This document shows, piece after piece, positions 1 through 64,000 of a stretch of DNA of 64,000 nt. The notes under the pieces were generated by a model. That model was not told the DNA's origin, made no database searches, and saw nothing but the letters and a program-made list of their open reading frames with translations. The stretch spans positions 928,001-992,000 of the forward strand of contig OZ245056.1 in the NCBI GenBank assembly GCA_965224705.1. Reading direction: 5' to 3'. The translations under genes and the position numbers were made by a program. This DNA comes from Spirochaetaceae bacterium (GTDB lineage Bacteria > Spirochaetota > Spirochaetia > DSM-2461). How positions within the stretch are numbered: position 1 is the first letter of the stretch; every line of letters begins with the position of its first letter.

Positions 1-1019
1 AAACCCGTGCTGACAGGCTGAAACTCAGGCAGAATACACTGACCATTCTTTGCCAGACTGATCTTGACTCCCTTATGGACACCCTGAATCAGAACGTACC
101 AGCCTATGTCGTCGTGGATTCCATACAAACCCTGGTATCAGTTGATACCGGTTCCATCCCGGGAACCCCGAACCAGCTCAAAATAGCAGGTTACCGACTC
201 ACAACCTGGGCTAAATCCAACAATATCCCATTATTTCTCATCGCCCATGTCACCAAGGAAGGCATCATTGCCGGTCCCAAGGTGATTGAGCATCTGGTGG
301 ATACCGTACTGTATTTTGATCATTCTTCAGGTGATCTCCGGATTCTTCGGGCCTCGAAAAATCGCATGGGATCGGTTGATGAGGCGGGATTCTTCCGCAT
401 GAATACCAGCGGACTGGAACCTATAAACGATCCTTCTGATCTCTTCCTTGAACACAGACAGGCAGGTCCACCGATTGGAAGCTCCGTTACGGCTGTATAC
501 GAGGGTTCCCGCATCCTTCTGGTGGAGATACAGGCATTGGTGGTGCCTTCAAAAGTATCGGGAGGCCGGGTGTACTCCGACAGGATTGATGCGGCTCGTG
601 TCAGCCGTGTCGCTGCAGTACTCGAACGCCATGCAAGTCTGCGGCTTTCGGATCAGGATATTTATATCAACGTTGCCGGGGGATTGAAAATCAACGATAC
701 TGGCGCAGATTTAGCTCTTGCACTTGCCCTGGCTTCCGCCCGGGGAGAGAGGGCATTACCTGAAAAACTTGCAGTTTTCGGAGAGTTGACCCTGGCTGGT
801 GAAATCCGCACCGTTCCCCATCTACGACGCCGTATAAAGACTGCTGTTGATTCGGGACTGGAGAATTGGCTTGCAGCAGGAGAAAAATCGGGTGAGACAT
901 TGGGAAATGGGTATACTATCAATTCAGTTCGCGAAGCTGTTGCCTGGGCTCTGTCATTGACCGGCTCGGACGAAGTCATGAATCCATCGAAGCTCAATAT
1001 CCAGGTCTCCAGAACTTGA
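1..1019 (+). CDS. radA: DNA repair protein RadA/Sms, 5' part outside the window
   Basis: VVDSIQT Walker B region, HVTKEG-IAGPKVIEHLVD, KNRxG motif, C-terminal Lon-like domain (DIYINVAGG, DLALA, GELTLAGEIR); N-terminal zinc finger and Walker A are absent, so the gene starts before base 1. Confidence 0.95.
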   Translation, partial: TRADRLKLRQNTLTILCQTDLDSLMDTLNQNVPAYVVVDSIQTLVSVDTGSIPGTPNQLKIAGYRLTTWAKSNNIPLFLIAHVTKEGIIAGPKVIEHLVDTVLYFDHSSGDLRILRASKNRMGSVDEAGFFRMNTSGLEPINDPSDLFLEHRQAGPPIGSSVTAVYEGSRILLVEIQALVVPSKVSGGRVYSDRIDAARVSRVAAVLERHASLRLSDQDIYINVAGGLKINDTGADLALALALASARGERALPEKLAVFGELTLAGEIRTVPHLRRRIKTAVDSGLENWLAAGEKSGETLGNGYTINSVREAVAWALSLTGSDEVMNPSKLNIQVSRT

Positions 1020-2252
1020 AGGTCCTGCGTTCCAATCCCGTGGAATGTCAGCAACTGTTCCTTTAAGTATGAGTTTTCCCCGGGTATAGCGCATGGTCAG
1101 GCTGATATGTCCATCAAGAAGCAGAACGGATTCCCTGTGGATACTCATGGCTGCAGCTATGGAAAAGGTTTTACCGACACCCCATTCCCATCTGAGTGAA
1201 ATCTTCCAGTTTCTGACAAAATCCCAGTACCATTTTAACTCAATTGCAGTGTCACCAGGCTCCCAGGCCATTGTATTCGTCAACTTCGTTGGAACAGGTT
1301 TATGTGTCAGACCATTCCATTCAATATCACTGAGAAATTCAATCGATGAAAACCTCCAGCCAATGGCTATTCTGCATGCCTCATCATCGGCGGTCGATGA
1401 ACGATGATATGTCCACAAAGGGAGTTGAAATGCTGCGGCAAGCAGGAGACCTGTTTTGGGACTCAGTCTTCCATCCCAGGCAACACCAACTGGAATCCCG
1501 GGAAGTTGCCCCTCCGCATTGCGGAAGTATTCTGTTGCCCATGTTCCTCTTGCTCTCGTTTTCCAGGGTCCTGTCGACAAACCCATGGCAGCAGCTATGA
1601 GGAAACCGGGCCTTATATTCACCCCGGCTGAAACAATACTGGTCAGGCTGCCAGTCCAGATACCCTTCTCTAAGCGATTCTTCATGGCGTAAGTCGTAAA
1701 GGCACCACCGGAGGAATGAACTTCATCTGGATACCAATCATCTTCCACTTCCGCCGAATTCAACAGACCTGCTGTCCAGAGAAGATCCATATCCCATAAA
1801 TCTGTACTGACAGGTGTTGCCCAGAATAGACTCGTATCCAGATTGGGCCGCCGTTCCCACCCCACTCCTGCCCGACCCTGCCAGGGAGAAAAAACAATAC
1901 CTATACGGGAATCTGAGAAAGACCGTAAATCGGCATGGTAAAATGTTCTCTCTGTTAAGCGGGCAAGTGCATCATATCCCGGATTGCGTACTTCCGCTGC
2001 CAGGCCGGCATCACTGAGATGTCCCAGAGTAAGAAGAGCGGAATTGATCCCAATCATACCCTGGAATTCGGAATCCGGATCCATCTGTCCTGCAGCTCCT
2101 ATGGAGAAATGTCTGAAATTCATAATTCCATACCCCTGCCATCGATTGCCGCCATCGTAAGCCATTGAAGAATCGATGCTGAAATTTTCCCTGCCGGAAA
2201 CTTCGGATGGAAGAAGAATCAATACAATAAACACATATCGAACCTGGTTCAT
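954..2252 (-). CDS. Hypothetical exported protein, beta-strand-rich (possibly outer membrane)
   Basis: 432-aa ORF with an N-terminal hydrophobic signal-like segment and many alternating Trp/Gly/aliphatic strands; no family recognised. Confidence 0.55.
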   Translation of the reverse strand: MNQVRYVFIVLILLPSEVSGRENFSIDSSMAYDGGNRWQGYGIMNFRHFSIGAAGQMDPDSEFQGMIGINSALLTLGHLSDAGLAAEVRNPGYDALARLTERTFYHADLRSFSDSRIGIVFSPWQGRAGVGWERRPNLDTSLFWATPVSTDLWDMDLLWTAGLLNSAEVEDDWYPDEVHSSGGAFTTYAMKNRLEKGIWTGSLTSIVSAGVNIRPGFLIAAAMGLSTGPWKTRARGTWATEYFRNAEGQLPGIPVGVAWDGRLSPKTGLLLAAAFQLPLWTYHRSSTADDEACRIAIGWRFSSIEFLSDIEWNGLTHKPVPTKLTNTMAWEPGDTAIELKWYWDFVRNWKISLRWEWGVGKTFSIAAAMSIHRESVLLLDGHISLTMRYTRGKLILKGTVADIPRDWNAGPSSSGDLDIELRWIHDFVRAGQ

Positions 2253-2354
2253 ATTATTTATAACCTGTTCAATGCTGCCTTACTTCTCTTGAAAATGAAA
2301 AAAAAATAAGTAAAATACTCAAGGGTATCTCTGAATATCATTCTCAGAATTTAG

Positions 2355-2515
2355 GAGCCTGTCGGATTTACGTCTCACGGCTCGATTTTTGCCCTTTTTC
2401 CCTGCTGCTGCGTTGCCAAAATACTCACGTAGCCCAGCTACGCTCCGTTTTTGTCGCCTTGCATCAGGAAAAAATCATCAAAAATCGCCTCGAAGCCTTA
2501 AAATCCGACAGACTC
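2355..2515 (+). mobile_element. MITE family A copy 1 (161 bp)
   Basis: Ends GAGCCTGTCGGA...TCCGACAGACTC; exact 4-bp flanking duplication TTAG (2351-2354, 2516-2519); near-identical to five other copies in the window. Confidence 0.9.
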
Positions 2516-2571
2516 TTAGGAAGTGACTTTTTCGATGCAGTGGTGCCTTAACGTCAACTCGGAGGGTTTCA

Positions 2572-3912
2572 ATGCTGATTCTTACACTCAACAGCGGCAG
2601 TTCGTCAGCAAAATATCAGGTTTATGACTGGGATCGCAGAAGCATACTCAGCGTCGGTATCATCGAACGTATTGGGCAGAGTCAATCAACATTGGAACAT
2701 CTCACTCCCGGCAGGGAAAAACTGGAAGATGAACAGCCCTGCCCAAATCACAAAGCAGCATTTGAATGGATTATAAGAACTCTGATTGATCCAGAATACG
2801 GATGCATGACAGATATAAGTGTTATCAGAGCAGTTGGTCACCGTGTTGTACACGGCGGCGAGACTTTTACAAAGTCCGCTCTGATCGATGATGAGGTACT
2901 GGCTGACCTTGAGGTCTGTTCTTCTCTGGCTCCTCTTCACAATCCAGCCAATATCATGGGAATTCGAGCCGCCAGGGAAATACTTCCCAACATCCCCCAC
3001 TGTGCAGTATTGGATACGGCCTGGCACCAGACCATGCCCGAAACAAGTTTCATGTATGCCCTGCCCTATCAATGGTACAGGGATCACAAAGTCAGACGGT
3101 ATGGTTTTCATGGCACCAGTTATATTTATACTGCAAAGCGGGCAGCGGCACTTCTGGGAAAGGATCCCTTTGATACAAATCTTATCATTGCTCACATTGG
3201 AAATGGCTCATCAATATGTGCCGTGAAAAACGGATTGAGTTATGACACATCAATGGGCATGACTCCTCTGGAAGGATTGATGATGGGGACACGATCCGGA
3301 GATATCGACCCTGCTATCGTTATTCACATGATGAAAACAACGGGTATGAATCCCGATGAAATGGATAATATACTCAACAAGAAAAGTGGAGTTCTCGGCG
3401 TTTCTGAGAAGTTCATCGACAGACGCGACATATTCACTCAAGCCGAAGCTGGAAATGAACGCTGTAAAACAACTCTCAACATGGAGTGTTATCGGATCAA
3501 GAAATACATTGGTTCATACTATGCTGCCCTCAGCCGCCTTGATGCCGTCGTTTTTACGGCAGGTGTTGGTGAGATGAATCCCACATACAGATGGAAAGCC
3601 CTTCATGGGCTTTCATCCATGGGAATCAAAATTGATAAGAAAAAGAATCTGATGTCACGAACACGCAATGCGGAAACCTGTATCTCAACCGATGATTCAC
3701 CGGTCAAAGTATTCGTGGTACCCACTGATGAAGAGTTAGTTATGACCGAGGATACTCATGCCCTAATGAACAACTGCTACGATGTGCACTCAAGTTTTAA
3801 CTACTCCTTTCAGAATCCTGGTTACCGAAACAAAGCACGGGATGAAGTCTTCAAGGCAGAGCTTGCAGAGAATCCGGACTTGAAAACCATTCTGCCCCAA
3901 ACTCCTGATTAA
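2572..3912 (+). CDS. ackA: Acetate kinase
   Basis: LNSGSSSAK, GHRVVHGG, LAPLHNP, RRYGFHGTS, AHIGNGSS, GTRSGDIDP, FTAGVGE, PTDEE. Confidence 0.97.
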   Translation: MLILTLNSGSSSAKYQVYDWDRRSILSVGIIERIGQSQSTLEHLTPGREKLEDEQPCPNHKAAFEWIIRTLIDPEYGCMTDISVIRAVGHRVVHGGETFTKSALIDDEVLADLEVCSSLAPLHNPANIMGIRAAREILPNIPHCAVLDTAWHQTMPETSFMYALPYQWYRDHKVRRYGFHGTSYIYTAKRAAALLGKDPFDTNLIIAHIGNGSSICAVKNGLSYDTSMGMTPLEGLMMGTRSGDIDPAIVIHMMKTTGMNPDEMDNILNKKSGVLGVSEKFIDRRDIFTQAEAGNERCKTTLNMECYRIKKYIGSYYAALSRLDAVVFTAGVGEMNPTYRWKALHGLSSMGIKIDKKKNLMSRTRNAETCISTDDSPVKVFVVPTDEELVMTEDTHALMNNCYDVHSSFNYSFQNPGYRNKARDEVFKAELAENPDLKTILPQTPD

Positions 3913-3999
3913 ACAGGTGTATTGAAGGGGACTCAGGTGACAGGAAGCCTGTAAAAGCCGCGATATGCACTCCGCAAGCTCATCACAGCTATTTCGGGA

Positions 4000-4554
4000 C
4001 TATCTCAGAAGAAGAACATTCCTGGCAACTTGATCAGCTGCGGCGTCATCAACAAGATAACGGATCAGTTCAATTGAGAATTCCCCCGCACACCCGGGAC
4101 TCCGACTTGTAATAAGATTCCCATCAGTCACAACCCGGTCAGTTGAAAAAGAACCATCATTCACCTGTTTTTCATACCCCGGATAGCATGTAAAGCTTCG
4201 GTTTGCCAGTAGCCCAAATTGTCCAAGGGCCACAGCCGAAGCCGCACAAATTGCAGCAACCAGACCTCCTTCCTGCATAACTGACCTGCATAAATTCTCA
4301 ACCGTGCTCGACTGTGAAAGATTTTCTGCACCCGGCATGCCTCCGGGCAGAATTACGGCATCCAGCTTTTCCCGAAGATCCTTCACTTCAACATCCGCAA
4401 CAACTTTAAGATTATGTGCCCCGACAGGGGTTTTAGTGCCCACTCCCGCAAGAATTACCTCAACACCTGCTCTGCGAAGATAATCGATTGGTGTTATTGC
4501 TTCAACTTCCTCGAAACCATCTGACAGCATAATGACTGCTTTTGCTTGCTTCAT
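4000..4554 (-). CDS. DJ-1/YajL (ThiJ/PfpI) family protein
   Basis: GFEEVEA, DYLRRAG, LPGGMPGAENL, AAICAA nucleophile elbow, TCYPG, LITSRSPG. Confidence 0.93.
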   Translation of the reverse strand: MKQAKAVIMLSDGFEEVEAITPIDYLRRAGVEVILAGVGTKTPVGAHNLKVVADVEVKDLREKLDAVILPGGMPGAENLSQSSTVENLCRSVMQEGGLVAAICAASAVALGQFGLLANRSFTCYPGYEKQVNDGSFSTDRVVTDGNLITSRSPGCAGEFSIELIRYLVDDAAADQVARNVLLLR

Positions 4555-4580
4555 TTTCTCCTCCAGTATAAGTATATAGC

Positions 4581-5411
4581 ATGGATGGAATGAGTAAAGA
4601 TCAACAGGGAAGAATTTGCTTCTATAAGTGGAATGCTTTTGACCCGTGGGAACACTGCCTTACGGCCAGATTAACCACCAGAACCGGAGGGTATAGTCCT
4701 CCACCCATGGCAACCCTCAATCTTGGACAAAATTCTGATGACTGTCACTACGAGCACAATCGGAATCTTGTTGCCAGTGCATTGGGATTTCCACAGGCTT
4801 CCTGGGCCGTGGGGAACCAGGTTCATGGTGTGAGAATTGCCACGCTGTCTGAAGATGAGAAGCCTCCCTACAACTCCTGTGATGCCATCTTGATCGATAG
4901 ATACAGCTATATCACAGGTGTGCTGCTGGCCGATTGCCATCCAATACTGATCTACGACCCAGTACGGCATATTGCCGGAATTGCCCATGCAGGCTGGAGG
5001 GGAACACTGGCCGGGATTGCGGGAATTCTGGTTGAGAAGATGGTGATTCATGGAAGCAATCGAACAGATTTAACAGCGGTTTCCGGTCCGGGTATTGATT
5101 CCTGCTGCTATACAGTAGGAAAGGAAGTAGCATCCATGTTCAGGGATAAATTCGGTGATGAAGGAAAATTTCTCCGTCCTGGCGAAGAGGATAGCAGTGT
5201 ATGGAATCTAAGCCTTGAAAAAGTCAATGCCCATGTTCTCCAGGAATCGGGAATACCCGGGAATCAAATTCATCGCAGTCGATTATGCACGGCATGCAAT
5301 AACAATGATTTCTTTTCCTATCGCAGGGAAAACGGGAATACAGGAAGGCAGGCAGCAGTTATCGTGCTTCATTTTCCTAGAAGACGGCCTAATAAGCCTT
5401 TTTTCTTCTGA
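4581..5411 (+). CDS. pgeF: PgeF/YfiH family (DUF152) protein
   Basis: TTRTGGYS, LNLG, QVHG, LLADCHPI, HAGWRG, CTAC...FFSYRR...GR. Confidence 0.92.
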   Translation: MDGMSKDQQGRICFYKWNAFDPWEHCLTARLTTRTGGYSPPPMATLNLGQNSDDCHYEHNRNLVASALGFPQASWAVGNQVHGVRIATLSEDEKPPYNSCDAILIDRYSYITGVLLADCHPILIYDPVRHIAGIAHAGWRGTLAGIAGILVEKMVIHGSNRTDLTAVSGPGIDSCCYTVGKEVASMFRDKFGDEGKFLRPGEEDSSVWNLSLEKVNAHVLQESGIPGNQIHRSRLCTACNNNDFFSYRRENGNTGRQAAVIVLHFPRRRPNKPFFF

Positions 5412-7000
5412 TTGGAAGATTCATTGGAATCCAGACTGAAATTGTCTCCATATTTCTTTCGGTAGTATTCCAGGCGTTTATCAATGCTTGTATTGGAATC
5501 AATGCGCTTGCCGCCAGCTTCGGGTATAGTCGCCCCGGGTGGTGCTTTCCTCTGCTTATTCTCTGTTCTCGGTTTTCTGTCTTTACTTGATTTTCGAGGT
5601 GAGGATTGAGATTTTTGTTTTCCACGATCCCTTTGCGGTCTTTGCTCTTGATTATCTGTTGATCTTGTTTCAAGCATAAGGTCTTCCAGTTTTCCACCGG
5701 CTACTGAAGAAACAGCCGATTGCACACGTGATGCACCAGGGTCCAGGAATTTCATGCCCTTCCGAGGTTGTTTACGTGGAGACTGATTTCCAGTTTTTTT
5801 TGAATTGCCGTCCATTCCCCTGTAACGATCTCTTCGAGTATAATGTGTGTTCGCACTTTCATCCTTCAAGTACAGGGATTCATCCGCCCACTTAACAGGA
5901 ATTTTTTTGCCCAGAAGTTTTTCAATGGGTCCCAAACCATAAATATACTCTTCACAGGCCATGGTAATTGTTTTTCCTTTTTTCCCTGCGCGAGCTGTAC
6001 GGCCTATTCTGTGAATGTAGCTTTCTGCATCAAGAGGCAGATCGTAGTTGATAACCATTTCAAGTTCATCAATGTGCAGACCCCGGGAGGCAACGTCCGT
6101 GGAAACAAGAAATCTGTGATGACCTTTTTTTACGCCATCAACAATTTTCATTCTCTGCTTCTGAGGCAAATCTCCCATGAGTGATGTTACCTCGTACCCA
6201 TTCACCTTCAACCGCTTGGCAACTTCCCATGCACTATGTCTGGTATTAGTAAATATTACAGCATTTTCGGGATTATTCTTTTTCATTATACCAAGAAGCA
6301 ACTGCATCTTCTCGTTCTTGCTGACATGATAGATTTCCTGGGTAACTGTATCGACTGTTGTTTTTTCAGGTTCAATAATGATTTCACCGGGATTACTCAT
6401 GTATTCCCATGCGAGATTTCCTACCTTGGAATTGAGAGTTGCACTAAAAAGCAGTGTACGTCGTTCCGTGGAAGGCCTCATTCTCCCAATAATGCTTTTG
6501 AGGTCTGGTAGAAAACCCATGTCGAAAAGCCGGTCAGCTTCATCAATCACCAGAAACCCATACTCTTTGAAATTTATTACCTTTCTATTGCCAAAGTCTA
6601 TCAGACGGCCTGGAGTACCAATAAGTATATCCAATCCCTTTTTTAGCATGGCTTCCTGAGATTTGAACCCCATACCACCAAATACAGCCCCTATGCGCAA
6701 ATTCAGGTATTTCCCGAGGAGATTGCATTCACGCTCAATTTGAACAGCTAATTCCCGGGTTGGAACAATGATCAGAGATTTTTCATTCTTAAATGATTCT
6801 TCGCTCGTGATAAGCTGGAAAATACCAAGACAGAAAGCTGCGGTTTTACCCGTTCCAGTTTGTGATTGAGCATAAACATCCCTATGCTCATTGATTAGAA
6901 ACTTGAAGCACTCTGCCTGTACAGGCATGGGTTCTACGAAACCAGCCTCATCAATTCCTTTCTGGATTCGCTCATCGAATCCAAATTCTTTAAAAGTCAT
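5369..7000 (-). CDS. DEAD-box ATP-dependent RNA helicase (RhlB/RhlE-like) with a basic C-terminal tail
   Basis: Q motif (GF..PMPVQ), SQTGTGKT, PTRELA, TPGRL, DEAD, SAT, YIHRIGRTAR; start placed at the ATG of MTFKEFGF. Confidence 0.95.
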   Translation of the reverse strand: MTFKEFGFDERIQKGIDEAGFVEPMPVQAECFKFLINEHRDVYAQSQTGTGKTAAFCLGIFQLITSEESFKNEKSLIIVPTRELAVQIERECNLLGKYLNLRIGAVFGGMGFKSQEAMLKKGLDILIGTPGRLIDFGNRKVINFKEYGFLVIDEADRLFDMGFLPDLKSIIGRMRPSTERRTLLFSATLNSKVGNLAWEYMSNPGEIIIEPEKTTVDTVTQEIYHVSKNEKMQLLLGIMKKNNPENAVIFTNTRHSAWEVAKRLKVNGYEVTSLMGDLPQKQRMKIVDGVKKGHHRFLVSTDVASRGLHIDELEMVINYDLPLDAESYIHRIGRTARAGKKGKTITMACEEYIYGLGPIEKLLGKKIPVKWADESLYLKDESANTHYTRRDRYRGMDGNSKKTGNQSPRKQPRKGMKFLDPGASRVQSAVSSVAGGKLEDLMLETRSTDNQEQRPQRDRGKQKSQSSPRKSSKDRKPRTENKQRKAPPGATIPEAGGKRIDSNTSIDKRLEYYRKKYGDNFSLDSNESSNQKKKGLLGRLLGK

Positions 7001-7184
7001 ATTAATATTCAATCCTCAATTGTTTAAAGGCGTAACAATCGCTCGGAAATAGACTGCTCTTACCGGCCTTGATGCAAGTAATGGAAGTGGTCGGGTTCAT
7101 TCCAAATTTTAGTTATTATCATGGAACAGATTGTCAAATCCTTGCTTTTTGTATGATTAAATCATACAATAGCATGCATATTAA

Positions 7185-8108
7185 TTGATATTGATAGAAG
7201 AATCAATGCAGATTTCCGATTTATCTGCTAAAAGAACACCGGAATACCACTTCTGGAGATTGTATTTGATGCCGGATCATTTTTTGAGTAAGAAGCAATT
7301 CAGCCTGAAAGCCATCACAGGAAGATTTTTCTCACGGCCAAATAGATTCAAATTCCTTACGAATTACCAGAAAGACATACTTTCACGAAGCATGAAATCA
7401 ATAAAGCAGCCAGAATCAATTCCATCACTCTTGAAGTGGGATATTTCAGTTACACATGTATCATCAACAATTCAGATAACCGTATTTGATGACATCTTCA
7501 GGAAAGATAGACAGGCCTGTCAATATTTCTTCCTCCTGGAATCCAGTAATAATGATCTGGAATCCATGATACATACTCATGTGGTACGTAGAGAACTGAT
7601 CAATCTTGATAAAGGCACTTTGAATCTTGACCAGATCACACGGCATGTTCATGAAAAGGCTCTTTCTGCAGCACAGATAGCCAGGAACAATATCACAGGT
7701 ATCACGGGTATGATCAGCAGTGATGCAATCACTCTGCTGCCCCTCCACAGGCCAGGATTTTTGTTGAAACGTAAACAATCCAGCCAGGTTTTATCACTCA
7801 AAGATCTTGGGTACGTAAGAATTAACCCAAAGATGGGGGGAGTGAATTTTGATACATCAGACTTGCAGACTCTGGAAGTAGCAATGAACAGCGGAGATAT
7901 AGCTGCCATTTACAGTCATTCTCTCACAAGTATAAAGAGTACAGATGGTGATAACTGGGGAACAACTTCAATAGCAGACATACTGACTGATTCTCATGAG
8001 TCTTCTGCCAAAAATACTCTGGCAAGAATTATCAATAGTGCTGAGTCTTTCACCGGTCTGGAAGAAATAGCGGAACCACTTCAACTTGTAGTAATGCGGC
8101 GGCGTTAG
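7185..8108 (+). CDS. Degenerate SpoIIE/RsbU-type PP2C domain protein
   Basis: C-terminal half follows the RsbU pattern (GD.A.IY..SL, G..WG...I..IL, SA...L.RII..AE.FTG......LVV.R), but the metal-binding Asp positions are replaced; start uncertain. Confidence 0.6.
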   Translation: MILIEESMQISDLSAKRTPEYHFWRLYLMPDHFLSKKQFSLKAITGRFFSRPNRFKFLTNYQKDILSRSMKSIKQPESIPSLLKWDISVTHVSSTIQITVFDDIFRKDRQACQYFFLLESSNNDLESMIHTHVVRRELINLDKGTLNLDQITRHVHEKALSAAQIARNNITGITGMISSDAITLLPLHRPGFLLKRKQSSQVLSLKDLGYVRINPKMGGVNFDTSDLQTLEVAMNSGDIAAIYSHSLTSIKSTDGDNWGTTSIADILTDSHESSAKNTLARIINSAESFTGLEEIAEPLQLVVMRRR

Positions 8109-8173
8109 ATTCTTGCTATCCTCACGCCAATTCGGGATTATTCTCATTCTTCACCAGTTTCGCTTTTCTCCAG

Positions 8174-8334
8174 GAGCCTGTCGGACTTTAAGGCTTCGAG
8201 GCGATTTTTGATGATTTTTTCCTGATGCAAGGCGACAAAAACGGAGCGTAGCTGGGCTACGTGAGTATTTTGGCAACGCAGCAGCGGGAGAAAAGGGCAA
8301 AAATCGAGCCGTGAGGCGTAAATCCGACAGACTC
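8174..8334 (-). mobile_element. MITE family A copy 2 (161 bp)
   Basis: Reverse-orientation copy of 2355-2515 with the same terminal repeats; flanks CCAG/CCAA. Confidence 0.9.
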
Positions 8335-8398
8335 CCAAGCAAATGACATTGACATACCAGCAGGGAATTAATTACACTCATCAGGCCTTAAATGGTAT

Positions 8399-8472
8399 CG
8401 GGCTGTAGCGCAGGGGTTCAGCGTACATGTCTGGGGGACATGGGGTCGGCGGTTCAAATCCGCCCAGCCCGA
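8399..8472 (+). tRNA. tRNA-Pro (GGG)
   Basis: Acceptor stem CGGGCTG/CAGCCCG, anticodon arm CATGT-CTGGGGG-ACATG, T-arm GGCGG-TTCAAAT-CCGCC; CCA not encoded; upstream TTGACA (8349)...TACACT. Confidence 0.95.
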
Positions 8473-8632
8473 CGATATAATCAGGACTGGAAAAGAATAG
8501 TATAAAACTCTGAATCTTACCGGAAAAGGATCAGATCTTTATTTTGAATGGCAAGTATTTCAACCGATAGTGGGGAGTTATGTTTCTTCCGCACCCTGAA
8601 TACTGTTGCCTGTGTCCTGAACCCATGCAGTT

Positions 8633-9172
8633 TTATCGATCATTCATCGGAGGTAATGCTACTGGAATATAATGGCCCCAATAGAGTGTTGTACTGAGGT
8701 ATTCCTTGAACGTCATTTCTCTCTGAACCAGAACGGCATTGATATAGTCATAATTGAATTGAAAATGATCCCGGGCAATAAAATCCTGCTTTACGGGGTC
8801 GATCAAATCTGTGAAACCGTTAATCCAATGCTTCCCGCCAAGAGTTCCTTCCCAGGGTTTGACATCGGTGTAATTGATATTATCCTTAATTCTGTTGCGA
8901 ACCCTGTTTGTTTGAATGTAATCGGGGATGTCCGAATAGTATGACTTTCTTCCATGAGCATCATAATGCGTGTAGTACCCAAGAACCCATAGATCCTGTT
9001 CATTTAACTGATGATCGCCAACAAAATTAATAGCTGAATACTGCTCTCTCCTGGAAACAACCGTATCGGAGGATTCCATAACCACATCCGGCTGAGGGCC
9101 TGCAATCACCGGCATCCCAATAATGCACAAAACTAATCCTGCTGATACAAGTTTCTTAATCTTTCTACTCAT
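8633..9172 (-). CDS. Hypothetical secreted protein
   Basis: 179-aa ORF, GGAG Shine-Dalgarno upstream, classic signal peptide (MSRKIKK, hydrophobic core, VIA-G). Confidence 0.7.
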   Translation of the reverse strand: MSRKIKKLVSAGLVLCIIGMPVIAGPQPDVVMESSDTVVSRREQYSAINFVGDHQLNEQDLWVLGYYTHYDAHGRKSYYSDIPDYIQTNRVRNRIKDNINYTDVKPWEGTLGGKHWINGFTDLIDPVKQDFIARDHFQFNYDYINAVLVQREMTFKEYLSTTLYWGHYIPVALPPMNDR

Positions 9173-9510
9173 AAGCAGTTTACTCCATGGCAGTCAGTAT
9201 TTCCCTGAGTCATAGAACCCTGATTTCATTTTGATTACCGGGATGTTTCAGAATTCATAACTATTTCCATCCGAAGGACACAGCATAACCACCCAGGGCC
9301 TGTACGTTCGGCCGCTCCAACTGAATGATCCTCATGATTCTGTTGTTAATATAATACAATACCAGGAGCCTGTCAAATTGTTTAGCTGTTAACATGACAG
9401 GAGAAGCACAATGGTGGTCAGCAGTCACGGTTACAGCGTCGATGTATACCCGATCTCTACAGGCGGCTGGAACTTTACGGTTGGTTTGCTAACAGATGGA
9501 TCCTGAACTC

Positions 9511-12135
9511 TCAGGCATCTTCCTTTTCTGCATCCTTAATGCTCTTCTGTGCAATGGCGATCTTGGCTGCTGGAATTCCATATGGAGAACAGCTTACATA
9601 ATTCAAACCCACATCCATACTGAAATAGATGTTCTCTGGTTCTGCACCATGTTCACCGCAAAGACCACAATTTATATCCGGACTTATTAAACGTCCTCTT
9701 TCAACGGCTATGCTGACCAATTCCTTCACTGGATCCTGTAATATTTTGAATGGATTCTTTTCAAGTAAATCGTACTCATTGTAATCAGTGAAGAAGGAAT
9801 TGAAGTCATCCCGGCTTAGTCCAAGGCAGGTTTGAGTTAAGTCGTTTGTTCCAAAGCTGAAAAAATCAGCATACAATGCAAGTTGATCCGCCAGCAATGC
9901 TGCCGAAGGTAATTCAATCATTGTTCCAACACGGTAGGGAATTGCTTCTACTCCCAGTTTCTTCCTGAGATTCTCCTCTATCTGACGAATACCAACAATT
10001 TCAAAACCTTCAATTTTTTTCCCATAACGCATCGCTTTAACTTCTCGGGGAGTCATAACGATGGGAATCATGATTTCTGGATTGCATACTATACCCTTAT
10101 TTTTCCGCAGCTTAAAGGCAGCTTCAAAAATAGCCTCCACCTGCATCAAGTAAATATCTGGATAAGTAAAAGCCATCCGGATACCCCTGTGTCCAAGCAT
10201 TGGATTCGTCTCATTGCTCATGTAACACCGATACCTGATGATTTCTTCATCCACGTCAGGATGATCTTTGCGATAAAACTCAATGAATTCCGTCATCGCC
10301 GCATCATTATGGGGGAGAAACTCGTGGAGGGGAGCATCCAGCAGCCTTATAGTGACCGGTTTGCTTTCCATAACCTCAAATAACTCATAGAAGTCCGCAA
10401 TCTGCATGGTTTTAAGCTTACTCAGTATTTTCTTTCTCTCCGATTTCTCTGCTGCCACAATCAAGGATCTAAAGATTGGAATCCGTTTTTCATGAAAGAA
10501 CATATGCTCTGTGCGACATAGACCTATGCCGTCTGCCAGGAACTTCAATGCCAGTTCTGCTTCCTGTTTCTGATCCGCATTGGCATGGACATCAAAATCA
10601 GATATGTACTTTTGAGCAATATTGAGAAACTCAATAAGGCCGCTGCTGTCAATGTCGGGTTCAAGAAGATCAAGCTTGCCGAAATAGATGGTCGGGTCTT
10701 CCGCTGCCGGGACCTCAAGACTGACATAGTCACCTTCTTTTACAACATGCTTACCAATTCTCATTTCATTCTTAACGAATTCTATTCCAGGATTAACCAT
10801 GGCAACTTTTCCCAGAGACCGCGCGACCACCGGGGCATGAGAAGCATATCCTCCTTCAACACTGATAACCCCTACCGATGCCTCAATCGCTTTAACATCT
10901 TCTGCATAGGTTGCATCCATGGCCAGAATAAAACTCTCTTTCAGTCCTTGCCGCTCAGCAAATCCAGCCGCATCCATCAATGCATCTGTAGAAAAGTAGA
11001 TCTTCCCGACTGCAGCACCCATGGCACCGGATATTCCCTCTGTAACAGAAGGGATATTCACAGCAGACTTCTTATCGATCACAGGATGAAGTATTTCTGA
11101 AATTTGACTGGGCTGGATAGCATTAATGGCATGCTTATCATCAATGACTCCCTCTGCAAGGAGATCCAGCAATGTTCGGATCTCCGCTACAATTGATTTC
11201 CCAGGGACACTTGATTGATCAATGATCCACAACTTGCCGTCTTCAATGTTGAATTTGACCATGCGGATTTCTTTGTAATTCGTTTCCAATTGCTTTGCAA
11301 TCTTCTCCAACTCGGTAAGATATATCTTATTGAGTTTTGCGATAGGTTTGCCGCTGCTCTTCGTCGTATCAAATTCATTCTGAATGAATTCACCTGTCAG
11401 CGTGTCCTTTCCACTCATGGGATCGCGTGTTGCAAAAGTTCCAAAGAAACTATTGTCACCATAGTTTCCAAATGTCATGGCCTGTACAAGAATTGCTGAA
11501 TCACCAAGAGTTTCACTTTCAGCAAAATACCGTCGAAAGAGTTTCTTGATGAACTGAAACTGATCAAAGGCATTGCTGAATATCTCAGCAGGATATAACT
11601 CCCGGGTTTTATCGAGATCTTTTCTGTATTCCGAAGCCGATTTGGATGACTGCATTCCCTTCAGCACTGACTCAAGTTTCTTCGTCCGTGACGCCTCTAT
11701 GGACGTCAGAAGCTCCAGCATGAGAATGTGTTTCATGACACCCCAATACTCATGCCAGGCAAATTCTTCGCCAACAATGGTAGCGAAACTTTCGATAGTA
11801 GAGTCACACAAACCAATATTGTGTATACTTGAAAATGTATACACCATGTTCAACATGGGGCTGACGACCAGCTTCACCAGCAGTGGATTCTCAGCATTCC
11901 AATGCTTCTCCAGGATATTGCCCATCTTATTCAGGGCATCCGAATACTGTGATTCATAAGTTTCCGGGTGATCTTCTTCATCGGCTAACAATGGCTCGGT
12001 AAGGATTAATCCTGGAAGTATGGGAACTTCCAATGCGGCAAGATCCATAAGATTTCTTCCACGGAATCCAAAATATTGGACGATATTCTCATCGTTTGTA
12101 TATTCATTGACACTGAATGAAAATATTTTTTTCAT
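9511..12135 (-). CDS. ppdK: Pyruvate,phosphate dikinase-like protein with a degenerate N-terminal ATP-grasp domain
   Basis: Intact phospho-His domain (GGYASHAPVVAR) and PEP-binding barrel (GIGLCRTEHMF, RLLDAPLHEF, NPMLGHRG, GTMIE, SFGTNDLTQ, GLCGEHG); start moved to ATG 12135 after a GGAG SD. Confidence 0.85.
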   Translation of the reverse strand: MKKIFSFSVNEYTNDENIVQYFGFRGRNLMDLAALEVPILPGLILTEPLLADEEDHPETYESQYSDALNKMGNILEKHWNAENPLLVKLVVSPMLNMVYTFSSIHNIGLCDSTIESFATIVGEEFAWHEYWGVMKHILMLELLTSIEASRTKKLESVLKGMQSSKSASEYRKDLDKTRELYPAEIFSNAFDQFQFIKKLFRRYFAESETLGDSAILVQAMTFGNYGDNSFFGTFATRDPMSGKDTLTGEFIQNEFDTTKSSGKPIAKLNKIYLTELEKIAKQLETNYKEIRMVKFNIEDGKLWIIDQSSVPGKSIVAEIRTLLDLLAEGVIDDKHAINAIQPSQISEILHPVIDKKSAVNIPSVTEGISGAMGAAVGKIYFSTDALMDAAGFAERQGLKESFILAMDATYAEDVKAIEASVGVISVEGGYASHAPVVARSLGKVAMVNPGIEFVKNEMRIGKHVVKEGDYVSLEVPAAEDPTIYFGKLDLLEPDIDSSGLIEFLNIAQKYISDFDVHANADQKQEAELALKFLADGIGLCRTEHMFFHEKRIPIFRSLIVAAEKSERKKILSKLKTMQIADFYELFEVMESKPVTIRLLDAPLHEFLPHNDAAMTEFIEFYRKDHPDVDEEIIRYRCYMSNETNPMLGHRGIRMAFTYPDIYLMQVEAIFEAAFKLRKNKGIVCNPEIMIPIVMTPREVKAMRYGKKIEGFEIVGIRQIEENLRKKLGVEAIPYRVGTMIELPSAALLADQLALYADFFSFGTNDLTQTCLGLSRDDFNSFFTDYNEYDLLEKNPFKILQDPVKELVSIAVERGRLISPDINCGLCGEHGAEPENIYFSMDVGLNYVSCSPYGIPAAKIAIAQKSIKDAEKEDA

Positions 12136-12213
12136 AGAACTCCCTATCTTCAAGTATTTTTTTATGATTATTCCTTTTGGTACAGCCCAAAAGATACTGG
12201 CTGGAAACAAACA

Positions 12214-13092
12214 CTAGAAAAGCTTAAGCACATTCCCGGGACCGCCATGCAAAAAAGCCTCAAAACGAGGGCTGGCTCCTTCAAACAAGTATTTCTTAAG
12301 CTTGGAAATCTCTGCGGGATTATCGCCAGCTACACTGAACATAATGGGGACACCATGTTTCACCTTGCCCCATTTGAAAAGTGCATTTATGTCATTGATC
12401 CGTTCACCTTCATACCATATCAGCACATCCAGCTGCGGATACTTCACTCTATAGCTTTCAATTATGCGCTTCCAGGATTCCACATTCCCATTGTGAAAAA
12501 GTTCATTGGTTACATTGACACCCACCTTTGGGGTGAGTTTTTTTCGGGCACCGCCAGGGACTGGCGGCGGCGCAGCAGAAGTTGATTCAACAGCCCTGCT
12601 GACAGCAGGCTGTTCAGTTTCCTCCGTTCCATCCAGAAAGCATTTGAGCGATTTGGACGATTTATAGGCGGGATTACTCTTAACACGACCATTACTGAGC
12701 AGTGTGAAGACATCTGATTCTGCATTTTTTAGCTGGACATCATCTACTTTTTCAAGGGAACCGACATAACACACAAGATGTGTATCCACAGGGAACGGAA
12801 GAAGCTCTTTCCATTCATCCGGGGACTCTGGATTCAGAATATGAATACCGCCATTATTATCCGTACGGACAAATACAACCTGGATATTCGTCCAGCCGTT
12901 CACTGTTTTGCTGAGCTTATCAATGCTGTCAACTTGAAATGTCAGATTTTCTGATCTGTATGCATAGCCATATTTCCCAACCAGAAGCAGATTAACAACT
13001 GGCAGAATTTGAGATTCAGAAACTCGTTCCTCTTTAAGAGCCTCCCTGAACAAATCAGCCAGATTGTATCCCTCTGCAATGCCTGATGCCAT
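12214..13092 (-). CDS. Spirochaete protein between cfpA and ppdK; C-terminal domain looks HPr-like
   Basis: Long ORF in the cfpA-ppdK gap, matching the gene order known from Treponema; C-terminal VNVTNELFHNGN...YEGERI...ALFKWG...GVPIMFSVAGD; start at MASGIAEG inferred. Confidence 0.75.
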   Translation of the reverse strand: MASGIAEGYNLADLFREALKEERVSESQILPVVNLLLVGKYGYAYRSENLTFQVDSIDKLSKTVNGWTNIQVVFVRTDNNGGIHILNPESPDEWKELLPFPVDTHLVCYVGSLEKVDDVQLKNAESDVFTLLSNGRVKSNPAYKSSKSLKCFLDGTEETEQPAVSRAVESTSAAPPPVPGGARKKLTPKVGVNVTNELFHNGNVESWKRIIESYRVKYPQLDVLIWYEGERINDINALFKWGKVKHGVPIMFSVAGDNPAEISKLKKYLFEGASPRFEAFLHGGPGNVLKLF

Positions 13093-13191
13093 ATCCTGCG
13101 TCACGCGAAAATGACGCAACGCCATATTATAGCCAGCTCGGGTAGCCAGCAGGTTTAATTTACTACTTCGCACGAACACAGGCATAAACAA

Positions 13192-15168
13192 CTACATCTC
13201 ACTTAATTCATCAAGATTAACTTTCCGCTTCTTACTCCGAGAGCGAGCTGGAGTAACATCAGCCTTGCCGCTCACCTCAGAAGACTCTCCAGTGTCAGCT
13301 CCTTGAGCAGTACTGGAGGGGGTGGGAATGACGGGCTCATCTGTAGCTGCAAAACTCTGGTCAATATCGCTGCGGACAGTGGAACGTCGCCGTTTGAATG
13401 AAGCAAAGGCGGCATCCTGGAACCCTTTCGATACACCGTTAAGGAATTCATTCAATACATTCGCCATAGAATTCAATACATAGCGCTTACGTTTAATGCT
13501 GGTGATATCCACATCAAGAAGCAATCCGGGCTGTACATGAAATGGATTAATACCATAGTCGAATTCATTGAATTCAGATTCAAGGAAATCAATCCGCTTC
13601 TCCAGTTCAACCCTCAGTTTTGGATTTTCATATCCAAAGGCCATCTCAGCTCTTTCCCGAGATTTACGCAGCATTTTCTTAAGAAGACTCTTCTCATACA
13701 GATAAGTCTGATTCAATCGCTCAACATCCGTATCTTCAGCTTTGATTTTAAGAAGCTCATTCCAAACCTTTTCATGCTCTTCGTACAGTGGATCACCGGA
13801 AGCTTCATGAATCTTTCTGACTCTGCCTACAGTTTTTTTAACGATATCATCAAAATCATTAATAAAACCCAGACCTTTCTTATTATCCTGGTAGATTGCA
13901 ATAGAAATGTTATACACATGAAGAATTTCGCTGCGGAATTCCTCAATCTGCCTGGTATAAGCCCTGCGAAGGCTTTCCAGCTGACCATGATCATAGAATT
14001 TCAGAAGCATTTGATAGCGCTCATCCGGCAGCCGGGAAGTTTCATTATCCTCATACTCCCGAATAACAAGCTCTCGGCAGTTTTTAAGGTTCTCAATATA
14101 CTGATAACCCATCTTGGATGTATCCAGGATCGATGTCAGATTGTTAATCGCAGTATTAAAGCCCCGATTCCTGATGTTCTCTATGTCGATAATCCTCTTG
14201 ATATTCTCCCGAATATTGAGAGGATCAAATTCCTCAGGATCAATCTCTGCTCGAAGCCCCTCAATCTTGTCGACCAGATTTTTAGCCATGAACATATATC
14301 TTCGTGAATCTTCCGATTCTTTATCATCATCCGTGAAATCCGGCACATGTTTAATTCTTTCAAACATGAGCTCAGTATCTGAAAGCTCTTCCTTACCCTC
14401 ATCGACCAATTGATCCTGCAAATCTTCAATTTCATGATCAATCATATCCGTTACAGTCTTGGATATCTGATCTTTGATGATATTCTCTACTGTTGTTTGA
14501 TAATGAAAAATCGGGCTGATTAATTCTGACTCCAGAATGTTAATCGATAATTTGACATCTGTCACTGTTCGGGACTTAAGAGGATTGTCCTTAAAGGAGC
14601 ATTTTACAACTGAATACGCATTCTCACCTCGGATAAATGCCCCGACATCTGCTTTTTGCCGCAGCAGTGAGTTGGTTTCATTCTCAAGGTCATTCATACC
14701 CCGCTGGATATGTCCCTGCAAATGTCCGTACATGTTGATTATTGATTTCTCAATTTCACCAGTATTAAACTTATCCGCTCCGCCAACCTGGTCAAGAAGT
14801 TCCGACATCTCCTTTGGAGAATACCTGGCAAGGTTTTTTGTTTCCTCCTTATCGACGAACTGTCGGACCTTTTTCACCATTTCATCTTCAGTGGTGACAA
14901 TGTACCTGTTGAACATATTCTGATAGTTCTGGTTGTAATAGTTGTAGACTTTTTCTTTCAACCCACCCATAACGTCCAATTCATGCAGAACTTCCTGTGG
15001 AAGCTTGGTTTGAACGACTTTGAGAACCTTGTCAACTTCTTCATTGATAATTTGATCGTATTCTGTTTTCTGATCACGTCCATCCTGGGCAAGAGAATTC
15101 CTTGAACCGACTGCTGAAGGCTTAGTCGGATGGAAAACATTGGGGCTCTTTGGCAATTCACCGGGCAT
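13192..15168 (-). CDS. cfpA: Cytoplasmic filament protein A
   Basis: Recognisable N-terminus [24 protein letters not shown] and C-terminal [31 protein letters not shown]. Confidence 0.93.
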
Positions 15169-15291
15169 TTAAAAACTCCTTAAGTTATTGATTCTGCTAG
15201 ACCATTCCAGTTGTCTAACTTCTTAACAAATAGTATCGACGAGAAATACTGAACAAGTCAAGATAGAGAAAATGGTTCTTGTAAATGTACT

Positions 15292-18093
15292 TTACATCCC
15301 TCTCGTTGTCAAGGCCATATCAGCAATATTTCGCAATGCTGCCGCTCGACTATATCGGGCGATGCGCCTCAACACATCAGCAGCATTGCTTCTGTCGATA
15401 TCATTGTAATCCCTATTATCGAGAATTATAACCGATTCATCAAGTGCTTTTAAATCATTTTCAACCTGTATTCTAATTTCCCTGGCAGCAAGAAACCAGA
15501 TGGTATCACCTCGGCGTATGGTATAACTTCTTTCTCCAGGCAAAATTAATTCATTTCCAGGATAAATCCAATCAGGATCCTGTCCAGCATACACTCGATA
15601 ATCCAGATCTTTGAATCCATTCAAGACGGCAATATCGTTAGCAGCCAGATGGATATCAGCCGCTGTAATACTCACGCGTTGATCAACTTCAAGAAATTCC
15701 TCGAGGTTTTTCTCCGAGTTCAAGGATTCATTTTCTATCATTGAACCCGAACTCTGAATTACAGAGACTGATTCATCATTTTTTGCCTCTGCACTCCCTG
15801 CGTCCGTATTACCTGAGGGATCGTCAGCGGGAGCCCCTGTTTCTGCAATCCCCGCATCAATACCACCTGAGGGATTGTCTGCGGCACCTGCGGCATTGCT
15901 GCTGTCTGCTAATTCCTGGGAACTCGCTTCTGCGGACTTCTGGTCACCTGCCAGATCTTCATCGGTACTGGATACAGAGTCGGATCCTTTACCTTCTACT
16001 TCGGCATCACTTGATGCCGATCCAGATGTCTTCAAATCCTCTGCACTGGTCAAAATTGAGGATGGAACCCGGGATCTGAGAATTCTTCCCCATGGTGCAT
16101 TTCCAGTAAAATCCAGAACAACTGCCCCCGCAAGGAGTAAAGGAACAATCGCAGCCAACAGCCACAACTTTGGAGACCGACGTTTTTTCACCGGTCTCCC
16201 TGGTTGAATGGTGCTTACTTCATCTTCAGCTTCCCGGGGCACATCCTGAGAGGTTCTTCTATTATTGGTGACAGGCCTTGACTCTATTGTTTTACTGGCC
16301 GCTGTTTGATTCCTTTTATCAAATCGGCCTTTCGCGGTAAGAGGTGTTCTTTTCTGTACAATTCTCCTTTCAGAACCAGTTCTCTCCATGGGCACTGGTG
16401 CGGACTCCTTATCAGAATCAGACAGCAAGGCTAACTGCTCAGGCGTAAGTTCTCCATCCCCATCCTGCTTGAGGCTTCTGATCAATTTAAGGAGTCGATT
16501 TCTATCTTCCTGCCAGGATTGTTCATCATAGTTGGCAATCTGATGGATTTCTCTGCGAACTTCTAATGCAGCAGCGACTTCTGCCTGGGAAATACTGCGT
16601 TTTATGCTTCTCCAAAGCAGTATTGGTTTATCTCCCAGATAAAGATCTCCAAAAAATGGATATACTGAGTCTGGTGCAGGCAGGCGTTTCAGCATCGCTT
16701 TGACAGCCATTCCTGTTTCCTGGCCATTCCTTGAGAGATCGCTGGCCTCAGTCAATGAATCGCAAATCAGTGTCAATATAACACTGAAGTTGGAGAGGAA
16801 AAACCAGGAGGACCCCGCTTTTGTCAGTTCTCCATTTTCCAAAACATCCTGCAGATTCAGATACGCCTGCTGCAAACTCGTACTGACTTTAGATTTTCCG
16901 GCAACAATGTCCTGATGAAACACCTGGAGATAATTATCCAATGCTTTAACAACCTGAGTTTCTTCAATCTGGAGATTTCTGCTGATACAGTTCAATACAT
17001 GGGAAGCATATTTGTCGATGAGGTGGAGGCCTGTGGGATTTTGAATAATAAACTGCAGGGGGTAACCATCCGGAATGGAAATAAGCACATCGGTTTCATC
17101 CGTTTTGTAACGAATCTGTCCCCGGGCAGAATCCACCGACAATCCTCTTTCGATCCTGCCTCCGAAGCAAACTGTCGGCTTCCCTGTCTGGTTAACCAGC
17201 CAGCAATTATTCCTGGAACTTATCAGAGATTCTTGAAAAGAAGCCCTTTGTTTCCCGGAGACATCCATGACGTCCAGGCTGGCTGGCGTACCATTTCCAG
17301 CAGGGAAAAGCAATCTTATTTTCCGCTGTAATTCTGGATTAGTTGTGATAATACGCAATTTCCTGCGGCGTTGTCTGATCCGTTTCAGCAACCCGATGAA
17401 GACAGCGGCATCAGCGGAATCCAACTCATCATCCGCCAGATTATACCCACTGCTGCTTATGAGATCCGGGTCAACACCCTGACTCATGATTCTTGCAACG
17501 AAACCTGGATGCATGGCCAAAGACAGGAGTTCACCGGCTTCAAACCAGAATGCATTATTACCAGTTACATATATACCGGAACCAGAGAAGTCCTGTTTAG
17601 TATATCGAAAAGGATTTTTCAGGAACTCAGACTTTGCTTCTTCAAATAGGCGGGTGAAATGCCTGTCTTTTTTCTCCTGTTTATATAAATCAAAGACCAC
17701 CTGATCATCGTAACGAAGGTGGATGTTCCCACTGGAATAGAACCACAGCATATGACGTTTCTCGCCATCAGCAACTGCCCTGTAATCAGCAAGTTCATCA
17801 GTAGGCAAGTCAAAACTGGAAAAAAACTGCTTCATGGTTTCGACAACGGCGGTATCACCCAGATATCGTCCCCGAACCTTTGGAACATTGAGGATTTCGA
17901 GCAGTGGATTGCCGACATGATCATCTGTGATGACCGTTGTTGAAACAACTTCATGAATTTCATCTGTTAGATTTCTTGAGTTACCAATTCTGAGGAAGGG
18001 ACGAACATCCCCTTGACTGCTGCCAAGATAAATTACATAGCATTCACATGCTATGTGAAAAACTCGGGATTCGGGAGAAATTAAATCTGACAT
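15292..18093 (-). CDS. Large bitopic membrane protein with a C-terminal LysM-type domain
   Basis: ~640-aa N-terminal region, basic patch followed by a single TM (LWLLAAIVPLLLAGAVVL), acidic Ser/Ala/Asp linker, DPDWIYPGNELILP and YTIRRGDTIWFLA LysM-like motifs. Confidence 0.8.
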   Translation of the reverse strand: MSDLISPESRVFHIACECYVIYLGSSQGDVRPFLRIGNSRNLTDEIHEVVSTTVITDDHVGNPLLEILNVPKVRGRYLGDTAVVETMKQFFSSFDLPTDELADYRAVADGEKRHMLWFYSSGNIHLRYDDQVVFDLYKQEKKDRHFTRLFEEAKSEFLKNPFRYTKQDFSGSGIYVTGNNAFWFEAGELLSLAMHPGFVARIMSQGVDPDLISSSGYNLADDELDSADAAVFIGLLKRIRQRRRKLRIITTNPELQRKIRLLFPAGNGTPASLDVMDVSGKQRASFQESLISSRNNCWLVNQTGKPTVCFGGRIERGLSVDSARGQIRYKTDETDVLISIPDGYPLQFIIQNPTGLHLIDKYASHVLNCISRNLQIEETQVVKALDNYLQVFHQDIVAGKSKVSTSLQQAYLNLQDVLENGELTKAGSSWFFLSNFSVILTLICDSLTEASDLSRNGQETGMAVKAMLKRLPAPDSVYPFFGDLYLGDKPILLWRSIKRSISQAEVAAALEVRREIHQIANYDEQSWQEDRNRLLKLIRSLKQDGDGELTPEQLALLSDSDKESAPVPMERTGSERRIVQKRTPLTAKGRFDKRNQTAASKTIESRPVTNNRRTSQDVPREAEDEVSTIQPGRPVKKRRSPKLWLLAAIVPLLLAGAVVLDFTGNAPWGRILRSRVPSSILTSAEDLKTSGSASSDAEVEGKGSDSVSSTDEDLAGDQKSAEASSQELADSSNAAGAADNPSGGIDAGIAETGAPADDPSGNTDAGSAEAKNDESVSVIQSSGSMIENESLNSEKNLEEFLEVDQRVSITAADIHLAANDIAVLNGFKDLDYRVYAGQDPDWIYPGNELILPGERSYTIRRGDTIWFLAAREIRIQVENDLKALDESVIILDNRDYNDIDRSNAADVLRRIARYSRAAALRNIADMALTTRGM

Positions 18094-18553
18094 ATTCAAA
18101 GTTCCAACATACGATTTACCTTACAATATATCTCAGCCGGGGATTCCCGGCAAGTGCTGTGCAGGTTTGAACCATTCCGAATACTTCTATGCGATACAAT
18201 CTGTGTAATCAAGAACCAGTTTTTTGCTTCGAGGTACTGGAATTGATACATTTCGGGCCGGGATAGTGTGATGAGATTCATGCCGCAAACTTGTGGACGA
18301 CAGGGCAGGCATTCCATGACTGGCGAGAAGCCCATTTTCATAATCATAAACAAGCGGCAGCTGGCTGTATTGCCCTCTCCACGACTCTTGTTTTCTGCGA
18401 CAAAGTGTCAGAAAGCCTTCATCGATGATCAGCACATTACCATCCAGACATTGACTTCATGGGCAGCCCTGGTAGATGATGATGAACACTGTTGCTTGAC
18501 ATAACCTTTCACTGAATTGTATTAAACAAAAAATATCTTAAGGAAGAATCAAA

Positions 18554-19060
18554 TTGAGACCCAAAAACAATGTTATTCTTACTTTGTGTGTGCTTTTATC
18601 GACAGTAATACCTGTCTTCTTTCTGAGTTCATGTAAGACTCTGGATAAACTTGCAGCAGGAGAACCCCTGCTTTCAGGCAATATCACTGAAACGAAAAAC
18701 ACCAGAGAAGGAGGACTTGCTCCGAATGAAGGCAACTTCTTACCCGAATGGCTTCAAGGAGATTGGGCCGTAGAGAGTGACCCCGGGATCCTGGGCTATA
18801 CTATTACCCCCAATGAAATCAGGTATCTTGGAAAGATAGGGCTTCTTGAAACCTATAAGGATGCACTTATGGAAGACCAGGGCTATACTCTCGAATACTT
18901 TGTTACAACCGATGAAGAGGCCTTGTTTGAACTTGAGGCTGGTGCCGATGATCAGTATCGACTGTTCGTCCGTGCAGTCAAAGAGGATACAGGTGTCACC
19001 GTGTTTATCTGGGGGATGAACGAAGAAAAAGATACTAAACTTATACCCTATAAAAAATAG
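18554..19060 (+). CDS. Putative lipoprotein
   Basis: Signal peptide ending in FFLSS-C (spirochaete-type lipobox); TTG start after an AAGGA SD. Confidence 0.75.
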   Translation: MRPKNNVILTLCVLLSTVIPVFFLSSCKTLDKLAAGEPLLSGNITETKNTREGGLAPNEGNFLPEWLQGDWAVESDPGILGYTITPNEIRYLGKIGLLETYKDALMEDQGYTLEYFVTTDEEALFELEAGADDQYRLFVRAVKEDTGVTVFIWGMNEEKDTKLIPYKK

Positions 19061-19090
19061 AGGAATATTGCGCCCTGAACCGCATTTATA

Positions 19091-19251
19091 GAGTCTGCCG
19101 GACTTTAAGGCTTCGAGGTGATTTTTGATAGTTTTTTCCTGATGCAAGGCGACAAAAACTTAAGCGTAACTGGGCTACGTGAGTATTCTGGCAACGCGGT
19201 AGCGAAAAAAAAGGCAAAAATCGAACCGTGAGGCGTAAGTCCGGCAGATTC
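19091..19251 (-). mobile_element. MITE family A copy 3 (161 bp, diverged)
   Basis: Ends GAGTCTGCCGGA...TCCGGCAGATTC; same interior with several substitutions; no clear target duplication. Confidence 0.85.
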
Positions 19252-19339
19252 CATGCTTCCTGCATCATGGACAATGGCGGACATAGTCCTGTTTACTTCC
19301 CTTATACATTACCTGAAAATACGGTTGATGAACTCCTTA

Positions 19340-19368
19340 TTGACAAATAGGACACTGATGTTAATAAT
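19340..19368 (+). promoter_or_regulatory. Sigma-70-type promoter for the cyclase gene
   Basis: TTGACA (19340-19345), 17-nt spacer, AATAAT. Confidence 0.55.
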
Positions 19369-19490
19369 ACGGCATGACGAGATACCGGTGTAATCCTCCT
19401 CTTGAGATGTAGCGGTCGATTTATGGGAATCTCAGCATCCAACCGATTACTCAATTCGGAGCACACTTTAGAAATTAACAGGAGATATGA

Positions 19491-20426
19491 ATGCTTGATT
19501 TAACACTGACCAAAGACCTCACAGAACTAGTAACGAAGAGCTTTTCTTTCAATGACATTGAGTTGTTGGGAAAATACATCTTCAAGAAATACAGCACCCA
19601 CAAACTGGAGAAGATGGAAGAGTATATGTCAATCTCTGTTTCAACTGCCGCAAGGAGATTGATTACTGAATGTGAGGACAAGAACAAGCTTGATGATCTT
19701 ATAGTCTTCATCCTGGAAGCAGACGGCACTTCTTTAAATGGAAAGACGGTTACAGTACAGGGATTGGAAAACTTCCTGTATCGATTATCCCGTACCGGTA
19801 GATTTTTTGATTTCAATAAAAGAAAAATAGTATCCTATGACAGAGACAAAACCTTATTGCCAAACTGGGGAACCTTGCGGGAAGGAAAGCTGTATCCCAT
19901 TGTAATTGCATCGGTTGATATTTGTAAAAACTCTGAACTGGTCAAAAAATATAAACCATCTGTTATGGAAAAAGTCTATTTTCGGTTCTCAAATCACTTA
20001 AAACAGAAACTGGAAATCTACAACGGCAGAGTATGGTCATGGGCAGGCGATGGAGGTCTGATAGCCTTCAGAAATGAAAAAGGACCGGAACGGGCGGTCG
20101 CATGCTGTCTTGAAGTATTATTAACAATGCCTATTTTTAACAGATCTTCACAAGTACCAATAGAAGAGCATATAGATTTGAGAATTGGAATGGATATGGG
20201 GGATGTGAAGTTTTCCAATGATACAGGTAGAATTGTTTCGGATGTTATCAATTTCGCAGCTCATCTTGAAAAAAGCGGTACAGAAGTAAATGGAATTTCG
20301 ATATCAGAGAAAATCTATGAAAAACTATCAAAGGCCCTTAAAGATGCTTTTATATCAACCCGTGAGTTTGAAGGAAGAGAGACTCATGGAATGAGAAGCA
20401 GCGATGTTTTTTCAATCCAATCATAG
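19491..20426 (+). CDS. Class III adenylate/guanylate cyclase-family protein with an N-terminal helical domain
   Basis: IASVDICKNS (first Asp), WAGDG (second Asp), LRIGMDMGD, VINFAAHLEK. Confidence 0.85.
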   Translation: MLDLTLTKDLTELVTKSFSFNDIELLGKYIFKKYSTHKLEKMEEYMSISVSTAARRLITECEDKNKLDDLIVFILEADGTSLNGKTVTVQGLENFLYRLSRTGRFFDFNKRKIVSYDRDKTLLPNWGTLREGKLYPIVIASVDICKNSELVKKYKPSVMEKVYFRFSNHLKQKLEIYNGRVWSWAGDGGLIAFRNEKGPERAVACCLEVLLTMPIFNRSSQVPIEEHIDLRIGMDMGDVKFSNDTGRIVSDVINFAAHLEKSGTEVNGISISEKIYEKLSKALKDAFISTREFEGRETHGMRSSDVFSIQS

Positions 20427-20962
20427 TTGATATCACATTTCAGGTGCCGAAAAACAGATTTAGAAAACTGACGAAAAGGTTTCCTCCTGTCTGCGCACAG
20501 TGTTAGAAAGTAAAAAACCATTTTGCATCCCCAATGCTGATAGTCCTGATTCTATCGGTATCCCCATTTCTTTGGGAAAAATCCGAAGAACAACTATATT
20601 GAGTAAAAACTTCTCCTTACCCAGGTCAATGCAAACAGGCATCTACAAGCTTTCTGACACCGGGTAATCACTAAAAAAGTAAAAACTCCTTGTAAAAATC
20701 CTCGCCTTTTGATACAGTTACTGAGAATATGTATTGATTTTAATCGCTTAATACTCTGCCTGAAATGGATTTGAACCATATGGTCGCGGGTTCAATGTTC
20801 GTATTGAAAGGGCCGTTTGGAAAATGCCTATGGATTGCCGGTCATCGGATACGGCACAGGCTTGAGCATCAGGTTTTTTTGGGAATCGGACTGGCACTTC
20901 TGAATGCTGAAGGGAATGATGCCTCCGAATGACTGACAATCAAACGGCCCACACTATTCAAG

Positions 20963-21249
20963 GAGTCTGTCGGACTTTAAGGCTTCGAGGCGATTTTTGA
21001 TGATTTTTTTTCCGATACAAGGCGGCAAAAGCGGAGCGTAGCTGGGCTACGTGAGTATTTTGGCAACGCAGCTGCAGGGGATGCGAGTCTATAAACTCGC
21101 ATCCTGAGAGAGTGCCGAGCGATAGCGAGGAAAAGCCGCCACGGATGGCGGCGAAAACGAACGAAGGCGGCTCGGAAGAAGCAAGCAGGAGGCTTGCTTC
21201 TGGAGAGAAGGGCAAAAATCGAGCCGTGAGGCGTAAGTCCGGCAGGCTC
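20963..21249 (-). mobile_element. MITE family A copy 4, long variant (287 bp) with ~126 bp of extra hairpins
   Basis: Same termini and core as the 161-bp copies; extra hairpins at 21079-21104, 21135-21152 and 21177-21201; flanks CAAG/CAGG. Confidence 0.88.
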
Positions 21250-21457
21250 CAGGGGAATCATCTGCAGCTTTGCGGTACCTGGCCAGGATTACAGGAAATG
21301 CATATCACCGGTGACGATACCAGACGGAATGAAGAGAATAAGCCCCTGATACATGAAAGGTAACAATGCTAGTAAATGATTACTGGGCTTCATACTGACA
21401 TGGTGAAGCCTTCAGTCCAGGATAGACAACACCCCTTGATCCCCGGGAGGACAAAAA

Positions 21458-23173
21458 GTGCATCTCAGTAAAAAAATATACCAGACTATTGTGAGCAGTA
21501 TGAGTACCGGTGTTGTGGTTCTGAATGCAATGGACAAAATAATCTACTACAATTCTGAGATTAACAACCTGCTGACAGATAGACCAAAAAAGGAGAGGAT
21601 CAGTTCTTTATACCAGCTGATTGTCCAGATCAGAAAGAATCTGTTAATCGGCAGACAGGAAGAATTTGTCGGCCAGAGCGTAAAAATAGAAGAAAGAGAG
21701 TTCAGAGTTACAGGTATTTTATCCACTGACAACGACATACCCGCTGCCTATATTTTTTTGATTCAGGATGTTACGGAGCTCTTGAATGTTTACCGTCAAT
21801 ACTCAGAGGGCAAACTGTACATCGACGTACTGAACACGGTATTTGACTGTACTGATGACTGGTACACGGTGGTGGACAAAAATGGAATTATTACAATGCT
21901 CAGCAAGTCCTACAAGGAGTTTCTGGGCGATGAGGAAGCTGTAGGGAAGCATGTTACAGAGGTTATTGATAATACACGTATGCACATAGTCGTCAAAACA
22001 GGGAAAAAGGAGATAGGGGATATTCAAAGGATAAAGGGCAACAAAATGATTGCCACGCGTATTCCCATCAAGAAGGATGGAGAAATTATCGGAGCGGTAG
22101 GGAAAGTAATGTTTAAGGATATTACTGATTTCTACGAACTGAGTAAAAAAATCGAAACTCTTGAGAAACAAGTGCAAATATACAAAAATGAGTTAGTTCA
22201 GGATAAAAAGCCTGATGCTACTTTCTCCAGTATACTCGGTAAAAACAAAAAACTACAGCATAATATAATTCTTGCAAGAAAGGCAGCAAACAGCGATTCC
22301 AGTATTTTATTGACAGGTGAAAGTGGAACAGGAAAGGAACTGTTCGTCAACGCTATTCACAATACCAGCAAACGATATTCAGGCCCATTAGTCAAGATTA
22401 ACTGTTCTGTGATACCAAAGGATCTGATTGAGTCTGAATTGTTTGGTTATGTGCAGGGTGCGTTTACAGGTGCCTCCAGGTTCGGTAAGCTTGGCAAGTT
22501 TGAACTTGCAAACGGCGGCACTTTGTTTTTAGATGAAATCGGAGATATGCCTCTGGATATGCAGGTAAAACTCCTTCGAGTTATTCAGGAGAAAGAAATA
22601 AATCCGCTGGGAAGTCAGAAAACTAAGAAAATTGACATCAGGCTCATAAGTGCAACAAACAAGAAATTGGATAAACTCATGCTTGAAAAAAAATTCAGGG
22701 AAGACCTGTACTACCGTCTCAATGTTTTCACTATTCACCTGCAGCCACTGAGAGAACGTATTGAAGATATTGACGAAATCGCAGAATACATACGGCAAAA
22801 AATCTCATCACAGCTAGACATTTATACAGTTGGTTTCTCGGAAGAAACCATGGAATGCTTCAGGAGCTATCATTGGCCTGGCAATATCCGGGAATTAGAG
22901 AATGTTATCGAACGTGCAATTCTCCTTCTGGATGATGACACACTCATCCAGCCGCAACACCTTCCCAAACAACTGTACAGCGCAACATCAGAAACCCTGA
23001 CACCCCTTCCCGATCAATCATTGTCAGAGCTGATTGGAAAGATGGAAAAAGAAGTAATCAGCTCGAAACTGAGAGAATTCAATGGCAATAAAAACAAAGT
23101 CTCCAGAGTATTGGGCATCAGCCGAACGGGACTTTACAAAAAAATTGAACGCTACAAGATATCAACTGTCTGA
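21458..23173 (+). CDS. PAS-domain sigma-54-dependent transcriptional activator
   Basis: Two PAS-like segments, GESGTGKE, ESELFGY..GAFTGA, LFLDEIG, FREDLYYRLNV, WPGNIRELEN, Fis-type HTH. Confidence 0.96.
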   Translation: MHLSKKIYQTIVSSMSTGVVVLNAMDKIIYYNSEINNLLTDRPKKERISSLYQLIVQIRKNLLIGRQEEFVGQSVKIEEREFRVTGILSTDNDIPAAYIFLIQDVTELLNVYRQYSEGKLYIDVLNTVFDCTDDWYTVVDKNGIITMLSKSYKEFLGDEEAVGKHVTEVIDNTRMHIVVKTGKKEIGDIQRIKGNKMIATRIPIKKDGEIIGAVGKVMFKDITDFYELSKKIETLEKQVQIYKNELVQDKKPDATFSSILGKNKKLQHNIILARKAANSDSSILLTGESGTGKELFVNAIHNTSKRYSGPLVKINCSVIPKDLIESELFGYVQGAFTGASRFGKLGKFELANGGTLFLDEIGDMPLDMQVKLLRVIQEKEINPLGSQKTKKIDIRLISATNKKLDKLMLEKKFREDLYYRLNVFTIHLQPLRERIEDIDEIAEYIRQKISSQLDIYTVGFSEETMECFRSYHWPGNIRELENVIERAILLLDDDTLIQPQHLPKQLYSATSETLTPLPDQSLSELIGKMEKEVISSKLREFNGNKNKVSRVLGISRTGLYKKIERYKISTV

Positions 23174-23321
23174 CATGGGCAAACGGATGATGTTCTCCAG
23201 TAGATTGAGGCATTCCGGTTAAGAGGGAACATGATGATGGGTACATGTTTCGAGACAATGACTGGATTATGGATTAGCCATGTTATCAGGGAAAAACACT
23301 GTTAATCAGACATTATCGAGC

Positions 23322-23470
23322 TGTCAACAAATTTCACATGTCAATATAGTTTACACATCCAGGCAAACTGCGGTCGATTTTCAGCTTGAATCCTGAAATA
23401 GATCCTGGTAATCCCTACATTGCCCGAAAATGGGTGTTGCAGCAGACTTATATTGTCAACAATGCGTACA
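23322..23470 (+). promoter_or_regulatory. Three putative enhancer (UAS) sites, TGTCAA-N8-ACA
   Basis: 17-bp sites at 23322-23338, 23339-23355 and 23454-23470, about 90-240 bp upstream of the sigma-54 promoter. Confidence 0.65.
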
Positions 23471-23561
23471 CTTTGAAGCGTCTACATGCTTCGCTGTTCA
23501 TAGTATATCGAATAAATCAACATTCAAACCCCTTGTAGCCACCCACATGACAGTAAAAACC

Positions 23562-23577
23562 TGGCACAGTTCTTGCT
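23562..23577 (+). promoter_or_regulatory. Sigma-54 (-24/-12) promoter
   Basis: TGGCAC-AGTTC-TTGCT with canonical GG-N10-GC spacing, upstream of the AGGAGG SD of 23611. Confidence 0.9.
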
Positions 23578-23610
23578 AGAACAATAGTATTAACTATATA
23601 GGAGGGACGC

Positions 23611-24066
23611 ATGTTCCAAATTTCTGATAAAGCACGAGATGTCCTCGTTGTGCTTTCGGCTTTTTTATGGGGGGGACTGGTTATCGTGAGTTGGATCGGG
23701 AATGATTTGCTGAGTTTAGCCGGCCTCATATCCGCTTCGATCCTGATGATGATAATCTTCGTTCTCGGTACAACGGTCAACAACGAAATGGGGAAAAAGA
23801 TTCCGCTTTTTTATCCCATTGTTCTAAGTGCTGTCTTCTGGGTGATGGCATTTTTGATGGCTTATACAACGCGGGGAGAAACATCTTCATTCATTCTCGG
23901 ATTTCATCCCGGGCAATTCTGGTCGTTACTGTTTTTCTGGATCGGTGGGTTTGGGACTGTAATGCTCAGTTACAGCCTGTACTTCGACACCCATTGTTTA
24001 CCGAAAAAAACCTGGGATACCTTTATTGAAGAGGTGCAGCAGATCAAAGCAGGGAAGGAGAGTTAA
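23611..24066 (+). CDS. Small four-TM membrane protein, probable symporter accessory subunit
   Basis: Four hydrophobic segments; first gene of the operon, directly before the SSS transporter. Confidence 0.75.
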   Translation: MFQISDKARDVLVVLSAFLWGGLVIVSWIGNDLLSLAGLISASILMMIIFVLGTTVNNEMGKKIPLFYPIVLSAVFWVMAFLMAYTTRGETSSFILGFHPGQFWSLLFFWIGGFGTVMLSYSLYFDTHCLPKKTWDTFIEEVQQIKAGKES

Positions 24067-24069
24067 ATC

Positions 24070-25563
24070 GTGCAGAATGTTGAACAACTAATTGAACCCA
24101 ATGTTTTTACAATTTCATTTTCAGCTATATTCATCGTGATATCCATTGCTATTGGACTGTATGCGGCAAAAAAAGCAAAAACGGCTGAGCAGTTCTTTGG
24201 AGGAACCAAGAGCTTTGGACCCTGGACAATCGCCCTGGCATCTGCTGCGGCAATTATGAGTGCATTTGGATTTATCGGAGGCCCTGGACTTGTGTATAAA
24301 CTGGGTTTCTCATCAATCTGGATTACAATCGCCGCTGGAACAGCGTTTACCTATGCCTACTGGGTGATGGGTAAGCGAATGCGCGGTATGGCTGAGATAA
24401 CCAGTGTGGCAACCCTCCCGGACATCGCCCGATTCAGGTTCAAAAGCGAGGCCGTACGTGCGCTGCTGGCAATCGGGCTGTTACTGGCAGCCATTGCCTA
24501 TCTGTCATCGCAGGTAAAAGGCGGGGCGAAACTTGTAACACAAATGCTGGGTGTTAATGAGAATACTGCTGTACTCATCCTGTTTGGTACAACACTGATT
24601 TATATGACAACCAGCGGTATGGCCGGTAGTATACTGACCGATGCGTTTCAGGGATTCATCATGATCCTGGGTGTCCTGGGTGTCGTCATCGGCTTCTTCA
24701 TCCTGACTGGCGGTAATGCCATGCCGGTCATACAAAAAGCCGAAGGGTTCGGCCCTAAATTCGTTGACGGAATTGGCGCAGTACCGATACATTCCATTAT
24801 CACGTATGTTGTGGTGTTCTTCGTCGGTATGATGGGGCAGCCTCAGATGCTCAGCAAAATGTACTCACTGAAGGATCCAAAGGGCCTGAAGAAGGCTGGT
24901 ATTCTCAGCGGTCTTACCTATGCCGTTGCTTCATTGGTCTGGCTGTTGGTCGGTTATGGTGCGTTGTACATTGTCGCCAGTGGCGGCAGTGAGCCTCTTC
25001 AGGATGCGGACAAAGCGGCCTTCCTGTTCTTAAGCAAAATGAATGTAGGTATTCAGGCATTTGTTATGGCAGCCCTTCTGGCCGCTATTATGTCCACTGC
25101 CAGTTTCTTTATTTCGCTGGGAACCGGTTCAGTAACCCGTGATCTTTTTGAAGCTTTTGGTCATAAGATACAACCCGATAAGCAGGTAAACGTGGGCCGT
25201 ATCCTGACCATAGTCGTTACAGCATTAGCTGTTGCCTTTGGATATCTTGGCGGTGAGATGGTCGCCATTTTAGGTACTCTGGGATGGGGATTCTTTGTCT
25301 CGGTTACTCTGCCTACTTTCACATTGGGATTGCTCTGGAAGCGCACCTCAAAGGAAGGGATCCTCTGTGGTTTGACTGTTGCCATTATACTGAATGTCGG
25401 CCTGGTATTATTACAGAGGGGGGGAATCTTCAAGCTTCCTTTTCCTTATTACCTGCTCTCCATAAGCGCGGCCTATGCCGTAACCGTATTGGTCTCGTTT
25501 TTTACAACTACAGCGGCAGGAGACGATATGCCAGAGGAAATCAAACCACTTTTTAATCTTTAA
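24070..25563 (+). CDS. Sodium:solute symporter family transporter
   Basis: ~13 TMs; MSAFGFIGGPG, TLPDI...RF, TDAFQG, PQML, LLAAIMST. Confidence 0.93.
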   Translation: MQNVEQLIEPNVFTISFSAIFIVISIAIGLYAAKKAKTAEQFFGGTKSFGPWTIALASAAAIMSAFGFIGGPGLVYKLGFSSIWITIAAGTAFTYAYWVMGKRMRGMAEITSVATLPDIARFRFKSEAVRALLAIGLLLAAIAYLSSQVKGGAKLVTQMLGVNENTAVLILFGTTLIYMTTSGMAGSILTDAFQGFIMILGVLGVVIGFFILTGGNAMPVIQKAEGFGPKFVDGIGAVPIHSIITYVVVFFVGMMGQPQMLSKMYSLKDPKGLKKAGILSGLTYAVASLVWLLVGYGALYIVASGGSEPLQDADKAAFLFLSKMNVGIQAFVMAALLAAIMSTASFFISLGTGSVTRDLFEAFGHKIQPDKQVNVGRILTIVVTALAVAFGYLGGEMVAILGTLGWGFFVSVTLPTFTLGLLWKRTSKEGILCGLTVAIILNVGLVLLQRGGIFKLPFPYYLLSISAAYAVTVLVSFFTTTAAGDDMPEEIKPLFNL

Positions 25564-25693
25564 ACAATGCGGAGAGGAGTTTCTCCCGTCATTTAAAGAA
25601 CCGATAAGAACGGAGGATTCTTCCATCCTTTGTTCTTATCCGGGTTTGAAATTCAACAGAACTGTGAGAAATACAATCTATAGGGGATGATAT

Positions 25694-27601
25694 ATGAACA
25701 ATAACAGAACTAACCCTTTCTTATCTATTTCAAATGAACAAAAAGGGAAAATCGTTACAAAAGAACAGGCCGTCAAACTCATAAAGGACAACGATGTAAT
25801 TGCTACCAGTGGGTTTGTCGGCATAGGCTTCGCTGAAGAATTAGCCATAGCCCTGGAACAACGCTTTATGGCGACCGGCCAACCAAAAAATCTAACATTG
25901 GTATATGCTGCGGGACAGGGAGACGGCAAGACTCGAGGGCTCAATCATCTGGGTCAGGAAGGTTTGATTAAAAGAGTCGTAGGCGGGCATTGGGGCTTAG
26001 CTCCCGAACTGCAAAAACTGGCCATAGCGAATAAAATTGAAGCATACAATTTTCCACAGGGTGTCATTTCTCACATGTTCAGGGATATTGCTTCTCATAG
26101 ACCACGGACCATTACTCATGTCGGATTGGGTTCTTTCGCCGATCCTCGTCTCGGAGGTGGAAAGATCAATTCCAAAACCATCGAAGATTTGGTGGAAGTG
26201 ATTCAGTTCGACGGCAGAGACTATCTGGCCTATAAGCCTTTTCCAATCGATATTGCCTTCCTCAGAGGAACGACAGCCGATATCAATGGCAATGTTACCA
26301 TGGAAAAAGAGGCCCTCACAACCGAGGCATTAGCCATTGCTTCGGCGGTGAGAAATTCAGGCGGGTTTGTCATTGTTCAGGTGGAAAGAATCGCGGATGC
26401 CCAAACCCTGAACGCTCGACAGGTGAAAATCCCGGGGATTCTGGTTGACTGTGTCGTCAAAGTCGAAGATATGGAAAACCACTGGCAAACTTTCGGTGTT
26501 AAATATGATCCAGCGTTCAGCTGTGAAATCCGAAGGCCACTATCATCAATTGAGTCGATGCCTCTCGATGCAAGAAAGATCATTGCCCGCCGCTCAGCCT
26601 TTGAGCTGGCTCCCAATGCCATAGTTAATCTGGGAATAGGAATGCCCGAGGGCATAGCCAATGCGGCTGCGGAAGGACATATTCTTGACTCTTTGACACT
26701 GACGGCGGAACCGGGAGTCATAGGAGGTATACCAGCTGGAGGTTTGAGTTTTGGAGCAGCAACAAACACAGAAGCCGTTGTCGATCAACCCTACCAATTC
26801 GATTTTTATGATGGCGGTGGATTAGATGTATGCTTTCTGGGTCTGGCCCAGGCGGATATGCAGGGAAATCTCAATGTGAGTAAATTCGGTCCGAAACTGG
26901 CAGGGTGCGGAGGATTTATCAACATAAGTCAGAATGCAAAAAAGGTTGTTTTCACCGGATGCTTTACGGCGGGAGGACTGAAAATATCTGTTACTGATGG
27001 GAAATTGTCCATCCTCCAGGAAGGTCGAACCAAAAAATTTGTTAAACAGGTTGAACATGTAACCTTTAGCGGCAAGGTGGCACTTCAGGCCAAACAGCCT
27101 GTTTATTATGTAACGGAACGGTGCGTATTTCATCTGACGGAAAATGGTATGGAATTGCTGGAAGTTGCACCGGGGATCGATGTTGAGAAAGATATTGTGG
27201 CACAAATGGACTTTGAACCCATCATCTCACAGCCGCCCAAATTGATGGAAAGACGCATTTTCCTGGAGGCCCCGCTGGATTTACGGGAAAGAGGTTCCGC
27301 TCTTCCTCTGGAAGATAGATTTTCATACAGAAAAGAGAACAACCAGTTTTTCGTCAATTTTCAGAAACTCTCCATAACCAATGCGGCACAAATTGGAAGG
27401 ATTAAGGAACTCATTGATCACCATTGCCATGCTCTGGAGAATAAGGCACATGCCATTCTCAACTGTGATGGCTTCACGGTACTACCTGAATTGATTGAGG
27501 ACTATGAGGTGATGGTGAAGCAGGTAACGGAGAAGTATTTTGAGGATCCAGCCCGATACAGTGCTCATGTGTTTTCGGCATTGAGATGCGGAGGGATTTG
27601 A
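25694..27601 (+). CDS. Acyl-CoA:acetate CoA-transferase (Pct/YdiF family) with a C-terminal extension
   Basis: YAAGQGD, VNLGIGMPE, TAEPG catalytic Glu region, QFDFYDGGGLD, NVSKFG, GCGGFINISQ, YVTERCVF. Confidence 0.93.
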   Translation: MNNNRTNPFLSISNEQKGKIVTKEQAVKLIKDNDVIATSGFVGIGFAEELAIALEQRFMATGQPKNLTLVYAAGQGDGKTRGLNHLGQEGLIKRVVGGHWGLAPELQKLAIANKIEAYNFPQGVISHMFRDIASHRPRTITHVGLGSFADPRLGGGKINSKTIEDLVEVIQFDGRDYLAYKPFPIDIAFLRGTTADINGNVTMEKEALTTEALAIASAVRNSGGFVIVQVERIADAQTLNARQVKIPGILVDCVVKVEDMENHWQTFGVKYDPAFSCEIRRPLSSIESMPLDARKIIARRSAFELAPNAIVNLGIGMPEGIANAAAEGHILDSLTLTAEPGVIGGIPAGGLSFGAATNTEAVVDQPYQFDFYDGGGLDVCFLGLAQADMQGNLNVSKFGPKLAGCGGFINISQNAKKVVFTGCFTAGGLKISVTDGKLSILQEGRTKKFVKQVEHVTFSGKVALQAKQPVYYVTERCVFHLTENGMELLEVAPGIDVEKDIVAQMDFEPIISQPPKLMERRIFLEAPLDLRERGSALPLEDRFSYRKENNQFFVNFQKLSITNAAQIGRIKELIDHHCHALENKAHAILNCDGFTVLPELIEDYEVMVKQVTEKYFEDPARYSAHVFSALRCGGI

Positions 27602-27993
27602 ATTGCCGGTATCCGATTAACTGTGTTCTGAATCCGTCAGTAACAATTCAGCTGAGGCAACCCTCCTGATTTCTGCTCACTGTAAAACGGTTTCGAAGTT
27701 CCATGGTCGAGATCAATAGGGTCACATGACCTTCATAAGATCTGTCCGAGTGTTTCGATTTTGCAGTGTCAGGAAGCCTGTTGGATGAAACAAACGCTTC
27801 CATCAAAAGAATTAATATATTATGGAACAACATTTACAAAGTATTCTACCGGATGGGCTTCTCATCGTCCCGGATAAGTAATTCGCTGAATCACAACTAT
27901 CAGTGAGTATTAAATACTATACCGGGCGAGGATTCTCATCTAACCGAATTCAAATGGAATCAGGCAATAACAGGCTTTCTGACACTGAGAGCA

Positions 27994-28725
27994 TCATGCA
28001 TTTGGCCCAAGTTTCACTTCCACCCTCAGAAGCATTGAGTTCACGACAAGAGCCAGTAAGGCAGAAGCAGCAGCACCCTGGAATACCCAGGCCGGATTAT
28101 CCCTGATCAAACCAGCCACGATGGGCGAACCCAATCCTCCAGCCCCGGCCAGGGCTGCAATCGTGGCCGTACCGATATTGATAACGGTACTGGTTCTTAC
28201 CCCATTTCCAATCATTGGCATGGCCAGGGGGAGTTCAACACGGAAAAGAACCTGTGCAGGACTCATACCCATGCCTCTGGCCGCTACCAGAACGGGTTCA
28301 GGAAGTCCTTCAATAGCCGTTAATGTGTTATTGAGTACAGGAAGAATGCTGTACAGAACCAATGCCAGAAGTACTGGTTTAGATCCGAATCCCAGAAAAG
28401 GGATGGCCAGAGCAAGCACCGCTGCCGGAGGAATGGTTTGTGCCAGTGAGGAGGCATCCCGGATCAATGGAAGAAATTCCCTGCCATAGCTCCGTGTGAT
28501 GAATATCGCACAGGATACCCCGATAACAGTGGCGATCCCTGCTGCGATAAGAGACAATGACAGATGTTGAATGGTCAGGGTGAAGAGTGCTGCCCGGGGA
28601 AATACCCATTCATCAACTTCGGGAAACAGTACATGGAGCAGGGGATCCAGGAAGGTTGGAATACAGAGAACTGTCATGGCAATTATACCGATTATGGGTC
28701 CCAGAAAGAATCGCCTTGAAGTCAC
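27994..28725 (-). CDS. Osmoprotectant ABC transporter permease (YehW-like)
   Basis: QTIPPAAVLAL, AARGMGMS, VELPLA, INIGTATIA, GAGGLG. Confidence 0.92.
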   Translation of the reverse strand: MTSRRFFLGPIIGIIAMTVLCIPTFLDPLLHVLFPEVDEWVFPRAALFTLTIQHLSLSLIAAGIATVIGVSCAIFITRSYGREFLPLIRDASSLAQTIPPAAVLALAIPFLGFGSKPVLLALVLYSILPVLNNTLTAIEGLPEPVLVAARGMGMSPAQVLFRVELPLAMPMIGNGVRTSTVINIGTATIAALAGAGGLGSPIVAGLIRDNPAWVFQGAAASALLALVVNSMLLRVEVKLGPNA

Positions 28726-29690
28726 GATGCCTCCGACACACCGGCATTACTGATAAGATCTTCCATGGTTAATTTTCCTATAATGGTACGGGAAGAATTG
28801 ACAACATCAAGCGTTGAGAGACCTTCTTCCAGCATGAGAGCAAGGGCATCCTTGAGGGATGCATCACTGCGGATTGTTGACCTTGAAGATGCCGCTGCGA
28901 ATTGATGGTGGACATCTGTTGTAACATCTCCCACACTGATTCGTGCCAGACGTCTGAGTGCCCTGTCGTCACCAGTAAAATCCCGTACAAATGGATTTTG
29001 ATCCAGAAGCAGCTCCTCGGGGACGGCCACTGAAACAAGCCTCCCCTTGTTCATCACGGCGATTCTATCTCCAAGACGGATGGCCTCATCCAGATCATGG
29101 GTGACGAATACGACAGTCTTGCCGACTTCGGATTGTATGCGAAGAAATTCGCGCTGGAGGATTTCACGGGTGAGAGGATCGACTGCTCCGAAGGGTTCAT
29201 CCATCAAGAGAACCGGTGGATCGGCCGCCAATGCCCGTGCCACACCAACCCGCTGAGCCTCACCGCCGGAGAGTCGAGTCGGCCAGGCCTCAGCATATTG
29301 TTTTGGAGGCAGGCCAACCAGATCCAGAAGTTCCATAGTTCTCCGTTCGATTTTCCCCCTATCCCAGTTCAGTAATTTCGGAACAACTGCAATGTTGGCG
29401 GCCACATTCATGTGTGGGAAAAGTCCCACCTGCTGAATGCTGTACCCTATGCGTCGGCGGTGTTCGGCGGCTGGAATATTGGCTATATTCTCTCCATTCA
29501 CCAGAACACTTCCCTCATCAGGCTCTACAAGACGGTTTATCATCTTGAGGCAGGTGGTTTTCCCACATCCTGATGGACCAATGAGTACTAGAAGCTCACC
29601 TTCTTTTGTTGTGAGACTCAATCTGTCAACTGCTTTCTTCCTGCCATACTTCTTGCTTACTTCTTTCCATTCCAATCTCATATTATCCAC
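28722..29690 (-). CDS. Osmoprotectant ABC transporter ATPase (YehX-like)
   Basis: GPSGCGKT, LSGGEAQRVGVARALAADP, LMDEPFGAVD, FVTHD, C-terminal CBS-like segment. Confidence 0.94.
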   Translation of the reverse strand: MDNMRLEWKEVSKKYGRKKAVDRLSLTTKEGELLVLIGPSGCGKTTCLKMINRLVEPDEGSVLVNGENIANIPAAEHRRRIGYSIQQVGLFPHMNVAANIAVVPKLLNWDRGKIERRTMELLDLVGLPPKQYAEAWPTRLSGGEAQRVGVARALAADPPVLLMDEPFGAVDPLTREILQREFLRIQSEVGKTVVFVTHDLDEAIRLGDRIAVMNKGRLVSVAVPEELLLDQNPFVRDFTGDDRALRRLARISVGDVTTDVHHQFAAASSRSTIRSDASLKDALALMLEEGLSTLDVVNSSRTIIGKLTMEDLISNAGVSEAS

Positions 29691-30870
29691 CGTCGAGTCT
29701 CAGACCCGGAGAAACCCACTTACTGATAAGCCATTCCCACATTCTATCCATAGCAACAGCCAGGAATATGAGCGGTATCACGCCCAGAAGTATCAGGTCC
29801 GGTGCAGCCTGTCCAAGGCCCTGGAAGATCATGATTCCCAAACCGCCAGCTCCAATGAGGGCCGCAACGGCCGTATTTCCCACCGCCTGTACCGAGGCCG
29901 TTCTCAGTCCGGCCAGAACATGGGGAAGGGCGATTGGCCATCGGACTCTCAAAAAAAGTTGCCGGGTCGGCATTCCCATACCTCTTCCTACATCCAATAC
30001 AGCCTCGGAAACCCAGTCAAGGCCGGCTATCGTATTCCTCACCACGGGGAGCATGGCATATAGAGTCAGGGCTATCAAGGCCGGTGCAGCACCAACTCCG
30101 CTGATTCCCATTGTTTTCAGAAGCGGCCAGGCCTGGGAAAGAGCTGCAAGGGGGGTCATCAGAAGACCAAACAAGGCCATGGATGGTATCGTCTGAGCCC
30201 CGTCAACGAATGCAATGAGTGGTCCAGCCAATCGCCGATGGACAGACGCCAGTATACCGAGGGGAATTCCTATAATACCTGCGAAAAAAATGGCAAGTGA
30301 AAAAAGTTTGAAGTGAACCAGGCACTCCTCCAGAAAACGGCTGCGGCGGGCTGTAAATTCCTGGAAGACTGAAACAGAAGCCCCCCGGCCTCCGGCGAAA
30401 ATCAACAGGATCGGCAGCAGCAGCACAAGGGCCAGAGTAATATGCCTCCCTTTACCGCGTTTCAGTTTTGCATGATCTATAAGGATGTATCCTGCAACAG
30501 GCAGTCCCCAAAAGCCCAGAGCAGGACTTACTCTTGGGGCAACACCGGCATTCAGAAAGGTACCTGCTCTCACAAGCAGAGCACTGCTTAACCAGAAACA
30601 CATCAATCCTGCAATAAGGTAGACCATCTTCTGCCAGTTCTGTGTTTCGCTGGATTTTTCCGTGCGTGCTGCAGCCAGTATAACAGCTGCCACCGTCAAC
30701 ATCCCGAGAGTCAGTAGCATTGGACCCGCCAGAACTGTTCCGTTCATCAGAACACCTTCGACAACCCGATTTTCCTTCAGGGCGGCGAAGGGGGTAAAAA
30801 ATGATACAGATCCCACAAGCAGAGAGATGATGGGGAGGGGATCAATATGACGCTTCTGTAACGAGGTCAG
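29683..30870 (-). CDS. Osmoprotectant ABC transporter long permease (YehY-like)
   Basis: QTIPSMALFG, GRGMGM, GAGGLG, QGLGQ.APDLILLG; frame stays open upstream to a CTG at 30870, so the start is uncertain. Confidence 0.9.
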   Translation of the reverse strand: MTSLQKRHIDPLPIISLLVGSVSFFTPFAALKENRVVEGVLMNGTVLAGPMLLTLGMLTVAAVILAAARTEKSSETQNWQKMVYLIAGLMCFWLSSALLVRAGTFLNAGVAPRVSPALGFWGLPVAGYILIDHAKLKRGKGRHITLALVLLLPILLIFAGGRGASVSVFQEFTARRSRFLEECLVHFKLFSLAIFFAGIIGIPLGILASVHRRLAGPLIAFVDGAQTIPSMALFGLLMTPLAALSQAWPLLKTMGISGVGAAPALIALTLYAMLPVVRNTIAGLDWVSEAVLDVGRGMGMPTRQLFLRVRWPIALPHVLAGLRTASVQAVGNTAVAALIGAGGLGIMIFQGLGQAAPDLILLGVIPLIFLAVAMDRMWEWLISKWVSPGLRLDGG

Positions 30871-31826
30871 TTAATAAAACCTTTTTCCTTCAGCCATCCA
30901 CTGGCCACATCAGCGGCAGGTATCCCTTCAACAGCAATTCTGGCATTCAATGTTTGAAGGGTGACCAGATCCATCGTTGTGAATACGGGATTGAGGAGAG
31001 CGGCCAGTTCTGGGTACTCAGACAGGACGGCAGCTCGAACACGGGGTGCTGGTTCGTAAACCGGCTGAACTCCCATGTTATCTTCCAGAACAAGTAGACC
31101 AAGGGCGGCCAGCGGTCCATCGGTTCCATAGGCCATGGCGGCATTAACACCGTCCGTACCGCGAGCGGCTGTCTGCTCGGTCATGGCTGTATTCCCGCCG
31201 GAAAGAACCAGAAGTTGATCCTGTGTCAGTTCAAATCCGTATGCTTCCTGAAATGCCGGCAGGGAATCCGGGCGGCTTACAAATTCTTCCGAACCGGCCA
31301 GTTTCACGTATCCCCCAGAATTCACATAAGCGGCAAAATCACTCAGGGTTTTTAGATCCTCTCTGTCGGCCAGATCACCCCTGATGGCTATGGCCCAGGT
31401 ATTGTTTGCCGGAGCAGGTTCAAGCCATATGATATCAAAGGCTGCTCGATCCAATTCGCGAACCGCATCCAGAGCACCCTTCCTGTCCTTCCAGTCGTCT
31501 CCATAATCGTTGGGCATGAAGAACCAGTTTCCATTGCCGGTATACTCAGGATACATATCCACTTCACCTGTCTCCAGAGCCCGCCTCACCACATCGGTGG
31601 GACCAAGTTCTGTCTTGTCAATCACCTTGAAACCCGCATTCTCCAGAATCAAACGCATGACATTTCCCAGAAGAGCACCTTCTGTATCAATTTTGGATGC
31701 AATGGTAATGGGCCCCTTCAGGACTTCTTCATCCTGCCTTCGGACAAAAAGACCCACTGCCAATGCGGCCAGCAGAACTGCCAGCACAACTGTCAATATA
31801 ATAAATTTACTCAGTTTAATTTTCAC
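30867..31826 (-). CDS. Osmoprotectant ABC transporter substrate-binding protein (YehZ/OsmF-like)
   Basis: IASKIDTEGALLG, YPEYTGNG, PANNTWAIA, AMAYGTDG, QPVYEPAP. Confidence 0.93.
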   Translation of the reverse strand: MKIKLSKFIILTVVLAVLLAALAVGLFVRRQDEEVLKGPITIASKIDTEGALLGNVMRLILENAGFKVIDKTELGPTDVVRRALETGEVDMYPEYTGNGNWFFMPNDYGDDWKDRKGALDAVRELDRAAFDIIWLEPAPANNTWAIAIRGDLADREDLKTLSDFAAYVNSGGYVKLAGSEEFVSRPDSLPAFQEAYGFELTQDQLLVLSGGNTAMTEQTAARGTDGVNAAMAYGTDGPLAALGLLVLEDNMGVQPVYEPAPRVRAAVLSEYPELAALLNPVFTTMDLVTLQTLNARIAVEGIPAADVASGWLKEKGFIN

Positions 31827-31923
31827 TGCAATATAGACCTCTATACTCAGCGTACATTGTCCAGGAATAAGAGTACATACTCAGCAGTAGCATATTTAAG
31901 CAATTTAATATAGAATAAAAGCG

Positions 31924-32295
31924 ATGATTGACCTTCGATCGGATACGGTTACCCAACCTTCCACTTCCATGCGCAAGGCTATGGCCAACGCAATAACAGG
32001 GGGCAATGTTCTCCGGGAAGACCCTACAAGTCTTGAACTGAAAAGAAAATCGGCCGCTCTCACTGGCAGGGAAGCTTCACTGTTCACGCCATCGGGGACT
32101 TTTGCCAATCAATTGTCTCTGTTTACCTGGTGCCCCGGAGGGGGAGAGGTATACCTGGGTGAAAATACTCACATCATTCAGCATGAAGAATTTGCCCGCA
32201 TATCAGGTGTTCTTACCCGGCCCTGTCTGCCCAACAGCGGTCACTGGATACGGTGGAATAATACTGAACCCCGCATAATAGAAGGGTTGCAATGA
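31924..32295 (+). pseudogene. ltaE: Truncated low-specificity L-threonine aldolase (N-terminal third only)
   Basis: MIDLRSDTVTQP, EDPT, PSGTFANQL, HI..HE; ends at 123 aa before the PLP lysine; GDDV motif altered to GGNV. Confidence 0.8.
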
Positions 32296-32792
32296 GTCCC
32301 TCCGATATACAGTTATTTGTTGACCTTGACGGTGTTCTGGTCGATTTTAACTCAGGTGTTATTCAAGCAACCGGCCTGACTCCCGAACAACAGTCTCCTC
32401 AACAAATGTGGCCGATTCTTGCACGAACTCCGGAATTTTATGCTCATCTTGACTGGATGAGCGATGGTAAAAAACTCTGGAATGCTCTCCGCGTTTTCAA
32501 TCCAGTTATACTGACGGGTGTTCCATGGGGAAATTGGGCTGGACAGCAGAAAAGAGACTGGTGTGCAAGGGAACTTGGTGAGTCGGTTCCGGTCATTACT
32601 GGCCTATCCAGCAAAAAAGCTGACCTTGCATGGACCTGGCTGGAAGAAAATAGTCTTTCCGACCGTCTGCATCTCCTCATTGATGACAGGCTGAGACTCA
32701 AGAACAAGTGGGAGGATTCCGGAGGAACTTTCATTTTTCATACTTCAACGGAGGATACTTTTGCCCAGCTCGGAAGTCTGGGGATACTTTGA
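32292..32792 (+). CDS. HAD-superfamily 5'(3')-nucleotidase-like protein
   Basis: FVDLDGVLVDF, ILTG, KRDW, LIDD, W...GG.FI.H. Confidence 0.85.
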   Translation: MSPSDIQLFVDLDGVLVDFNSGVIQATGLTPEQQSPQQMWPILARTPEFYAHLDWMSDGKKLWNALRVFNPVILTGVPWGNWAGQQKRDWCARELGESVPVITGLSSKKADLAWTWLEENSLSDRLHLLIDDRLRLKNKWEDSGGTFIFHTSTEDTFAQLGSLGIL

Positions 32793-32943
32793 GGATACCT
32801 CATTACAACAAGCTTTCTGACACTATATAAGTATTTCAGAATTACCTTCCTCCACTGGGTGTCATCCTTATCAAACAAAACACCGCCAGCCTGAAATTTG
32901 ATATCTTCAACTATTTCACTCCATTCAACCTGGTCAGCTATAA

Positions 32944-33066
32944 TTGGAAAAGGCCTGGGAAGAAGGCATAACGCAAACAGTCAAAGGCTTCAAGGCCACC
33001 GGAGCCGACATGGAGCTCATCATCAAGGTCACCGGCCTGAGTGAAGAAGAGATCCAGAAGCTCTAA
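32944..33066 (+). pseudogene. Isolated Rpn C-terminal module (40 codons)
   Basis: (L)EKAWEEGITQTVKGFKATGADMELIIKVTGLSEEEIQKL*, homologous to the tails of the downstream Rpn genes. Confidence 0.75.
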
Positions 33067-33180
33067 CAGAAACAAATCTCCCCCGACCCCTCCCGTGCGC
33101 CCCCCTGTATTTGAAACTTCATCACAGAAAACCTTATGCACCTGGTAGCCTGTCGCCGAAGCCTCCGTGAGAGACACTCA

Positions 33181-33209
33181 TTGACAACACTCCCCGCCAC
33201 TGATATACT
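33181..33209 (+). promoter_or_regulatory. Sigma-70 promoter of Rpn copy A (repeated at 35501-35529)
   Basis: TTGACA-N17-TATACT with TGn extension, ending 10 nt before the ATG at 33220. Confidence 0.8.
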
Positions 33210-33219
33210 TTCTCTGGTC

Positions 33220-34047
33220 ATGAGCAAGTATATCAATCCAATGAACGACTTTTTCATGCGCTATCTGCTGGGAAGCAAGGGCAGCGAAAACGATTGCCGC
33301 GGCTTCGTCAACGCCGTTCTTAAGGATTTTGATTTCCCGGCGGTGAGCAGCCTGGTCATTCTCAATCCTTTCAACCTGAAGGATTATCACGGATACAAGG
33401 AAAGTGTTATAGACTGCCGGGCGCAATCCGACGATGGCAGGGTGTTCAACATAGAGATTCAGACAAGCCAGTTAAGGGATTTCGATAAGAAAACACTGTT
33501 TTACTGGGCCAAGGCCTACACCTCCCCTCTGGAGGAGGGCCATGGATACGGTGAACTTTCACCGGTGATCAGTATTAACCTGTTGGACTTTGTTTTGTGG
33601 CCGGAGTTGGAGCAGGTGCACAGTTGTTTCATGCTCAAGGAGCTGAGAAACCCGGACTGCGTTTTTTCGAAGGACATCATTGTTCATTGTCTGGAAGCTC
33701 CCAAGTTGGAAGACCACCTGCAGGGTTTAGGCGCGAGACTGCGTGGATGGCTGGCCTATTTGAAATCGGAAGGCAAAGTGCCGGAGACAGAACTGTGGGA
33801 AATAATAAAGGAGGATCCCGTGTTACAGGAAGCCCATAAAAGATACAATAAATTCTTAAGCGATCCTGAATTGATGGAGGCCTACGAGGGCAGGCAGAAA
33901 TGGCTGCATGATCAGGCGACAATCAGGGACGAAGGCTTTGAGGACGGCATAATGCAAACAGTCAAAGGCTTCAAGGCCGCCGGAGCCGACATGGAACTCA
34001 TCATCAAGGCCACCGGCTTGAGCAAAGAAGAGATCCAGAAGCTCTAA
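33220..34047 (+). CDS. Rpn-family PD-(D/E)XK nuclease, copy A (intact)
   Basis: INPMNDFFMRYLLG, KESVIDCRA...FNIEIQ, FYWAKAY, PVISINLLDF, C-terminal IIKATGLSKEEI; start placed after the promoter. Confidence 0.92.
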   Translation: MSKYINPMNDFFMRYLLGSKGSENDCRGFVNAVLKDFDFPAVSSLVILNPFNLKDYHGYKESVIDCRAQSDDGRVFNIEIQTSQLRDFDKKTLFYWAKAYTSPLEEGHGYGELSPVISINLLDFVLWPELEQVHSCFMLKELRNPDCVFSKDIIVHCLEAPKLEDHLQGLGARLRGWLAYLKSEGKVPETELWEIIKEDPVLQEAHKRYNKFLSDPELMEAYEGRQKWLHDQATIRDEGFEDGIMQTVKGFKAAGADMELIIKATGLSKEEIQKL

Positions 34048-34317
34048 CAGAAACAAATCTCCCCCCGCAGCCTCCCCGGCATTTGAGCCCCCACCTCCAT
34101 GTCCTCCGTGCCTCCGTGAGAAACACCCCAAAAAACTCATTTCGATCCCCCAGAACCATTATCCTCATTTTACCGGGAACCCTGGAAAGAAAACCACCAA
34201 ATTTTGTGTCTTTCGTGCCTTTCGTGGTAAGAAATCCTCTCAATCTGCTTCCTGCCTCTTTTTATGAACCACGAACCACACGAAAAGCACGAAAAGATTT
34301 CATCCGTTATTCCTTAA

Positions 34318-34413
34318 ATGCAAACAGTCAAAAACTTCAAGGCCGCTGGCGCCGACATGGAACTCATCATCAAGGCCACCGGCCTGAGCGAAGAAGAGAT
34401 CCGAAAACTCTAA
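34318..34413 (+). CDS. Free-standing 31-aa Rpn C-terminal mini-ORF
   Basis: ATG...TAA encoding MQTVKNFKAAGADMELIIKATGLSEEEIRKL; homology begins at the ATG equivalent to 33952 of copy A; no SD seen. Confidence 0.55.
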   Translation: MQTVKNFKAAGADMELIIKATGLSEEEIRKL

Positions 34414-34515
34414 CAAAAACAAATCTCCCCAAGGCCTCCTGCATTTGAAATTCCCCCGTATCCTCCGTGAGAAATATCCCTTGCATAAATACCAAAACTC
34501 CCGTAATGTAGAATC

Positions 34516-35388
34516 ATGGAAACAACCAGACCATTTGATCCGCTGTCTGACTTGTTTGCCCGTGCCCTTCTGGGCGATGAGAAAAACACCAGCCTGCTGA
34601 CGAATTTCATCAACGCGTTTTTAACCCCAAAGGGATTAAGTCCGGTCATCAGCGTCGATATACTAACCCCTACAACCTGAAAGAGTACTTCAACGACAAG
34701 GAAACCGGATGTCAAGGCAAGAGACAGCCACAAGCGCATCATCGACATAGAAATACAGATTTCCACCGGCGAGTATTTTGCCAATCGCAGTCTGCTCTAC
34801 TGGGCAAAGAACTACCAGAGCCAATTGAAGAAATCGGATGTGTACACCATGCTCAATCCGGTTATTTGCCTCAATCTGGTTGGCACACCCCTTTTTCCAC
34901 AGTTGGAGGAGTATTACACCTGCTTTCACATTACGGAAAAGGATAATCCGGAGTTGGTGTTGACGGATCATCTGTGCATCATGTTCATGGAGCTGTCGAA
35001 GATGAACTTTCCCAACAAGGACAAATTGACTTTTGAGAGCGACTTTGAGCGATGGTGCTATTTTTTCAAGTACGAAGGTTACTTAAAGGAGGAGGAGATG
35101 ACAGTGCTATTGGGAGACAACTCGCATATTCAGGAGGCCCATAAACTCTACACCACATTCACCGCCGATCAAGCCATGCTTGATCGGCTGGAGGCCAGGG
35201 AGAAATGGAGACGGGATTACCTTAGCGGTCTGGATGAATCCTGGAACAATGGCAGGGAAAAAGGCCGAGAAGAAGGTAAGGAAGAAGGCATAATGCAAAC
35301 AGCCAAAGGCTTAAAGATCGCCGGAGTTTCCCTTGACATCATCATCAAGGCCACCGGCCTGAGCGAAGAAGAGATCCAGAAGCTCTAA
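34516..35388 (+). pseudogene. Rpn-family nuclease, copy B (divergent, frameshifted)
   Basis: METTRPFDPLSDLFARALLG start; 1-nt loss near 34666 gives TGA at 34678; a second indel near 34707 restores the frame (DVKARD...DIEIQ, YWAKNY). Confidence 0.88.
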
Positions 35389-35539
35389 CAGAAATTAATC
35401 TCCCACCCCTCCCGTGCGTCCCCCCTGTATTTGAAGCTCCATCACAGAAAACCTTATGCACCTGGTAGCCTGTCGCCGAAGCCTCCGTGAGAGACACTCA
35501 TTGACAACACTCCCTGCCACTGATATACTTACTCTGGTC

Positions 35540-36546
35540 ATGAACAAGTATATCAATCCAATGAACGACTTCTTCATGCGCTATCTGCTGGGAAGCAAGG
35601 GTAGCGAAAACGATTGCCGCGGCTTTGTCAACGCCGTTCTTAAGGACTTTGATTTCCCGGCGGTGAGCAGCCTGGTCATTCTCAATCCTTTCAACCTGAA
35701 GGATTATCACGGATACAAGGAAAGTGTTATAGACTGCCGGGCGCAATCCGACGACGGCAGGGTGTTCAACATAGAGATTCAGACGAGCCAGTTAAGGGAT
35801 TTCGATAAGAAAACACTGTTTTACTGGGGCAAGGCCTACACCTCCCCTCTGGAGGAGGGCCATGGATACGGTGAACTTTCACCGGTGATCAGCATTAACC
35901 TGTTGGATTTTGTTTTGTGGCCAGAGTTGGAGCAGGTGCACAGTTGTTTCATGCTCAAGGAGCTGAGAAATCCAGACTGCGTTTTTTCGAAGGATATTAT
36001 TGTTCATTGTCTGGAAGCTCCCAAGTTGGAAGACCACCTGCAGGGTTTAGGCGCGAGACTGCGTGGATGGCTGGCCTATTTGAAATCGGAAGGCAAAGTG
36101 CCGGAAACGGAACTATGGGAAATAATAAAGGGCACCTCTAAAAAACCCGCTTTCGGAATCTGGCGTAGAAATTTTTCACTGATACAAGGCGACAAAAGCG
36201 GAGCGTAGCTGGGCTACGTGAGCATTTTGGCAACGCAGCAGCAGTGGTAAAGATCAAGCCAGAAACGGAATGGGTGTTTTTTAGAGGTGCCCTAAAGGAG
36301 GATCCCGTGTTACAGGAAGCCCATAAAAAATACAATAAATTCTTAAGCGATCCTGAATTGATGGAGGCCTACGAGGGCAGGCAGAAATGGCTGCATGATC
36401 AGGCGACAATCAGGGACGAAGGCTTTGAGGACGGCAGAGAAGAAGGCATAAACCAAACAGCCAGGCGATTAAAGGCCGCCGGAGCCGACATGGAACTCAT
36501 CATCAAGGCCACCGGCCTGAGCGAAGAAGAGATCCGAAAACTCTAA
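35540..36546 (+). pseudogene. Rpn-family nuclease, copy A' (near-identical to A, interrupted by a MITE)
   Basis: Near-identical to 33220-34047, including ~150 bp upstream; split at 36130-36292. Confidence 0.92.
36130..36292 (+). mobile_element. MITE family B (163 bp)
   Basis: Perfect 17-bp TIR GGGCACCTCTAAAAAAC; TAAA duplication (36126-36129, 36293-36296); empty site visible in the paralog at 33806-33809. Confidence 0.95.
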
Positions 36547-36685
36547 CAAAAACAAATCTCCCCAAGGCCTCCGTGTGAAAGCCTCCCTGTGGAGATTTGC
36601 GGCTCCCAGAGCCAGAGCAGCCGGGTCGATTCACCGTCTTGCAAGCTCAGCTTCCTTAGTTCTTATCCCAGATCATCGTTTGATT

Positions 36686-37573
36686 CTATGTCGGAATGAT
36701 AGCTTTTCCTATTACTCGGCGTTCAGGCAGGCCGGCCACATCCATCTGCACCGCAAACACCGCCCCGGCCAAAGGCTGTTCATCTCGCTGGTGCGCACTC
36801 AGCCCCTCATGGGCTGAGGTAACATACAATGTCTTCAGATCATCTCCGCCGAAGGCCGGACAGGTGACTTGTGCAGCCGGCAGGCTGATCGCGCGCACAA
36901 ACATCCCGTCAGGATCATAACAGGCCACACGACCGGCCCCCCATTGAGCATTCCAGAGACACCCTGCCTCATCAATCACCGCCCCGTCCGGGTTCAGCCC
37001 GTCTGCGGATAGGTCCGTAAATAAGCACGGCTTATCTGTCGGCCAGCCGGTCTCTGGATCAATGGCTACCTGCATAATTTTCTGTTCTGGCGTATCACAG
37101 AAATAGGCGGTTCGGCCATCTGGTGAAAAACAGGTGGCATTGGGGATAGATACATCCGCAAACAGGCGTTCACACTGCCCGCCGTGGATATGATAGACTG
37201 CCCCTGCCGCCGGTTCCAACTTGCGGCCCATCGTCCCAAACCAGATCGCCTCACCTGGGGCCACACGGCTGTCATTGGCCCGTGTGTTCGCCTTATCCTG
37301 TTCTATCGGCATCACCAGCTCATATCCGCCGATCTCAGGGTACAGACTGTACAGCCCGCTTGCCCCGGCTACCAGCAGCTGATCTGTGTCTGTCAGGAAT
37401 ACCGCTGACACCGGCTCGCCAAAGCCGACTGTTTTTATCAGCCCTGTCTGTCCGTCACCGATAAACAGGGTTTGACCGATTATATCACACCAGATAAGAC
37501 AATTTGTCTTCTGATCCCAGACCGGGCCTTCCCCCAGCTCATTTTTGACCGGAAACGCAACCTCATATGTCAC
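36686..37573 (-). CDS. SMP-30/gluconolactonase family sugar lactonase
   Basis: LGEGPVWD, RANDSR, IPNATCFSPDG, PDGAVID..G.LWNAQW, TCPAFGG.DL.TLYVTSA. Confidence 0.93.
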   Translation of the reverse strand: MTYEVAFPVKNELGEGPVWDQKTNCLIWCDIIGQTLFIGDGQTGLIKTVGFGEPVSAVFLTDTDQLLVAGASGLYSLYPEIGGYELVMPIEQDKANTRANDSRVAPGEAIWFGTMGRKLEPAAGAVYHIHGGQCERLFADVSIPNATCFSPDGRTAYFCDTPEQKIMQVAIDPETGWPTDKPCLFTDLSADGLNPDGAVIDEAGCLWNAQWGAGRVACYDPDGMFVRAISLPAAQVTCPAFGGDDLKTLYVTSAHEGLSAHQRDEQPLAGAVFAVQMDVAGLPERRVIGKAIIPT

Positions 37574-37769
37574 ATCACACCTCTGTTTTTATTGACCGAG
37601 AATTCTTCATCAACAGCTGCAAAGAGCCACCATAAGTTTTCACACATGTATTCGTCTCATTGTTTTGTTCAAAATCAGAAATTAGCCACAGTCGTCTTTC
37701 ATAAACAATCTCTTTTTTCACATGTATCACCTTAGGTGCCCCTTACTTCATAAGAGTCAATACAATCCC

Positions 37770-38549
37770 TCAGCTTGGCCAGTTGCCGCCGTCCACATTC
37801 AGACACTGCTGGGTAATGTAATCCGAATCGGAAGAGGCAAAAAACACTGCGGCACCTGCCAGGTCATCTGGCTGTTCAATGCGGCCCAGAGGAATACCTT
37901 CCGTGAATTTACGTTTCGGCTCACCTTTTTCCCATCCGAGAATTTTTGCAAACTGCTCGTCCACTTTTTCCCAGAACGGTGTATCTACAATTCCTGGAGC
38001 AAGTGCATTCACATTGATCTTATGTTCTGCGAAGGCCAACGCGATGGATTGATTCATGCTGATAACCGCCGCTTTGGTAGCACAATACGCCATAACCAGA
38101 GACTCGCCCCGGCGTCCGGCCTGGGAAGCCATGTTGATTATCTTTCCACCCCGGCCCTGTTCTATCATGACCTTGCCGACTTCTTGACTGAAAAACATGA
38201 GTCCTGCGCAATTGATGTCAAACATGAGTTTGAAATCTTCATACGTCGTGTCCATAAAGGGAATGATTTTCCCCATACCGGCGTTGTTCACCAGGATGTC
38301 AATACCGCCAAGTGTCTCGACCGTTTCCCTTACAACTGACTTGATCTCACTCCTTATCGCCACATTGCATTTCAGAGCAAGCGCCTTGCCCCCCGCAGCC
38401 TCAATTTCTCCGGCCACTTTCTTCGCATTCTCTTCACTCAGATCGGCGACGACAACCCTGGCACCTTCCTGGCCATAGCGGAGCGATATCCCCCGGCCTA
38501 TGCCGGCTCCTCCCCCGGTTACGATGGCGACTTTATCCTTTAACTTCAT
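37770..38549 (-). CDS. SDR oxidoreductase, sorbitol/L-iditol dehydrogenase-like
   Basis: TGGGAGIG, NNAG, ASQAGRRGE, YCATK, NVDGGNW; start at MKLKDK after AGGAGG. Confidence 0.9.
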   Translation of the reverse strand: MKLKDKVAIVTGGGAGIGRGISLRYGQEGARVVVADLSEENAKKVAGEIEAAGGKALALKCNVAIRSEIKSVVRETVETLGGIDILVNNAGMGKIIPFMDTTYEDFKLMFDINCAGLMFFSQEVGKVMIEQGRGGKIINMASQAGRRGESLVMAYCATKAAVISMNQSIALAFAEHKINVNALAPGIVDTPFWEKVDEQFAKILGWEKGEPKRKFTEGIPLGRIEQPDDLAGAAVFFASSDSDYITQQCLNVDGGNWPS

Positions 38550-38585
38550 ATTCTTCCTCCTGGGCAAGTTGCCCTAATTTTCCCC

Positions 38586-40034
38586 TCAACTAAAATTTAC
38601 GTAGTAGGCTTTTTTGTGGAGATAGTTCTCCAATCCGTACTTCCCGTCTTCCCCGGCCAGACCACTTTTTTTCATTCCCGTGTGGTAAGACTGAGGCAGT
38701 TCTCCTATGCCCCGGTTCACGTATACCTCCCCGAATTCCAGATCGTCGATAGTCCGCATAACCCGCCGCATGTCCTTTGTCCAGAGATACGCAGACAAAC
38801 CAAATTCACAGTCATTGGAATACTCCAGAACCTGATCAAATGTTTTGAACGGCAGAACCGGTACAACGGGGCCAAAAATTTCATCTTTCACCAGGGGCAT
38901 GTCATTGGTGACACCGGTAACAACGGTGGGTTCAAACCAGTATCCTGCGGAGAATTTCTCCCCGGACGGGCGGCCTCCACCGGTTTCCACCTTCGCCCCG
39001 GCTTTAACCGCGGAATCCACCAGCGATTCAACGTGTTCCAGCTCAGATTTATTCACTTTTGGACCCATGTCGGGATTTGAAAGTTGATCTCCCAGCGTCA
39101 AAGCCTTTACCTTCGGCAGAAACTTACCCATAAACGTATCGTAGATGTCTTCATGGAGGTACATCCGCTCATTGCAGGTACACACCTGTCCGCAGTTATA
39201 GAAACGGGCTGTCAGGGCCGCATCCACGGCCCGGTCGATATCGGCATCCTCCATAACGATGAAGGGCGCATTTCCCCCCAGTTCCAGAATAAGGTCGGTC
39301 ACCCAGTCCGCCGAATCTCCAATAATCTGCTGTCCGGCAACGGTACTCCCGGTATGCGTAACCAGTCGGGTCTTAGGATGACGAACAAGGTCGCGTCCCA
39401 CTTCCGATCCGGTTCCGGTTACCACATTGAACACACCCGGCGGAATACCCACATCAACAGCCAGCTTCGCAAATTCCACCACAGCCATGGGAACATCCGT
39501 AGGCGGCTTCACTATCATGGTGTTACCCGCCGCCAGCGCCGGTCCGAGTTTACGTCCGGCCAGAGCTACAGGAAAATTCCAGGCGACCAGGCCAACTGTT
39601 ACCCCGTAGGGAACCTTCTGAATCCAGACCTGCTCCTCTGGAAAGTCAGAAGGGAGGATATCCCCTTCAATACGTCGGGCACCCATGGCCGCCATTCGCA
39701 AATATCCCAGTGTTCCGGCAATTTCCTCAAGGGCTTCTCTCTGGGGTTTTCCATGTTCCAGGCAGAGAAGAAGGCCAATTCGTTCGCGGTTTTCATGCAA
39801 TGCGTCGGCCAGGTCCATCAACAGGTCTGCGCGCCGGGCGGCTGGAACCTTTCTCCAAGAATGAAAGGCCTTTTCAGACGAGTCCATCGCCTTCTCTGCG
39901 TCTTCGGCAGAACCGCGGGGAACACTGCCCAAAACGGTTTCATCGGCGGGGTTCAGAACATCTAACCGCTTGCCTGAAGAGGCCTCAACCTCTTTGCCGT
40001 CAATGAACATCCCGTAGCTGTAGTTTTCACTCAT
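38586..40034 (-). CDS. NAD(P)-dependent aldehyde dehydrogenase, AldA / 3,6-anhydrogalactose dehydrogenase-like
   Basis: AWNFPVALAGRK, TGST, LELGG, NCGQVCTCNERMY, EIFGP, GEDGKYG...YVNF. Confidence 0.92.
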   Translation of the reverse strand: MSENYSYGMFIDGKEVEASSGKRLDVLNPADETVLGSVPRGSAEDAEKAMDSSEKAFHSWRKVPAARRADLLMDLADALHENRERIGLLLCLEHGKPQREALEEIAGTLGYLRMAAMGARRIEGDILPSDFPEEQVWIQKVPYGVTVGLVAWNFPVALAGRKLGPALAAGNTMIVKPPTDVPMAVVEFAKLAVDVGIPPGVFNVVTGTGSEVGRDLVRHPKTRLVTHTGSTVAGQQIIGDSADWVTDLILELGGNAPFIVMEDADIDRAVDAALTARFYNCGQVCTCNERMYLHEDIYDTFMGKFLPKVKALTLGDQLSNPDMGPKVNKSELEHVESLVDSAVKAGAKVETGGGRPSGEKFSAGYWFEPTVVTGVTNDMPLVKDEIFGPVVPVLPFKTFDQVLEYSNDCEFGLSAYLWTKDMRRVMRTIDDLEFGEVYVNRGIGELPQSYHTGMKKSGLAGEDGKYGLENYLHKKAYYVNFS

Positions 40035-40140
40035 TCTAACTTATCCTCCTGGCATTCGTTGCTCCCGGATCCTTCCGGACAACTGTTAATGGTGCCATTC
40101 TACAGGGCATACACGACAGCTGTCAATAAAAAATAAATAT

Positions 40141-40186
40141 TTGTTGACAACTAATTGTTGACAACTTTGCAATTCTTTTCTATAAT
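40141..40186 (+). promoter_or_regulatory. Consensus sigma-70 promoter overlapped by tandem operator-like repeats
   Basis: TTGACA (40158)-N17-TATAAT (40181); TTGTTGACAACT repeated at 40141-40152 and 40155-40166. Confidence 0.8.
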
Positions 40187-40214
40187 GCAGCCATATTTTA
40201 CAAAGGAGTTTTCC

Positions 40215-41174
40215 ATGAAGAAAATTTTTGTCGTTTTTCTTGCGGTAGCACTACTCTCGTCCGTGGTCTTTGCCAACGGAAGCGGAGATAGCTCCGATGG
40301 CACGAAGGTGGTTGGGTTTTCCCAGGTAGACAACCAGAATCCCTGGCGCCTGGCCGAAACCGAGTCCATCAAGTCGGAGGCCGCTGCGCGCGGCTATGAA
40401 CTGAAGTACTCTGATGGACAGGCCGTTCAGGCTAATCAGATTGCCGCAGTGAGGGATTTCATAGCCCAGGGTGTGGACGGGATCATTCTCGCGCCCAAAA
40501 CCAGCACCGGATGGGAGCCTGTTTTACGCGAAGCCAGGGATGCCGGAATTCCAGTGGTACTGGTGGATCGGGACGTAGAAGCGCCCAAGGATCTTGTTGT
40601 AACCTTTATAGGATCGGACTTCGTAGAAGAAGGTGAAAGGATCGCCCAGATGATGATTGAAGATCTGGGCGAAGGTCCTCTGAACGTTGCGGAGCTTCAG
40701 GGTCAGCCGGGAGCGGATCCCACCATCGACCGCAAGAAGGGTTTTGAAAATGTCATTAACAAATACCCGAACATCAACATTACCCTGTCCCAAACCGGAG
40801 AGTTCAATCGGACTCAGGGAAAACAGGTTATGGAGGCATTTCTCCAGTCAGATGGAGATAACATTGATGTTGTCTATGCGCACAACGATGACATGGCCAT
40901 CGGAGCCATTCAGGCCATCAAGGAGTACGGACTCACCCCAGGCGAAGATATCTATGTCGCATCTATTGATGGAGTACGTGATGCCTTTGTCGCCATGAGA
41001 GATGGGGAACTGAACATCTGTGTGGAATGCAGCCCCCTGCTGGGACCCAAAGCCTACGATGCCCTGGAGTCCGCATGGAAGGGTGAGGAACTCCCCGATT
41101 GGATTGTGCAGCTCGATAACGCCTTTCGCCGCGATGATGTGACTCAGGCAGTGCTAGACGAAAGAAAGTACTAA
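40215..41174 (+). CDS. Sugar ABC transporter substrate-binding protein (YtfQ-like)
   Basis: Signal peptide, VGFSQ....WR.AET.SIK, IPVVLVDR, IDRKKGF, YAHNDDMAIGAIQA, VECSPLLGP. Confidence 0.93.
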   Translation: MKKIFVVFLAVALLSSVVFANGSGDSSDGTKVVGFSQVDNQNPWRLAETESIKSEAAARGYELKYSDGQAVQANQIAAVRDFIAQGVDGIILAPKTSTGWEPVLREARDAGIPVVLVDRDVEAPKDLVVTFIGSDFVEEGERIAQMMIEDLGEGPLNVAELQGQPGADPTIDRKKGFENVINKYPNINITLSQTGEFNRTQGKQVMEAFLQSDGDNIDVVYAHNDDMAIGAIQAIKEYGLTPGEDIYVASIDGVRDAFVAMRDGELNICVECSPLLGPKAYDALESAWKGEELPDWIVQLDNAFRRDDVTQAVLDERKY

Positions 41175-41212
41175 TTAATTAGAAGCATCAAAGTACACCG
41201 GAGGAGAGAAAT

Positions 41213-42745
41213 TTGAACAACATTATTTTGGACATTAAAGGCATTACCAAACACTTCCCCGGTGTAAAGGCTCTTACGAATGTGGATTTCACCCTTAGGG
41301 AGGGTGAAATCCACGCACTCATGGGTGAGAACGGAGCCGGGAAATCCACGCTCATCAAAGTACTCACCGGTGTGTACCGAAAAGATAGCGGAGTGATTAC
41401 CTATCAGGGCGAACCTTTTGAATGTCATTCACCCCTGCAAGCCCAGGAAGCGGGAATTAGCCCCGTGTATCAGGAAGTGAATCTGGTTCCCAACCTTTCG
41501 GTAGCTGAGAATATTTTTCTAGGCCGTCATCCCTTGAAATCTGGACGCATCGACTGGAGAACCATCAACACCCAGGCACGGACCATCCTTGCAAAATTCG
41601 ATCTTGCTCTTGATGTCACGGAACATCTGGGCGTTTATCCCGTGGCCATTCAGCAGATGGTGGCCATTGCCCGTGCACTCGAACTCAATGCCCGCATCCT
41701 CATCCTGGATGAACCCACATCCAGCCTCAATATCCAGGAAACCGAGCGGCTGTTTACACAGATGGAACGACTCCGGGAAGAGGGTCATTCTATTATTTTC
41801 GTGACGCACTTTCTGGATCAGGTATATCGAATTACCGATACCATTACTGTTCTGCGAAACGGTAATTATGTGGGAACATGGCCCACGGAGAAACTTCCCA
41901 AGGTGGAGCTCATCTCCAAACTTCTGGGAAAAGAAATCGATAAACTCTCAGAAGTCACCGCCGAACGGCTCGAGTCTGACGAAGTATCCAGCGAACGGGA
42001 ACATCGGACTGTTGTTAAGACGGAAGGCTTCGGAAAGAAAGACGGAATCAAGCCTTTTGACATTGAAATCCGTGCCGGGGAGGTTCTCGGATGTGCCGGA
42101 TTGCTCGGATCAGGGCGGACAGAAATTGCCAACCTGCTTTTCGGCATTGATTCTGCGAATCTGGGTTCGGTAACTATTGACGGATCGAAACAAAAAATTA
42201 ACACGCCTCGGAAGGCTTTAAAAAATGGTGTCGCCCTGAGCCCGGAAGACCGGAAAGAGCAGGGTATCATCGCAGACCTCAGTGTCCGGGAGAACATTAT
42301 CCTGGCTCTGCAGAACCGCCGAGGCTGGCTTCGTCCCATTCCCATAAAAGAACAGAGGGAAATTGCGGATCGATATATCAAGCTTCTGGGCATCAAGACT
42401 CCTTCTGCAGATCAGGCCATTAAAAACCTCAGTGGAGGAAATCAGCAAAAGGTGATTATTGCCCGATGGCTGGCCGCGAATCCGAAGTTTCTCATTCTGG
42501 ACGAGCCGACACGGGGAATTGATGTGGGGGCCAAGACGGAAATTCAAAAACTGCTTATTGAACTGAGCGCCAAAGGGATGGCCGTCATGTTCATCTCCTC
42601 GGAAATTGAAGAAATATCCCGATGCTCCAACAGAGTTCTTGTGATACACGATTTTGAAATTTCCCGGGTGCTGAACCAGAATCAAATTGACGACCAGAGC
42701 ATCACACAGGCTATTGCCGGAGGACATTCAGACAATGAGCGATAA
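41213..42745 (+). CDS. Sugar ABC transporter ATPase (YtfR-like)
   Basis: GENGAGKST, duplicated ABC cassette, LSGGNQQKV, DEPTRGIDVGAK. Confidence 0.95.
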   Translation: MNNIILDIKGITKHFPGVKALTNVDFTLREGEIHALMGENGAGKSTLIKVLTGVYRKDSGVITYQGEPFECHSPLQAQEAGISPVYQEVNLVPNLSVAENIFLGRHPLKSGRIDWRTINTQARTILAKFDLALDVTEHLGVYPVAIQQMVAIARALELNARILILDEPTSSLNIQETERLFTQMERLREEGHSIIFVTHFLDQVYRITDTITVLRNGNYVGTWPTEKLPKVELISKLLGKEIDKLSEVTAERLESDEVSSEREHRTVVKTEGFGKKDGIKPFDIEIRAGEVLGCAGLLGSGRTEIANLLFGIDSANLGSVTIDGSKQKINTPRKALKNGVALSPEDRKEQGIIADLSVRENIILALQNRRGWLRPIPIKEQREIADRYIKLLGIKTPSADQAIKNLSGGNQQKVIIARWLAANPKFLILDEPTRGIDVGAKTEIQKLLIELSAKGMAVMFISSEIEEISRCSNRVLVIHDFEISRVLNQNQIDDQSITQAIAGGHSDNER

Positions 42746-43793
42746 GATAAAGAAGAGCGAATGGCCGGGAAGAATGCATGCCGGGATTCGATCCATTCAA
42801 TGGCCGCTGGCGGCACTGGGCATTATTTTGCTTTTCAACCTTATTTTTACCCGGGGCTTTTTTGAAATTTCCATTCACGATGGACGTTTGGTGGGCAGTC
42901 TTATGGACATGCTGAAAAGAGCCTCACCCCGAATCATTATTGCGCTGGGCATGACCCTGGTCATCGCTACGGGAGGGATTGACGTTTCTGTGGGATCTAT
43001 CGCAGCGATTGCCGGATCGCTGGCCGTTCTGGTTATTCGAGGCGGTGATATTACATATCTTCAGGACACGGGCATTTCCACCGCATCTCTTGCCCTTGTT
43101 ATCATAGTTGCGCTTTCAGCCGGTGCTCTTTGCGGTCTGTTTAACGGTGTCCTGGTGTCAATAGTGAAAATTCAACCCATAGTAGCGACGCTAATCCTGA
43201 TGGTTACCGGTCGAGGCATGGCCATGCTGTTCACGGGGGGGTATGTGCTGAATTTCAAGCATTCGGTGTATCAGACATTGGGGACGGGCAGCCTTTGGGG
43301 ACTTCCCATTCCCCTGCTTCTCGCCATTCTTGTTTTTGTCCTCCTGGGCACAGCAACCCGGCGCACGCCTCTTGGCCTTTTCATACAGGCGACTGGGGGA
43401 AACTCCACGGCCAGCTACTACGCGGGAACGAATACAACGCTTGTAAAAATTCTGGCTTATGTTATCAGCGGTGTCTGCGCCGCCCTGGCCGGGGTTATTT
43501 TCACAGCCGATGTGCAAAGCGCAGATGCGGCGTTCATTGGGCTCTGGGTTGAACTGGATGCCATCCTGGCGGTGGTAATCGGCGGAACCATTATGACCGG
43601 CGGACGCTTGAACCTCGGCGGAACAGTCGTTGGTGCACTCATTATTCAACTTCTGATCACCACCCTGCTAACCCGCGCGGTTCCGGTTCAGTACACACTG
43701 GTTCTGCAGGCTATTGTGGTTATTGCCGTTCTCATCTTGCAGTCTCCAAAAGTCAAGAATCTCCAATTTAAACGAAAGGTAGAAAACCGATGA
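42735..43793 (+). CDS. Sugar ABC transporter permease (YtfT-like)
   Basis: GMTLVIATGGIDVSVG, IQPIVATLILMV.GRG, ELDAILAVVIGG. Confidence 0.93.
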   Translation: MSDKIKKSEWPGRMHAGIRSIQWPLAALGIILLFNLIFTRGFFEISIHDGRLVGSLMDMLKRASPRIIIALGMTLVIATGGIDVSVGSIAAIAGSLAVLVIRGGDITYLQDTGISTASLALVIIVALSAGALCGLFNGVLVSIVKIQPIVATLILMVTGRGMAMLFTGGYVLNFKHSVYQTLGTGSLWGLPIPLLLAILVFVLLGTATRRTPLGLFIQATGGNSTASYYAGTNTTLVKILAYVISGVCAALAGVIFTADVQSADAAFIGLWVELDAILAVVIGGTIMTGGRLNLGGTVVGALIIQLLITTLLTRAVPVQYTLVLQAIVVIAVLILQSPKVKNLQFKRKVENR

Positions 43794-44833
43794 GCAACTC
43801 CGTTCCATCCAGTATCCCGACAGATGAAGGCAAATCCTCCCCTACAATCGACAATCCTGCACCCATAAAAGAATCATCCTTTTTCAGACGCAATCTAACA
43901 ACCATCGCGCCCGCCGCTGTTTTCGCTGCGTTCTTCATTCTCGGCGGCGTTTTTTTCCGCAACTTCTTTACCTTGCGCGTTCTGTTCAATCTTCTGACCA
44001 ACAATGCGTTTCTTGGCCTGGCAGCCGTTGGCATGACTGTGGTGATTATTTCCGGAGGCATTGATCTCTCCGTGGGGGCGGTTATCTCCACAGGTGCCAT
44101 GATCATTGCGATTCTGGACCGGGCGGGCATAGGCCCGGCGGTGGCGGTACCAGCGGCCATGCTGTTCGCAACGGGGATGGGGTTTCTGATGGGATGTATG
44201 GTTCAGTATTTTCAAGCACCTCCGTTCATTGTTACTTTGTCCGGAATGTTCCTGGCTCGTGGTATCGGTTATGTACTGAGTCTTTCGTCCATACCCATTG
44301 ACGGGAAACTGTATCATGTTATTTCTCAAGCCGGTTTGCGATTCGGCGGCGGTGCCCGGTTCACGGTTCCGGCCATGATGTTCATTTTCATGGTCATCGT
44401 CACGTGGGTTTTACTGAAACACACCCGATTCGGTCGGGCCGTTTATGCAATAGGGGGGAACGAATCTTCCGCGTACCTTATGGGACTTCCCGTGGCCCGG
44501 ACCAAGATTCTAATCTATACGTTCAGCGGATTCTGCTCCGGCATTGGTTCCCTGGCTTATGTGTTCTTTACCCTTTCCGGTTACGGACTTGCGGCCATCG
44601 GGCTGGAATTGCAGGCCATCGCATCCGTGGTGATCGGAGGAACCTTGCTCTCCGGAGGATTCGGCTCTATTTTCGGGACACTTATCGGTGTGGGCATCCG
44701 GGGAACGATACAGACATTTATCACCTTCCAGGGAAAGCTGAATGTCTACTGGACACCGATCTTCATCGGAACGCTTCTCTTCATTTTCATTCTTCTGCAA
44801 AAAGCATTCGCGGCAGGGGCCAAAAAGCGCTGA
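43790..44833 (+). CDS. Sugar ABC transporter permease (YjfF-like)
   Basis: NNAFLG, GMT.VIISGGIDLSVG, FIVTL.GMFLARG, YAIGGNE.SA.LMGLPV. Confidence 0.93.
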   Translation: MSNSVPSSIPTDEGKSSPTIDNPAPIKESSFFRRNLTTIAPAAVFAAFFILGGVFFRNFFTLRVLFNLLTNNAFLGLAAVGMTVVIISGGIDLSVGAVISTGAMIIAILDRAGIGPAVAVPAAMLFATGMGFLMGCMVQYFQAPPFIVTLSGMFLARGIGYVLSLSSIPIDGKLYHVISQAGLRFGGGARFTVPAMMFIFMVIVTWVLLKHTRFGRAVYAIGGNESSAYLMGLPVARTKILIYTFSGFCSGIGSLAYVFFTLSGYGLAAIGLELQAIASVVIGGTLLSGGFGSIFGTLIGVGIRGTIQTFITFQGKLNVYWTPIFIGTLLFIFILLQKAFAAGAKKR

Positions 44834-44852
44834 TGCCGGGACTGTGTGTTAG

Positions 44853-45006
44853 GAGTCTGTCGGACTTACGCCTCACGGCTCGATTTTTGCCCTTTTTACC
44901 TGCTGCTACATTGCCAAAATACTCACTTAGGCCCAGCTACTCTCCGTTTTTGTCGCCTTGCATCAGGAAGAAATCATCAAAAATCGCCTCAAAGTCTGAC
45001 AGACTC
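44853..45006 (+). mobile_element. MITE family A copy 5 (154 bp, small internal deletion)
   Basis: GAGTCTGTCGGA...TCTGACAGACTC; flanks TTAG/CTAG. Confidence 0.88.
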
Positions 45007-45033
45007 CTAGATTTGAGAAGTCTCATTCATTAT

Positions 45034-45708
45034 TCAACCGTAATTTGTAGCTTTCTGGAATAATTGTAACTGCTTTGCTCCTTCCTTCTTTTCAGCCTGT
45101 GAATGATTTGAGTAGGTTGACCATGTCGGCGAATACTTTTCGGATTGATTCCCCCAGACATCCCATCCCGGCACAGGGCCTCTTGCAAACAGTTCCAAAA
45201 ATGGGCCCCAACTGCATTTTTCTATTAGCTCATATTGCTCGTCAGGTTTTCTGCTGTGCTCACGTTTCTGGGTAGAAATCATATTTTCCTGTGATCTTCC
45301 AGGCTGCAGCGTCCTTGCATTTTTTCCTTTTACACCAAAGAGCAGTATCTCCGTTACATTGCGGAAATAAAAGCCGACACCCCGCCTGTCAGGCCCGCCG
45401 TCTTTCCTTATTTTATACCAAATGAGATTCGATTTATAGGAAAATCCCCAGCGAGACAACACTTCTAATCCATCTGGCAGCAGTGCGTTCGGCACCCACA
45501 AATAAAGGTGCGCCGTTTCTTCGGTTATCTCTTTTACGGGCAAACTGCAAATATCATCCAATTTCATGGTTGAGTATCGATTCAATCGTTTATGTTCTGG
45601 AGCCATTTTCCCGGTACGGTTATTGAATTGCCACGGCGGATCTGCCAAAATACACGAGTATTTTTTCCCATTGACATGGGCCAATAGGTCATCGCATGGA
45701 TTAAGCAT
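45034..45708 (-). CDS. MT-A70 family N6-adenine DNA methyltransferase
   Basis: ILADPPW, HLYLWVPN, REHSRKP, LELFARG, WGNQ; start at MLNPCD after AGGAGGA, overlapping the endonuclease stop. Confidence 0.92.
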   Translation of the reverse strand: MLNPCDDLLAHVNGKKYSCILADPPWQFNNRTGKMAPEHKRLNRYSTMKLDDICSLPVKEITEETAHLYLWVPNALLPDGLEVLSRWGFSYKSNLIWYKIRKDGGPDRRGVGFYFRNVTEILLFGVKGKNARTLQPGRSQENMISTQKREHSRKPDEQYELIEKCSWGPFLELFARGPVPGWDVWGNQSEKYSPTWSTYSNHSQAEKKEGAKQLQLFQKATNYG

Positions 45709-46223
45709 CGGATTCCTCCTCATAAGTTTTTTTCGTGATTCCAATTACCAAAATCGGACAGCCAGCGCCGCTTCCGCCTTCAATCCTGGGAAGTAATCTG
45801 CTCATGTGAGTTGTCGAAGCACCGTAAGAAGAACCTCGGCCTAACGCATCAAAAATATTCTGCAATTCGTCACTTCTTGTTATTATGACACCAACACTTA
45901 TCGCCCTTAAATCAAATAATAAACGGAAATTATTTAAATCTCTGTCATAAAATGGATCTTTGTTATTCCATTCAATCTCTAAAGCAACTCTATTTTTATA
46001 GCAATCTATTTTATGCGTGGGAGACTCCATTTTATGCTCATCGACCACGACTTCTGTTTTGAATTCTTTTTCGGCCCACCCCTTTGAGTACAAAAAGCTG
46101 TCGATTGATTCAGAAATTTTTGATTTTCTTCCCCCTGGAGTGGTAATCCAGGATTTTTTTGACTGAAAATTCGATAGAACATCAATCACATCTTTCCACA
46201 TCATTGGGAAAATCCTGTTTAAG

Positions 46224-46384
46224 GAGTCTGTCGGACTTTAAGACTTCGAGGCGATTTTTGATGATTTTTTCCTGATGCAAGGCGACAAAAACGGAGCGTA
46301 GCTGGGCTACGTGAGTATTTTGGCAACACAGCAGCAGGTAAAAAGGGCAAAAATCGAGCCGTGAGGCGTAAGTCCGACAGACTC
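46224..46384 (-). mobile_element. MITE family A copy 6 (161 bp), inside the endonuclease gene
   Basis: Same termini; TAAG duplication at 46220-46223, whose second copy is split by the IS1380. Confidence 0.92.
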
Positions 46385-46387
46385 TAA

Positions 46388-48072
46388 CCCCTATTTCTCA
46401 CCAAGACCTTGAGACAAAGCAGGCTTCCCATGCTAAAATATTTACATGAAAAAAAATAACAAACAAAAAGAAGCCCGCTTTGCTAATACAGAGTGTAAAG
46501 CCCATCAGCTCGAATTGCAAGGGATGGAAATCGGAAAATCCCGCAAAATTATTGTAAAGAATGACGGCAAGGTCAACAGTTCCGATGCCGGATTTCTTCT
46601 CCTCCAGCAGGTTGAGCAGAAGCACAGAATTATTGAAAAGCTGTCAGATTTTTTCACCGATAAAAGAGATCAGGAAAAAATTACACATAGCCTGGCTACT
46701 CTTCTGAAACAGAGAATCTTCGGAATCTGTCAGGGCTATGAAGATCTCAATGATCATGAACAATTGCGCGAAGATCCACTGCTTCAATATATATGAGGGC
46801 GGGATGATAAAACGCCAGTTGCCGGAAAGAGCACCCTGAACAGATTGGAACTCGGTCATGAGCTGGATGAAAAAACCAGGGACCGGTACAGCAAAATCAC
46901 CTGGGATGCCAGGGGGATTGAAGAGCTTCTCTGTCAACTGTTTCTTGAGAGTTTCGAGGAGCCGCCGGAAACCCTGATTCTGGATTTTGATGCCACCGAC
47001 ATTCCCATCCACGGCGAGCAGCAGCAGCGGTTTTTTCACGGATATTACGATCACTACTGCTACCTTCCGCTCTACGTGTTCTGTGATGATTTTCCCCTGA
47101 TCGCCCGGCTGCGGCCGTCCAGCCTGGATGCCTGTGAGGGTACCGAAGAGATTCTGGTCAAGCTGGTTCGCGCGATCAGGGCCAAATTTCCTGATGTTCG
47201 TATCATTTTTCGTGGAGACTCGGGCTTCTGCCGTGAGAGTATCCTGAAACAGTGTGAGATATTGAAAGTCAGATATATCACCGGTATGGCAGGAAATACG
47301 AGGCTGCTGAAGAAGATTGATCCGCAGATGGTTGAGGCTGAAAAGCTCTTCGGTAAAAGCAAAGAAGCCGAACGTGTTTTTACCCGTTTTTCCTGGAAGA
47401 CCGAAAGCAGTTGGAGTCGCAATCGGGATGTCATTGCCAGGGTGGAACATCTGCCGGGCAAGAAAAATCCCCGCTTTATTGTGACGGACATTTCTGCTGA
47501 AGAAGGGGATGCCCAATCGCTGTATGAAGATGTCTACTGTGCACGCGGCGATATGGAGAATCGCATCAAAGAACAGCAGCTTTATCTGTTTGCCGACCGC
47601 ACCTCCACCTGGTGGATGAGTTCGAATCAGCTTCGATTGTATTTCTCGACAATCGCCTATATTTTCTTTGTCCATCTTCGAAGAACAATTCTGCAGGTCA
47701 GCGGTGATGAAACTCGAAGCATGTCCTCTACAATCCGATTAAGGATGCTTAAAGTTTCGGCCGCTGTAAAGATTACGGTTCGCCGAGTCTGGATCAGTCT
47801 TCCGGAGAGTTTTCCCTGGTGGGACATCTGGATACGAACATCCCGGGCCATCTGAGCGGTAATAAAAACAGTTGATAGTTCTCATCTGGATTCCCTGGGG
47901 AAGCTGTGCACCGAGGGTTGAAAAAATGCAAAAAAAATCAGAAGAAATCGACTTAAATTGGACGGAAATAACAAGGATCAATCAACTGGAAACTTTTTGT
48001 TTGATATATTAGCGGAGAGAACAGAAATTCTCCAGGATTTTTATGCAATTTTATGTTGGTGAGAAATAGGGG
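46388..48072 (+). mobile_element. IS1380-family insertion sequence
   Basis: Perfect 17-bp TIR CCCCTATTTCTCACCAA; CTAA duplication (46384-46387, 48073-48076). Confidence 0.95.
46446..47855 (+). pseudogene. IS1380 transposase with one in-frame TGA
   Basis: SSDAG, GYEDLNDH..LR.DP, STLNRLE, LDFDATD.P.HGEQ, RGDSGF, YCARGDMENRIKEQQ; the two ORFs share one frame, with TGA at 46794-46796. Confidence 0.92.
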
Positions 48073-48277
48073 CTAAGGATGGCGCAAGCGTGTTTCCACT
48101 CGTAAACCTCGAATTTATCACGTATTTTACTCGGTAAGAGTTCCAGTGCCATGATTTCTCCAAAAGGCGGCTTTCAGTGTATCATGTTATGGTCGTCAGG
48201 ACAAGGAGAACTGGAGTATTAGTATGCTCTTTTTACACATAGCGTTCCGCTATTATGCGACGTTCTCTCCGCCAAGG

Positions 48278-48502
48278 CCGCTAGCGGTCCACCCGCGCCC
48301 CCCCTCCGGACACAAGCTTTTCCACCTCCGCAAGGGAAGCCGTGGAAGTGTCCCCGGAAGTTGTCATCGCCAGAGCACCATGGGCGGCCCCGTAGTTCAC
48401 ACAGTCCTGGGGCGGCCTCCCCGTCAGAAAACCATAGATCAAGCCGGAGGCAAAGGAATCGCCGCCGCCCACCCGGTCGAGGATCTCAAGGTTTTCCCAT
48501 CC
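48278..48502 (-). repeat. Displaced duplicate of the kdgK 3' end (direct repeat of 59629-59853)
   Basis: 225 bp, 12 substitutions by manual alignment, identical translation GWENLEILDRVGGGDSF...ARVDR*. Confidence 0.93.
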
Positions 48503-48532
48503 GGGGCTTAAGCCAGAACTCATCTTTGGCCC

Positions 48533-48705
48533 GCATACGGCGCCTAAAAAAGTCGCATACCTATAAGAGAGTGTCTAAGCGATAGCGAAGAAAAGCCGCC
48601 ATGGAGGGCGGCGGAAGCGAACGTAGGCGGCCCGGAAGAAGCATGCAGGAGGCTTGCTTCTGGAGGGGGGAAGGGCAAAAATCGAGCCGTGAGGCCTAAA
48701 TCCGA
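48533..48705 (-). mobile_element. Truncated long-variant MITE family A
   Basis: Matches the right part of 20963-21249 (GCGATAGCGA, GCCGCC-ATGGAG-GGCGGC, GGCAAAAATCGAGCCGTGAGGC); left boundary approximate. Confidence 0.75.
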
Positions 48706-48904
48706 AGTCAAAAAGTATGACGATCTTTTTCATACTTACTCTTTCGTGCGTTTACATCATTTTACTATATATTCGGGCAAAAAGTCATCCCAAGCACTTT
48801 TTTTCATCAACAAGTAGTCACAGAATATCGAGACACAAAAGCTGCGGGATATCCCTTACAAGAACCGTCGGGCCTGCATTTGTTCCATTTTTTGTCAAGC
48901 AATG

Positions 48905-49960
48905 TTATGCTGGATTCTCCCAGACGCTTTTTATGTGAACCGTATTGCCAGTTTCGACGGATAGTTTAAGTGCCTCAATTACTTCCATTACCTTCAATCC
49001 ATTCAATCCCGAGACTATGGGAGATGCTTCCCCTCTTATTACCGCAGCAAAATGCTCCAACTGTGCAATGAGTGGATCTTGAATTTTTTTCATAAATATT
49101 TCAGAGCTGATTGGTTTATACCAATGACGTTCGTCGGTATAGTGCCACAGACGGTTGTTGGGAAGCTCTATAGAGCCATCAGTTCCCCCAATCATACAAT
49201 AGAGCTGATCCGTTTTGGGATAACTGGGATTATCACCCGCGGTTAATTCCCAACTCCACGGAGAGGGAATGGTATCGGACATATTGATGGTGCAGAGTGC
49301 GGAATTTTTGAATTTCGCGATTATTACGGCGGTGTCTTCCACCTCAAAGCTCCTTGTGGCATTGCTGGCATACGCGTGGAGATAGTCAATATCGCCTATG
49401 AAGTATAGCAGCAGATCAATATCGTGCGATAGGTTTATGTTGATGGGACCCGCCCCAGATAGTCGCCGCCATTGATTTTCAAAGTAGCTTTCATCTTTAT
49501 GAAGCCAGAAATGAGTGTGTACCGACACGATCTTTCCTATGCGTCCATTTTCTATCTGTTCTTTTGTCGCTTGCACTACGTTGTTAAATCTTCTAAAGTA
49601 CCCTGTTAGTACTGGAACGTGATTTTTGTCTGCCAGAGCAATAAAATTCCGGGTCTCCTGGATGTTGGTTGCCAGGGGTTTTTCAACCAGCACGGGTATT
49701 CCCTTCCGTACACAGGGCATGGCATGTGTTATGTGAAGCTCGTTGGGTGTCGCAATAATTACTCCGTCCGGGCTTACAGTATCTATCATTTTTTCTATGT
49801 CGTTGAAAAAGGGAATGTCATACCTTTCTGCCGTTTGCTTGCCTTTTTCAGAAACATCTACCACTGCCGCTACATCAACGGAAATAGCCTTCATTGCACT
49901 TTCTATATGACGAACCCCAATAAGACCTGCCCCAACTACGGCAATTTTCGTTTCCTTCAT
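48905..49960 (-). CDS. Gfo/Idh/MocA family oxidoreductase
   Basis: VVGAGLIG, IATPNELH, VLVEKPL, HDID. Confidence 0.93.
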   Translation of the reverse strand: MKETKIAVVGAGLIGVRHIESAMKAISVDVAAVVDVSEKGKQTAERYDIPFFNDIEKMIDTVSPDGVIIATPNELHITHAMPCVRKGIPVLVEKPLATNIQETRNFIALADKNHVPVLTGYFRRFNNVVQATKEQIENGRIGKIVSVHTHFWLHKDESYFENQWRRLSGAGPININLSHDIDLLLYFIGDIDYLHAYASNATRSFEVEDTAVIIAKFKNSALCTINMSDTIPSPWSWELTAGDNPSYPKTDQLYCMIGGTDGSIELPNNRLWHYTDERHWYKPISSEIFMKKIQDPLIAQLEHFAAVIRGEASPIVSGLNGLKVMEVIEALKLSVETGNTVHIKSVWENPA

Positions 49961-50017
49961 TGTTTTCCTTTTTTAGAATCTGTGTGCATTGTCACGGCTT
50001 CATATCCATAAGTGAAT

Positions 50018-51793
50018 TCAATCCGTTGTAGAATGAGACACTTTCTCATCGGGTGAGTAAATATCCAGAATATTCCAATGCCCGGTTGTAGGTGTGGGGT
50101 TATTCTTCATAGGAACATCAATGACTGTGGATTTTTCGCTCGCCAGCGCATTGATCAACGCCGTCTTAAATTCACTTGCCTCTGTTATTCTTATTCCCTC
50201 AATACCGTAGGCTTTTGCGATATCAGCATAGTTTGTATCAGAACGCCTGTTTGTCTGTGCATGCTCAAACAGGGTACCGTACGTTATTCCATAGTGGGCC
50301 TTCTGCAAGCCGGCGATGGTCCCAAAGGCATTGTTGTTCATAACAATCCAGATCACCTGAATATCCAGTTCGCGCGCAGTAGATAATACCGCAGGATTTT
50401 GTCCGAACCCGCCATCTCCAACCATCGATACAACAAGCTTTGATGGAGCTGCCAACTTTGCACCAATTGCCGCCGGAGGACCAAAGCCCATGGTAGCGCA
50501 TCCTCCCGGCGTCAATATGCTGTTTGGGGTAAGGATGTCAAACTGCTGTCCTATCCCATTTTTGTTCCAGCCAACATCGGTAGTTATTATCGCGTCGTCC
50601 GGAAGAACCGCCCTTGTATCCGCGAGAATACGCTCCGGCATCATGGGAAAGCTGGCACTCTCCGTCTCTGCTTGTATACTTTGCTTAAACTCGCGCTTGA
50701 AGTTCTCTATTCTTTCTGCCGCCGCTTCATTTTTCAGTCCCGATGGATATCTCTCCTTGAATATCTTATTGATCAAGGTCAAAGATAGTTTCAAGTCTCC
50801 AATGGCACCGATATGCGCGGGATAGTTTCTCCCTATTTCACTTGCCTCTATATCTATGTGAATGAGTTTCGTGGAATAGGGAATATTGAAGGTGTATCCG
50901 TTTTCCCATGAACTACAATCCGCCTCCTTAAATCTAGTGCCTAAGGCAAATACATAATCCGCGTTGAGGCATGATTGATTCACTAAAGAGGTTCCCCAAA
51001 ATCCAGTCATCCCCATGGCAAAGGGATGAGTATCCGGAATACACCCTTTGCCCATCAAGCTGTAGGCGACGGGAGTATTTGTATGGTTCACAAATTCTTC
51101 CAACTCATGCGATGCCTTTGCCAAAAGGACGCCGCCGCCAGCATAAATGACAGGACACTTTGCCCGGGCAAGGGTCTCTACAATCTCTTCTGCTATTTCA
51201 TAGGATATGCACGGTTTTGATAGCTGTTTTGCTCCCGTCAAACGTTCAAAGAGCTGTGGGTTAATCTCTGTGGAGAAAACATTCATCGGAACATTGACGA
51301 GTACTGGACCCTGCTGTCCGCTCTCGGCTAACAGGAATGCCTTTTCTATGATTTCGGGAAACAGCTCCGCACTCTCTACACGCCATGCGCGTTTTACAAA
51401 TGGCTTGTATATCTCATACTGAGAGGCGTCGGCATGGAGGTTCACCTCTTGGTGAGCATGTTTTCCGTAGTAGTGGGTGGGGATATCCCCCGCGATTACC
51501 ACCATCGGAATACAGTCAAGAGCGGCATTCAGTACCCCTGTAGTGCCGTTTGAGAGCCCCGGAGTGAGATGAGACAGAAAAACGGCCGCCCTACTGCTTA
51601 CTCTTGCGTAGGCATCTGCCGCATGTGCCGCGATCTGTTCGTGCCGGACTGTTATGAATTCTATGGAAGAATCATGGAGTGCGGATAACACCGCGATGTT
51701 GGTGTGCCCGCATAAACCAAATACATGCCGCACCTTTCGCTCTTCAAGATACTTCACTAAAAGCTGTGCTACTGTGTTTTTTCTCTCTTGCAC
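50018..51793 (-). CDS. Thiamine diphosphate-dependent enzyme (ALS/IolD/cyclic dione hydrolase-like)
   Basis: FGLCGHTN, RHEQ.AAHAAD, GGCATMGFG, GDGGF...MNN ThDP motif. Confidence 0.92.
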   Translation of the reverse strand: MQERKNTVAQLLVKYLEERKVRHVFGLCGHTNIAVLSALHDSSIEFITVRHEQIAAHAADAYARVSSRAAVFLSHLTPGLSNGTTGVLNAALDCIPMVVIAGDIPTHYYGKHAHQEVNLHADASQYEIYKPFVKRAWRVESAELFPEIIEKAFLLAESGQQGPVLVNVPMNVFSTEINPQLFERLTGAKQLSKPCISYEIAEEIVETLARAKCPVIYAGGGVLLAKASHELEEFVNHTNTPVAYSLMGKGCIPDTHPFAMGMTGFWGTSLVNQSCLNADYVFALGTRFKEADCSSWENGYTFNIPYSTKLIHIDIEASEIGRNYPAHIGAIGDLKLSLTLINKIFKERYPSGLKNEAAAERIENFKREFKQSIQAETESASFPMMPERILADTRAVLPDDAIITTDVGWNKNGIGQQFDILTPNSILTPGGCATMGFGPPAAIGAKLAAPSKLVVSMVGDGGFGQNPAVLSTARELDIQVIWIVMNNNAFGTIAGLQKAHYGITYGTLFEHAQTNRRSDTNYADIAKAYGIEGIRITEASEFKTALINALASEKSTVIDVPMKNNPTPTTGHWNILDIYSPDEKVSHSTTD

Positions 51794-51927
51794 CTATTTC
51801 CCCTTTTTATTATCAGAGCGTCTCTAAAAAAAAATCCCACCGTGGATTTTTTAGAGACGAAAAACCCGGACTAAAGTAAGGCTTTTCGTCCCAAAATGCG
51901 GGTGCGTCCATGCACCCACGGGCAGCT

Positions 51928-53376
51928 CTAAACGTTTTTAGAGCTGCCTTCAATTTTTTTGTTGTAGAACTCACCAAACAGCTCTTTTTCATCAGGCCGA
52001 TCTTCTTCAATAGGGACGCTAACCCATGTGTACTGTAAATAGTGTTTCAGGCTTACATTTTCATTAGTGATGTTTCCACCCCATATTCCGCAACCCAGAG
52101 AGGAGGTCATCGGCATACCGTTGTTCCATGCCCCCGCATTTGCCTTTGATTGCGGCTGCCTTACCATCATACGACTTACAGGAGCGGCGTTCGCAAGGGC
52201 ATCTATATTCTTCTGATTGTGTGAATATATGCCGCATGAATGCCCCTTCCCCGCGGCATCGTAGATTTTTTGCACAATCTCAAGCGCTCCCGCAAAATTT
52301 TCAAAATGATAGAGCGCCATAAGCGTAGTGAGTTTTTCGGTAGAGAACTTGTGCTCTTTTCCGATTTTGCCCTGATTCTCCACCATCAGAAACTGAACGT
52401 CCCTCGGAATATTAAAACCCGCGTGCTCCGCGATTTGCTGAGGGGGGCAGGCTATGGTTTCAAATGTTCTGCTGCCCTCTTCATTCCACATCGCTTTTTG
52501 CACCAACTGCTTCTCTTCATCAGAGCAGAGATATCCCCCCTCATTTTTCAAGGCCGCAACCATATCATCATAGATAGATCTATCAATAACGATGTTTCCA
52601 TCTGCCGAACAACCAGAACCGAAATCGGAAGTTTTGCTTATTCTCGTGTTTCTTGCGGCAATGGCAATGTCCGCGGTATCGTCAATGACCATTGTGGAGT
52701 TTCCCGCTCCTACACCATACGCGGGTTTTCCAGAGCTGTAAGCGGATTGCACCATCGGTCTTCCGCCAGTTGCAAGTGTTAAATCACATTGCGCCATCAA
52801 TTCTTTCGTAATAGGAATAGACGGTTTCTCTATCACTTGGAAGAGATCTGCTGGCGCGCCAGCGGCAATACATGCGGAACGCAATACTTCCACCATTTGA
52901 GCAGTCGTTTTTTTCGTTCTCGGATGTGGAGAGAAAATGACTGCGTCTTTCGCCTTCGCGGCGTAGAGAGCGGTAACGGGAGGGGTTAACGCGGGATTGG
53001 TCATAGGAATCAAAGAGGCAATTACCCCTGCTGGTTTTGCGTACTTTGCAATGCCTTTCCGTACATCTTCTTCCACCTTGCCCACGCTCTTCTGTCTGAG
53101 CGCGTCTCTCAACACACCATGTATTTTGAACCGCTTGGCAGGACGTCCATTTCTATCCCCTATGCCGCTTTCATCCACACCTAATCGGGCCAGGCGGGTA
53201 AAGGTATCCTCATTTGCGGAATACCACGCAATGGCTTGGCATACCCTGTCCACCTGCGATTGATTCCAGTGGGCGATTTCTTCCATAGCCTTTTTTGCCC
53301 TGGCTATCTTTTCCTCCACCAGATCCTTCTGCTCGGGGCTAAGGATGTATTTTTTGCCGTTTTTTACTGTCTGCAC
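51928..53376 (-). CDS. CoA-acylating aldehyde dehydrogenase (SauS/AdhE-N-like)
   Basis: IPMTNP, FSPHP, LATGG.PMV..AYSSGKPAYGVGAGN, GSGCSAD, EKL, GHSCGI, SLGCG.WGGN. Confidence 0.92.
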   Translation of the reverse strand: MQTVKNGKKYILSPEQKDLVEEKIARAKKAMEEIAHWNQSQVDRVCQAIAWYSANEDTFTRLARLGVDESGIGDRNGRPAKRFKIHGVLRDALRQKSVGKVEEDVRKGIAKYAKPAGVIASLIPMTNPALTPPVTALYAAKAKDAVIFSPHPRTKKTTAQMVEVLRSACIAAGAPADLFQVIEKPSIPITKELMAQCDLTLATGGRPMVQSAYSSGKPAYGVGAGNSTMVIDDTADIAIAARNTRISKTSDFGSGCSADGNIVIDRSIYDDMVAALKNEGGYLCSDEEKQLVQKAMWNEEGSRTFETIACPPQQIAEHAGFNIPRDVQFLMVENQGKIGKEHKFSTEKLTTLMALYHFENFAGALEIVQKIYDAAGKGHSCGIYSHNQKNIDALANAAPVSRMMVRQPQSKANAGAWNNGMPMTSSLGCGIWGGNITNENVSLKHYLQYTWVSVPIEEDRPDEKELFGEFYNKKIEGSSKNV

Positions 53377-53406
53377 TTTTCCTCCTGAATTGTAAGTACT
53401 TCTGTG

Positions 53407-54270
53407 TTATATCAACCTATCTGGTACGCTGCGGTATTTTGATCTCACACGCCAACACTCTTCCAGTATGAGATAATTTTTTGTGTCTTGTAGAATGTAC
53501 TCGGCAAACCGTAGAGACCCCAAATGGCGATGCAGTCTTTTGTTTGGAATCTCAAGCGAAAATATTTCGCAACTGATATTGTCCAGGTAATTGAGTATCG
53601 CTATATCACCTCGGCCAGCAGGATATCTTGCCTCACGCGCGATATGCTTTTGCCCCTTGAAACTCTTTATCCCTTTGCCCTTCGCATCGCACAAGTGAAC
53701 AAAATGCAGATGCTTTTGATCTATTGCTTTCAATTCATTCGGATCGGTCCTGGTTCTATAGAGATGCAATAGATCCAGCAATATGCCGGAGTTCTCACAC
53801 TGCGCGTCTCTTACAAATTTATTTGTGGTCTGAACATCCGCCAGGGATGACCACGGAATCATTTCCACTACTACGGATATGTTATACTGTGAGGCGAATT
53901 CACATATCTGCCGAAACTTATCCAGGCTGACATTCAAATTTGTACTGTGAACTTGGGCAATAGCATACTTCGCACCTATTTGAGCCGCGGTATCGAGTAT
54001 TGGAAAAAATTCTGTACGTATATCAGTGTCGTCCTCTATCACAAGTAACTCTACATCAAGCACCTTCACACGGCTGTCGGCCAAAATTTTTTGACACTCG
54101 GTAATCGCATGTTTATCTCCCACAAGCCTGTACTTCTCTTCCTCTTGAGTAACCGAACGCAAACGAGGACTAACATATTCATAGCTGGCTTGATGAGCGA
54201 TCTTTATCAGGTTAAATATCGTTTCATCGATCAAACTTAAATGGGCTAAAGAAAATTTACTGGTGATCAT
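53407..54270 (-). CDS. Sugar phosphate isomerase/epimerase (xylose-isomerase-like TIM barrel)
   Basis: SLAHLS, DVEL, VEMIPW, LDLLH, HLCDA, R..AG.G, SLEIP. Confidence 0.85.
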   Translation of the reverse strand: MITSKFSLAHLSLIDETIFNLIKIAHQASYEYVSPRLRSVTQEEEKYRLVGDKHAITECQKILADSRVKVLDVELLVIEDDTDIRTEFFPILDTAAQIGAKYAIAQVHSTNLNVSLDKFRQICEFASQYNISVVVEMIPWSSLADVQTTNKFVRDAQCENSGILLDLLHLYRTRTDPNELKAIDQKHLHFVHLCDAKGKGIKSFKGQKHIAREARYPAGRGDIAILNYLDNISCEIFSLEIPNKRLHRHLGSLRFAEYILQDTKNYLILEECWRVRSKYRSVPDRLI

Positions 54271-55081
54271 CTTTTACTCCACTCTGCTTGTAATATGGTA
54301 TAAAGTCCCTTGGAATAGGTCCTTTGTTTTTCGTGCCGCTTTGCATCTCTTCCCACGCATGCGCGAGGATCCCCACCCCGCGAGCCAAACAAAAGAGTCC
54401 ACGGCAAAGCGGAGCGGGTATTCCCAATTCACAGAAAATAATGGCAGCAGCACCATCTACATTCATGGGAATGGGCATTGATTTGCCTTGACTGATTTGC
54501 CGCTGTACTTCCAAAGCAATATCCTTGAACACACCGCTAATGTGTCCGTCACGCACGCAGCTCTCAACTATCTCAACCGTCTTCAGCGCGCGCGGATCTG
54601 AATTTTTGTGAAATCGATGACCATAACCCGGAATTGTCTTTCCATGCTTCGCTCTCTGTGCCGCAAGGCCATCCGCGACACTTCTTTGCATGGGTGTTCC
54701 TGTGTTCATTTCGCGCGCTATCGCGTAGAAAAGCTCTGCACACCCTTGCCCTGCTCCCCCATGGTTGTCTCCCAATACGTTGATGGCACTTGCAAGCACA
54801 TTGTTAATGCTTATTCCACAAGTAGATGACATTCTGGCAATGGCTATGGATGGAGCCTGCGGACCGTGATCTACAGACATTACCATTGCTACATCAAAGA
54901 GCTTTGCCTCTTCGGGAGTAAGATTTTTTCCCAGGATCACAAGCAGCATCATTTGGGAAAATGATTTTGCCTCCATCAAATCCTCAATGGGCGAACCGCG
55001 GAAACTGATACTCCCGGGTTTCATGTCTATGATTGAATTCTCCCACCACTTTTCTACCTTAAGACGATCTTCACTCTTCAT
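54257..55081 (-). CDS. Citryl-CoA lyase-like protein
   Basis: VDHGPQAPS, LGDNHGGAG, IPGYGHRFH..DPR, NVDGA; small citrate-synthase-like fold. Confidence 0.9.
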   Translation of the reverse strand: MKSEDRLKVEKWWENSIIDMKPGSISFRGSPIEDLMEAKSFSQMMLLVILGKNLTPEEAKLFDVAMVMSVDHGPQAPSIAIARMSSTCGISINNVLASAINVLGDNHGGAGQGCAELFYAIAREMNTGTPMQRSVADGLAAQRAKHGKTIPGYGHRFHKNSDPRALKTVEIVESCVRDGHISGVFKDIALEVQRQISQGKSMPIPMNVDGAAAIIFCELGIPAPLCRGLFCLARGVGILAHAWEEMQSGTKNKGPIPRDFIPYYKQSGVKDDHQ

Positions 55082-55259
55082 CCTGCTTCTCTCGAAGTGT
55101 ATGTAAAACTAAAATTTATTATATGTCAAGGGCAATATCATAAATTATTAAAAATATATGATATTTTAGATCTCTATACGGAAGTGTGGATAATTTCAGA
55201 TTGTCACCTATGTATTACGAAAAAAAGAGAACCGTTCTTCTACGAGCACAAACTCCCTA

Positions 55260-55907
55260 TTATTCGGTGAACAACTGAGAAGCCTTGTAGATATGTTCTT
55301 TGAGAACCTTTGATGCGCCGGAAGCATTACGCTCCAGGCAGTACTGCAGAAGTGCTTTGTGCTCCTCTGCCGCGACAACTCCCCGAAATCCCAAAGCGTT
55401 TATTTGATAGCGCAAATACTTCGTATAGATGATTTCGTGAAGAGACATAAGCTCTGTAGAGTTAGAGGCAGACACGATTGCCTTGTGAAACTCAAAGTCA
55501 GCGATACACAAATCGTAGGAATTGTAGTCCCTATTATTCATAAACTTCTCTTCATATTTGTGCAATCGATAGTGAGCCGCTATTATTTGGCTCTCCCAGT
55601 TAAGATCGCCCTCTTTGAGAGATAGTTTCATCATGTCCGCCTCAAGCAAATACCGTAGATAGATAAGTTCATCCAAATGCTTTTTTGTGAGAGGTGCCAC
55701 ACAAAATCCTTTTTGCTCTTCCGCGACAATGAATCCGTCGTTGGTCAATCTGTTAAGCACTTCACGAATTGTGGATATGCTGACGTTGTAACCATTTTTT
55801 AATTCGGTTAGCTTCAGCTTTTGCCCCGCCTTCAATGTGCCGTGAATTACATCGTGCAAGATGGTATGGTAGGCGATAGTGCCGACAGATCTGCTTTCTT
55901 TGCTCAT
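55260..55907 (-). CDS. GntR (FCD) family transcriptional regulator
   Basis: wHTH (VSISTIREVLNRL..DGFI), QKGF.V, FHKAI, EEH. Confidence 0.93.
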   Translation of the reverse strand: MSKESRSVGTIAYHTILHDVIHGTLKAGQKLKLTELKNGYNVSISTIREVLNRLTNDGFIVAEEQKGFCVAPLTKKHLDELIYLRYLLEADMMKLSLKEGDLNWESQIIAAHYRLHKYEEKFMNNRDYNSYDLCIADFEFHKAIVSASNSTELMSLHEIIYTKYLRYQINALGFRGVVAAEEHKALLQYCLERNASGASKVLKEHIYKASQLFTE

Positions 55908-56187
55908 TTATCAACCCTGCTTCTTCTCCCGAAGTCCCTTCATGGATTGCAATGCTATCATATAATCTCGAAAAAATGCAATGAAATACATGGAATGATA
56001 TTTCAAATCGTGTATGGAATTATATTTTTCTCCCATCCCTCACTCTTGGAAACCCAACAGAGAAAAACATTTATATCGGTTAAAAGTATTTTTTTATGAT
56101 ATTTTCCAAAAAATATTATATTTTCGCTATTGACAAAAAAAATATATGTTGTAGAGTGATAAAAGCAAAAATATTTGGAGGTCACAA

Positions 56188-57192
56188 ATGAAGAAATTTG
56201 TAATTGCTTTGCTGTTAACATCTGTTTCTGCCGCACTGTTCGCGGGCGGAGGCGGTGAAAAAGAGGCTGGAGCTTCTGCTGAGGAGGAGGTTGTCATCCG
56301 ATTGGCAACTTCGGCTTCAGGGACTGAAGTGCGCTCACTGGCGGTTAAGGAATATGTGGGGGGAGCCGTCAATGAATTCGGAAAGTTTGAAACGTATTGG
56401 AATTCCACCCTCTTCAAGCAAGGAACAGAGCTCGACGCGTTGGCTCGCGGAAACCTGGAAATGGTGCTTACTTCCGCACAGGAGATTGCACAGTTTATTC
56501 CTGAATTCTCTATCTTTGCAACTGGCTATGTGCATAGAGACGCCCAGCATCAAATTGCCGTATTCAATGCCGACTACATGGATGAGTTCAAGAAAATGAC
56601 TGAGGAAAAACTGAAACTAAAGCTCCTGAGTGTTGTCTATCTCGGCAGACGGAACTTAAACTTGAGGGGAGACAAGGTAATCAACACTCCCGCCGACTTA
56701 AAGGATGTAAAGCTGCGTATGCCCGGTTCAAACGCGTGGCAATTCCTCGGAAAGGCGCTGGGAGCCAATCCTACACCCATTGCCTTCGCAGAGGTTTATA
56801 CGGCACTCCAAAGCGGAGCCGTGGATGGACAGGATAATCCAATTCCGACTACAATCGATAAGAAGTTTTATGAAGTAACTAACCAGGTTATCTTGACAGG
56901 ACATTTAGTGGACTTGAACTATTTGGGTATTTCTGTTGATCTCTGGAATAAACTTACGCCCGAACAACGGCAGAAACTTCAAGACGCCGCGGACATGGTC
57001 ACCGACTCCGTATGGAGAAAACAGTCCGAGTTGGAAAAAGAGCAGGTCACATTCTTAGAGGAGCAGGGCTTAAAGGTCTATTCCCCAGATGTGGACGCAT
57101 TTCGCACACATGTGCAGCAGGAGTATTTGAATTCAGAATTCTCTCAGCAATGGCCTGAAGGATTACTGGAAAAAATCAACAACACAAAGTAG
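56188..57192 (+). CDS. dctP: TRAP transporter substrate-binding protein
   Basis: Signal peptide, KLRMP, LGANPTP, EVYTALQSGAVDGQDNP, FYEV. Confidence 0.93.
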   Translation: MKKFVIALLLTSVSAALFAGGGGEKEAGASAEEEVVIRLATSASGTEVRSLAVKEYVGGAVNEFGKFETYWNSTLFKQGTELDALARGNLEMVLTSAQEIAQFIPEFSIFATGYVHRDAQHQIAVFNADYMDEFKKMTEEKLKLKLLSVVYLGRRNLNLRGDKVINTPADLKDVKLRMPGSNAWQFLGKALGANPTPIAFAEVYTALQSGAVDGQDNPIPTTIDKKFYEVTNQVILTGHLVDLNYLGISVDLWNKLTPEQRQKLQDAADMVTDSVWRKQSELEKEQVTFLEEQGLKVYSPDVDAFRTHVQQEYLNSEFSQQWPEGLLEKINNTK

Positions 57193-57232
57193 TTCAGCCT
57201 ATGTAGGCTGAGGCCGCTTTTTAGGATTCAAA

Positions 57233-57784
57233 ATGCAGCGGAAAATAGCAAAAGGGTTCCACACCACCATAAAAGTTACAAAATTGATTGCGAACTACAT
57301 CGGCGCAGCAATGCTGCTTGTTATTTTCCTTGCGTTTTGTATCAACGTCATTTTGCGATACACCTTAGGCATATCTTTTGGATGGATTGTTGAATTTTCT
57401 CTTATTCTATGGCTCTGGGTAGTTTTTCTTGGAGCGGGTATATTTTTAGAAAACGATGACCACGTTTCTCTTGTCTATATGTACAGGGCGTTTCACAAGA
57501 AAATACGCCTCTCGCTGAAGGCATTCGCCTGCTCAGTTATTTTCTTCGGCGGTTTTTTTATGATCGCGCCAGTGTGGGATTATGTGGATTTCCTAAAAAT
57601 CAGATACAGCGATGTCATCGGCATCCCGATGAACAATATTTTTTCTGTTTATAAGATATTCCTGATCTCCCTCATTCTAAGATATGGGTATTTGGTTCTT
57701 GGATATGTGCGTGAGTTGTTTTATGTGGAAGACACGGAAGATCATACTCGTTCCGAACCTCCCGCAGGACAAGGGTACGAGTAG
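57233..57784 (+). CDS. dctQ: TRAP transporter small permease
   Basis: Four TMs, V.LRY, W..E, W.VFLGA, HVS. Confidence 0.9.
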   Translation: MQRKIAKGFHTTIKVTKLIANYIGAAMLLVIFLAFCINVILRYTLGISFGWIVEFSLILWLWVVFLGAGIFLENDDHVSLVYMYRAFHKKIRLSLKAFACSVIFFGGFFMIAPVWDYVDFLKIRYSDVIGIPMNNIFSVYKIFLISLILRYGYLVLGYVRELFYVEDTEDHTRSEPPAGQGYE

Positions 57785-57809
57785 GCACGGAGATTGAGTT
57801 AATACCACC

Positions 57810-59105
57810 ATGGGCACAGAACTTATTGTTTTCATAATATTGCTGCTTCTGCTCGTATTGCTGGAGTTGCCCATCTCTATTTCAATAATTTTCGCGACTA
57901 TCGGCTTTCTGCTTGTATCGGGACAGGATTTGGCGATTGTTGCGGAACAGCTTCTCAATTCCCTCTTCACCAATTATCTATTGCTCGCGGTCCCGCTGTT
58001 CATCTTGTCAGCCAATCTTATGAATGCCTCAAGAGTAACAGATAAGTTATTGGATTTCTGCCTTGCGCTAGTTGGGCGCTTCAAGGGCGGCCTTGGACAC
58101 GTTAATATTGTCCTTTCCCTCATCTTCTCCGGTATGTCTGGTTCGGCCGTTGCGGATGTTGCCGGCGTCGGGAAAATCATTGTCCCGATGATGACCAAGG
58201 AAAATAAGTACAGTAGAGGATATGCCGCCGCAATAACTGCTGCCTCTTCGACAATAGGTCCAATTGTTCCCCCTTCAATTCCCATGGTGCTTTATGCGCT
58301 TGTTTCTAACGCGTCAATAGGGTATCTCTTTTTGGGAGGCATTCTTCCCGGCATCATTATGGCGATTGTGTTGATGATGATTAATGCCTCTATCGCCCGA
58401 AAAAAGAATTTCGCAGTAGAGAAAGTGGCTCCCTTAAGAGAGCTGCCGAAGAAAACCGCTGTCGCATTTCCTTCCCTTATGCTTCCCGTAATTCTGTTGT
58501 ACGGGATATACGGTGGAGTAATGACCGCGACAGAAGCCGCAGCCATTGCGGCGCTGTACGCGCTTTTAATTGATATAGTGATATACCGCGGATTGACTTT
58601 TAAGAAATTTGTGAAGGCGATGTCAGATACAGCAAGAGCCTCCGCTGCGGCGGGCTTCATTGTGGGGAGCTCACTGATAATGAACTACGTGGTCGTAAGT
58701 CAGAACATTCCCGGCATGCTTTTCGGCATGTTTGAAAGTATTCATATACATCCGTTCCTGTTTATGCTTATGATCAACGTACTGGTACTCGCCTTGGGGT
58801 GCCTGTTGGATGCCTCGGTCATTATACTGGTCATAATCCCCCTCTTCCTTCCAACCGTCGAGAATTTAGGAATCGATATAGTCTATTTTGGAGTGGTTAT
58901 CGTCATTAATTGTATGATTGGACTCATCACACCACCGTACGGAGTTATCATTTTGGTAATAAACTCTATTATGAAGATACCCCTTGGTGAGATAGTAAAA
59001 GAAATATGGCCGTTCTTATTATCACTGATTGGTTTTTTGATTCTTCTAATACTGTTCCCAGATATAGTACTTTTCATCCCCAGACTATTAGGATATCAGG
59101 GATAG
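57810..59105 (+). CDS. dctM: TRAP transporter large permease
   Basis: LAVPLF, GGLGHVNI, SGSAVAD, PPSIP, TATEAA, GLITPPYG. Confidence 0.95.
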   Translation: MGTELIVFIILLLLLVLLELPISISIIFATIGFLLVSGQDLAIVAEQLLNSLFTNYLLLAVPLFILSANLMNASRVTDKLLDFCLALVGRFKGGLGHVNIVLSLIFSGMSGSAVADVAGVGKIIVPMMTKENKYSRGYAAAITAASSTIGPIVPPSIPMVLYALVSNASIGYLFLGGILPGIIMAIVLMMINASIARKKNFAVEKVAPLRELPKKTAVAFPSLMLPVILLYGIYGGVMTATEAAAIAALYALLIDIVIYRGLTFKKFVKAMSDTARASAAAGFIVGSSLIMNYVVVSQNIPGMLFGMFESIHIHPFLFMLMINVLVLALGCLLDASVIILVIIPLFLPTVENLGIDIVYFGVVIVINCMIGLITPPYGVIILVINSIMKIPLGEIVKEIWPFLLSLIGFLILLILFPDIVLFIPRLLGYQG

Positions 59106-59197
59106 CGCTTCTCTTTATCGAGTCTTGGAAAGGGCCAAAAAATATTTCAAAGACAAATGTCAACAACTCGAAAATGAGTTGGACTGGTAAATGTATA

Positions 59198-59335
59198 AGG
59201 CGCCTCTAAAAAACCCGCTTGCGGAATCTGGCGCAGAGATTTTTTACTAATACAAGGCGACAAAAGCTCAAGCTAGCTTAAGCTGCGTGAGCATTTTGGC
59301 AGCGCAGCAGCAGTGGTAAAGATCAAGCCAGAAGC
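59198..59335 (+). mobile_element. Truncated, diverged MITE family B copy
   Basis: AGGCGCCTCTAAAAAACCCGC...CAAGGCGACAAAAGC...GTGAGCATTTTGGC...GATCAAGCCAGAA matches 36130-36265; right TIR missing. Confidence 0.8.
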
Positions 59336-59631
59336 AGTCATGCCTAATGCCGCATTTTAGCGAAAACTGAATCCATACAGATTCCGGTCTGCATTATTGT
59401 ATCCAGTTTTTGCTGTATGCGTCGGACTTGTTTGCATACATTGCAGCTTTTTGAGTGTCGTTTTGGACCATTGAGTTTTCCCGCAGGTATTCACACAGCA
59501 TAAGCATCGCCCCTAAACGCAAGGCATAGCCATCCTGTACCGCATACATAGCTCCATAAATTTGAAAATCCTCAAAATGGTTTCACAGAAGGTGAAACCT
59601 AAATGCGCAAATAGGGGCTAAAATATCTCCG

Positions 59632-60726
59632 CTAGCGGTCCACCCGAGCTCCCCCTCCGGACACAAGCTTTTCCACCTCCGCGAGGGAGGCTGTGGAAGT
59701 GTCCCCGGAGGTTGTCATGGCCAGGGCACCGTGGGCGGCCCCGTAGTTCACACAGTCCTGGGGCGGCCTCCCCGTCAGAAAACCGTAGATCAAGCCGGAA
59801 GCAAAGGAATCGCCGCCGCCCACCCGGTCGAGGATTTCAAGGTTTTCCCATCCCATGGATTCATGAAATGCCCCTTCACAGTACAATAATGCTCTCCAAT
59901 CATTTAAGGTGGCCGTCCTGACTTCCCGCAGAGTGGCCGCCACCGCCTTGAAATTCGGATAGGCATCAACCGCCCGTTTCATCATCCGGCGATAGCTTTC
60001 AATCTTCAGATTGTTCACATCCCCCTCATCGACGGGTATACCCAGGGCGGCGGAGAAGTCCTCTTCGTTGCCCAGCATAACATCCACCAGCGGGGCTATC
60101 CGGCGATTGACCTCCTGGGCCCGGGGCTGTCCTCCCCTAAACTGCCACAGAGAGGGCCGATAGTTAAGATCGTAGCTCACGATGGTTCCCGCTGCTTTGG
60201 CGGCCTTCATCGCTTCAATGCTTATCTCGGCGGTGGTATCCGAGAGAGCGGCAAAAATACCACCGCAGTGGAACCAGCGTACCCCCTCGTTCCCGAAAAG
60301 GCTTCTCCAATCCACGTCTCCGGGCTTCAGGGCGGAGGCGGCCGTATGTCCCCGGTCAGATACTCCTTTGGCCCCCCTTATGCCAAATCCCCTCTCCACG
60401 AAGTTCAAGCCCTGCCTGGCGGAAAGACCCATCCCATCATAGGGATACCATTTTGCCCTGGAGATATCCACTCCTCCCTGAAAAAGGAGGTCCTCCAGAA
60501 GATATCCCAGTTCGTTTTCAGGAATCCCCGTGATGACAGTGCTGCGCTGACCGAAACAGCGTTTCAATCCTCTCATGACATTGTACTCACCGCCTCCTTC
60601 CCATACATTGAAGGAACGGGCCGTCCTTACCCTTCCTTCTCCGGGATCGAAGCGGAGCATGATTTCCCCCATGGCGGCGGCATCCCAACGGCACTCGGAT
60701 GATGGACGGATTTTTAGTTTATCCAT
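59632..60726 (-). CDS. kdgK: 2-keto-3-deoxy sugar acid kinase (PfkB family)
   Basis: GEIMLR.DP, GGGEYNV, SYDLNYRPSLW, GNEEDF, DRVGGGDSF; start at MDKLK after GGAGGA. Confidence 0.9.
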   Translation of the reverse strand: MDKLKIRPSSECRWDAAAMGEIMLRFDPGEGRVRTARSFNVWEGGGEYNVMRGLKRCFGQRSTVITGIPENELGYLLEDLLFQGGVDISRAKWYPYDGMGLSARQGLNFVERGFGIRGAKGVSDRGHTAASALKPGDVDWRSLFGNEGVRWFHCGGIFAALSDTTAEISIEAMKAAKAAGTIVSYDLNYRPSLWQFRGGQPRAQEVNRRIAPLVDVMLGNEEDFSAALGIPVDEGDVNNLKIESYRRMMKRAVDAYPNFKAVAATLREVRTATLNDWRALLYCEGAFHESMGWENLEILDRVGGGDSFASGLIYGFLTGRPPQDCVNYGAAHGALAMTTSGDTSTASLAEVEKLVSGGGARVDR

Positions 60727-61708
60727 GATTTTTTCCTCCACTGGCAGGGATTTTGAACACCGGATGCAAGGCCTCTTCACCCCGCAAAACCCTGACCACT
60801 TCCTCAGCGGCCCTCCGTTTTAGATCAGTTTTGGCCTCCTCCGAATACCAGGCCGCATGGGGTGTCAGAACAACATGCGGAAACTTTCTCAACGGACTAT
60901 CCTTTTCAAGGGGTTCAACCTCGCAAACATCGATTCCTGCACCGGCCAGCTGCCCGTTTTCCAGAGCCTCGACCAGCGCATTCTGATCCACAAGTCCACC
61001 CCGGGCGGTATTGATGAGAACCGAGCCTTTTTTCATTTTCCGGAAGCTTTCCCGATTAAACAGGTGGTAAGTATCCTCCGTCAGGGGAGCATGGAGGCTT
61101 ATTGCATCGGATTGGGATAGAAGGGTGTCAAAATCGACGTGTTCGATGTCCTGCTGAGCGATGAGATCAGGGTCCATGAAGGGATCGGCGGCTATCACGC
61201 GGAAGCCGAAAGCCCTTGCCTTCCGCGCCGTCTCCGCGCCGATGCGGCCGCATCCGGTCAAACCAAGGGTGAGGGTGGACAGACGCCGCAGGGGAACCGC
61301 TTTTTTCACATCCCAGATACCGTTCTTTACCTGACTGTTCAGAAAGGACACCTTTCTCAGAACGTTCAAAAGCAGGGTAAGCGTGTGGTCGGAAACCTCC
61401 GCGACCCCGTAGTCGGGGACATTGGCAACCACCACCCCATGCCGTGCAGCCGAATCAAGATCGATGGAATCGACACCGACACCGTATCGGGCAATGACTT
61501 TGAGCTTCTTCAATGCCTGAAAAACCCCTTCGGTGATCGGCGCATATTGAACGATGAGCGCGTCCGCATCCTTTGCCTGGGCGATAAGCTCCGATTCAGT
61601 ACGGCATTGAAGGGGGATGAGGGCCGCGTCAATCGTGGAGATTACCGCTTCCTCTTCTTTGAGCGAAGCGTAGTCGAAATCGGTGACATAGATGGAATAT
61701 CGGTTCAT
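60719..61708 (-). CDS. D-2-hydroxyacid dehydrogenase family protein
   Basis: ARYGVGVD, NVPDY...EV.DH, GCGRIG, INTARGG, LTPH.AWYS. Confidence 0.92.
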   Translation of the reverse strand: MNRYSIYVTDFDYASLKEEEAVISTIDAALIPLQCRTESELIAQAKDADALIVQYAPITEGVFQALKKLKVIARYGVGVDSIDLDSAARHGVVVANVPDYGVAEVSDHTLTLLLNVLRKVSFLNSQVKNGIWDVKKAVPLRRLSTLTLGLTGCGRIGAETARKARAFGFRVIAADPFMDPDLIAQQDIEHVDFDTLLSQSDAISLHAPLTEDTYHLFNRESFRKMKKGSVLINTARGGLVDQNALVEALENGQLAGAGIDVCEVEPLEKDSPLRKFPHVVLTPHAAWYSEEAKTDLKRRAAEEVVRVLRGEEALHPVFKIPASGGKNHG

Positions 61709-62808
61709 GCGTCTTTCTCCACCTGGAATTCATCCAGTTTCTCCCAATCGAATTCAACGCCGATGCCCGGGGAATCCGGTGCCCGGGCGATGCCGTCTTC
61801 CACCCTTACCGGATATTGCGTGTATTGATCGATGAAAAAAGAATGGATTTCCATGTATCCCGCGTGGGGCATGGCGGCCAGAAGACTCACATGGAGTTCC
61901 TGCATGCCGTGGGTACAGACCGGAAGGTGAAAACATTTGGCCAGAGCGGCCACCCTCAGCCAGCCGGTGATGCCGCCGACGTTGGACGCATCGGGGGTGG
62001 GGTAGGCTATCCGCCCGTACTGCATGGCCAGACGGTGCTGGTTTTCAGAATGAAGATTCTCTCCCATGGCGAGTGATAGTGCACAGCGGCGGTTCAGTTC
62101 CCTGTATCCGTCAAAATGACGGGGATTCAGCGGTTCTTCCAGCCAGTAGATGTTCTGTCTTTGCAGCTCCGGCGCGGCCTTCAGCACCGTTGGAATATCC
62201 CAGGACGCATTGGCATCGATCATGAAATCTCTTTCCGGGCCAATCATCTCACGGACAGCACGCACCCTCTGAAGATCTTCCTCCAGGTTTTTTTTGCCGA
62301 CCTTGATTTTCACCGCCCTATGCCCTGCCTCAAGCTGAGCTTGAAGGCTGGACAGAAGCTCTTCCTGGGTGAACCCAAGATCAATACCCCCGTAATAGCA
62401 GTTTACCTCCCTGTGTTGACCCCCGATCATCCGCCACAGAGGCAATCCCGCCGCCCGGCACCGGAGATCCCAGAGGGCAATATCCACCGCTGAGATCGCG
62501 AAGGAGGAAATACCTCCCCGACCGACATAGTTGACCCGGACCGTCATTTCTTCGGTCAGATTTTCCACGGCCGCCGCATCCTTCCCCAGAATCACCGGGA
62601 TGATATCGTCCTGAATCATCGCCCGGATGGCCCTGCCGCCGAATCCGCCGGTGTAGGTGTAACCGGTTCCCATCAGACCGTTTTCCAGTTCCACCGTCGC
62701 GGTCAGTATCTCAAAATGGGTCTGTTCACCGTGTTCCGCATCGACAAGAGGAAGCTCCAGAGGAATGCGGTAATGACCCACCCTCACATCTTTAATCGTT
62801 CTTTCCAT
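61705..62808 (-). CDS. Enolase-superfamily (mandelate racemase subgroup) enzyme resembling 3,6-anhydrogalactonate cycloisomerase
   Basis: KIKVG, MIDAN, WLEEP, MGENLH; family-like segments DA.HG...HFE, GTGYTYTGG.GG, YVGRGG, PDASN.GGITGW, CTHGMQELHVSL, EIHSF. Confidence 0.85.
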   Translation of the reverse strand: MERTIKDVRVGHYRIPLELPLVDAEHGEQTHFEILTATVELENGLMGTGYTYTGGFGGRAIRAMIQDDIIPVILGKDAAAVENLTEEMTVRVNYVGRGGISSFAISAVDIALWDLRCRAAGLPLWRMIGGQHREVNCYYGGIDLGFTQEELLSSLQAQLEAGHRAVKIKVGKKNLEEDLQRVRAVREMIGPERDFMIDANASWDIPTVLKAAPELQRQNIYWLEEPLNPRHFDGYRELNRRCALSLAMGENLHSENQHRLAMQYGRIAYPTPDASNVGGITGWLRVAALAKCFHLPVCTHGMQELHVSLLAAMPHAGYMEIHSFFIDQYTQYPVRVEDGIARAPDSPGIGVEFDWEKLDEFQVEKDA

Positions 62809-62827
62809 ATTTTCAGTCCTGTCTGCC

Positions 62828-63090
62828 TTACTTGTTCATCAAAAGATTAGGAAGAAATGTGACCAAAAGAAGCACAACAACCAGCATGAGGCTCAGCCCG
62901 ATAATGATTCCCGGAAGAATCCCTCCGAACAGCAGGCGGCCGATCGATGTTCCGCTGACGATCCCAAAGATGACCGGGGGAATGCTCGGCGGAACGATGG
63001 GGGCCACCGTGGACGAGGTAGCGGTGATGCCCGCAGAATAGTCCCGGTCATAACCGGCATCCAGCATCGCCTTCATTTCAATCTGTCCGA
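62828..63090 (-). pseudogene. Internally deleted dctM remnant
   Basis: AGYDRDYSAGITATSSTVAPIVPPSIP...GGILPG joined directly to a terminal TM. Confidence 0.8.
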
Positions 63091-63129
63091 AGAGCTGCTC
63101 ACTTCTTCCGTAGCTGTGTTCAAACTCCA

Positions 63130-63701
63130 TTTTGATCTCATTATTTTTCTCCTGTTCGCATAATTCTCAGCGTGCGTAAGACATTACCTCAACTGGTTAC
63201 CGACCATTCGGTGACAAACAGTTCCTCAAGAGCGGGCCGGGCCGCTTCCACAAAAGCTTCGGGGAGGGCGACAGGGGTCGGCAGGAACCCAATCTGCTGG
63301 AACATCTTCACCCAGGATGGAATCTGGGAAACCCGAAGTTTCAGGCCCGCAGCATCTTTGGGCTTGTTGATGGGCACGTTCGCCGCCAACTGACGGACAC
63401 CTCTTTCATAGACTTCCATGGCACGCAGGTGACAACCTGAGCGGAGTCAGGTTTAACAGCCTGTACGATGTCCTTTTCCCCTCCCATCGATCCGGAGTGG
63501 AATACCTTGACTTCAATCTGACCCTGGCCAAGTTCTTCCACTTTGTTCTTGAAGGCCATGACGGTGACATAGGACTCGTCCCCTTCCGGATAGGTAGTGA
63601 CAACCGAAATGGAGATTGGTTTGTTTTCCTGTTCACCCTCTCCCCCGGCGAAAGCCATCGGTCGATGGTGAACGCCAGTAATAAAAAAAAGTGTTTTTCA
63701 T
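63130..63701 (-). pseudogene. Frameshifted and deleted dctP remnant
   Basis: Signal-peptide pieces in different frames (A8 tract at 63683-63690), FKNKVEE...GGEKDI, YERGVRQL...GLKLRV in another frame. Confidence 0.78.
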
Positions 63702-64000
63702 GGAACACCTTCTTAATATAATAGGATATTGTCAACATTTGATTGTCAGTTATCAACAACTGGAATGAAATTTTTTGGCTAAAAGTTAAAAAATCCTCAA
63801 AATACTAATCGGGTGTTGAGTGTTTTGTCCAGGGAGGGGGTTTTGGGTCTGGGAATGGGTGAATGGGGCGGCTGGGAGACGGACGGTGGGGGGGTAGGGG
63901 AGAAACTGGCTACTGGAGATTAGTCGTTTCACCTAACGGTGGTCATTGACTGCTACTCCCGCAAACTCCTTTCCTGGGGGACTCCTCTTCGCTGGTTAAA

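What the first reader, a model, noticed from the sequence alone, without database searches (positions are those of the whole stretch)
9511..15168. Candidate PEP-dependent phosphorelay attached to the spirochaete cytoskeleton: ATP-grasp-dead PPDK, HPr-like protein and CfpA
Seen: the PPDK-like protein keeps the phospho-His (codon 10837-10839) and all PEP-barrel motifs. Its nucleotide-binding motifs are altered: GFRG for GGKG, LLVKLVVS for LLVSVRSG, IIDQSS for LQTR, and no SMPGMMDT. The regulatory Thr of GGxTSH is Ala. The C-terminal ~100 aa of the adjacent gene (about 12214-12540) align by eye with HPr: VNVTNELFHNGN against VTITAPNGLHTRP (His codon 12493-12495), and DVLIWYEGERINDINALFKWG..KHGVPIMFSVAGDN against EITVTSNGKSASAKSLFKL..LTQGTVVTISAEGED. 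Both genes follow cfpA on the same strand. Knowledge: PPDK and PTS Enzyme I share the His and PEP-binding domains, and EI transfers phosphate to HPr. Inference: this PPDK acts like Enzyme I, phosphorylating a dedicated HPr-like partner and linking the PEP/pyruvate ratio to the cytoplasmic filament.
Basis: partly seen in the sequence, partly recalled or inferred. Interest (0 to 1): 0.85.

Follow-up and report, generated by a model that had tools for sequence, protein, structure and literature searches.

The report
PEP phosphorelay beside spirochaete filament gene
Spirochaetes that build a cytoplasmic filament also keep a pyruvate phosphate dikinase look-alike that has lost its ATP site and a partner shaped like the phosphocarrier HPr, which together probably pass phosphate from PEP to protein, so the gene annotated as the last glycolytic step of the syphilis spirochaete is probably not that enzyme.

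Summary
Observation confirmed. The PPDK-like protein keeps His433 and the PEP-barrel residues (70 of 70). The ATP-grasp Lys, Arg, Glu and Gln are replaced in all 138 orthologues. One complete genome has deleted that domain. This genome has a separate canonical PPDK.

The neighbour (TP_0747 family) has two HPr-like folds. One carries His233 at the helix-1 N-cap (Foldseek top 8 all HPr/Crh; Z 7.1). There is no sequence-level HPr match.

The three genes co-occur: 108 of 301 phylum genomes have all, 189 have none. Genome G088, holding the TP0746-type gene, has no pyruvate kinase or canonical PPDK.

Best reading: an Enzyme I-like PEP→His433→His233 relay tied to CfpA (0.55). Transfer, binding and any effect on the filament are inferred, not shown. 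Ordinary Enzyme I (298 of 301 genomes) is a rival donor. The scan found this module before on other DNA. My nine paper searches did not find it described.

The parts
13192..15168 (-). cfpA, cytoplasmic filament protein (658 aa)
   Evidence: NF040882 at 1035 bits, cut-off 500
15094..15147 (-). Conserved N-terminal peptide of CfpA (residues 8-25) with His13; candidate docking or acceptor site (inference)
   Evidence: His13 in 123 of 123 rows with a residue (129 rows, 6 gaps). The peptide is missing in G295 and G286, whose partner genes are truncated or not found
12214..13191 (-). TP_0747-family protein (323-325 aa): helical N-domain, His-less HPr-like domain, linker, His-bearing HPr-like domain
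   Evidence: PF27497 = TP_0747_N; AlphaFold2 model
12973..13161 (-). N-terminal helical domain (residues 11-73), no clear structural relative
   Evidence: DSSP of the model; best VIA Z 6.5 among unrelated helical matches
12688..12966 (-). Middle HPr-like domain (residues 76-168), no His at the His15 position
   Evidence: VIA Z 9.1, 8.9, 8.5, 8.0 to HPr chains, rmsd 2.2-2.5 over 78-80 residues; no His among the common residues of columns 84-93
12217..12546 (-). C-terminal HPr-like domain (residues 216-325)
   Evidence: Model pLDDT 90.8; Foldseek ranks 1-8 HPr/Crh, probability 0.89-0.99, E 0.015-0.049; VIA Z 7.1, 7.0, 7.0, 6.8 to HPr, next unrelated 6.3
12493..12495 (-). His233, candidate phospho-acceptor at the N-cap of helix 1
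   Evidence: 81 of 81 (the His was not in the search patterns); 98 of 108 rows with a residue among diverse representatives; helix starts at the next residue
9511..12135 (-). PPDK-like protein (874 aa), TP0746 type
   Evidence: TIGR01828 at 625 bits, below the cut-off of 843; PPDK_N only 13.5 bits against 184.5 for the canonical copy
11200..12135 (-). Degenerate ATP-grasp domain (residues 1-312) with its own conserved residues R25, K88, S92, H105, R291
   Evidence: within-family identity 0.40 against 0.63 and 0.65 for the other two domains
10837..10839 (-). His433, phosphocarrier His of the swivelling domain
   Evidence: 137 of 138, the exception being a split ORF; codon checked
9550..10593 (-). 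PEP/pyruvate-binding barrel with R541, R597, E741, N764, D765, C826
   Evidence: Each 70 of 70 and invariant in 87 rows; PF02896 at 235 bits

Best explanation
A dedicated PEP-driven phosphorelay that works like PTS Enzyme I and HPr but is built from other parts, and that belongs to the CfpA filament system. Step 1 (inferred from intact catalytic residues): the barrel binds PEP and phosphorylates His433. Step 2 (sequence evidence strong, not assayed): the N-terminal domain no longer does ATP/AMP/PPi chemistry; its conserved basic residues and the Arg/Lys-Asp/Glu pair in the former metal site suggest a docking or allosteric role. Step 3 (inferred): the swivelling domain passes the phosphate to His233 of the TP_0747-type partner. 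Asp at the Ser46 position and the missing Arg17 would keep that partner apart from ordinary Enzyme I and HPr kinase. Step 4 (inferred from co-occurrence only): the partner's phosphorylation state follows the PEP/pyruvate ratio and acts on CfpA, for which the conserved N-terminal His13 peptide is the candidate contact or next acceptor.
For: No canonical residue at the K22, R92, E323 or Q335 positions in any of 138 orthologues (C. symbiosum numbers recalled). R92 and E323 correspond to Flaveria Arg95 and Glu324, which PMC5507339 calls directly involved in ATP binding (passages; mapping). His433 and barrel residues are kept. The N-domain is deleted in complete genome G295, where the gene abuts its partner and both His are kept, and eroded in L175. 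A canonical PPDK exists separately here. HPr-like fold with His at the N-cap. All three genes in 108 and none in 189 of 301 genomes. Partner and PPDK-like gene adjacent in 103 of 109; cfpA and partner in 92 of 109. G286 (100% complete) has an eroded cfpA and neither partner was found. TDE0842-0844 are repressed together in T. denticola (PMC3914990, passages).
Against: No phosphotransfer or binding was observed. The PPDK-like protein has no Enzyme I HPr-binding domain. Ordinary Enzyme I is present in 298 of 301 genomes. Fold scores are middling (Z 7.1, Foldseek E above 0.001) and unrelated alpha/beta sandwiches reach Z 6.3. The whole C-domain is highly conserved (82% mean column identity), so one invariant His is less telling. 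His233 is replaced in 4 full-length relatives and in at least 6 short stand-alone ones. G295 and L175 sit on long branches (0.97 and 2.4) and may be decaying. The R337 position is still Arg in 30 of 138. cfpA is not next to the partner gene in 17 of 109 genomes, some at contig ends. Kin are not independent, so co-occurrence overstates.
Confidence: 0.55

Rival explanations
1. The PPDK-like protein is a self-phosphorylating PEP/pyruvate sensor whose conformation is read by binding. The tandem HPr-like protein is an adaptor, and His233 is either structural or phosphorylated by ordinary Enzyme I.
For: Enzyme I in 298 of 301 genomes. The middle domain and the short stand-alone relatives keep the fold without the His. 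HPr folds also act as binding regulators (PDB complexes with glycogen phosphorylase, CcpA and Rsd).
Against: The Arg17, Pro18 and Ser46 positions differ from HPr. The partner tracks the PPDK-like gene, not Enzyme I. His233 is kept in 98 of 108 diverse rows.
Confidence: 0.2
2. The relay is metabolic rather than signalling: it converts PEP to pyruvate and hands the phosphate on, through the partner, to a metabolite or an ATP-forming enzyme, with the filament as a scaffold.
For: G088 has no pyruvate kinase and no canonical PPDK. [quoted passage not shown]
Against: The module is kept in genomes that have pyruvate kinase or canonical PPDK. G088 has PEP carboxykinase and an oxaloacetate decarboxylase beta subunit as a possible bypass. 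I identified no downstream acceptor enzyme.
Confidence: 0.1
3. It is still a dikinase with a rewired nucleotide site (R25, K88, R291 and R/K294 replacing the usual ligands), co-located with the filament.
For: The N-domain keeps its length in most members and has invariant basic residues. The literature assumes PEP + AMP + PPi to pyruvate + ATP for TP0746 (PMC10013896, passages).
Against: The metal-binding Glu position is Arg or Lys in 128 of 138. The domain is deleted in G295. It leaves the HPr-like partner unexplained. The passages read give no assay.
Confidence: 0.1
4. The pair is a relay unrelated to the filament; the link to cfpA is inherited gene order only.
For: cfpA is not next to the partner gene in 17 of 109 genomes. 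No physical link was tested.
Against: Presence and absence match even where the genes are unlinked. G286 and G295 show joint erosion. The same order holds in the divergent loci L160, L167 and L175.
Confidence: 0.05

Closest known systems
PTS Enzyme I (PtsI) with HPr, and the regulatory EI-Ntr/NPr branch
   Same: PEP barrel and phospho-His domain homologous to those of Enzyme I (PMC5371819, passages; PF02896 and PF00391); partner has the HPr fold with His at the helix-1 N-cap.
   Different: The donor derives from PPDK and has no PF05524 HPr-binding domain. The partner is a tandem HPr fold with a helical N-domain and lacks the Arg17, Pro18 and Ser46 residues. No EIIA or permease lies in the three-gene locus; it is linked to a cytoskeletal gene.
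Pyruvate phosphate dikinase (EC 2.7.9.1; TIGR01828; PDB 5JVN, 1KBL)
   Same: Three-domain layout, 33-35% identity to the genome's own canonical copy, His domain and barrel intact.
   Different: Nucleotide-site residues replaced, score below the family cut-off, and a separate branch from the two canonical rows in a quick tree.
VadK (Rv1127c) of Mycobacterium tuberculosis (bioRxiv 10.1101/2025.10.30.685616; abstract and outline only)
   Same: A PPDK descendant that has become a regulatory His-phosphorylating protein.
   Different: From my recall VadK keeps the ATP side and lacks the PEP barrel; this family keeps the PEP side and loses the ATP side, the mirror case. I did not check the domain content in the text.
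Treponema TP0746-TP0747-TP0748 and TDE0844-TDE0843-TDE0842 locus
   Same: Same genes in the same order. The PF02896 range 521-874 given for TP0746 in PMC10013896 equals that of the G088 protein.
   Different: Published as a glycolytic PPDK, a hypothetical protein and CfpA; I found no paper noting the degenerate ATP site or the HPr folds.

Membership tests
PPDK (EC 2.7.9.1) | Score above the TIGR01828 equivalog cut-off | tested here: not met
   625 bits against 843
PPDK (EC 2.7.9.1) | ATP-grasp residues of the GGKG, VSVRSG, DMEF and LQTR motifs | tested here: not met
   Canonical Lys, Arg, Glu, Gln in 0 of 138; the Asp in 4 and the last Arg in 30 of 138
PPDK (EC 2.7.9.1) | Phospho-His in the central domain | tested here: met
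   137 of 138
PPDK (EC 2.7.9.1) | PEP-barrel catalytic residues | tested here: met
   70 of 70 at six positions
PPDK (EC 2.7.9.1) | AMP/PPi-dependent ATP formation | not testable with these tools
   Needs an assay
PTS Enzyme I | PEP barrel plus His domain | tested here: met
   PF02896 and PF00391 above cut-off
PTS Enzyme I | Helical HPr-binding domain PF05524 and TIGR01417 cut-off | tested here: not met
   No PF05524 hit; TIGR01417 117 bits against 342
PTS Enzyme I | PEP-dependent transfer to an HPr-type His | not testable with these tools
   Needs an assay
HPr (PF00381) | Sequence profile match | tested here: not met
   No Pfam hit; not among the genome's three PF00381 matches; hhalign probability 2%
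HPr (PF00381) | HPr fold | tested here: met
   Top-ranked by two methods for the C-domain and by VIA for the middle domain; scores middling, predicted models
HPr (PF00381) | His at the N-cap of helix 1 | tested here: met
   C-domain His233 (offset of about 4). Absent from the middle domain.
HPr (PF00381) | Arg17, Pro18 and Ser46 | tested here: not met
   Gly235 and Asn236 in 81 of 81, Asp267 in 80 of 81; the Ser46 register rests on a low-probability alignment and the helix start
CfpA | NF040882 above cut-off | tested here: met
   1035 bits against 500

The most novel reading that the evidence does not exclude
A third kind of PEP-dependent protein phosphorelay, evolved from PPDK by turning the ATP-grasp domain into a docking module. 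It runs PEP to His433 to His233 and on to the conserved N-terminal His13 of CfpA, so that carbon flux directly controls assembly of a bacterial cytoskeletal filament needed for chromosome state and division. It follows that T. pallidum has no pyruvate kinase or dikinase and reaches pyruvate through PEP carboxykinase and the oxaloacetate decarboxylase, or through this relay.
Probability: 0.25. Interest if true: 0.92.

Novelty: new variant of a known kind. Interest (0 to 1): 0.75.

Why it matters
First, it offers testable partners for the spirochaete cytoplasmic filament. Loss of the filament causes chromosome condensation, filamentation and loss of pathogenicity in T. denticola (PMC3398590, passages), and bridging and anchoring components were reported by tomography (title seen in that reference list). 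Second, it questions a standing annotation. TP0746 is taken to make pyruvate and ATP (PMC10013896), it is highly expressed (PMC8525777), and ATP supply in T. pallidum is called a longstanding conundrum (PMC7512555). If the ATP site is dead, the last glycolytic step and ATP yield need redrawing. Third, it would be a clear case of a metabolic dikinase turned into an Enzyme I-like protein phosphotransferase.

Tried and rejected
Complex prediction of the PPDK-like protein (A4) with the C-domain (A3) gave no answer (score 0.15, mark 0.32, controls not folded); it is not evidence either way. Inter-protein covariation on 129 and 127 paired loci gave top z 8.4 and 8.7 against 7.3 and 7.9 for one shuffled pairing each: uninformative at this depth. 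Sequence and profile searches for HPr kinship failed, as did middle-versus-C-domain profile comparison. Foldseek on the full-length model gave no E below 0.001 and does not say which domain its HPr rows match; hence the separate model. PF27497 is not in the local Pfam; its name came from the Atlas. The Atlas gave no new lead for the N-domain. Promoter scan: 22 sites against 16.8 expected, not informative. RNA: one contig of run X1 spans both gene junctions (11489-14680) and cover drops beyond 15396 in X1 and X2, but these are contigs from one study and do not show a single transcript. Thr to Ala as escape from PDRP control was dropped. His233 in 80 of 80 metagenome loci was not counted because the search pattern contained the His. 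Barrel counts were not used, because the script kept only rows with RTEH and GTND and mis-binned L028 as canonical. The tree is the quick version with only two canonical rows; the careful search did not finish. The taxon of L160, L167 and L175 was not determined.
Full report
VERDICT. The relay interpretation is the best reading (0.55) but rests on inference: I observed no phosphotransfer and no binding.

1. THE GENES. Three genes lie head to tail on the minus strand. cfpA (13192-15168) matches NF040882 at 1035 bits. The middle gene (12214-13191) belongs to the TP_0747 family (PF27497, TP_0747_N). The third is PPDK-like and most likely starts at ATG 12135 (874 aa). It scores 625 bits on TIGR01828, below the 843 cut-off, and 13.5 bits on PPDK_N against 184.5 for a second, canonical PPDK elsewhere in this genome. 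The genome also has an Enzyme I and three HPr domains.

2. THE ATP SIDE IS LOST, THE PEP SIDE IS KEPT. I collected 138 distinct orthologues from all loci (191 hits were reduced to 140 rows by a motif filter and de-duplication, two rows being canonical). C. symbiosum residue numbers below are recalled. The K22 position is Arg in 134, Thr in 1 and a gap in 3. The R92 position is never Arg. The E323 position is Arg or Lys in 128 and never Glu. The Q335 position is Asp or Glu in 134 and never Gln. D321 survives in 4 and R337 in 30. The R92 and E323 positions map to Flaveria Arg95 and Glu324, which PMC5507339 describes as directly involved in ATP binding (passages). The basic residue at 294 and acidic residue at 306 occur together in 128 rows, which suggests a salt bridge filling the former metal site (inference). 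His433 is kept in 137 of 138. Six barrel residues are kept in 70 of 70 rows not filtered for them. Mean within-family identity is 0.40 for the N-domain, 0.63 for the His domain and 0.65 for the barrel. The N-domain is not simply decaying: R25, K88, S92, H105 and R291 are invariant in 87 rows.

3. NATURAL EXPERIMENTS. In complete genome G295 the gene is 586 aa, lacks the whole N-domain and abuts the partner gene; both histidines are kept. In L175 the N-domain is shortened while the His and barrel motifs remain. Both rows have long branches, so decay is possible. In G286 (100% complete) cfpA is eroded and neither partner was found.

4. THE PARTNER. Sequence methods do not link it to HPr. The full-length model matched HPr through residues 76-168 (Z 9.1, rmsd 2.2 over 80 residues), a domain with no His at the active position. 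I then folded the C-terminal 110 residues alone with 121 sequences (pLDDT 90.8). Foldseek ranks 1-8 are HPr or Crh (probability 0.89-0.99, E 0.015-0.049). VIA ranks 1-4 are HPr (Z 7.1-6.8), with unrelated folds at 6.3. These scores are middling, but both methods agree. His233 directly precedes helix 1. It is present in 81 of 81 close orthologues and in 98 of 108 diverse rows with a residue there (128 rows, 20 gaps). The ten exceptions are four full-length divergent proteins and six short stand-alone proteins. NCBI labels two of those short proteins or their cluster members Deltaproteobacteria and SAR324, and one His-bearing relative Ca. Lambdaproteobacteria. The Arg17 and Pro18 positions are Gly and Asn. 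The Ser46 position appears to be Asp267, a built-in mimic of the Ser46-phosphate that from my recall hinders Enzyme I.

5. CO-OCCURRENCE. In 301 phylum genomes the C-domain was found in 110, CfpA in 111, and the degenerate N-domain in 109. For the last count I cut the ranked list at E about 1e-25, just above the canonical copies; I checked motifs only in the loci I fetched. All three occur in 108 genomes and none in 189. The four exceptions are G044 and G228 (draft assemblies), G286 and G295. Partner and PPDK-like gene are adjacent in 103 of 109 and cfpA and partner in 92 of 109. In the 80 closest GTDB loci the PPDK-like gene follows in 80 and cfpA precedes in 74, the other six being at contig ends. 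In 80 metagenome loci it follows in 71; four of the other nine end within 160 nt. These genomes are kin, so the counts are not independent events. Enzyme I is present in 298 of 301, so it does not track the module but is available as a donor.

6. CfpA. Its N-terminal peptide is strongly conserved, with His13 in 123 of 123 rows that have a residue (129 rows). It is missing in G295 and G286. Two cases are an anecdote, but they point to a contact or acceptor site worth testing.

7. CONSEQUENCE FOR T. PALLIDUM. G088 (1.14 Mb, complete) carries the locus with the same substitutions, and its barrel range equals that published for TP0746. It has no pyruvate kinase and only two PEP-barrel genes, this one and an Enzyme I-like ORF. 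PPDK_N matches only this gene, and weakly. It has GTP-type PEP carboxykinase and an oxaloacetate decarboxylase beta subunit, a possible bypass. [quoted passage not shown]

8. MECHANISM. PEP phosphorylates His433 (inferred from intact residues; the shared chemistry with Enzyme I is described in PMC5371819). With no nucleotide acceptor, the phosphate needs another outlet, and the co-inherited neighbour offers an HPr-type His. The former ATP-grasp domain probably docks the partner or senses a ligand. The output is probably on CfpA. The rivals are an adaptor role with Enzyme I as donor (0.2), a metabolic relay (0.1), a rewired dikinase (0.1) and no link to the filament (0.05).

9. KNOWN AND NEW. 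It works like Enzyme I and HPr but fails the membership tests for PPDK, Enzyme I and HPr. VadK is a precedent for a PPDK-derived regulatory kinase (abstract and outline only). Nine paper searches returned no paper describing this reading, and TP0747 had no occurrence. The library lacks most subscription papers; I did not read the original cfpA papers, which I saw only as titles in reference lists. I read passages only of PMC3914990, PMC5507339, PMC10013896, PMC11057208, PMC7512555, PMC8525777, PMC5371819, PMC8100219 and PMC3398590, and no supplements; proteomics or interaction tables there could bear on the filament link. The scan noted this module earlier on other DNA. I had found the degenerate site, the middle HPr fold and the co-occurrence before those look-ups.

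10. SCORES. Interest 0.75. New variant of a known kind. Most novel case: probability 0.25, interest 0.92 if true.

Noticed in passing
window 8165-8345 (+): An unannotated long hairpin with internal loops (fold z -5.86, 0 of 200 shuffles as good), the most deeply covered stretch in four RNA runs, upstream of tRNA-Pro 8399-8473. No Rfam match. Size and shape recall 6S RNA; strand not determined.
   Followed up: partly
window 15292-18099 (-): 935-aa gene upstream of cfpA with weak STAS and LysM hits and a probable membrane span; a candidate filament anchor. Conservation not tested.
   Followed up: no
P0222, P0224, P0228, P0230, P0231, P0232, P0236, P0237, P0239, P0242: Short (111-147 aa) stand-alone relatives of the C-domain that lack the His, some labelled SAR324 or Deltaproteobacteria: Crh-like pseudo-carriers. 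Gene context not obtained.
   Followed up: partly
L160:7842-16050, L175:8130-15710, L167: Divergent copies of the three-gene module, followed by a Lon-like protease gene in L160 and L175; they keep Thr before the phospho-His where that part is present. Taxon not determined.
   Followed up: partly
L136, L137 (G042, G031) and G017, G051, G083, G090: The PPDK-like frame is about 970 aa and the N-domain match is split in two, suggesting an insertion of roughly 100 residues.
   Followed up: no
window 9009-9510 and 8633-9172 (-): A 179-aa secreted-looking gene follows the PPDK-like gene, with a near-consensus sigma-70-like site at 9376-9348; RNA contigs differ by small insertions in the spacer near 9427 and 9490.
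   Followed up: no
G000, G015, G088, G130, G295: No PDRP/DUF299 gene was found in 5 of 5 genomes, including ones with canonical PPDK, although a review says it is present in all bacteria with PPDK (PMC8100219, passage).
   Followed up: partly
G005 (C97, C69, C102): Three full-length cfpA copies in one genome.
   Followed up: no

What the first reader, a model, noticed from the sequence alone, without database searches (positions are those of the whole stretch)
48905..59105. Candidate oxygen-independent ring-cleavage pathway for a cyclitol carboxylate such as quinate
Seen: a TRAP importer and GntR regulator with an operon of citryl-CoA lyase-like protein, TIM-barrel isomerase/dehydratase, CoA-acylating aldehyde dehydrogenase, ThDP enzyme and Gfo/Idh/MocA dehydrogenase. 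Knowledge: inositol catabolism uses these same families in the order oxidation (IolG), dehydration (IolE) and ThDP ring hydrolysis (IolD); cyclohexane-1,2-dione hydrolase yields an aldehyde-acid and, as I recall, has a GxxGHT motif like GLCGHT here; TRAP systems mostly carry organic acids. Inference: oxidation and dehydration of a hydroxy-cyclohexane carboxylate gives a 1,2-dione, hydrolysis gives an aldehyde, acylating oxidation gives a homocitryl-CoA-like thioester, and the lyase releases acetyl-CoA plus a 2-oxoacid (2-oxoglutarate if the substrate is quinate), avoiding aromatisation and oxygenases. The substrate is a hypothesis.
Basis: inference. Interest (0 to 1): 0.8.

Follow-up and report, generated by a model that had tools for sequence, protein, structure and literature searches.

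The report
Non-aromatic quinate ring-opening gene island
A spirochaete has acquired a nine-gene cluster that most likely breaks down the ring acids quinate and shikimate without oxygen and without first making an aromatic ring, ending in acetyl-CoA and 2-oxoglutarate; no enzyme of it has been tested.

Summary
All nine genes are present as described. The ThDP enzyme is conserved (47-68% identity) in 58 loci from several phyla. Of these, 47 carry the acylating aldehyde dehydrogenase and 40 the TIM-barrel protein. 46 carry a C-C lyase, either citrate-synthase-fold (21) or HMG-CoA-lyase-fold (25), never both. 45 of 58 also carry shikimate/quinate dehydrogenase, dehydroquinase or QuiC-like genes within 10 kb, although this window has none. 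The host spirochaete showed no intradiol or LigB dioxygenase, UbiD or heme-copper oxidase. Best reading (0.65): quinate → 3-dehydroquinate → 1-hydroxy-3,4-dioxocyclohexanecarboxylate → homocitrate semialdehyde → homocitryl-CoA → acetyl-CoA + 2-oxoglutarate. Every step is inferred. Against it: the closest solved DctP (59%, RD1_0742) bound Kdo as I recall, though it falls in a separate aldolase-linked subclade. The TIM protein is closest to IolI-like proteins, not IolE. The predicted (R) thioester mismatches textbook citryl-CoA lyase stereochemistry. The cluster was not found in 60 relatives and is bounded by a duplicated kdgK 3' end. No paper was found in six searches. This scan had already noted the same cluster in at least five other genomes.

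The parts
48278..48502 (-). Left boundary: non-coding duplicate of the last 74 codons of the kdgK-like gene (direct repeat of 59629-59853)
   Evidence: 94.7% identity, only two copies in the genome; 12 synonymous and 0 non-synonymous differences
48905..49960 (-). Gfo/Idh/MocA NAD(P)-dependent dehydrogenase; proposed quinate (cyclitol carboxylate) dehydrogenase
   Evidence: Pfam PF01408/PF02894; below IolG cut-off; orthologue in 11 of 58 ThDP loci and 22 of 40 DctP-clade loci
50018..51793 (-). ThDP-dependent enzyme; proposed cyclic 1,2-dione hydrolase
   Evidence: TPP_enzyme N/M/C domains; no NCBIfam cut-off reached among the 25 best of 53 families shown; invariant H30, E52, H75, H114, Q115 and GDG...NN motif
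51928..53376 (-). CoA-acylating aldehyde dehydrogenase; proposed homocitrate-semialdehyde dehydrogenase (acylating)
   Evidence: Best PDB hits are acetylating ALDH 5j78, AdhE and acylating succinate-semialdehyde dehydrogenase 8cei; C256 in 40 of 41, E347 and H379 in 38 of 41, the rest being gaps
53407..54270 (-). Xylose-isomerase-like TIM-barrel metalloprotein; proposed 3-dehydroquinate 4,5-dehydratase (rival: ketol isomerase)
   Evidence: PF01261; invariant E136, D166, D195, R212, R215, E240 in 28 homologues; profile hits Lmo2234, IolI, QuiC1, AsbF
54257..55081 (-). Citryl-CoA-lyase-like protein (citrate synthase fold); proposed homocitryl-CoA lyase
   Evidence: NF004864 above cut-off; best PDB hit 6hxp citryl-CoA lyase, E 2.8e-29; invariant H72, H107, H155, R164, D209, R234 in 15 homologues
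55153..55167 (+). Candidate GntR operator AATATATGATATTTT, overlapping a promoter-like site upstream of the lyase gene
   Evidence: One exact copy in the genome; exact in 9 of 145 loci from 7 genomes; within 2 mismatches in 17 of 28 loci with the GntR orthologue versus 7 of 70 without; promoter-like site 55190-55163 on the minus strand
55260..55907 (-). GntR/FCD-family regulator
   Evidence: PF00392 and PF07729
56188..57192 (+). TRAP solute-binding protein DctP
   Evidence: PF03480; 59% identical to PDB 4pf6, Roseobacter denitrificans RD1_0742, Z 37.7
57233..57784 (+). TRAP small permease DctQ
   Evidence: PF04290
57810..59105 (+). TRAP large permease DctM
   Evidence: PF06808; TIGR00786 above cut-off
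59629..59853 (-). Right boundary: 3' end of the intact kdgK-like PfkB kinase gene (59632-60780)

Best explanation
The island imports quinate (and possibly shikimate) by TRAP and degrades it without O2 or an aromatic intermediate. All steps are inferred. (1) The Gfo/Idh/MocA enzyme oxidises quinate to 3-dehydroquinate; AroE-type or Zn dehydrogenases sit beside the cluster in other genomes. Shikimate could enter through the host's own AroE and AroQ. (2) The TIM-barrel enzyme removes the C5-OH, the chemistry of dehydroshikimate dehydratase applied to a ring that keeps its C1-OH, giving 1-hydroxy-3,4-dioxocyclohexane-1-carboxylate. (3) The ThDP enzyme hydrolyses the C3-C4 bond, as cyclohexane-1,2-dione hydrolase does, giving homocitrate semialdehyde with the aldehyde on the short arm. 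(4) The acylating ALDH makes homocitryl-CoA. (5) The citrate-synthase-fold lyase cleaves it to acetyl-CoA and 2-oxoglutarate. GntR controls both divergent units. The island (about 48503-59628) was acquired horizontally.
For: 45 of 58 ThDP loci have AroE, AroD, AroQ or QuiC-like genes within 10 kb, and 38 of 58 without counting QuiC; the figure is 35 of 43 for loci of at least 15 kb. A random 20-kb window of G000 would hold such a gene about 1.4% of the time. Such genes occur in nearly every major clade of the ThDP tree. AroD (8 loci) and AroQ (18) never co-occur. Lyases: HMGL-fold 25, CCL-fold 21, both 0 (Fisher p 1e-7, uncorrected for kinship), switching several times on the tree. In 7 of 11 loci without the acylating ALDH, a non-acylating ALDH and a CaiB CoA-transferase are present instead. 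Independent anchor: 28 of 40 fetched loci of the DctP clade carry AroE, AroQ or QuiC-like genes, and 14 of 17 genomes with the ThDP gene also have this DctP clade versus 58 of 251 overall. QuiC-like genes in window-type clusters have lost their metal ligands, and the window has none. G000 (95% complete) showed no PF00775, LigB, UbiD or COX1 and has three POR_N matches. The mass balance closes.
Against: No enzyme was assayed. The window itself has no aro/qui gene, and its Gfo is not a known quinate dehydrogenase; it co-occurs with AroE in 11 of 22 DctP loci, so it may do something else. The TIM protein is closer to Lmo2234 and IolI than to dehydratases. It is missing from 18 of 58 loci (10 of 43 long ones) and was not found genome-wide in 2 of 5 genomes checked. 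The ThDP enzyme is no closer to CDH or IolD than to AHAS. The closest solved DctP binds Kdo (recalled; title truncated). From recalled descriptors, dehydroquinate gives (R)-homocitryl-CoA, whereas citrate-synthase-fold lyases cleave (3S)-citryl-CoA. Intact QuiC lies beside the cluster in Steroidobacteraceae loci L040-L043. In some loci (L013, Acidimicrobiia) the aro genes may be biosynthetic neighbours.
Confidence: 0.65

Rival explanations
1. Same chemistry, but the Gfo/CCL version in this window acts on a different cyclitol carboxylate or stereo-series: the Gfo oxidises another hydroxyl of quinate, or a quinate isomer, giving the mirror-image dione and (S)-homocitryl-CoA, which suits a citrate-synthase-fold lyase.
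For: Gfo pairs with CCL in 7 loci and with HMGL in 1 (p 0.016, kin not independent). Gfo co-occurs with AroE in many loci. The stereochemical argument rests on recalled descriptors.
Against: CCL also pairs with AroE and no Gfo (L003, L018, L057). HMGL and CCL swap among close ThDP relatives such as L044 and L057, which suggests one shared product.
Confidence: 0.13
2. The TIM protein is an IolI-like ketol isomerase rather than a dehydratase. The ThDP enzyme cleaves the alpha-hydroxyketone directly (retro-acyloin), so the end products are acetyl-CoA and a 4-hydroxy-2-oxoglutarate-type acid or its semialdehyde.
For: The best PDB profile hits are Lmo2234 (1e-20) and IolI (8e-20), ahead of QuiC1 (1e-10) and AsbF (4e-8). 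The TIM gene is missing from some clusters.
Against: This route leaves a second aldehyde or hydroxy-oxo acid, and no conserved gene for it was seen among the neighbour clusters. Metal and arginine positions align with QuiC1, and QuiC is the only NCBIfam hit.
Confidence: 0.1
3. The cluster degrades Kdo or a related 2-keto-3-deoxy sugar acid: ThDP decarboxylation to a 2-deoxy-aldose, acylating oxidation, then retro-Claisen cleavage to acetyl-CoA and an aldose.
For: DctP is 59% identical to RD1_0742, whose bound ligand I recall as Kdo. TRAP binding proteins at about 60% identity are mostly isofunctional (PMC5788505, passage). A kdgK-like kinase is adjacent.
Against: The two RD1_0742 motifs compared match a 13-row subclade of 50 (support 98) in which 6 loci carry a DapA/NAL-type aldolase; none of those 13 genomes has the ThDP gene. 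The window's DctP lies outside that subclade. This reading does not explain the aro/qui linkage, the dehydrogenase or the TIM protein. kdgK belongs to the host flank (GC 57% versus 45%). Caveat: 4 loci of that subclade carry AroE too.
Confidence: 0.05
4. The ThDP enzyme is a carboligase, decarboxylase or sulfoacetaldehyde acetyltransferase-like enzyme, and the cluster serves sulfonate or C2 metabolism.
For: The ALDH's best model is SauS, and the ThDP enzyme's best hits are AHAS and glyoxylate carboligase.
Against: All of these scores are far below cut-off (Xsc 274 versus 620; SauS 442 versus 600). No sulfonate-pathway family was among the recurrent neighbour families annotated.
Confidence: 0.03

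Closest known systems
myo-Inositol catabolism (IolG, IolE, IolD, IolA)
   Same: Order of chemistry: Gfo/Idh/MocA oxidation, TIM-barrel dehydration to a cyclic 1,2-dione, ThDP ring hydrolysis, CoA-acylating ALDH (pathway from established knowledge).
   Different: No protein reaches the Iol cut-offs (IolG 142 of 355; IolD 228 of 715; no IolE hit). No IolB/IolC/IolJ orthologue was among the recurrent neighbours. It ends in an acyl-CoA C-C lyase and is linked to shikimate-pathway genes.
[quoted passage not shown] (PDB 2pgn)
   Same: ThDP decarboxylase-family enzyme that cleaves a cyclic 1,2-dione (PMC12247030, passage) to an aldehyde-acid (recalled); His in a GHT loop (recalled; H28 is named in that paper only as a mutated site).
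   Different: Distant homologue only (E 7e-42 by single sequence; profile 3e-72 versus 1e-104 for AHAS). The proposed substrate carries a C1 hydroxyl and carboxylate.
Classical quinate/shikimate catabolism (QuiA or AroE/YdiB, QuiB/AroD/AroQ, QuiC/AroZ, then protocatechuate dioxygenase)
   Same: Same entry substrates and first oxidation; the same families are the neighbours; the DctP clade also sits beside pcaGH (L099, L100).
   Different: No aromatisation and no oxygenase. QuiC is absent here and lacks its metal ligands in the closest clusters. The host genome showed no ring-cleavage dioxygenase of the two families searched.
Citryl-CoA lyase (PDB 6hxp), HMG-CoA lyase and homocitrate synthase run in reverse
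   Same: Retro-Claisen release of acetyl-CoA from a 3-hydroxy-acyl-CoA; catalytic His/His/Asp kept.
   Different: Distant from true CCL (E 3e-29), with no citryl-CoA synthetase among recurrent neighbours. The proposed substrate is homocitryl-CoA, with a possible stereochemical mismatch.
Fermentation of hydroaromatic compounds by Ilyobacter insuetus and Propionivibrio limicola
   Same: O2-free quinate/shikimate degradation without aromatic intermediates (recalled; only the I. insuetus paper title was seen, in the reference list of PMC3035301).
   Different: Its enzymes are, as I recall, unidentified. I could not test whether those organisms carry this cluster.

Membership tests
myo-Inositol (iol) pathway | IolD-class ThDP hydrolase above the TIGR04377 cut-off | tested here: not met
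   228 bits versus 715, similar to the genome's other ThDP enzyme at 218
myo-Inositol (iol) pathway | IolG above cut-off and an IolE orthologue | tested here: not met
   IolG 142 versus 355; the TIM protein hit only the QuiC model, E 1.8e-6
Cyclohexane-1,2-dione hydrolase | Closest relative among solved ThDP enzymes | tested here: not met
   CDH ranks below AHAS, BbmA and glyoxylate carboligase
Cyclohexane-1,2-dione hydrolase | Active-site histidines in register | tested here: inconclusive
   H30 and H75 are invariant, but no residue-level alignment to CDH was shown; the CDH motif is recalled
Cyclohexane-1,2-dione hydrolase | Hydrolysis of a cyclic 1,2-dione | not testable with these tools
   Needs an assay
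Citryl-CoA lyase-like (citrate synthase fold) | Family HMM above cut-off and His/His/Asp catalytic set | tested here: met
   NF004864 359 versus 261; H107, H155, D209 invariant
Citryl-CoA lyase-like (citrate synthase fold) | Citryl-CoA as the physiological substrate | not testable with these tools
   Context argues for another substrate: it alternates with HMGL-fold lyases
CoA-acylating aldehyde dehydrogenases | Acylating clade with catalytic Cys, His and Glu | tested here: met
Classical aromatic quinate pathway | Dehydroshikimate dehydratase plus protocatechuate dioxygenase or decarboxylase in the genome | tested here: not met
   No QuiC other than a weak hit to the TIM gene itself; PF00775, PF02900 and PF01977 not found in G000, 95% complete
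RD1_0742-type TRAP subclade (Kdo-bound, recalled) | Subclade membership, its two sequence motifs and a DapA/NAL-type aldolase neighbour | tested here: not met
   The window's DctP falls outside the 13-row subclade, has the other motif type and no such neighbour (quick tree, long branch)
Sulfoacetaldehyde pathway (Xsc, SauS) | Xsc and SauS models above cut-off | tested here: not met
   274 versus 620; 442 versus 600

The most novel reading that the evidence does not exclude
This is the missing oxygen-independent, non-aromatic route for quinate and shikimate. It has three new activities (dehydroquinate 4,5-dehydratase, a hydroxy-dioxo-cyclohexanecarboxylate hydrolase, homocitryl-CoA lyase evolved from two folds), and in this version a Gfo/Idh/MocA protein serves as a new class of quinate dehydrogenase. 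It is mobile enough to have moved between marine Proteobacteria and a spirochaete.
Probability: 0.55. Interest if true: 0.82.

Novelty: new variant of a known kind. Interest (0 to 1): 0.7.

Why it matters
Textbook quinate and shikimate catabolism goes through protocatechuate and needs oxygenases. Fermentative growth on these abundant plant acids without aromatic intermediates has been reported (recalled), but I know of no genes assigned to it. This cluster offers a complete five-enzyme, directly testable route, found in anaerobes (Bacillota, Fusobacterium, Desulfobacterota) and in aerobes, including 17 of 251 sampled genomes of one alphaproteobacterial family. It would give homocitrate chemistry a catabolic role, give functions to several large unannotated families, and correct labels such as 'acetolactate synthase', 'citryl-CoA lyase' and 'SiaP'. 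This window is a minimal version with no aro/qui gene, which makes it a clean system for reconstitution.

Tried and rejected
Literature. Six searches for the pathway gave 0, 0, 12, 0, 13 and 0 papers. I saw only listings and abstract starts; none described the route, and none of the 13 held 'homocitryl-CoA'. The library lacks most subscription journals. Vetting et al. 2015 and the P. limicola description were not held. Searches for the 4pf6 ligand failed, and both fold searches cut the title before the ligand. No supplements were read.

Structures and alignments. The single-sequence DctP model failed (pLDDT 36) and was not used. Attempts to display a CDH alignment did not rank it in the top five. 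The ESM Atlas gave only generic TIM-barrel names, and the Gfo protein has no informative solved relative.

Counting. My first ORF clustering merged AroQ with the TIM family and lost genes in GC-rich loci. Counts were redone with profile searches on six frames and cleaned profiles, where AroE of L024 falls to a partial hit, giving 44 rather than 45 of 58 if excluded. The careful DctP tree did not finish, so the quick tree was used. Promoter-like counts were no higher than shuffles. The short motif ATGATATT alone was marginal.

Rejected readings: inositol, sulfonate and citrate pathways (cut-offs not met), and the classical aromatic route (downstream genes not found).


Full report
OBSERVATION. 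The nine ORFs are intact at the stated coordinates and belong to the families named. The minus-strand unit runs lyase (54257-55081), TIM barrel (53407-54270, overlapping by 14 nt), acylating ALDH (51928-53376), ThDP enzyme (50018-51793), Gfo/Idh/MocA (48905-49960). GntR (55260-55907) lies 178 bp upstream, and dctPQM (56188-59105) is divergent. Of the five enzymes, only the lyase passes a curated NCBIfam cut-off among the families shown (NF004864, 359 versus 261). The others fall well below their best models: IolG 142/355, AHAS 406/538, SauS 442/600, QuiC 27/1200, IolD 228/715. Catalytic residues are kept. The ALDH has C256 in 40 of 41 homologues and E347/H379 in 38 of 41. The lyase has H107, H155 and D209 invariant in 15. 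The TIM protein has E136, D166, D195, R212, R215 and E240 invariant in 28. The ThDP enzyme has H30, E52, H75, Q115 and GDG...NN invariant in 25.

HOST AND ORIGIN. The window is G000:C1:928001-992000 of a 3.0-Mb genome, 95% complete. Three FlaA matches, with none in 14 control genomes, indicate a spirochaete. COX1, intradiol dioxygenase, LigB and UbiD were not found, and three POR_N matches were. It has one AroE-domain gene and one AroQ elsewhere, and no QuiC or CaiB. The ThDP gene was found in 0 of 60 relatives. On ThDP and DctP trees the window is sister to a gammaproteobacterial locus, L001. The stretch 48503-59628 has 45% GC against 51-55% in its flanks. It is bounded by a 225-bp direct repeat of the kdgK-like gene's 3' end, whose copies differ at 12 synonymous and 0 non-synonymous sites. 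I infer that the island entered by recombination at that gene end. The nearest relative's kdgK flank matches other parts of G000, so an empty site could not be shown.

NEIGHBOURHOODS OF THE ThDP GENE. One scan returned 58 loci (47-68% identity) whose record titles include Proteobacteria, Bacillota, Fusobacterium, Desulfobacterota and Actinomycetota. Profile searches over six frames of all 58 (43 are at least 15 kb) gave the following counts (names): acylating ALDH 47, TIM 40, HMG-CoA-lyase-like 25, citryl-CoA-lyase-like 21, AroE-type dehydrogenase 22, AroQ 18, AroD 8, QuiC-like 18, AroB/AroK 12, Gfo orthologue 11, Zn dehydrogenase 8, CaiB CoA-transferase 15, non-acylating ALDH 10. Three replacement patterns stand out. 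The two lyase folds never co-occur (p 1e-7) and swap several times on the tree, for example L044/L057, L018 and L031. Seven of the 11 loci without the acylating ALDH have a plain ALDH plus CoA-transferase, which would also turn an aldehyde into a CoA thioester. AroD and AroQ never co-occur. AroE, AroD, AroQ or QuiC-like genes occur in 45 of 58 loci (44 with cleaned profiles; 38 without QuiC), against about 1.4% for a random 20-kb window of G000. The p-values ignore kinship, and some aro genes may be biosynthetic neighbours (L013, Acidimicrobiia). Still, the link recurs in nearly every major clade of the tree and through non-homologous genes.

THE TRANSPORTER. DctP's only close solved relative is 4pf6, Roseobacter denitrificans RD1_0742 (59%, E 7e-119; Z 37.7, rmsd 3.1 A over 300 residues, on the model). 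PMC5788505 (passages) says binding proteins at about 60% identity are mostly isofunctional, so I tested this separately. The clade is present in 58 of 251 genomes of the family of G061. I fetched 40 of those 58 loci, chosen for enough flank. Twenty-eight carry AroE, AroQ or QuiC-like genes (21 AroE or AroQ), 22 carry the Gfo orthologue, and some carry pcaGH. A 13-row subclade of the 50-row tree (support 98) shares the two RD1_0742 motifs I compared, and 6 of its loci carry a DapA/NAL-type aldolase, 4 of them with a PfkB kinase, as expected for Kdo use. None of those 13 genomes has the ThDP gene, whereas 14 of 17 ThDP-bearing genomes have the wider DctP clade. The window's DctP is outside that subclade. 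The split is not clean: 4 of the 13 also have AroE, 2 NAL-bearing loci lie outside it, and the window is on a long branch of a quick tree. The ring form of Kdo resembles quinate (tertiary hydroxy-acid carbon, adjacent CH2, vicinal diol; own knowledge), so one protein family binding both is plausible.

REGULATION. The 15-mer at 55153-55167 occurs once exactly in G000 and exactly in 9 of 145 loci from 7 genomes. Within two mismatches it occurs in 17 of 28 loci with the GntR orthologue and 7 of 70 without. Some of those genomes are AT-rich, which inflates counts. Weaker copies lie upstream of dctP. This suggests one regulon.

MECHANISM (all steps inferred). Quinate is oxidised to 3-dehydroquinate, dehydrated at C4-C5 to 1-hydroxy-3,4-dioxocyclohexane-1-carboxylate, hydrolysed by ThDP to homocitrate semialdehyde, oxidised to homocitryl-CoA, and cleaved to acetyl-CoA and 2-oxoglutarate. 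The formulae balance. A retro-Claisen lyase needs a 3-hydroxy-acyl-CoA, so the C1 hydroxyl must be kept. This favours dehydroquinate over dehydroshikimate as the dehydratase substrate and explains the reversible AroD/AroQ as a shikimate entry. QuiC-like genes in the clusters most like this one (for example L011, L036, L098, L104, L106, L125, L131, L134, L150-L152) have lost the Glu/Asp/Glu metal ligands, while those in L100, L121, L130 and L040-L043 are intact. The aromatising step is therefore dismantled or absent in this lineage, but coexists with the cluster elsewhere.

OPEN PROBLEMS. (1) The TIM profile is closest to Lmo2234 and IolI, then QuiC1 and AsbF, so an isomerase is possible. The gene is missing from 10 of 43 long loci, and was not found in 2 of 5 whole genomes checked. 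(2) The ThDP enzyme is not specifically CDH-like by sequence. The GHT motif of CDH is recalled; PMC12247030 (passages) confirms only CDH's dione cleavage and an H28A variant, and PMC3534367 (passages) added nothing on it. (3) By recalled CIP descriptors, the thioester from dehydroquinate is (R), which suits homocitrate-synthase-like folds but not (3S)-citryl-CoA lyase. Gfo pairs with CCL 7:1, which hints at a mirror series, but lyase swapping among close relatives argues for one product. (4) The Gfo often co-occurs with AroE, so its exact role is uncertain.

NOVELTY. It works like the first half of inositol catabolism joined to reversed homocitrate synthesis, but is a member of neither by the tests above. 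Six searches of the held library found no description; subscription journals and supplements were not visible. Non-aromatic fermentation of quinate by Ilyobacter insuetus and Propionivibrio limicola is recalled; I saw only one paper title in a reference list. My reading was recorded before I looked at earlier notes. The scan holds five unchecked notes of the same cluster in other genomes, one on the dismantled QuiC, and two on a different candidate anaerobic quinate operon. They are not independent evidence. What this window adds is a minimal version without aro genes, a horizontal transfer into a spirochaete with defined boundaries, a candidate operator, and the separation of the DctP clade from its probable Kdo subclade.

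VERDICT. The cluster is real and coherent, and is probably an undescribed non-aromatic quinate/shikimate pathway. Best reading 0.65; interest 0.7; new variant of a known kind.

Noticed in passing
window 48278-48502 and 59629-59853: Direct repeat of the kdgK-like gene's last 74 codons bounds the island; the copies differ only at synonymous sites (12 versus 0), so both were once coding.
   Followed up: partly
L110, L113, L114, L117, L124, L126 (DctP loci in the family of G061): Subclade of the TRAP binding protein sharing RD1_0742 motifs, next to a DapA/NAL-type aldolase and often a PfkB kinase: a candidate Kdo uptake and catabolism operon in Rhodobacteraceae-type genomes.
   Followed up: partly
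L011:4810-6768, L036:1758-3644, L104, L106, L131, L134, L150-L152: QuiC-like two-domain proteins that have lost the dehydratase metal ligands but are retained beside the cluster.
   Followed up: partly
L033, L034, L035 (Desulfobacterales), L020: Variants with AroQ and a cupin next to the ThDP gene and no TIM protein; the cupin may replace the dehydration step.
   Followed up: no
L003, L004, L005, L007, L024, L039, L010: Variant with a non-acylating ALDH and a CaiB CoA-transferase instead of the acylating ALDH, implying a free-homocitrate intermediate.
   Followed up: partly
window 45034-46204 (-) and 46446-47855 (+): MT-A70 methyltransferase with a BglII-family endonuclease, followed by a DDE transposase apparently split over two ORFs; its right end (47856-48075) has 11-15 genome matches.
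   Followed up: no
window 51852-51927 and 59197-59333: Multi-copy non-coding repeats (about 25 and more than 100 genome matches), one inside the operon between the ALDH and ThDP genes.
   Followed up: no
window 59632-63759 (-): KdgK-like kinase, D-2-hydroxyacid dehydrogenase, talarate/galactarate-dehydratase-like enolase and fragments of a TRAP system (62828-63130 is a short DctM piece): a separate, partly decayed sugar-acid cluster.
   Followed up: no
G000:C1:673480-675012 (-): The genome's only AroE domain lies in a 511-aa open frame that also gives a weak AroD-like match.
   Followed up: no
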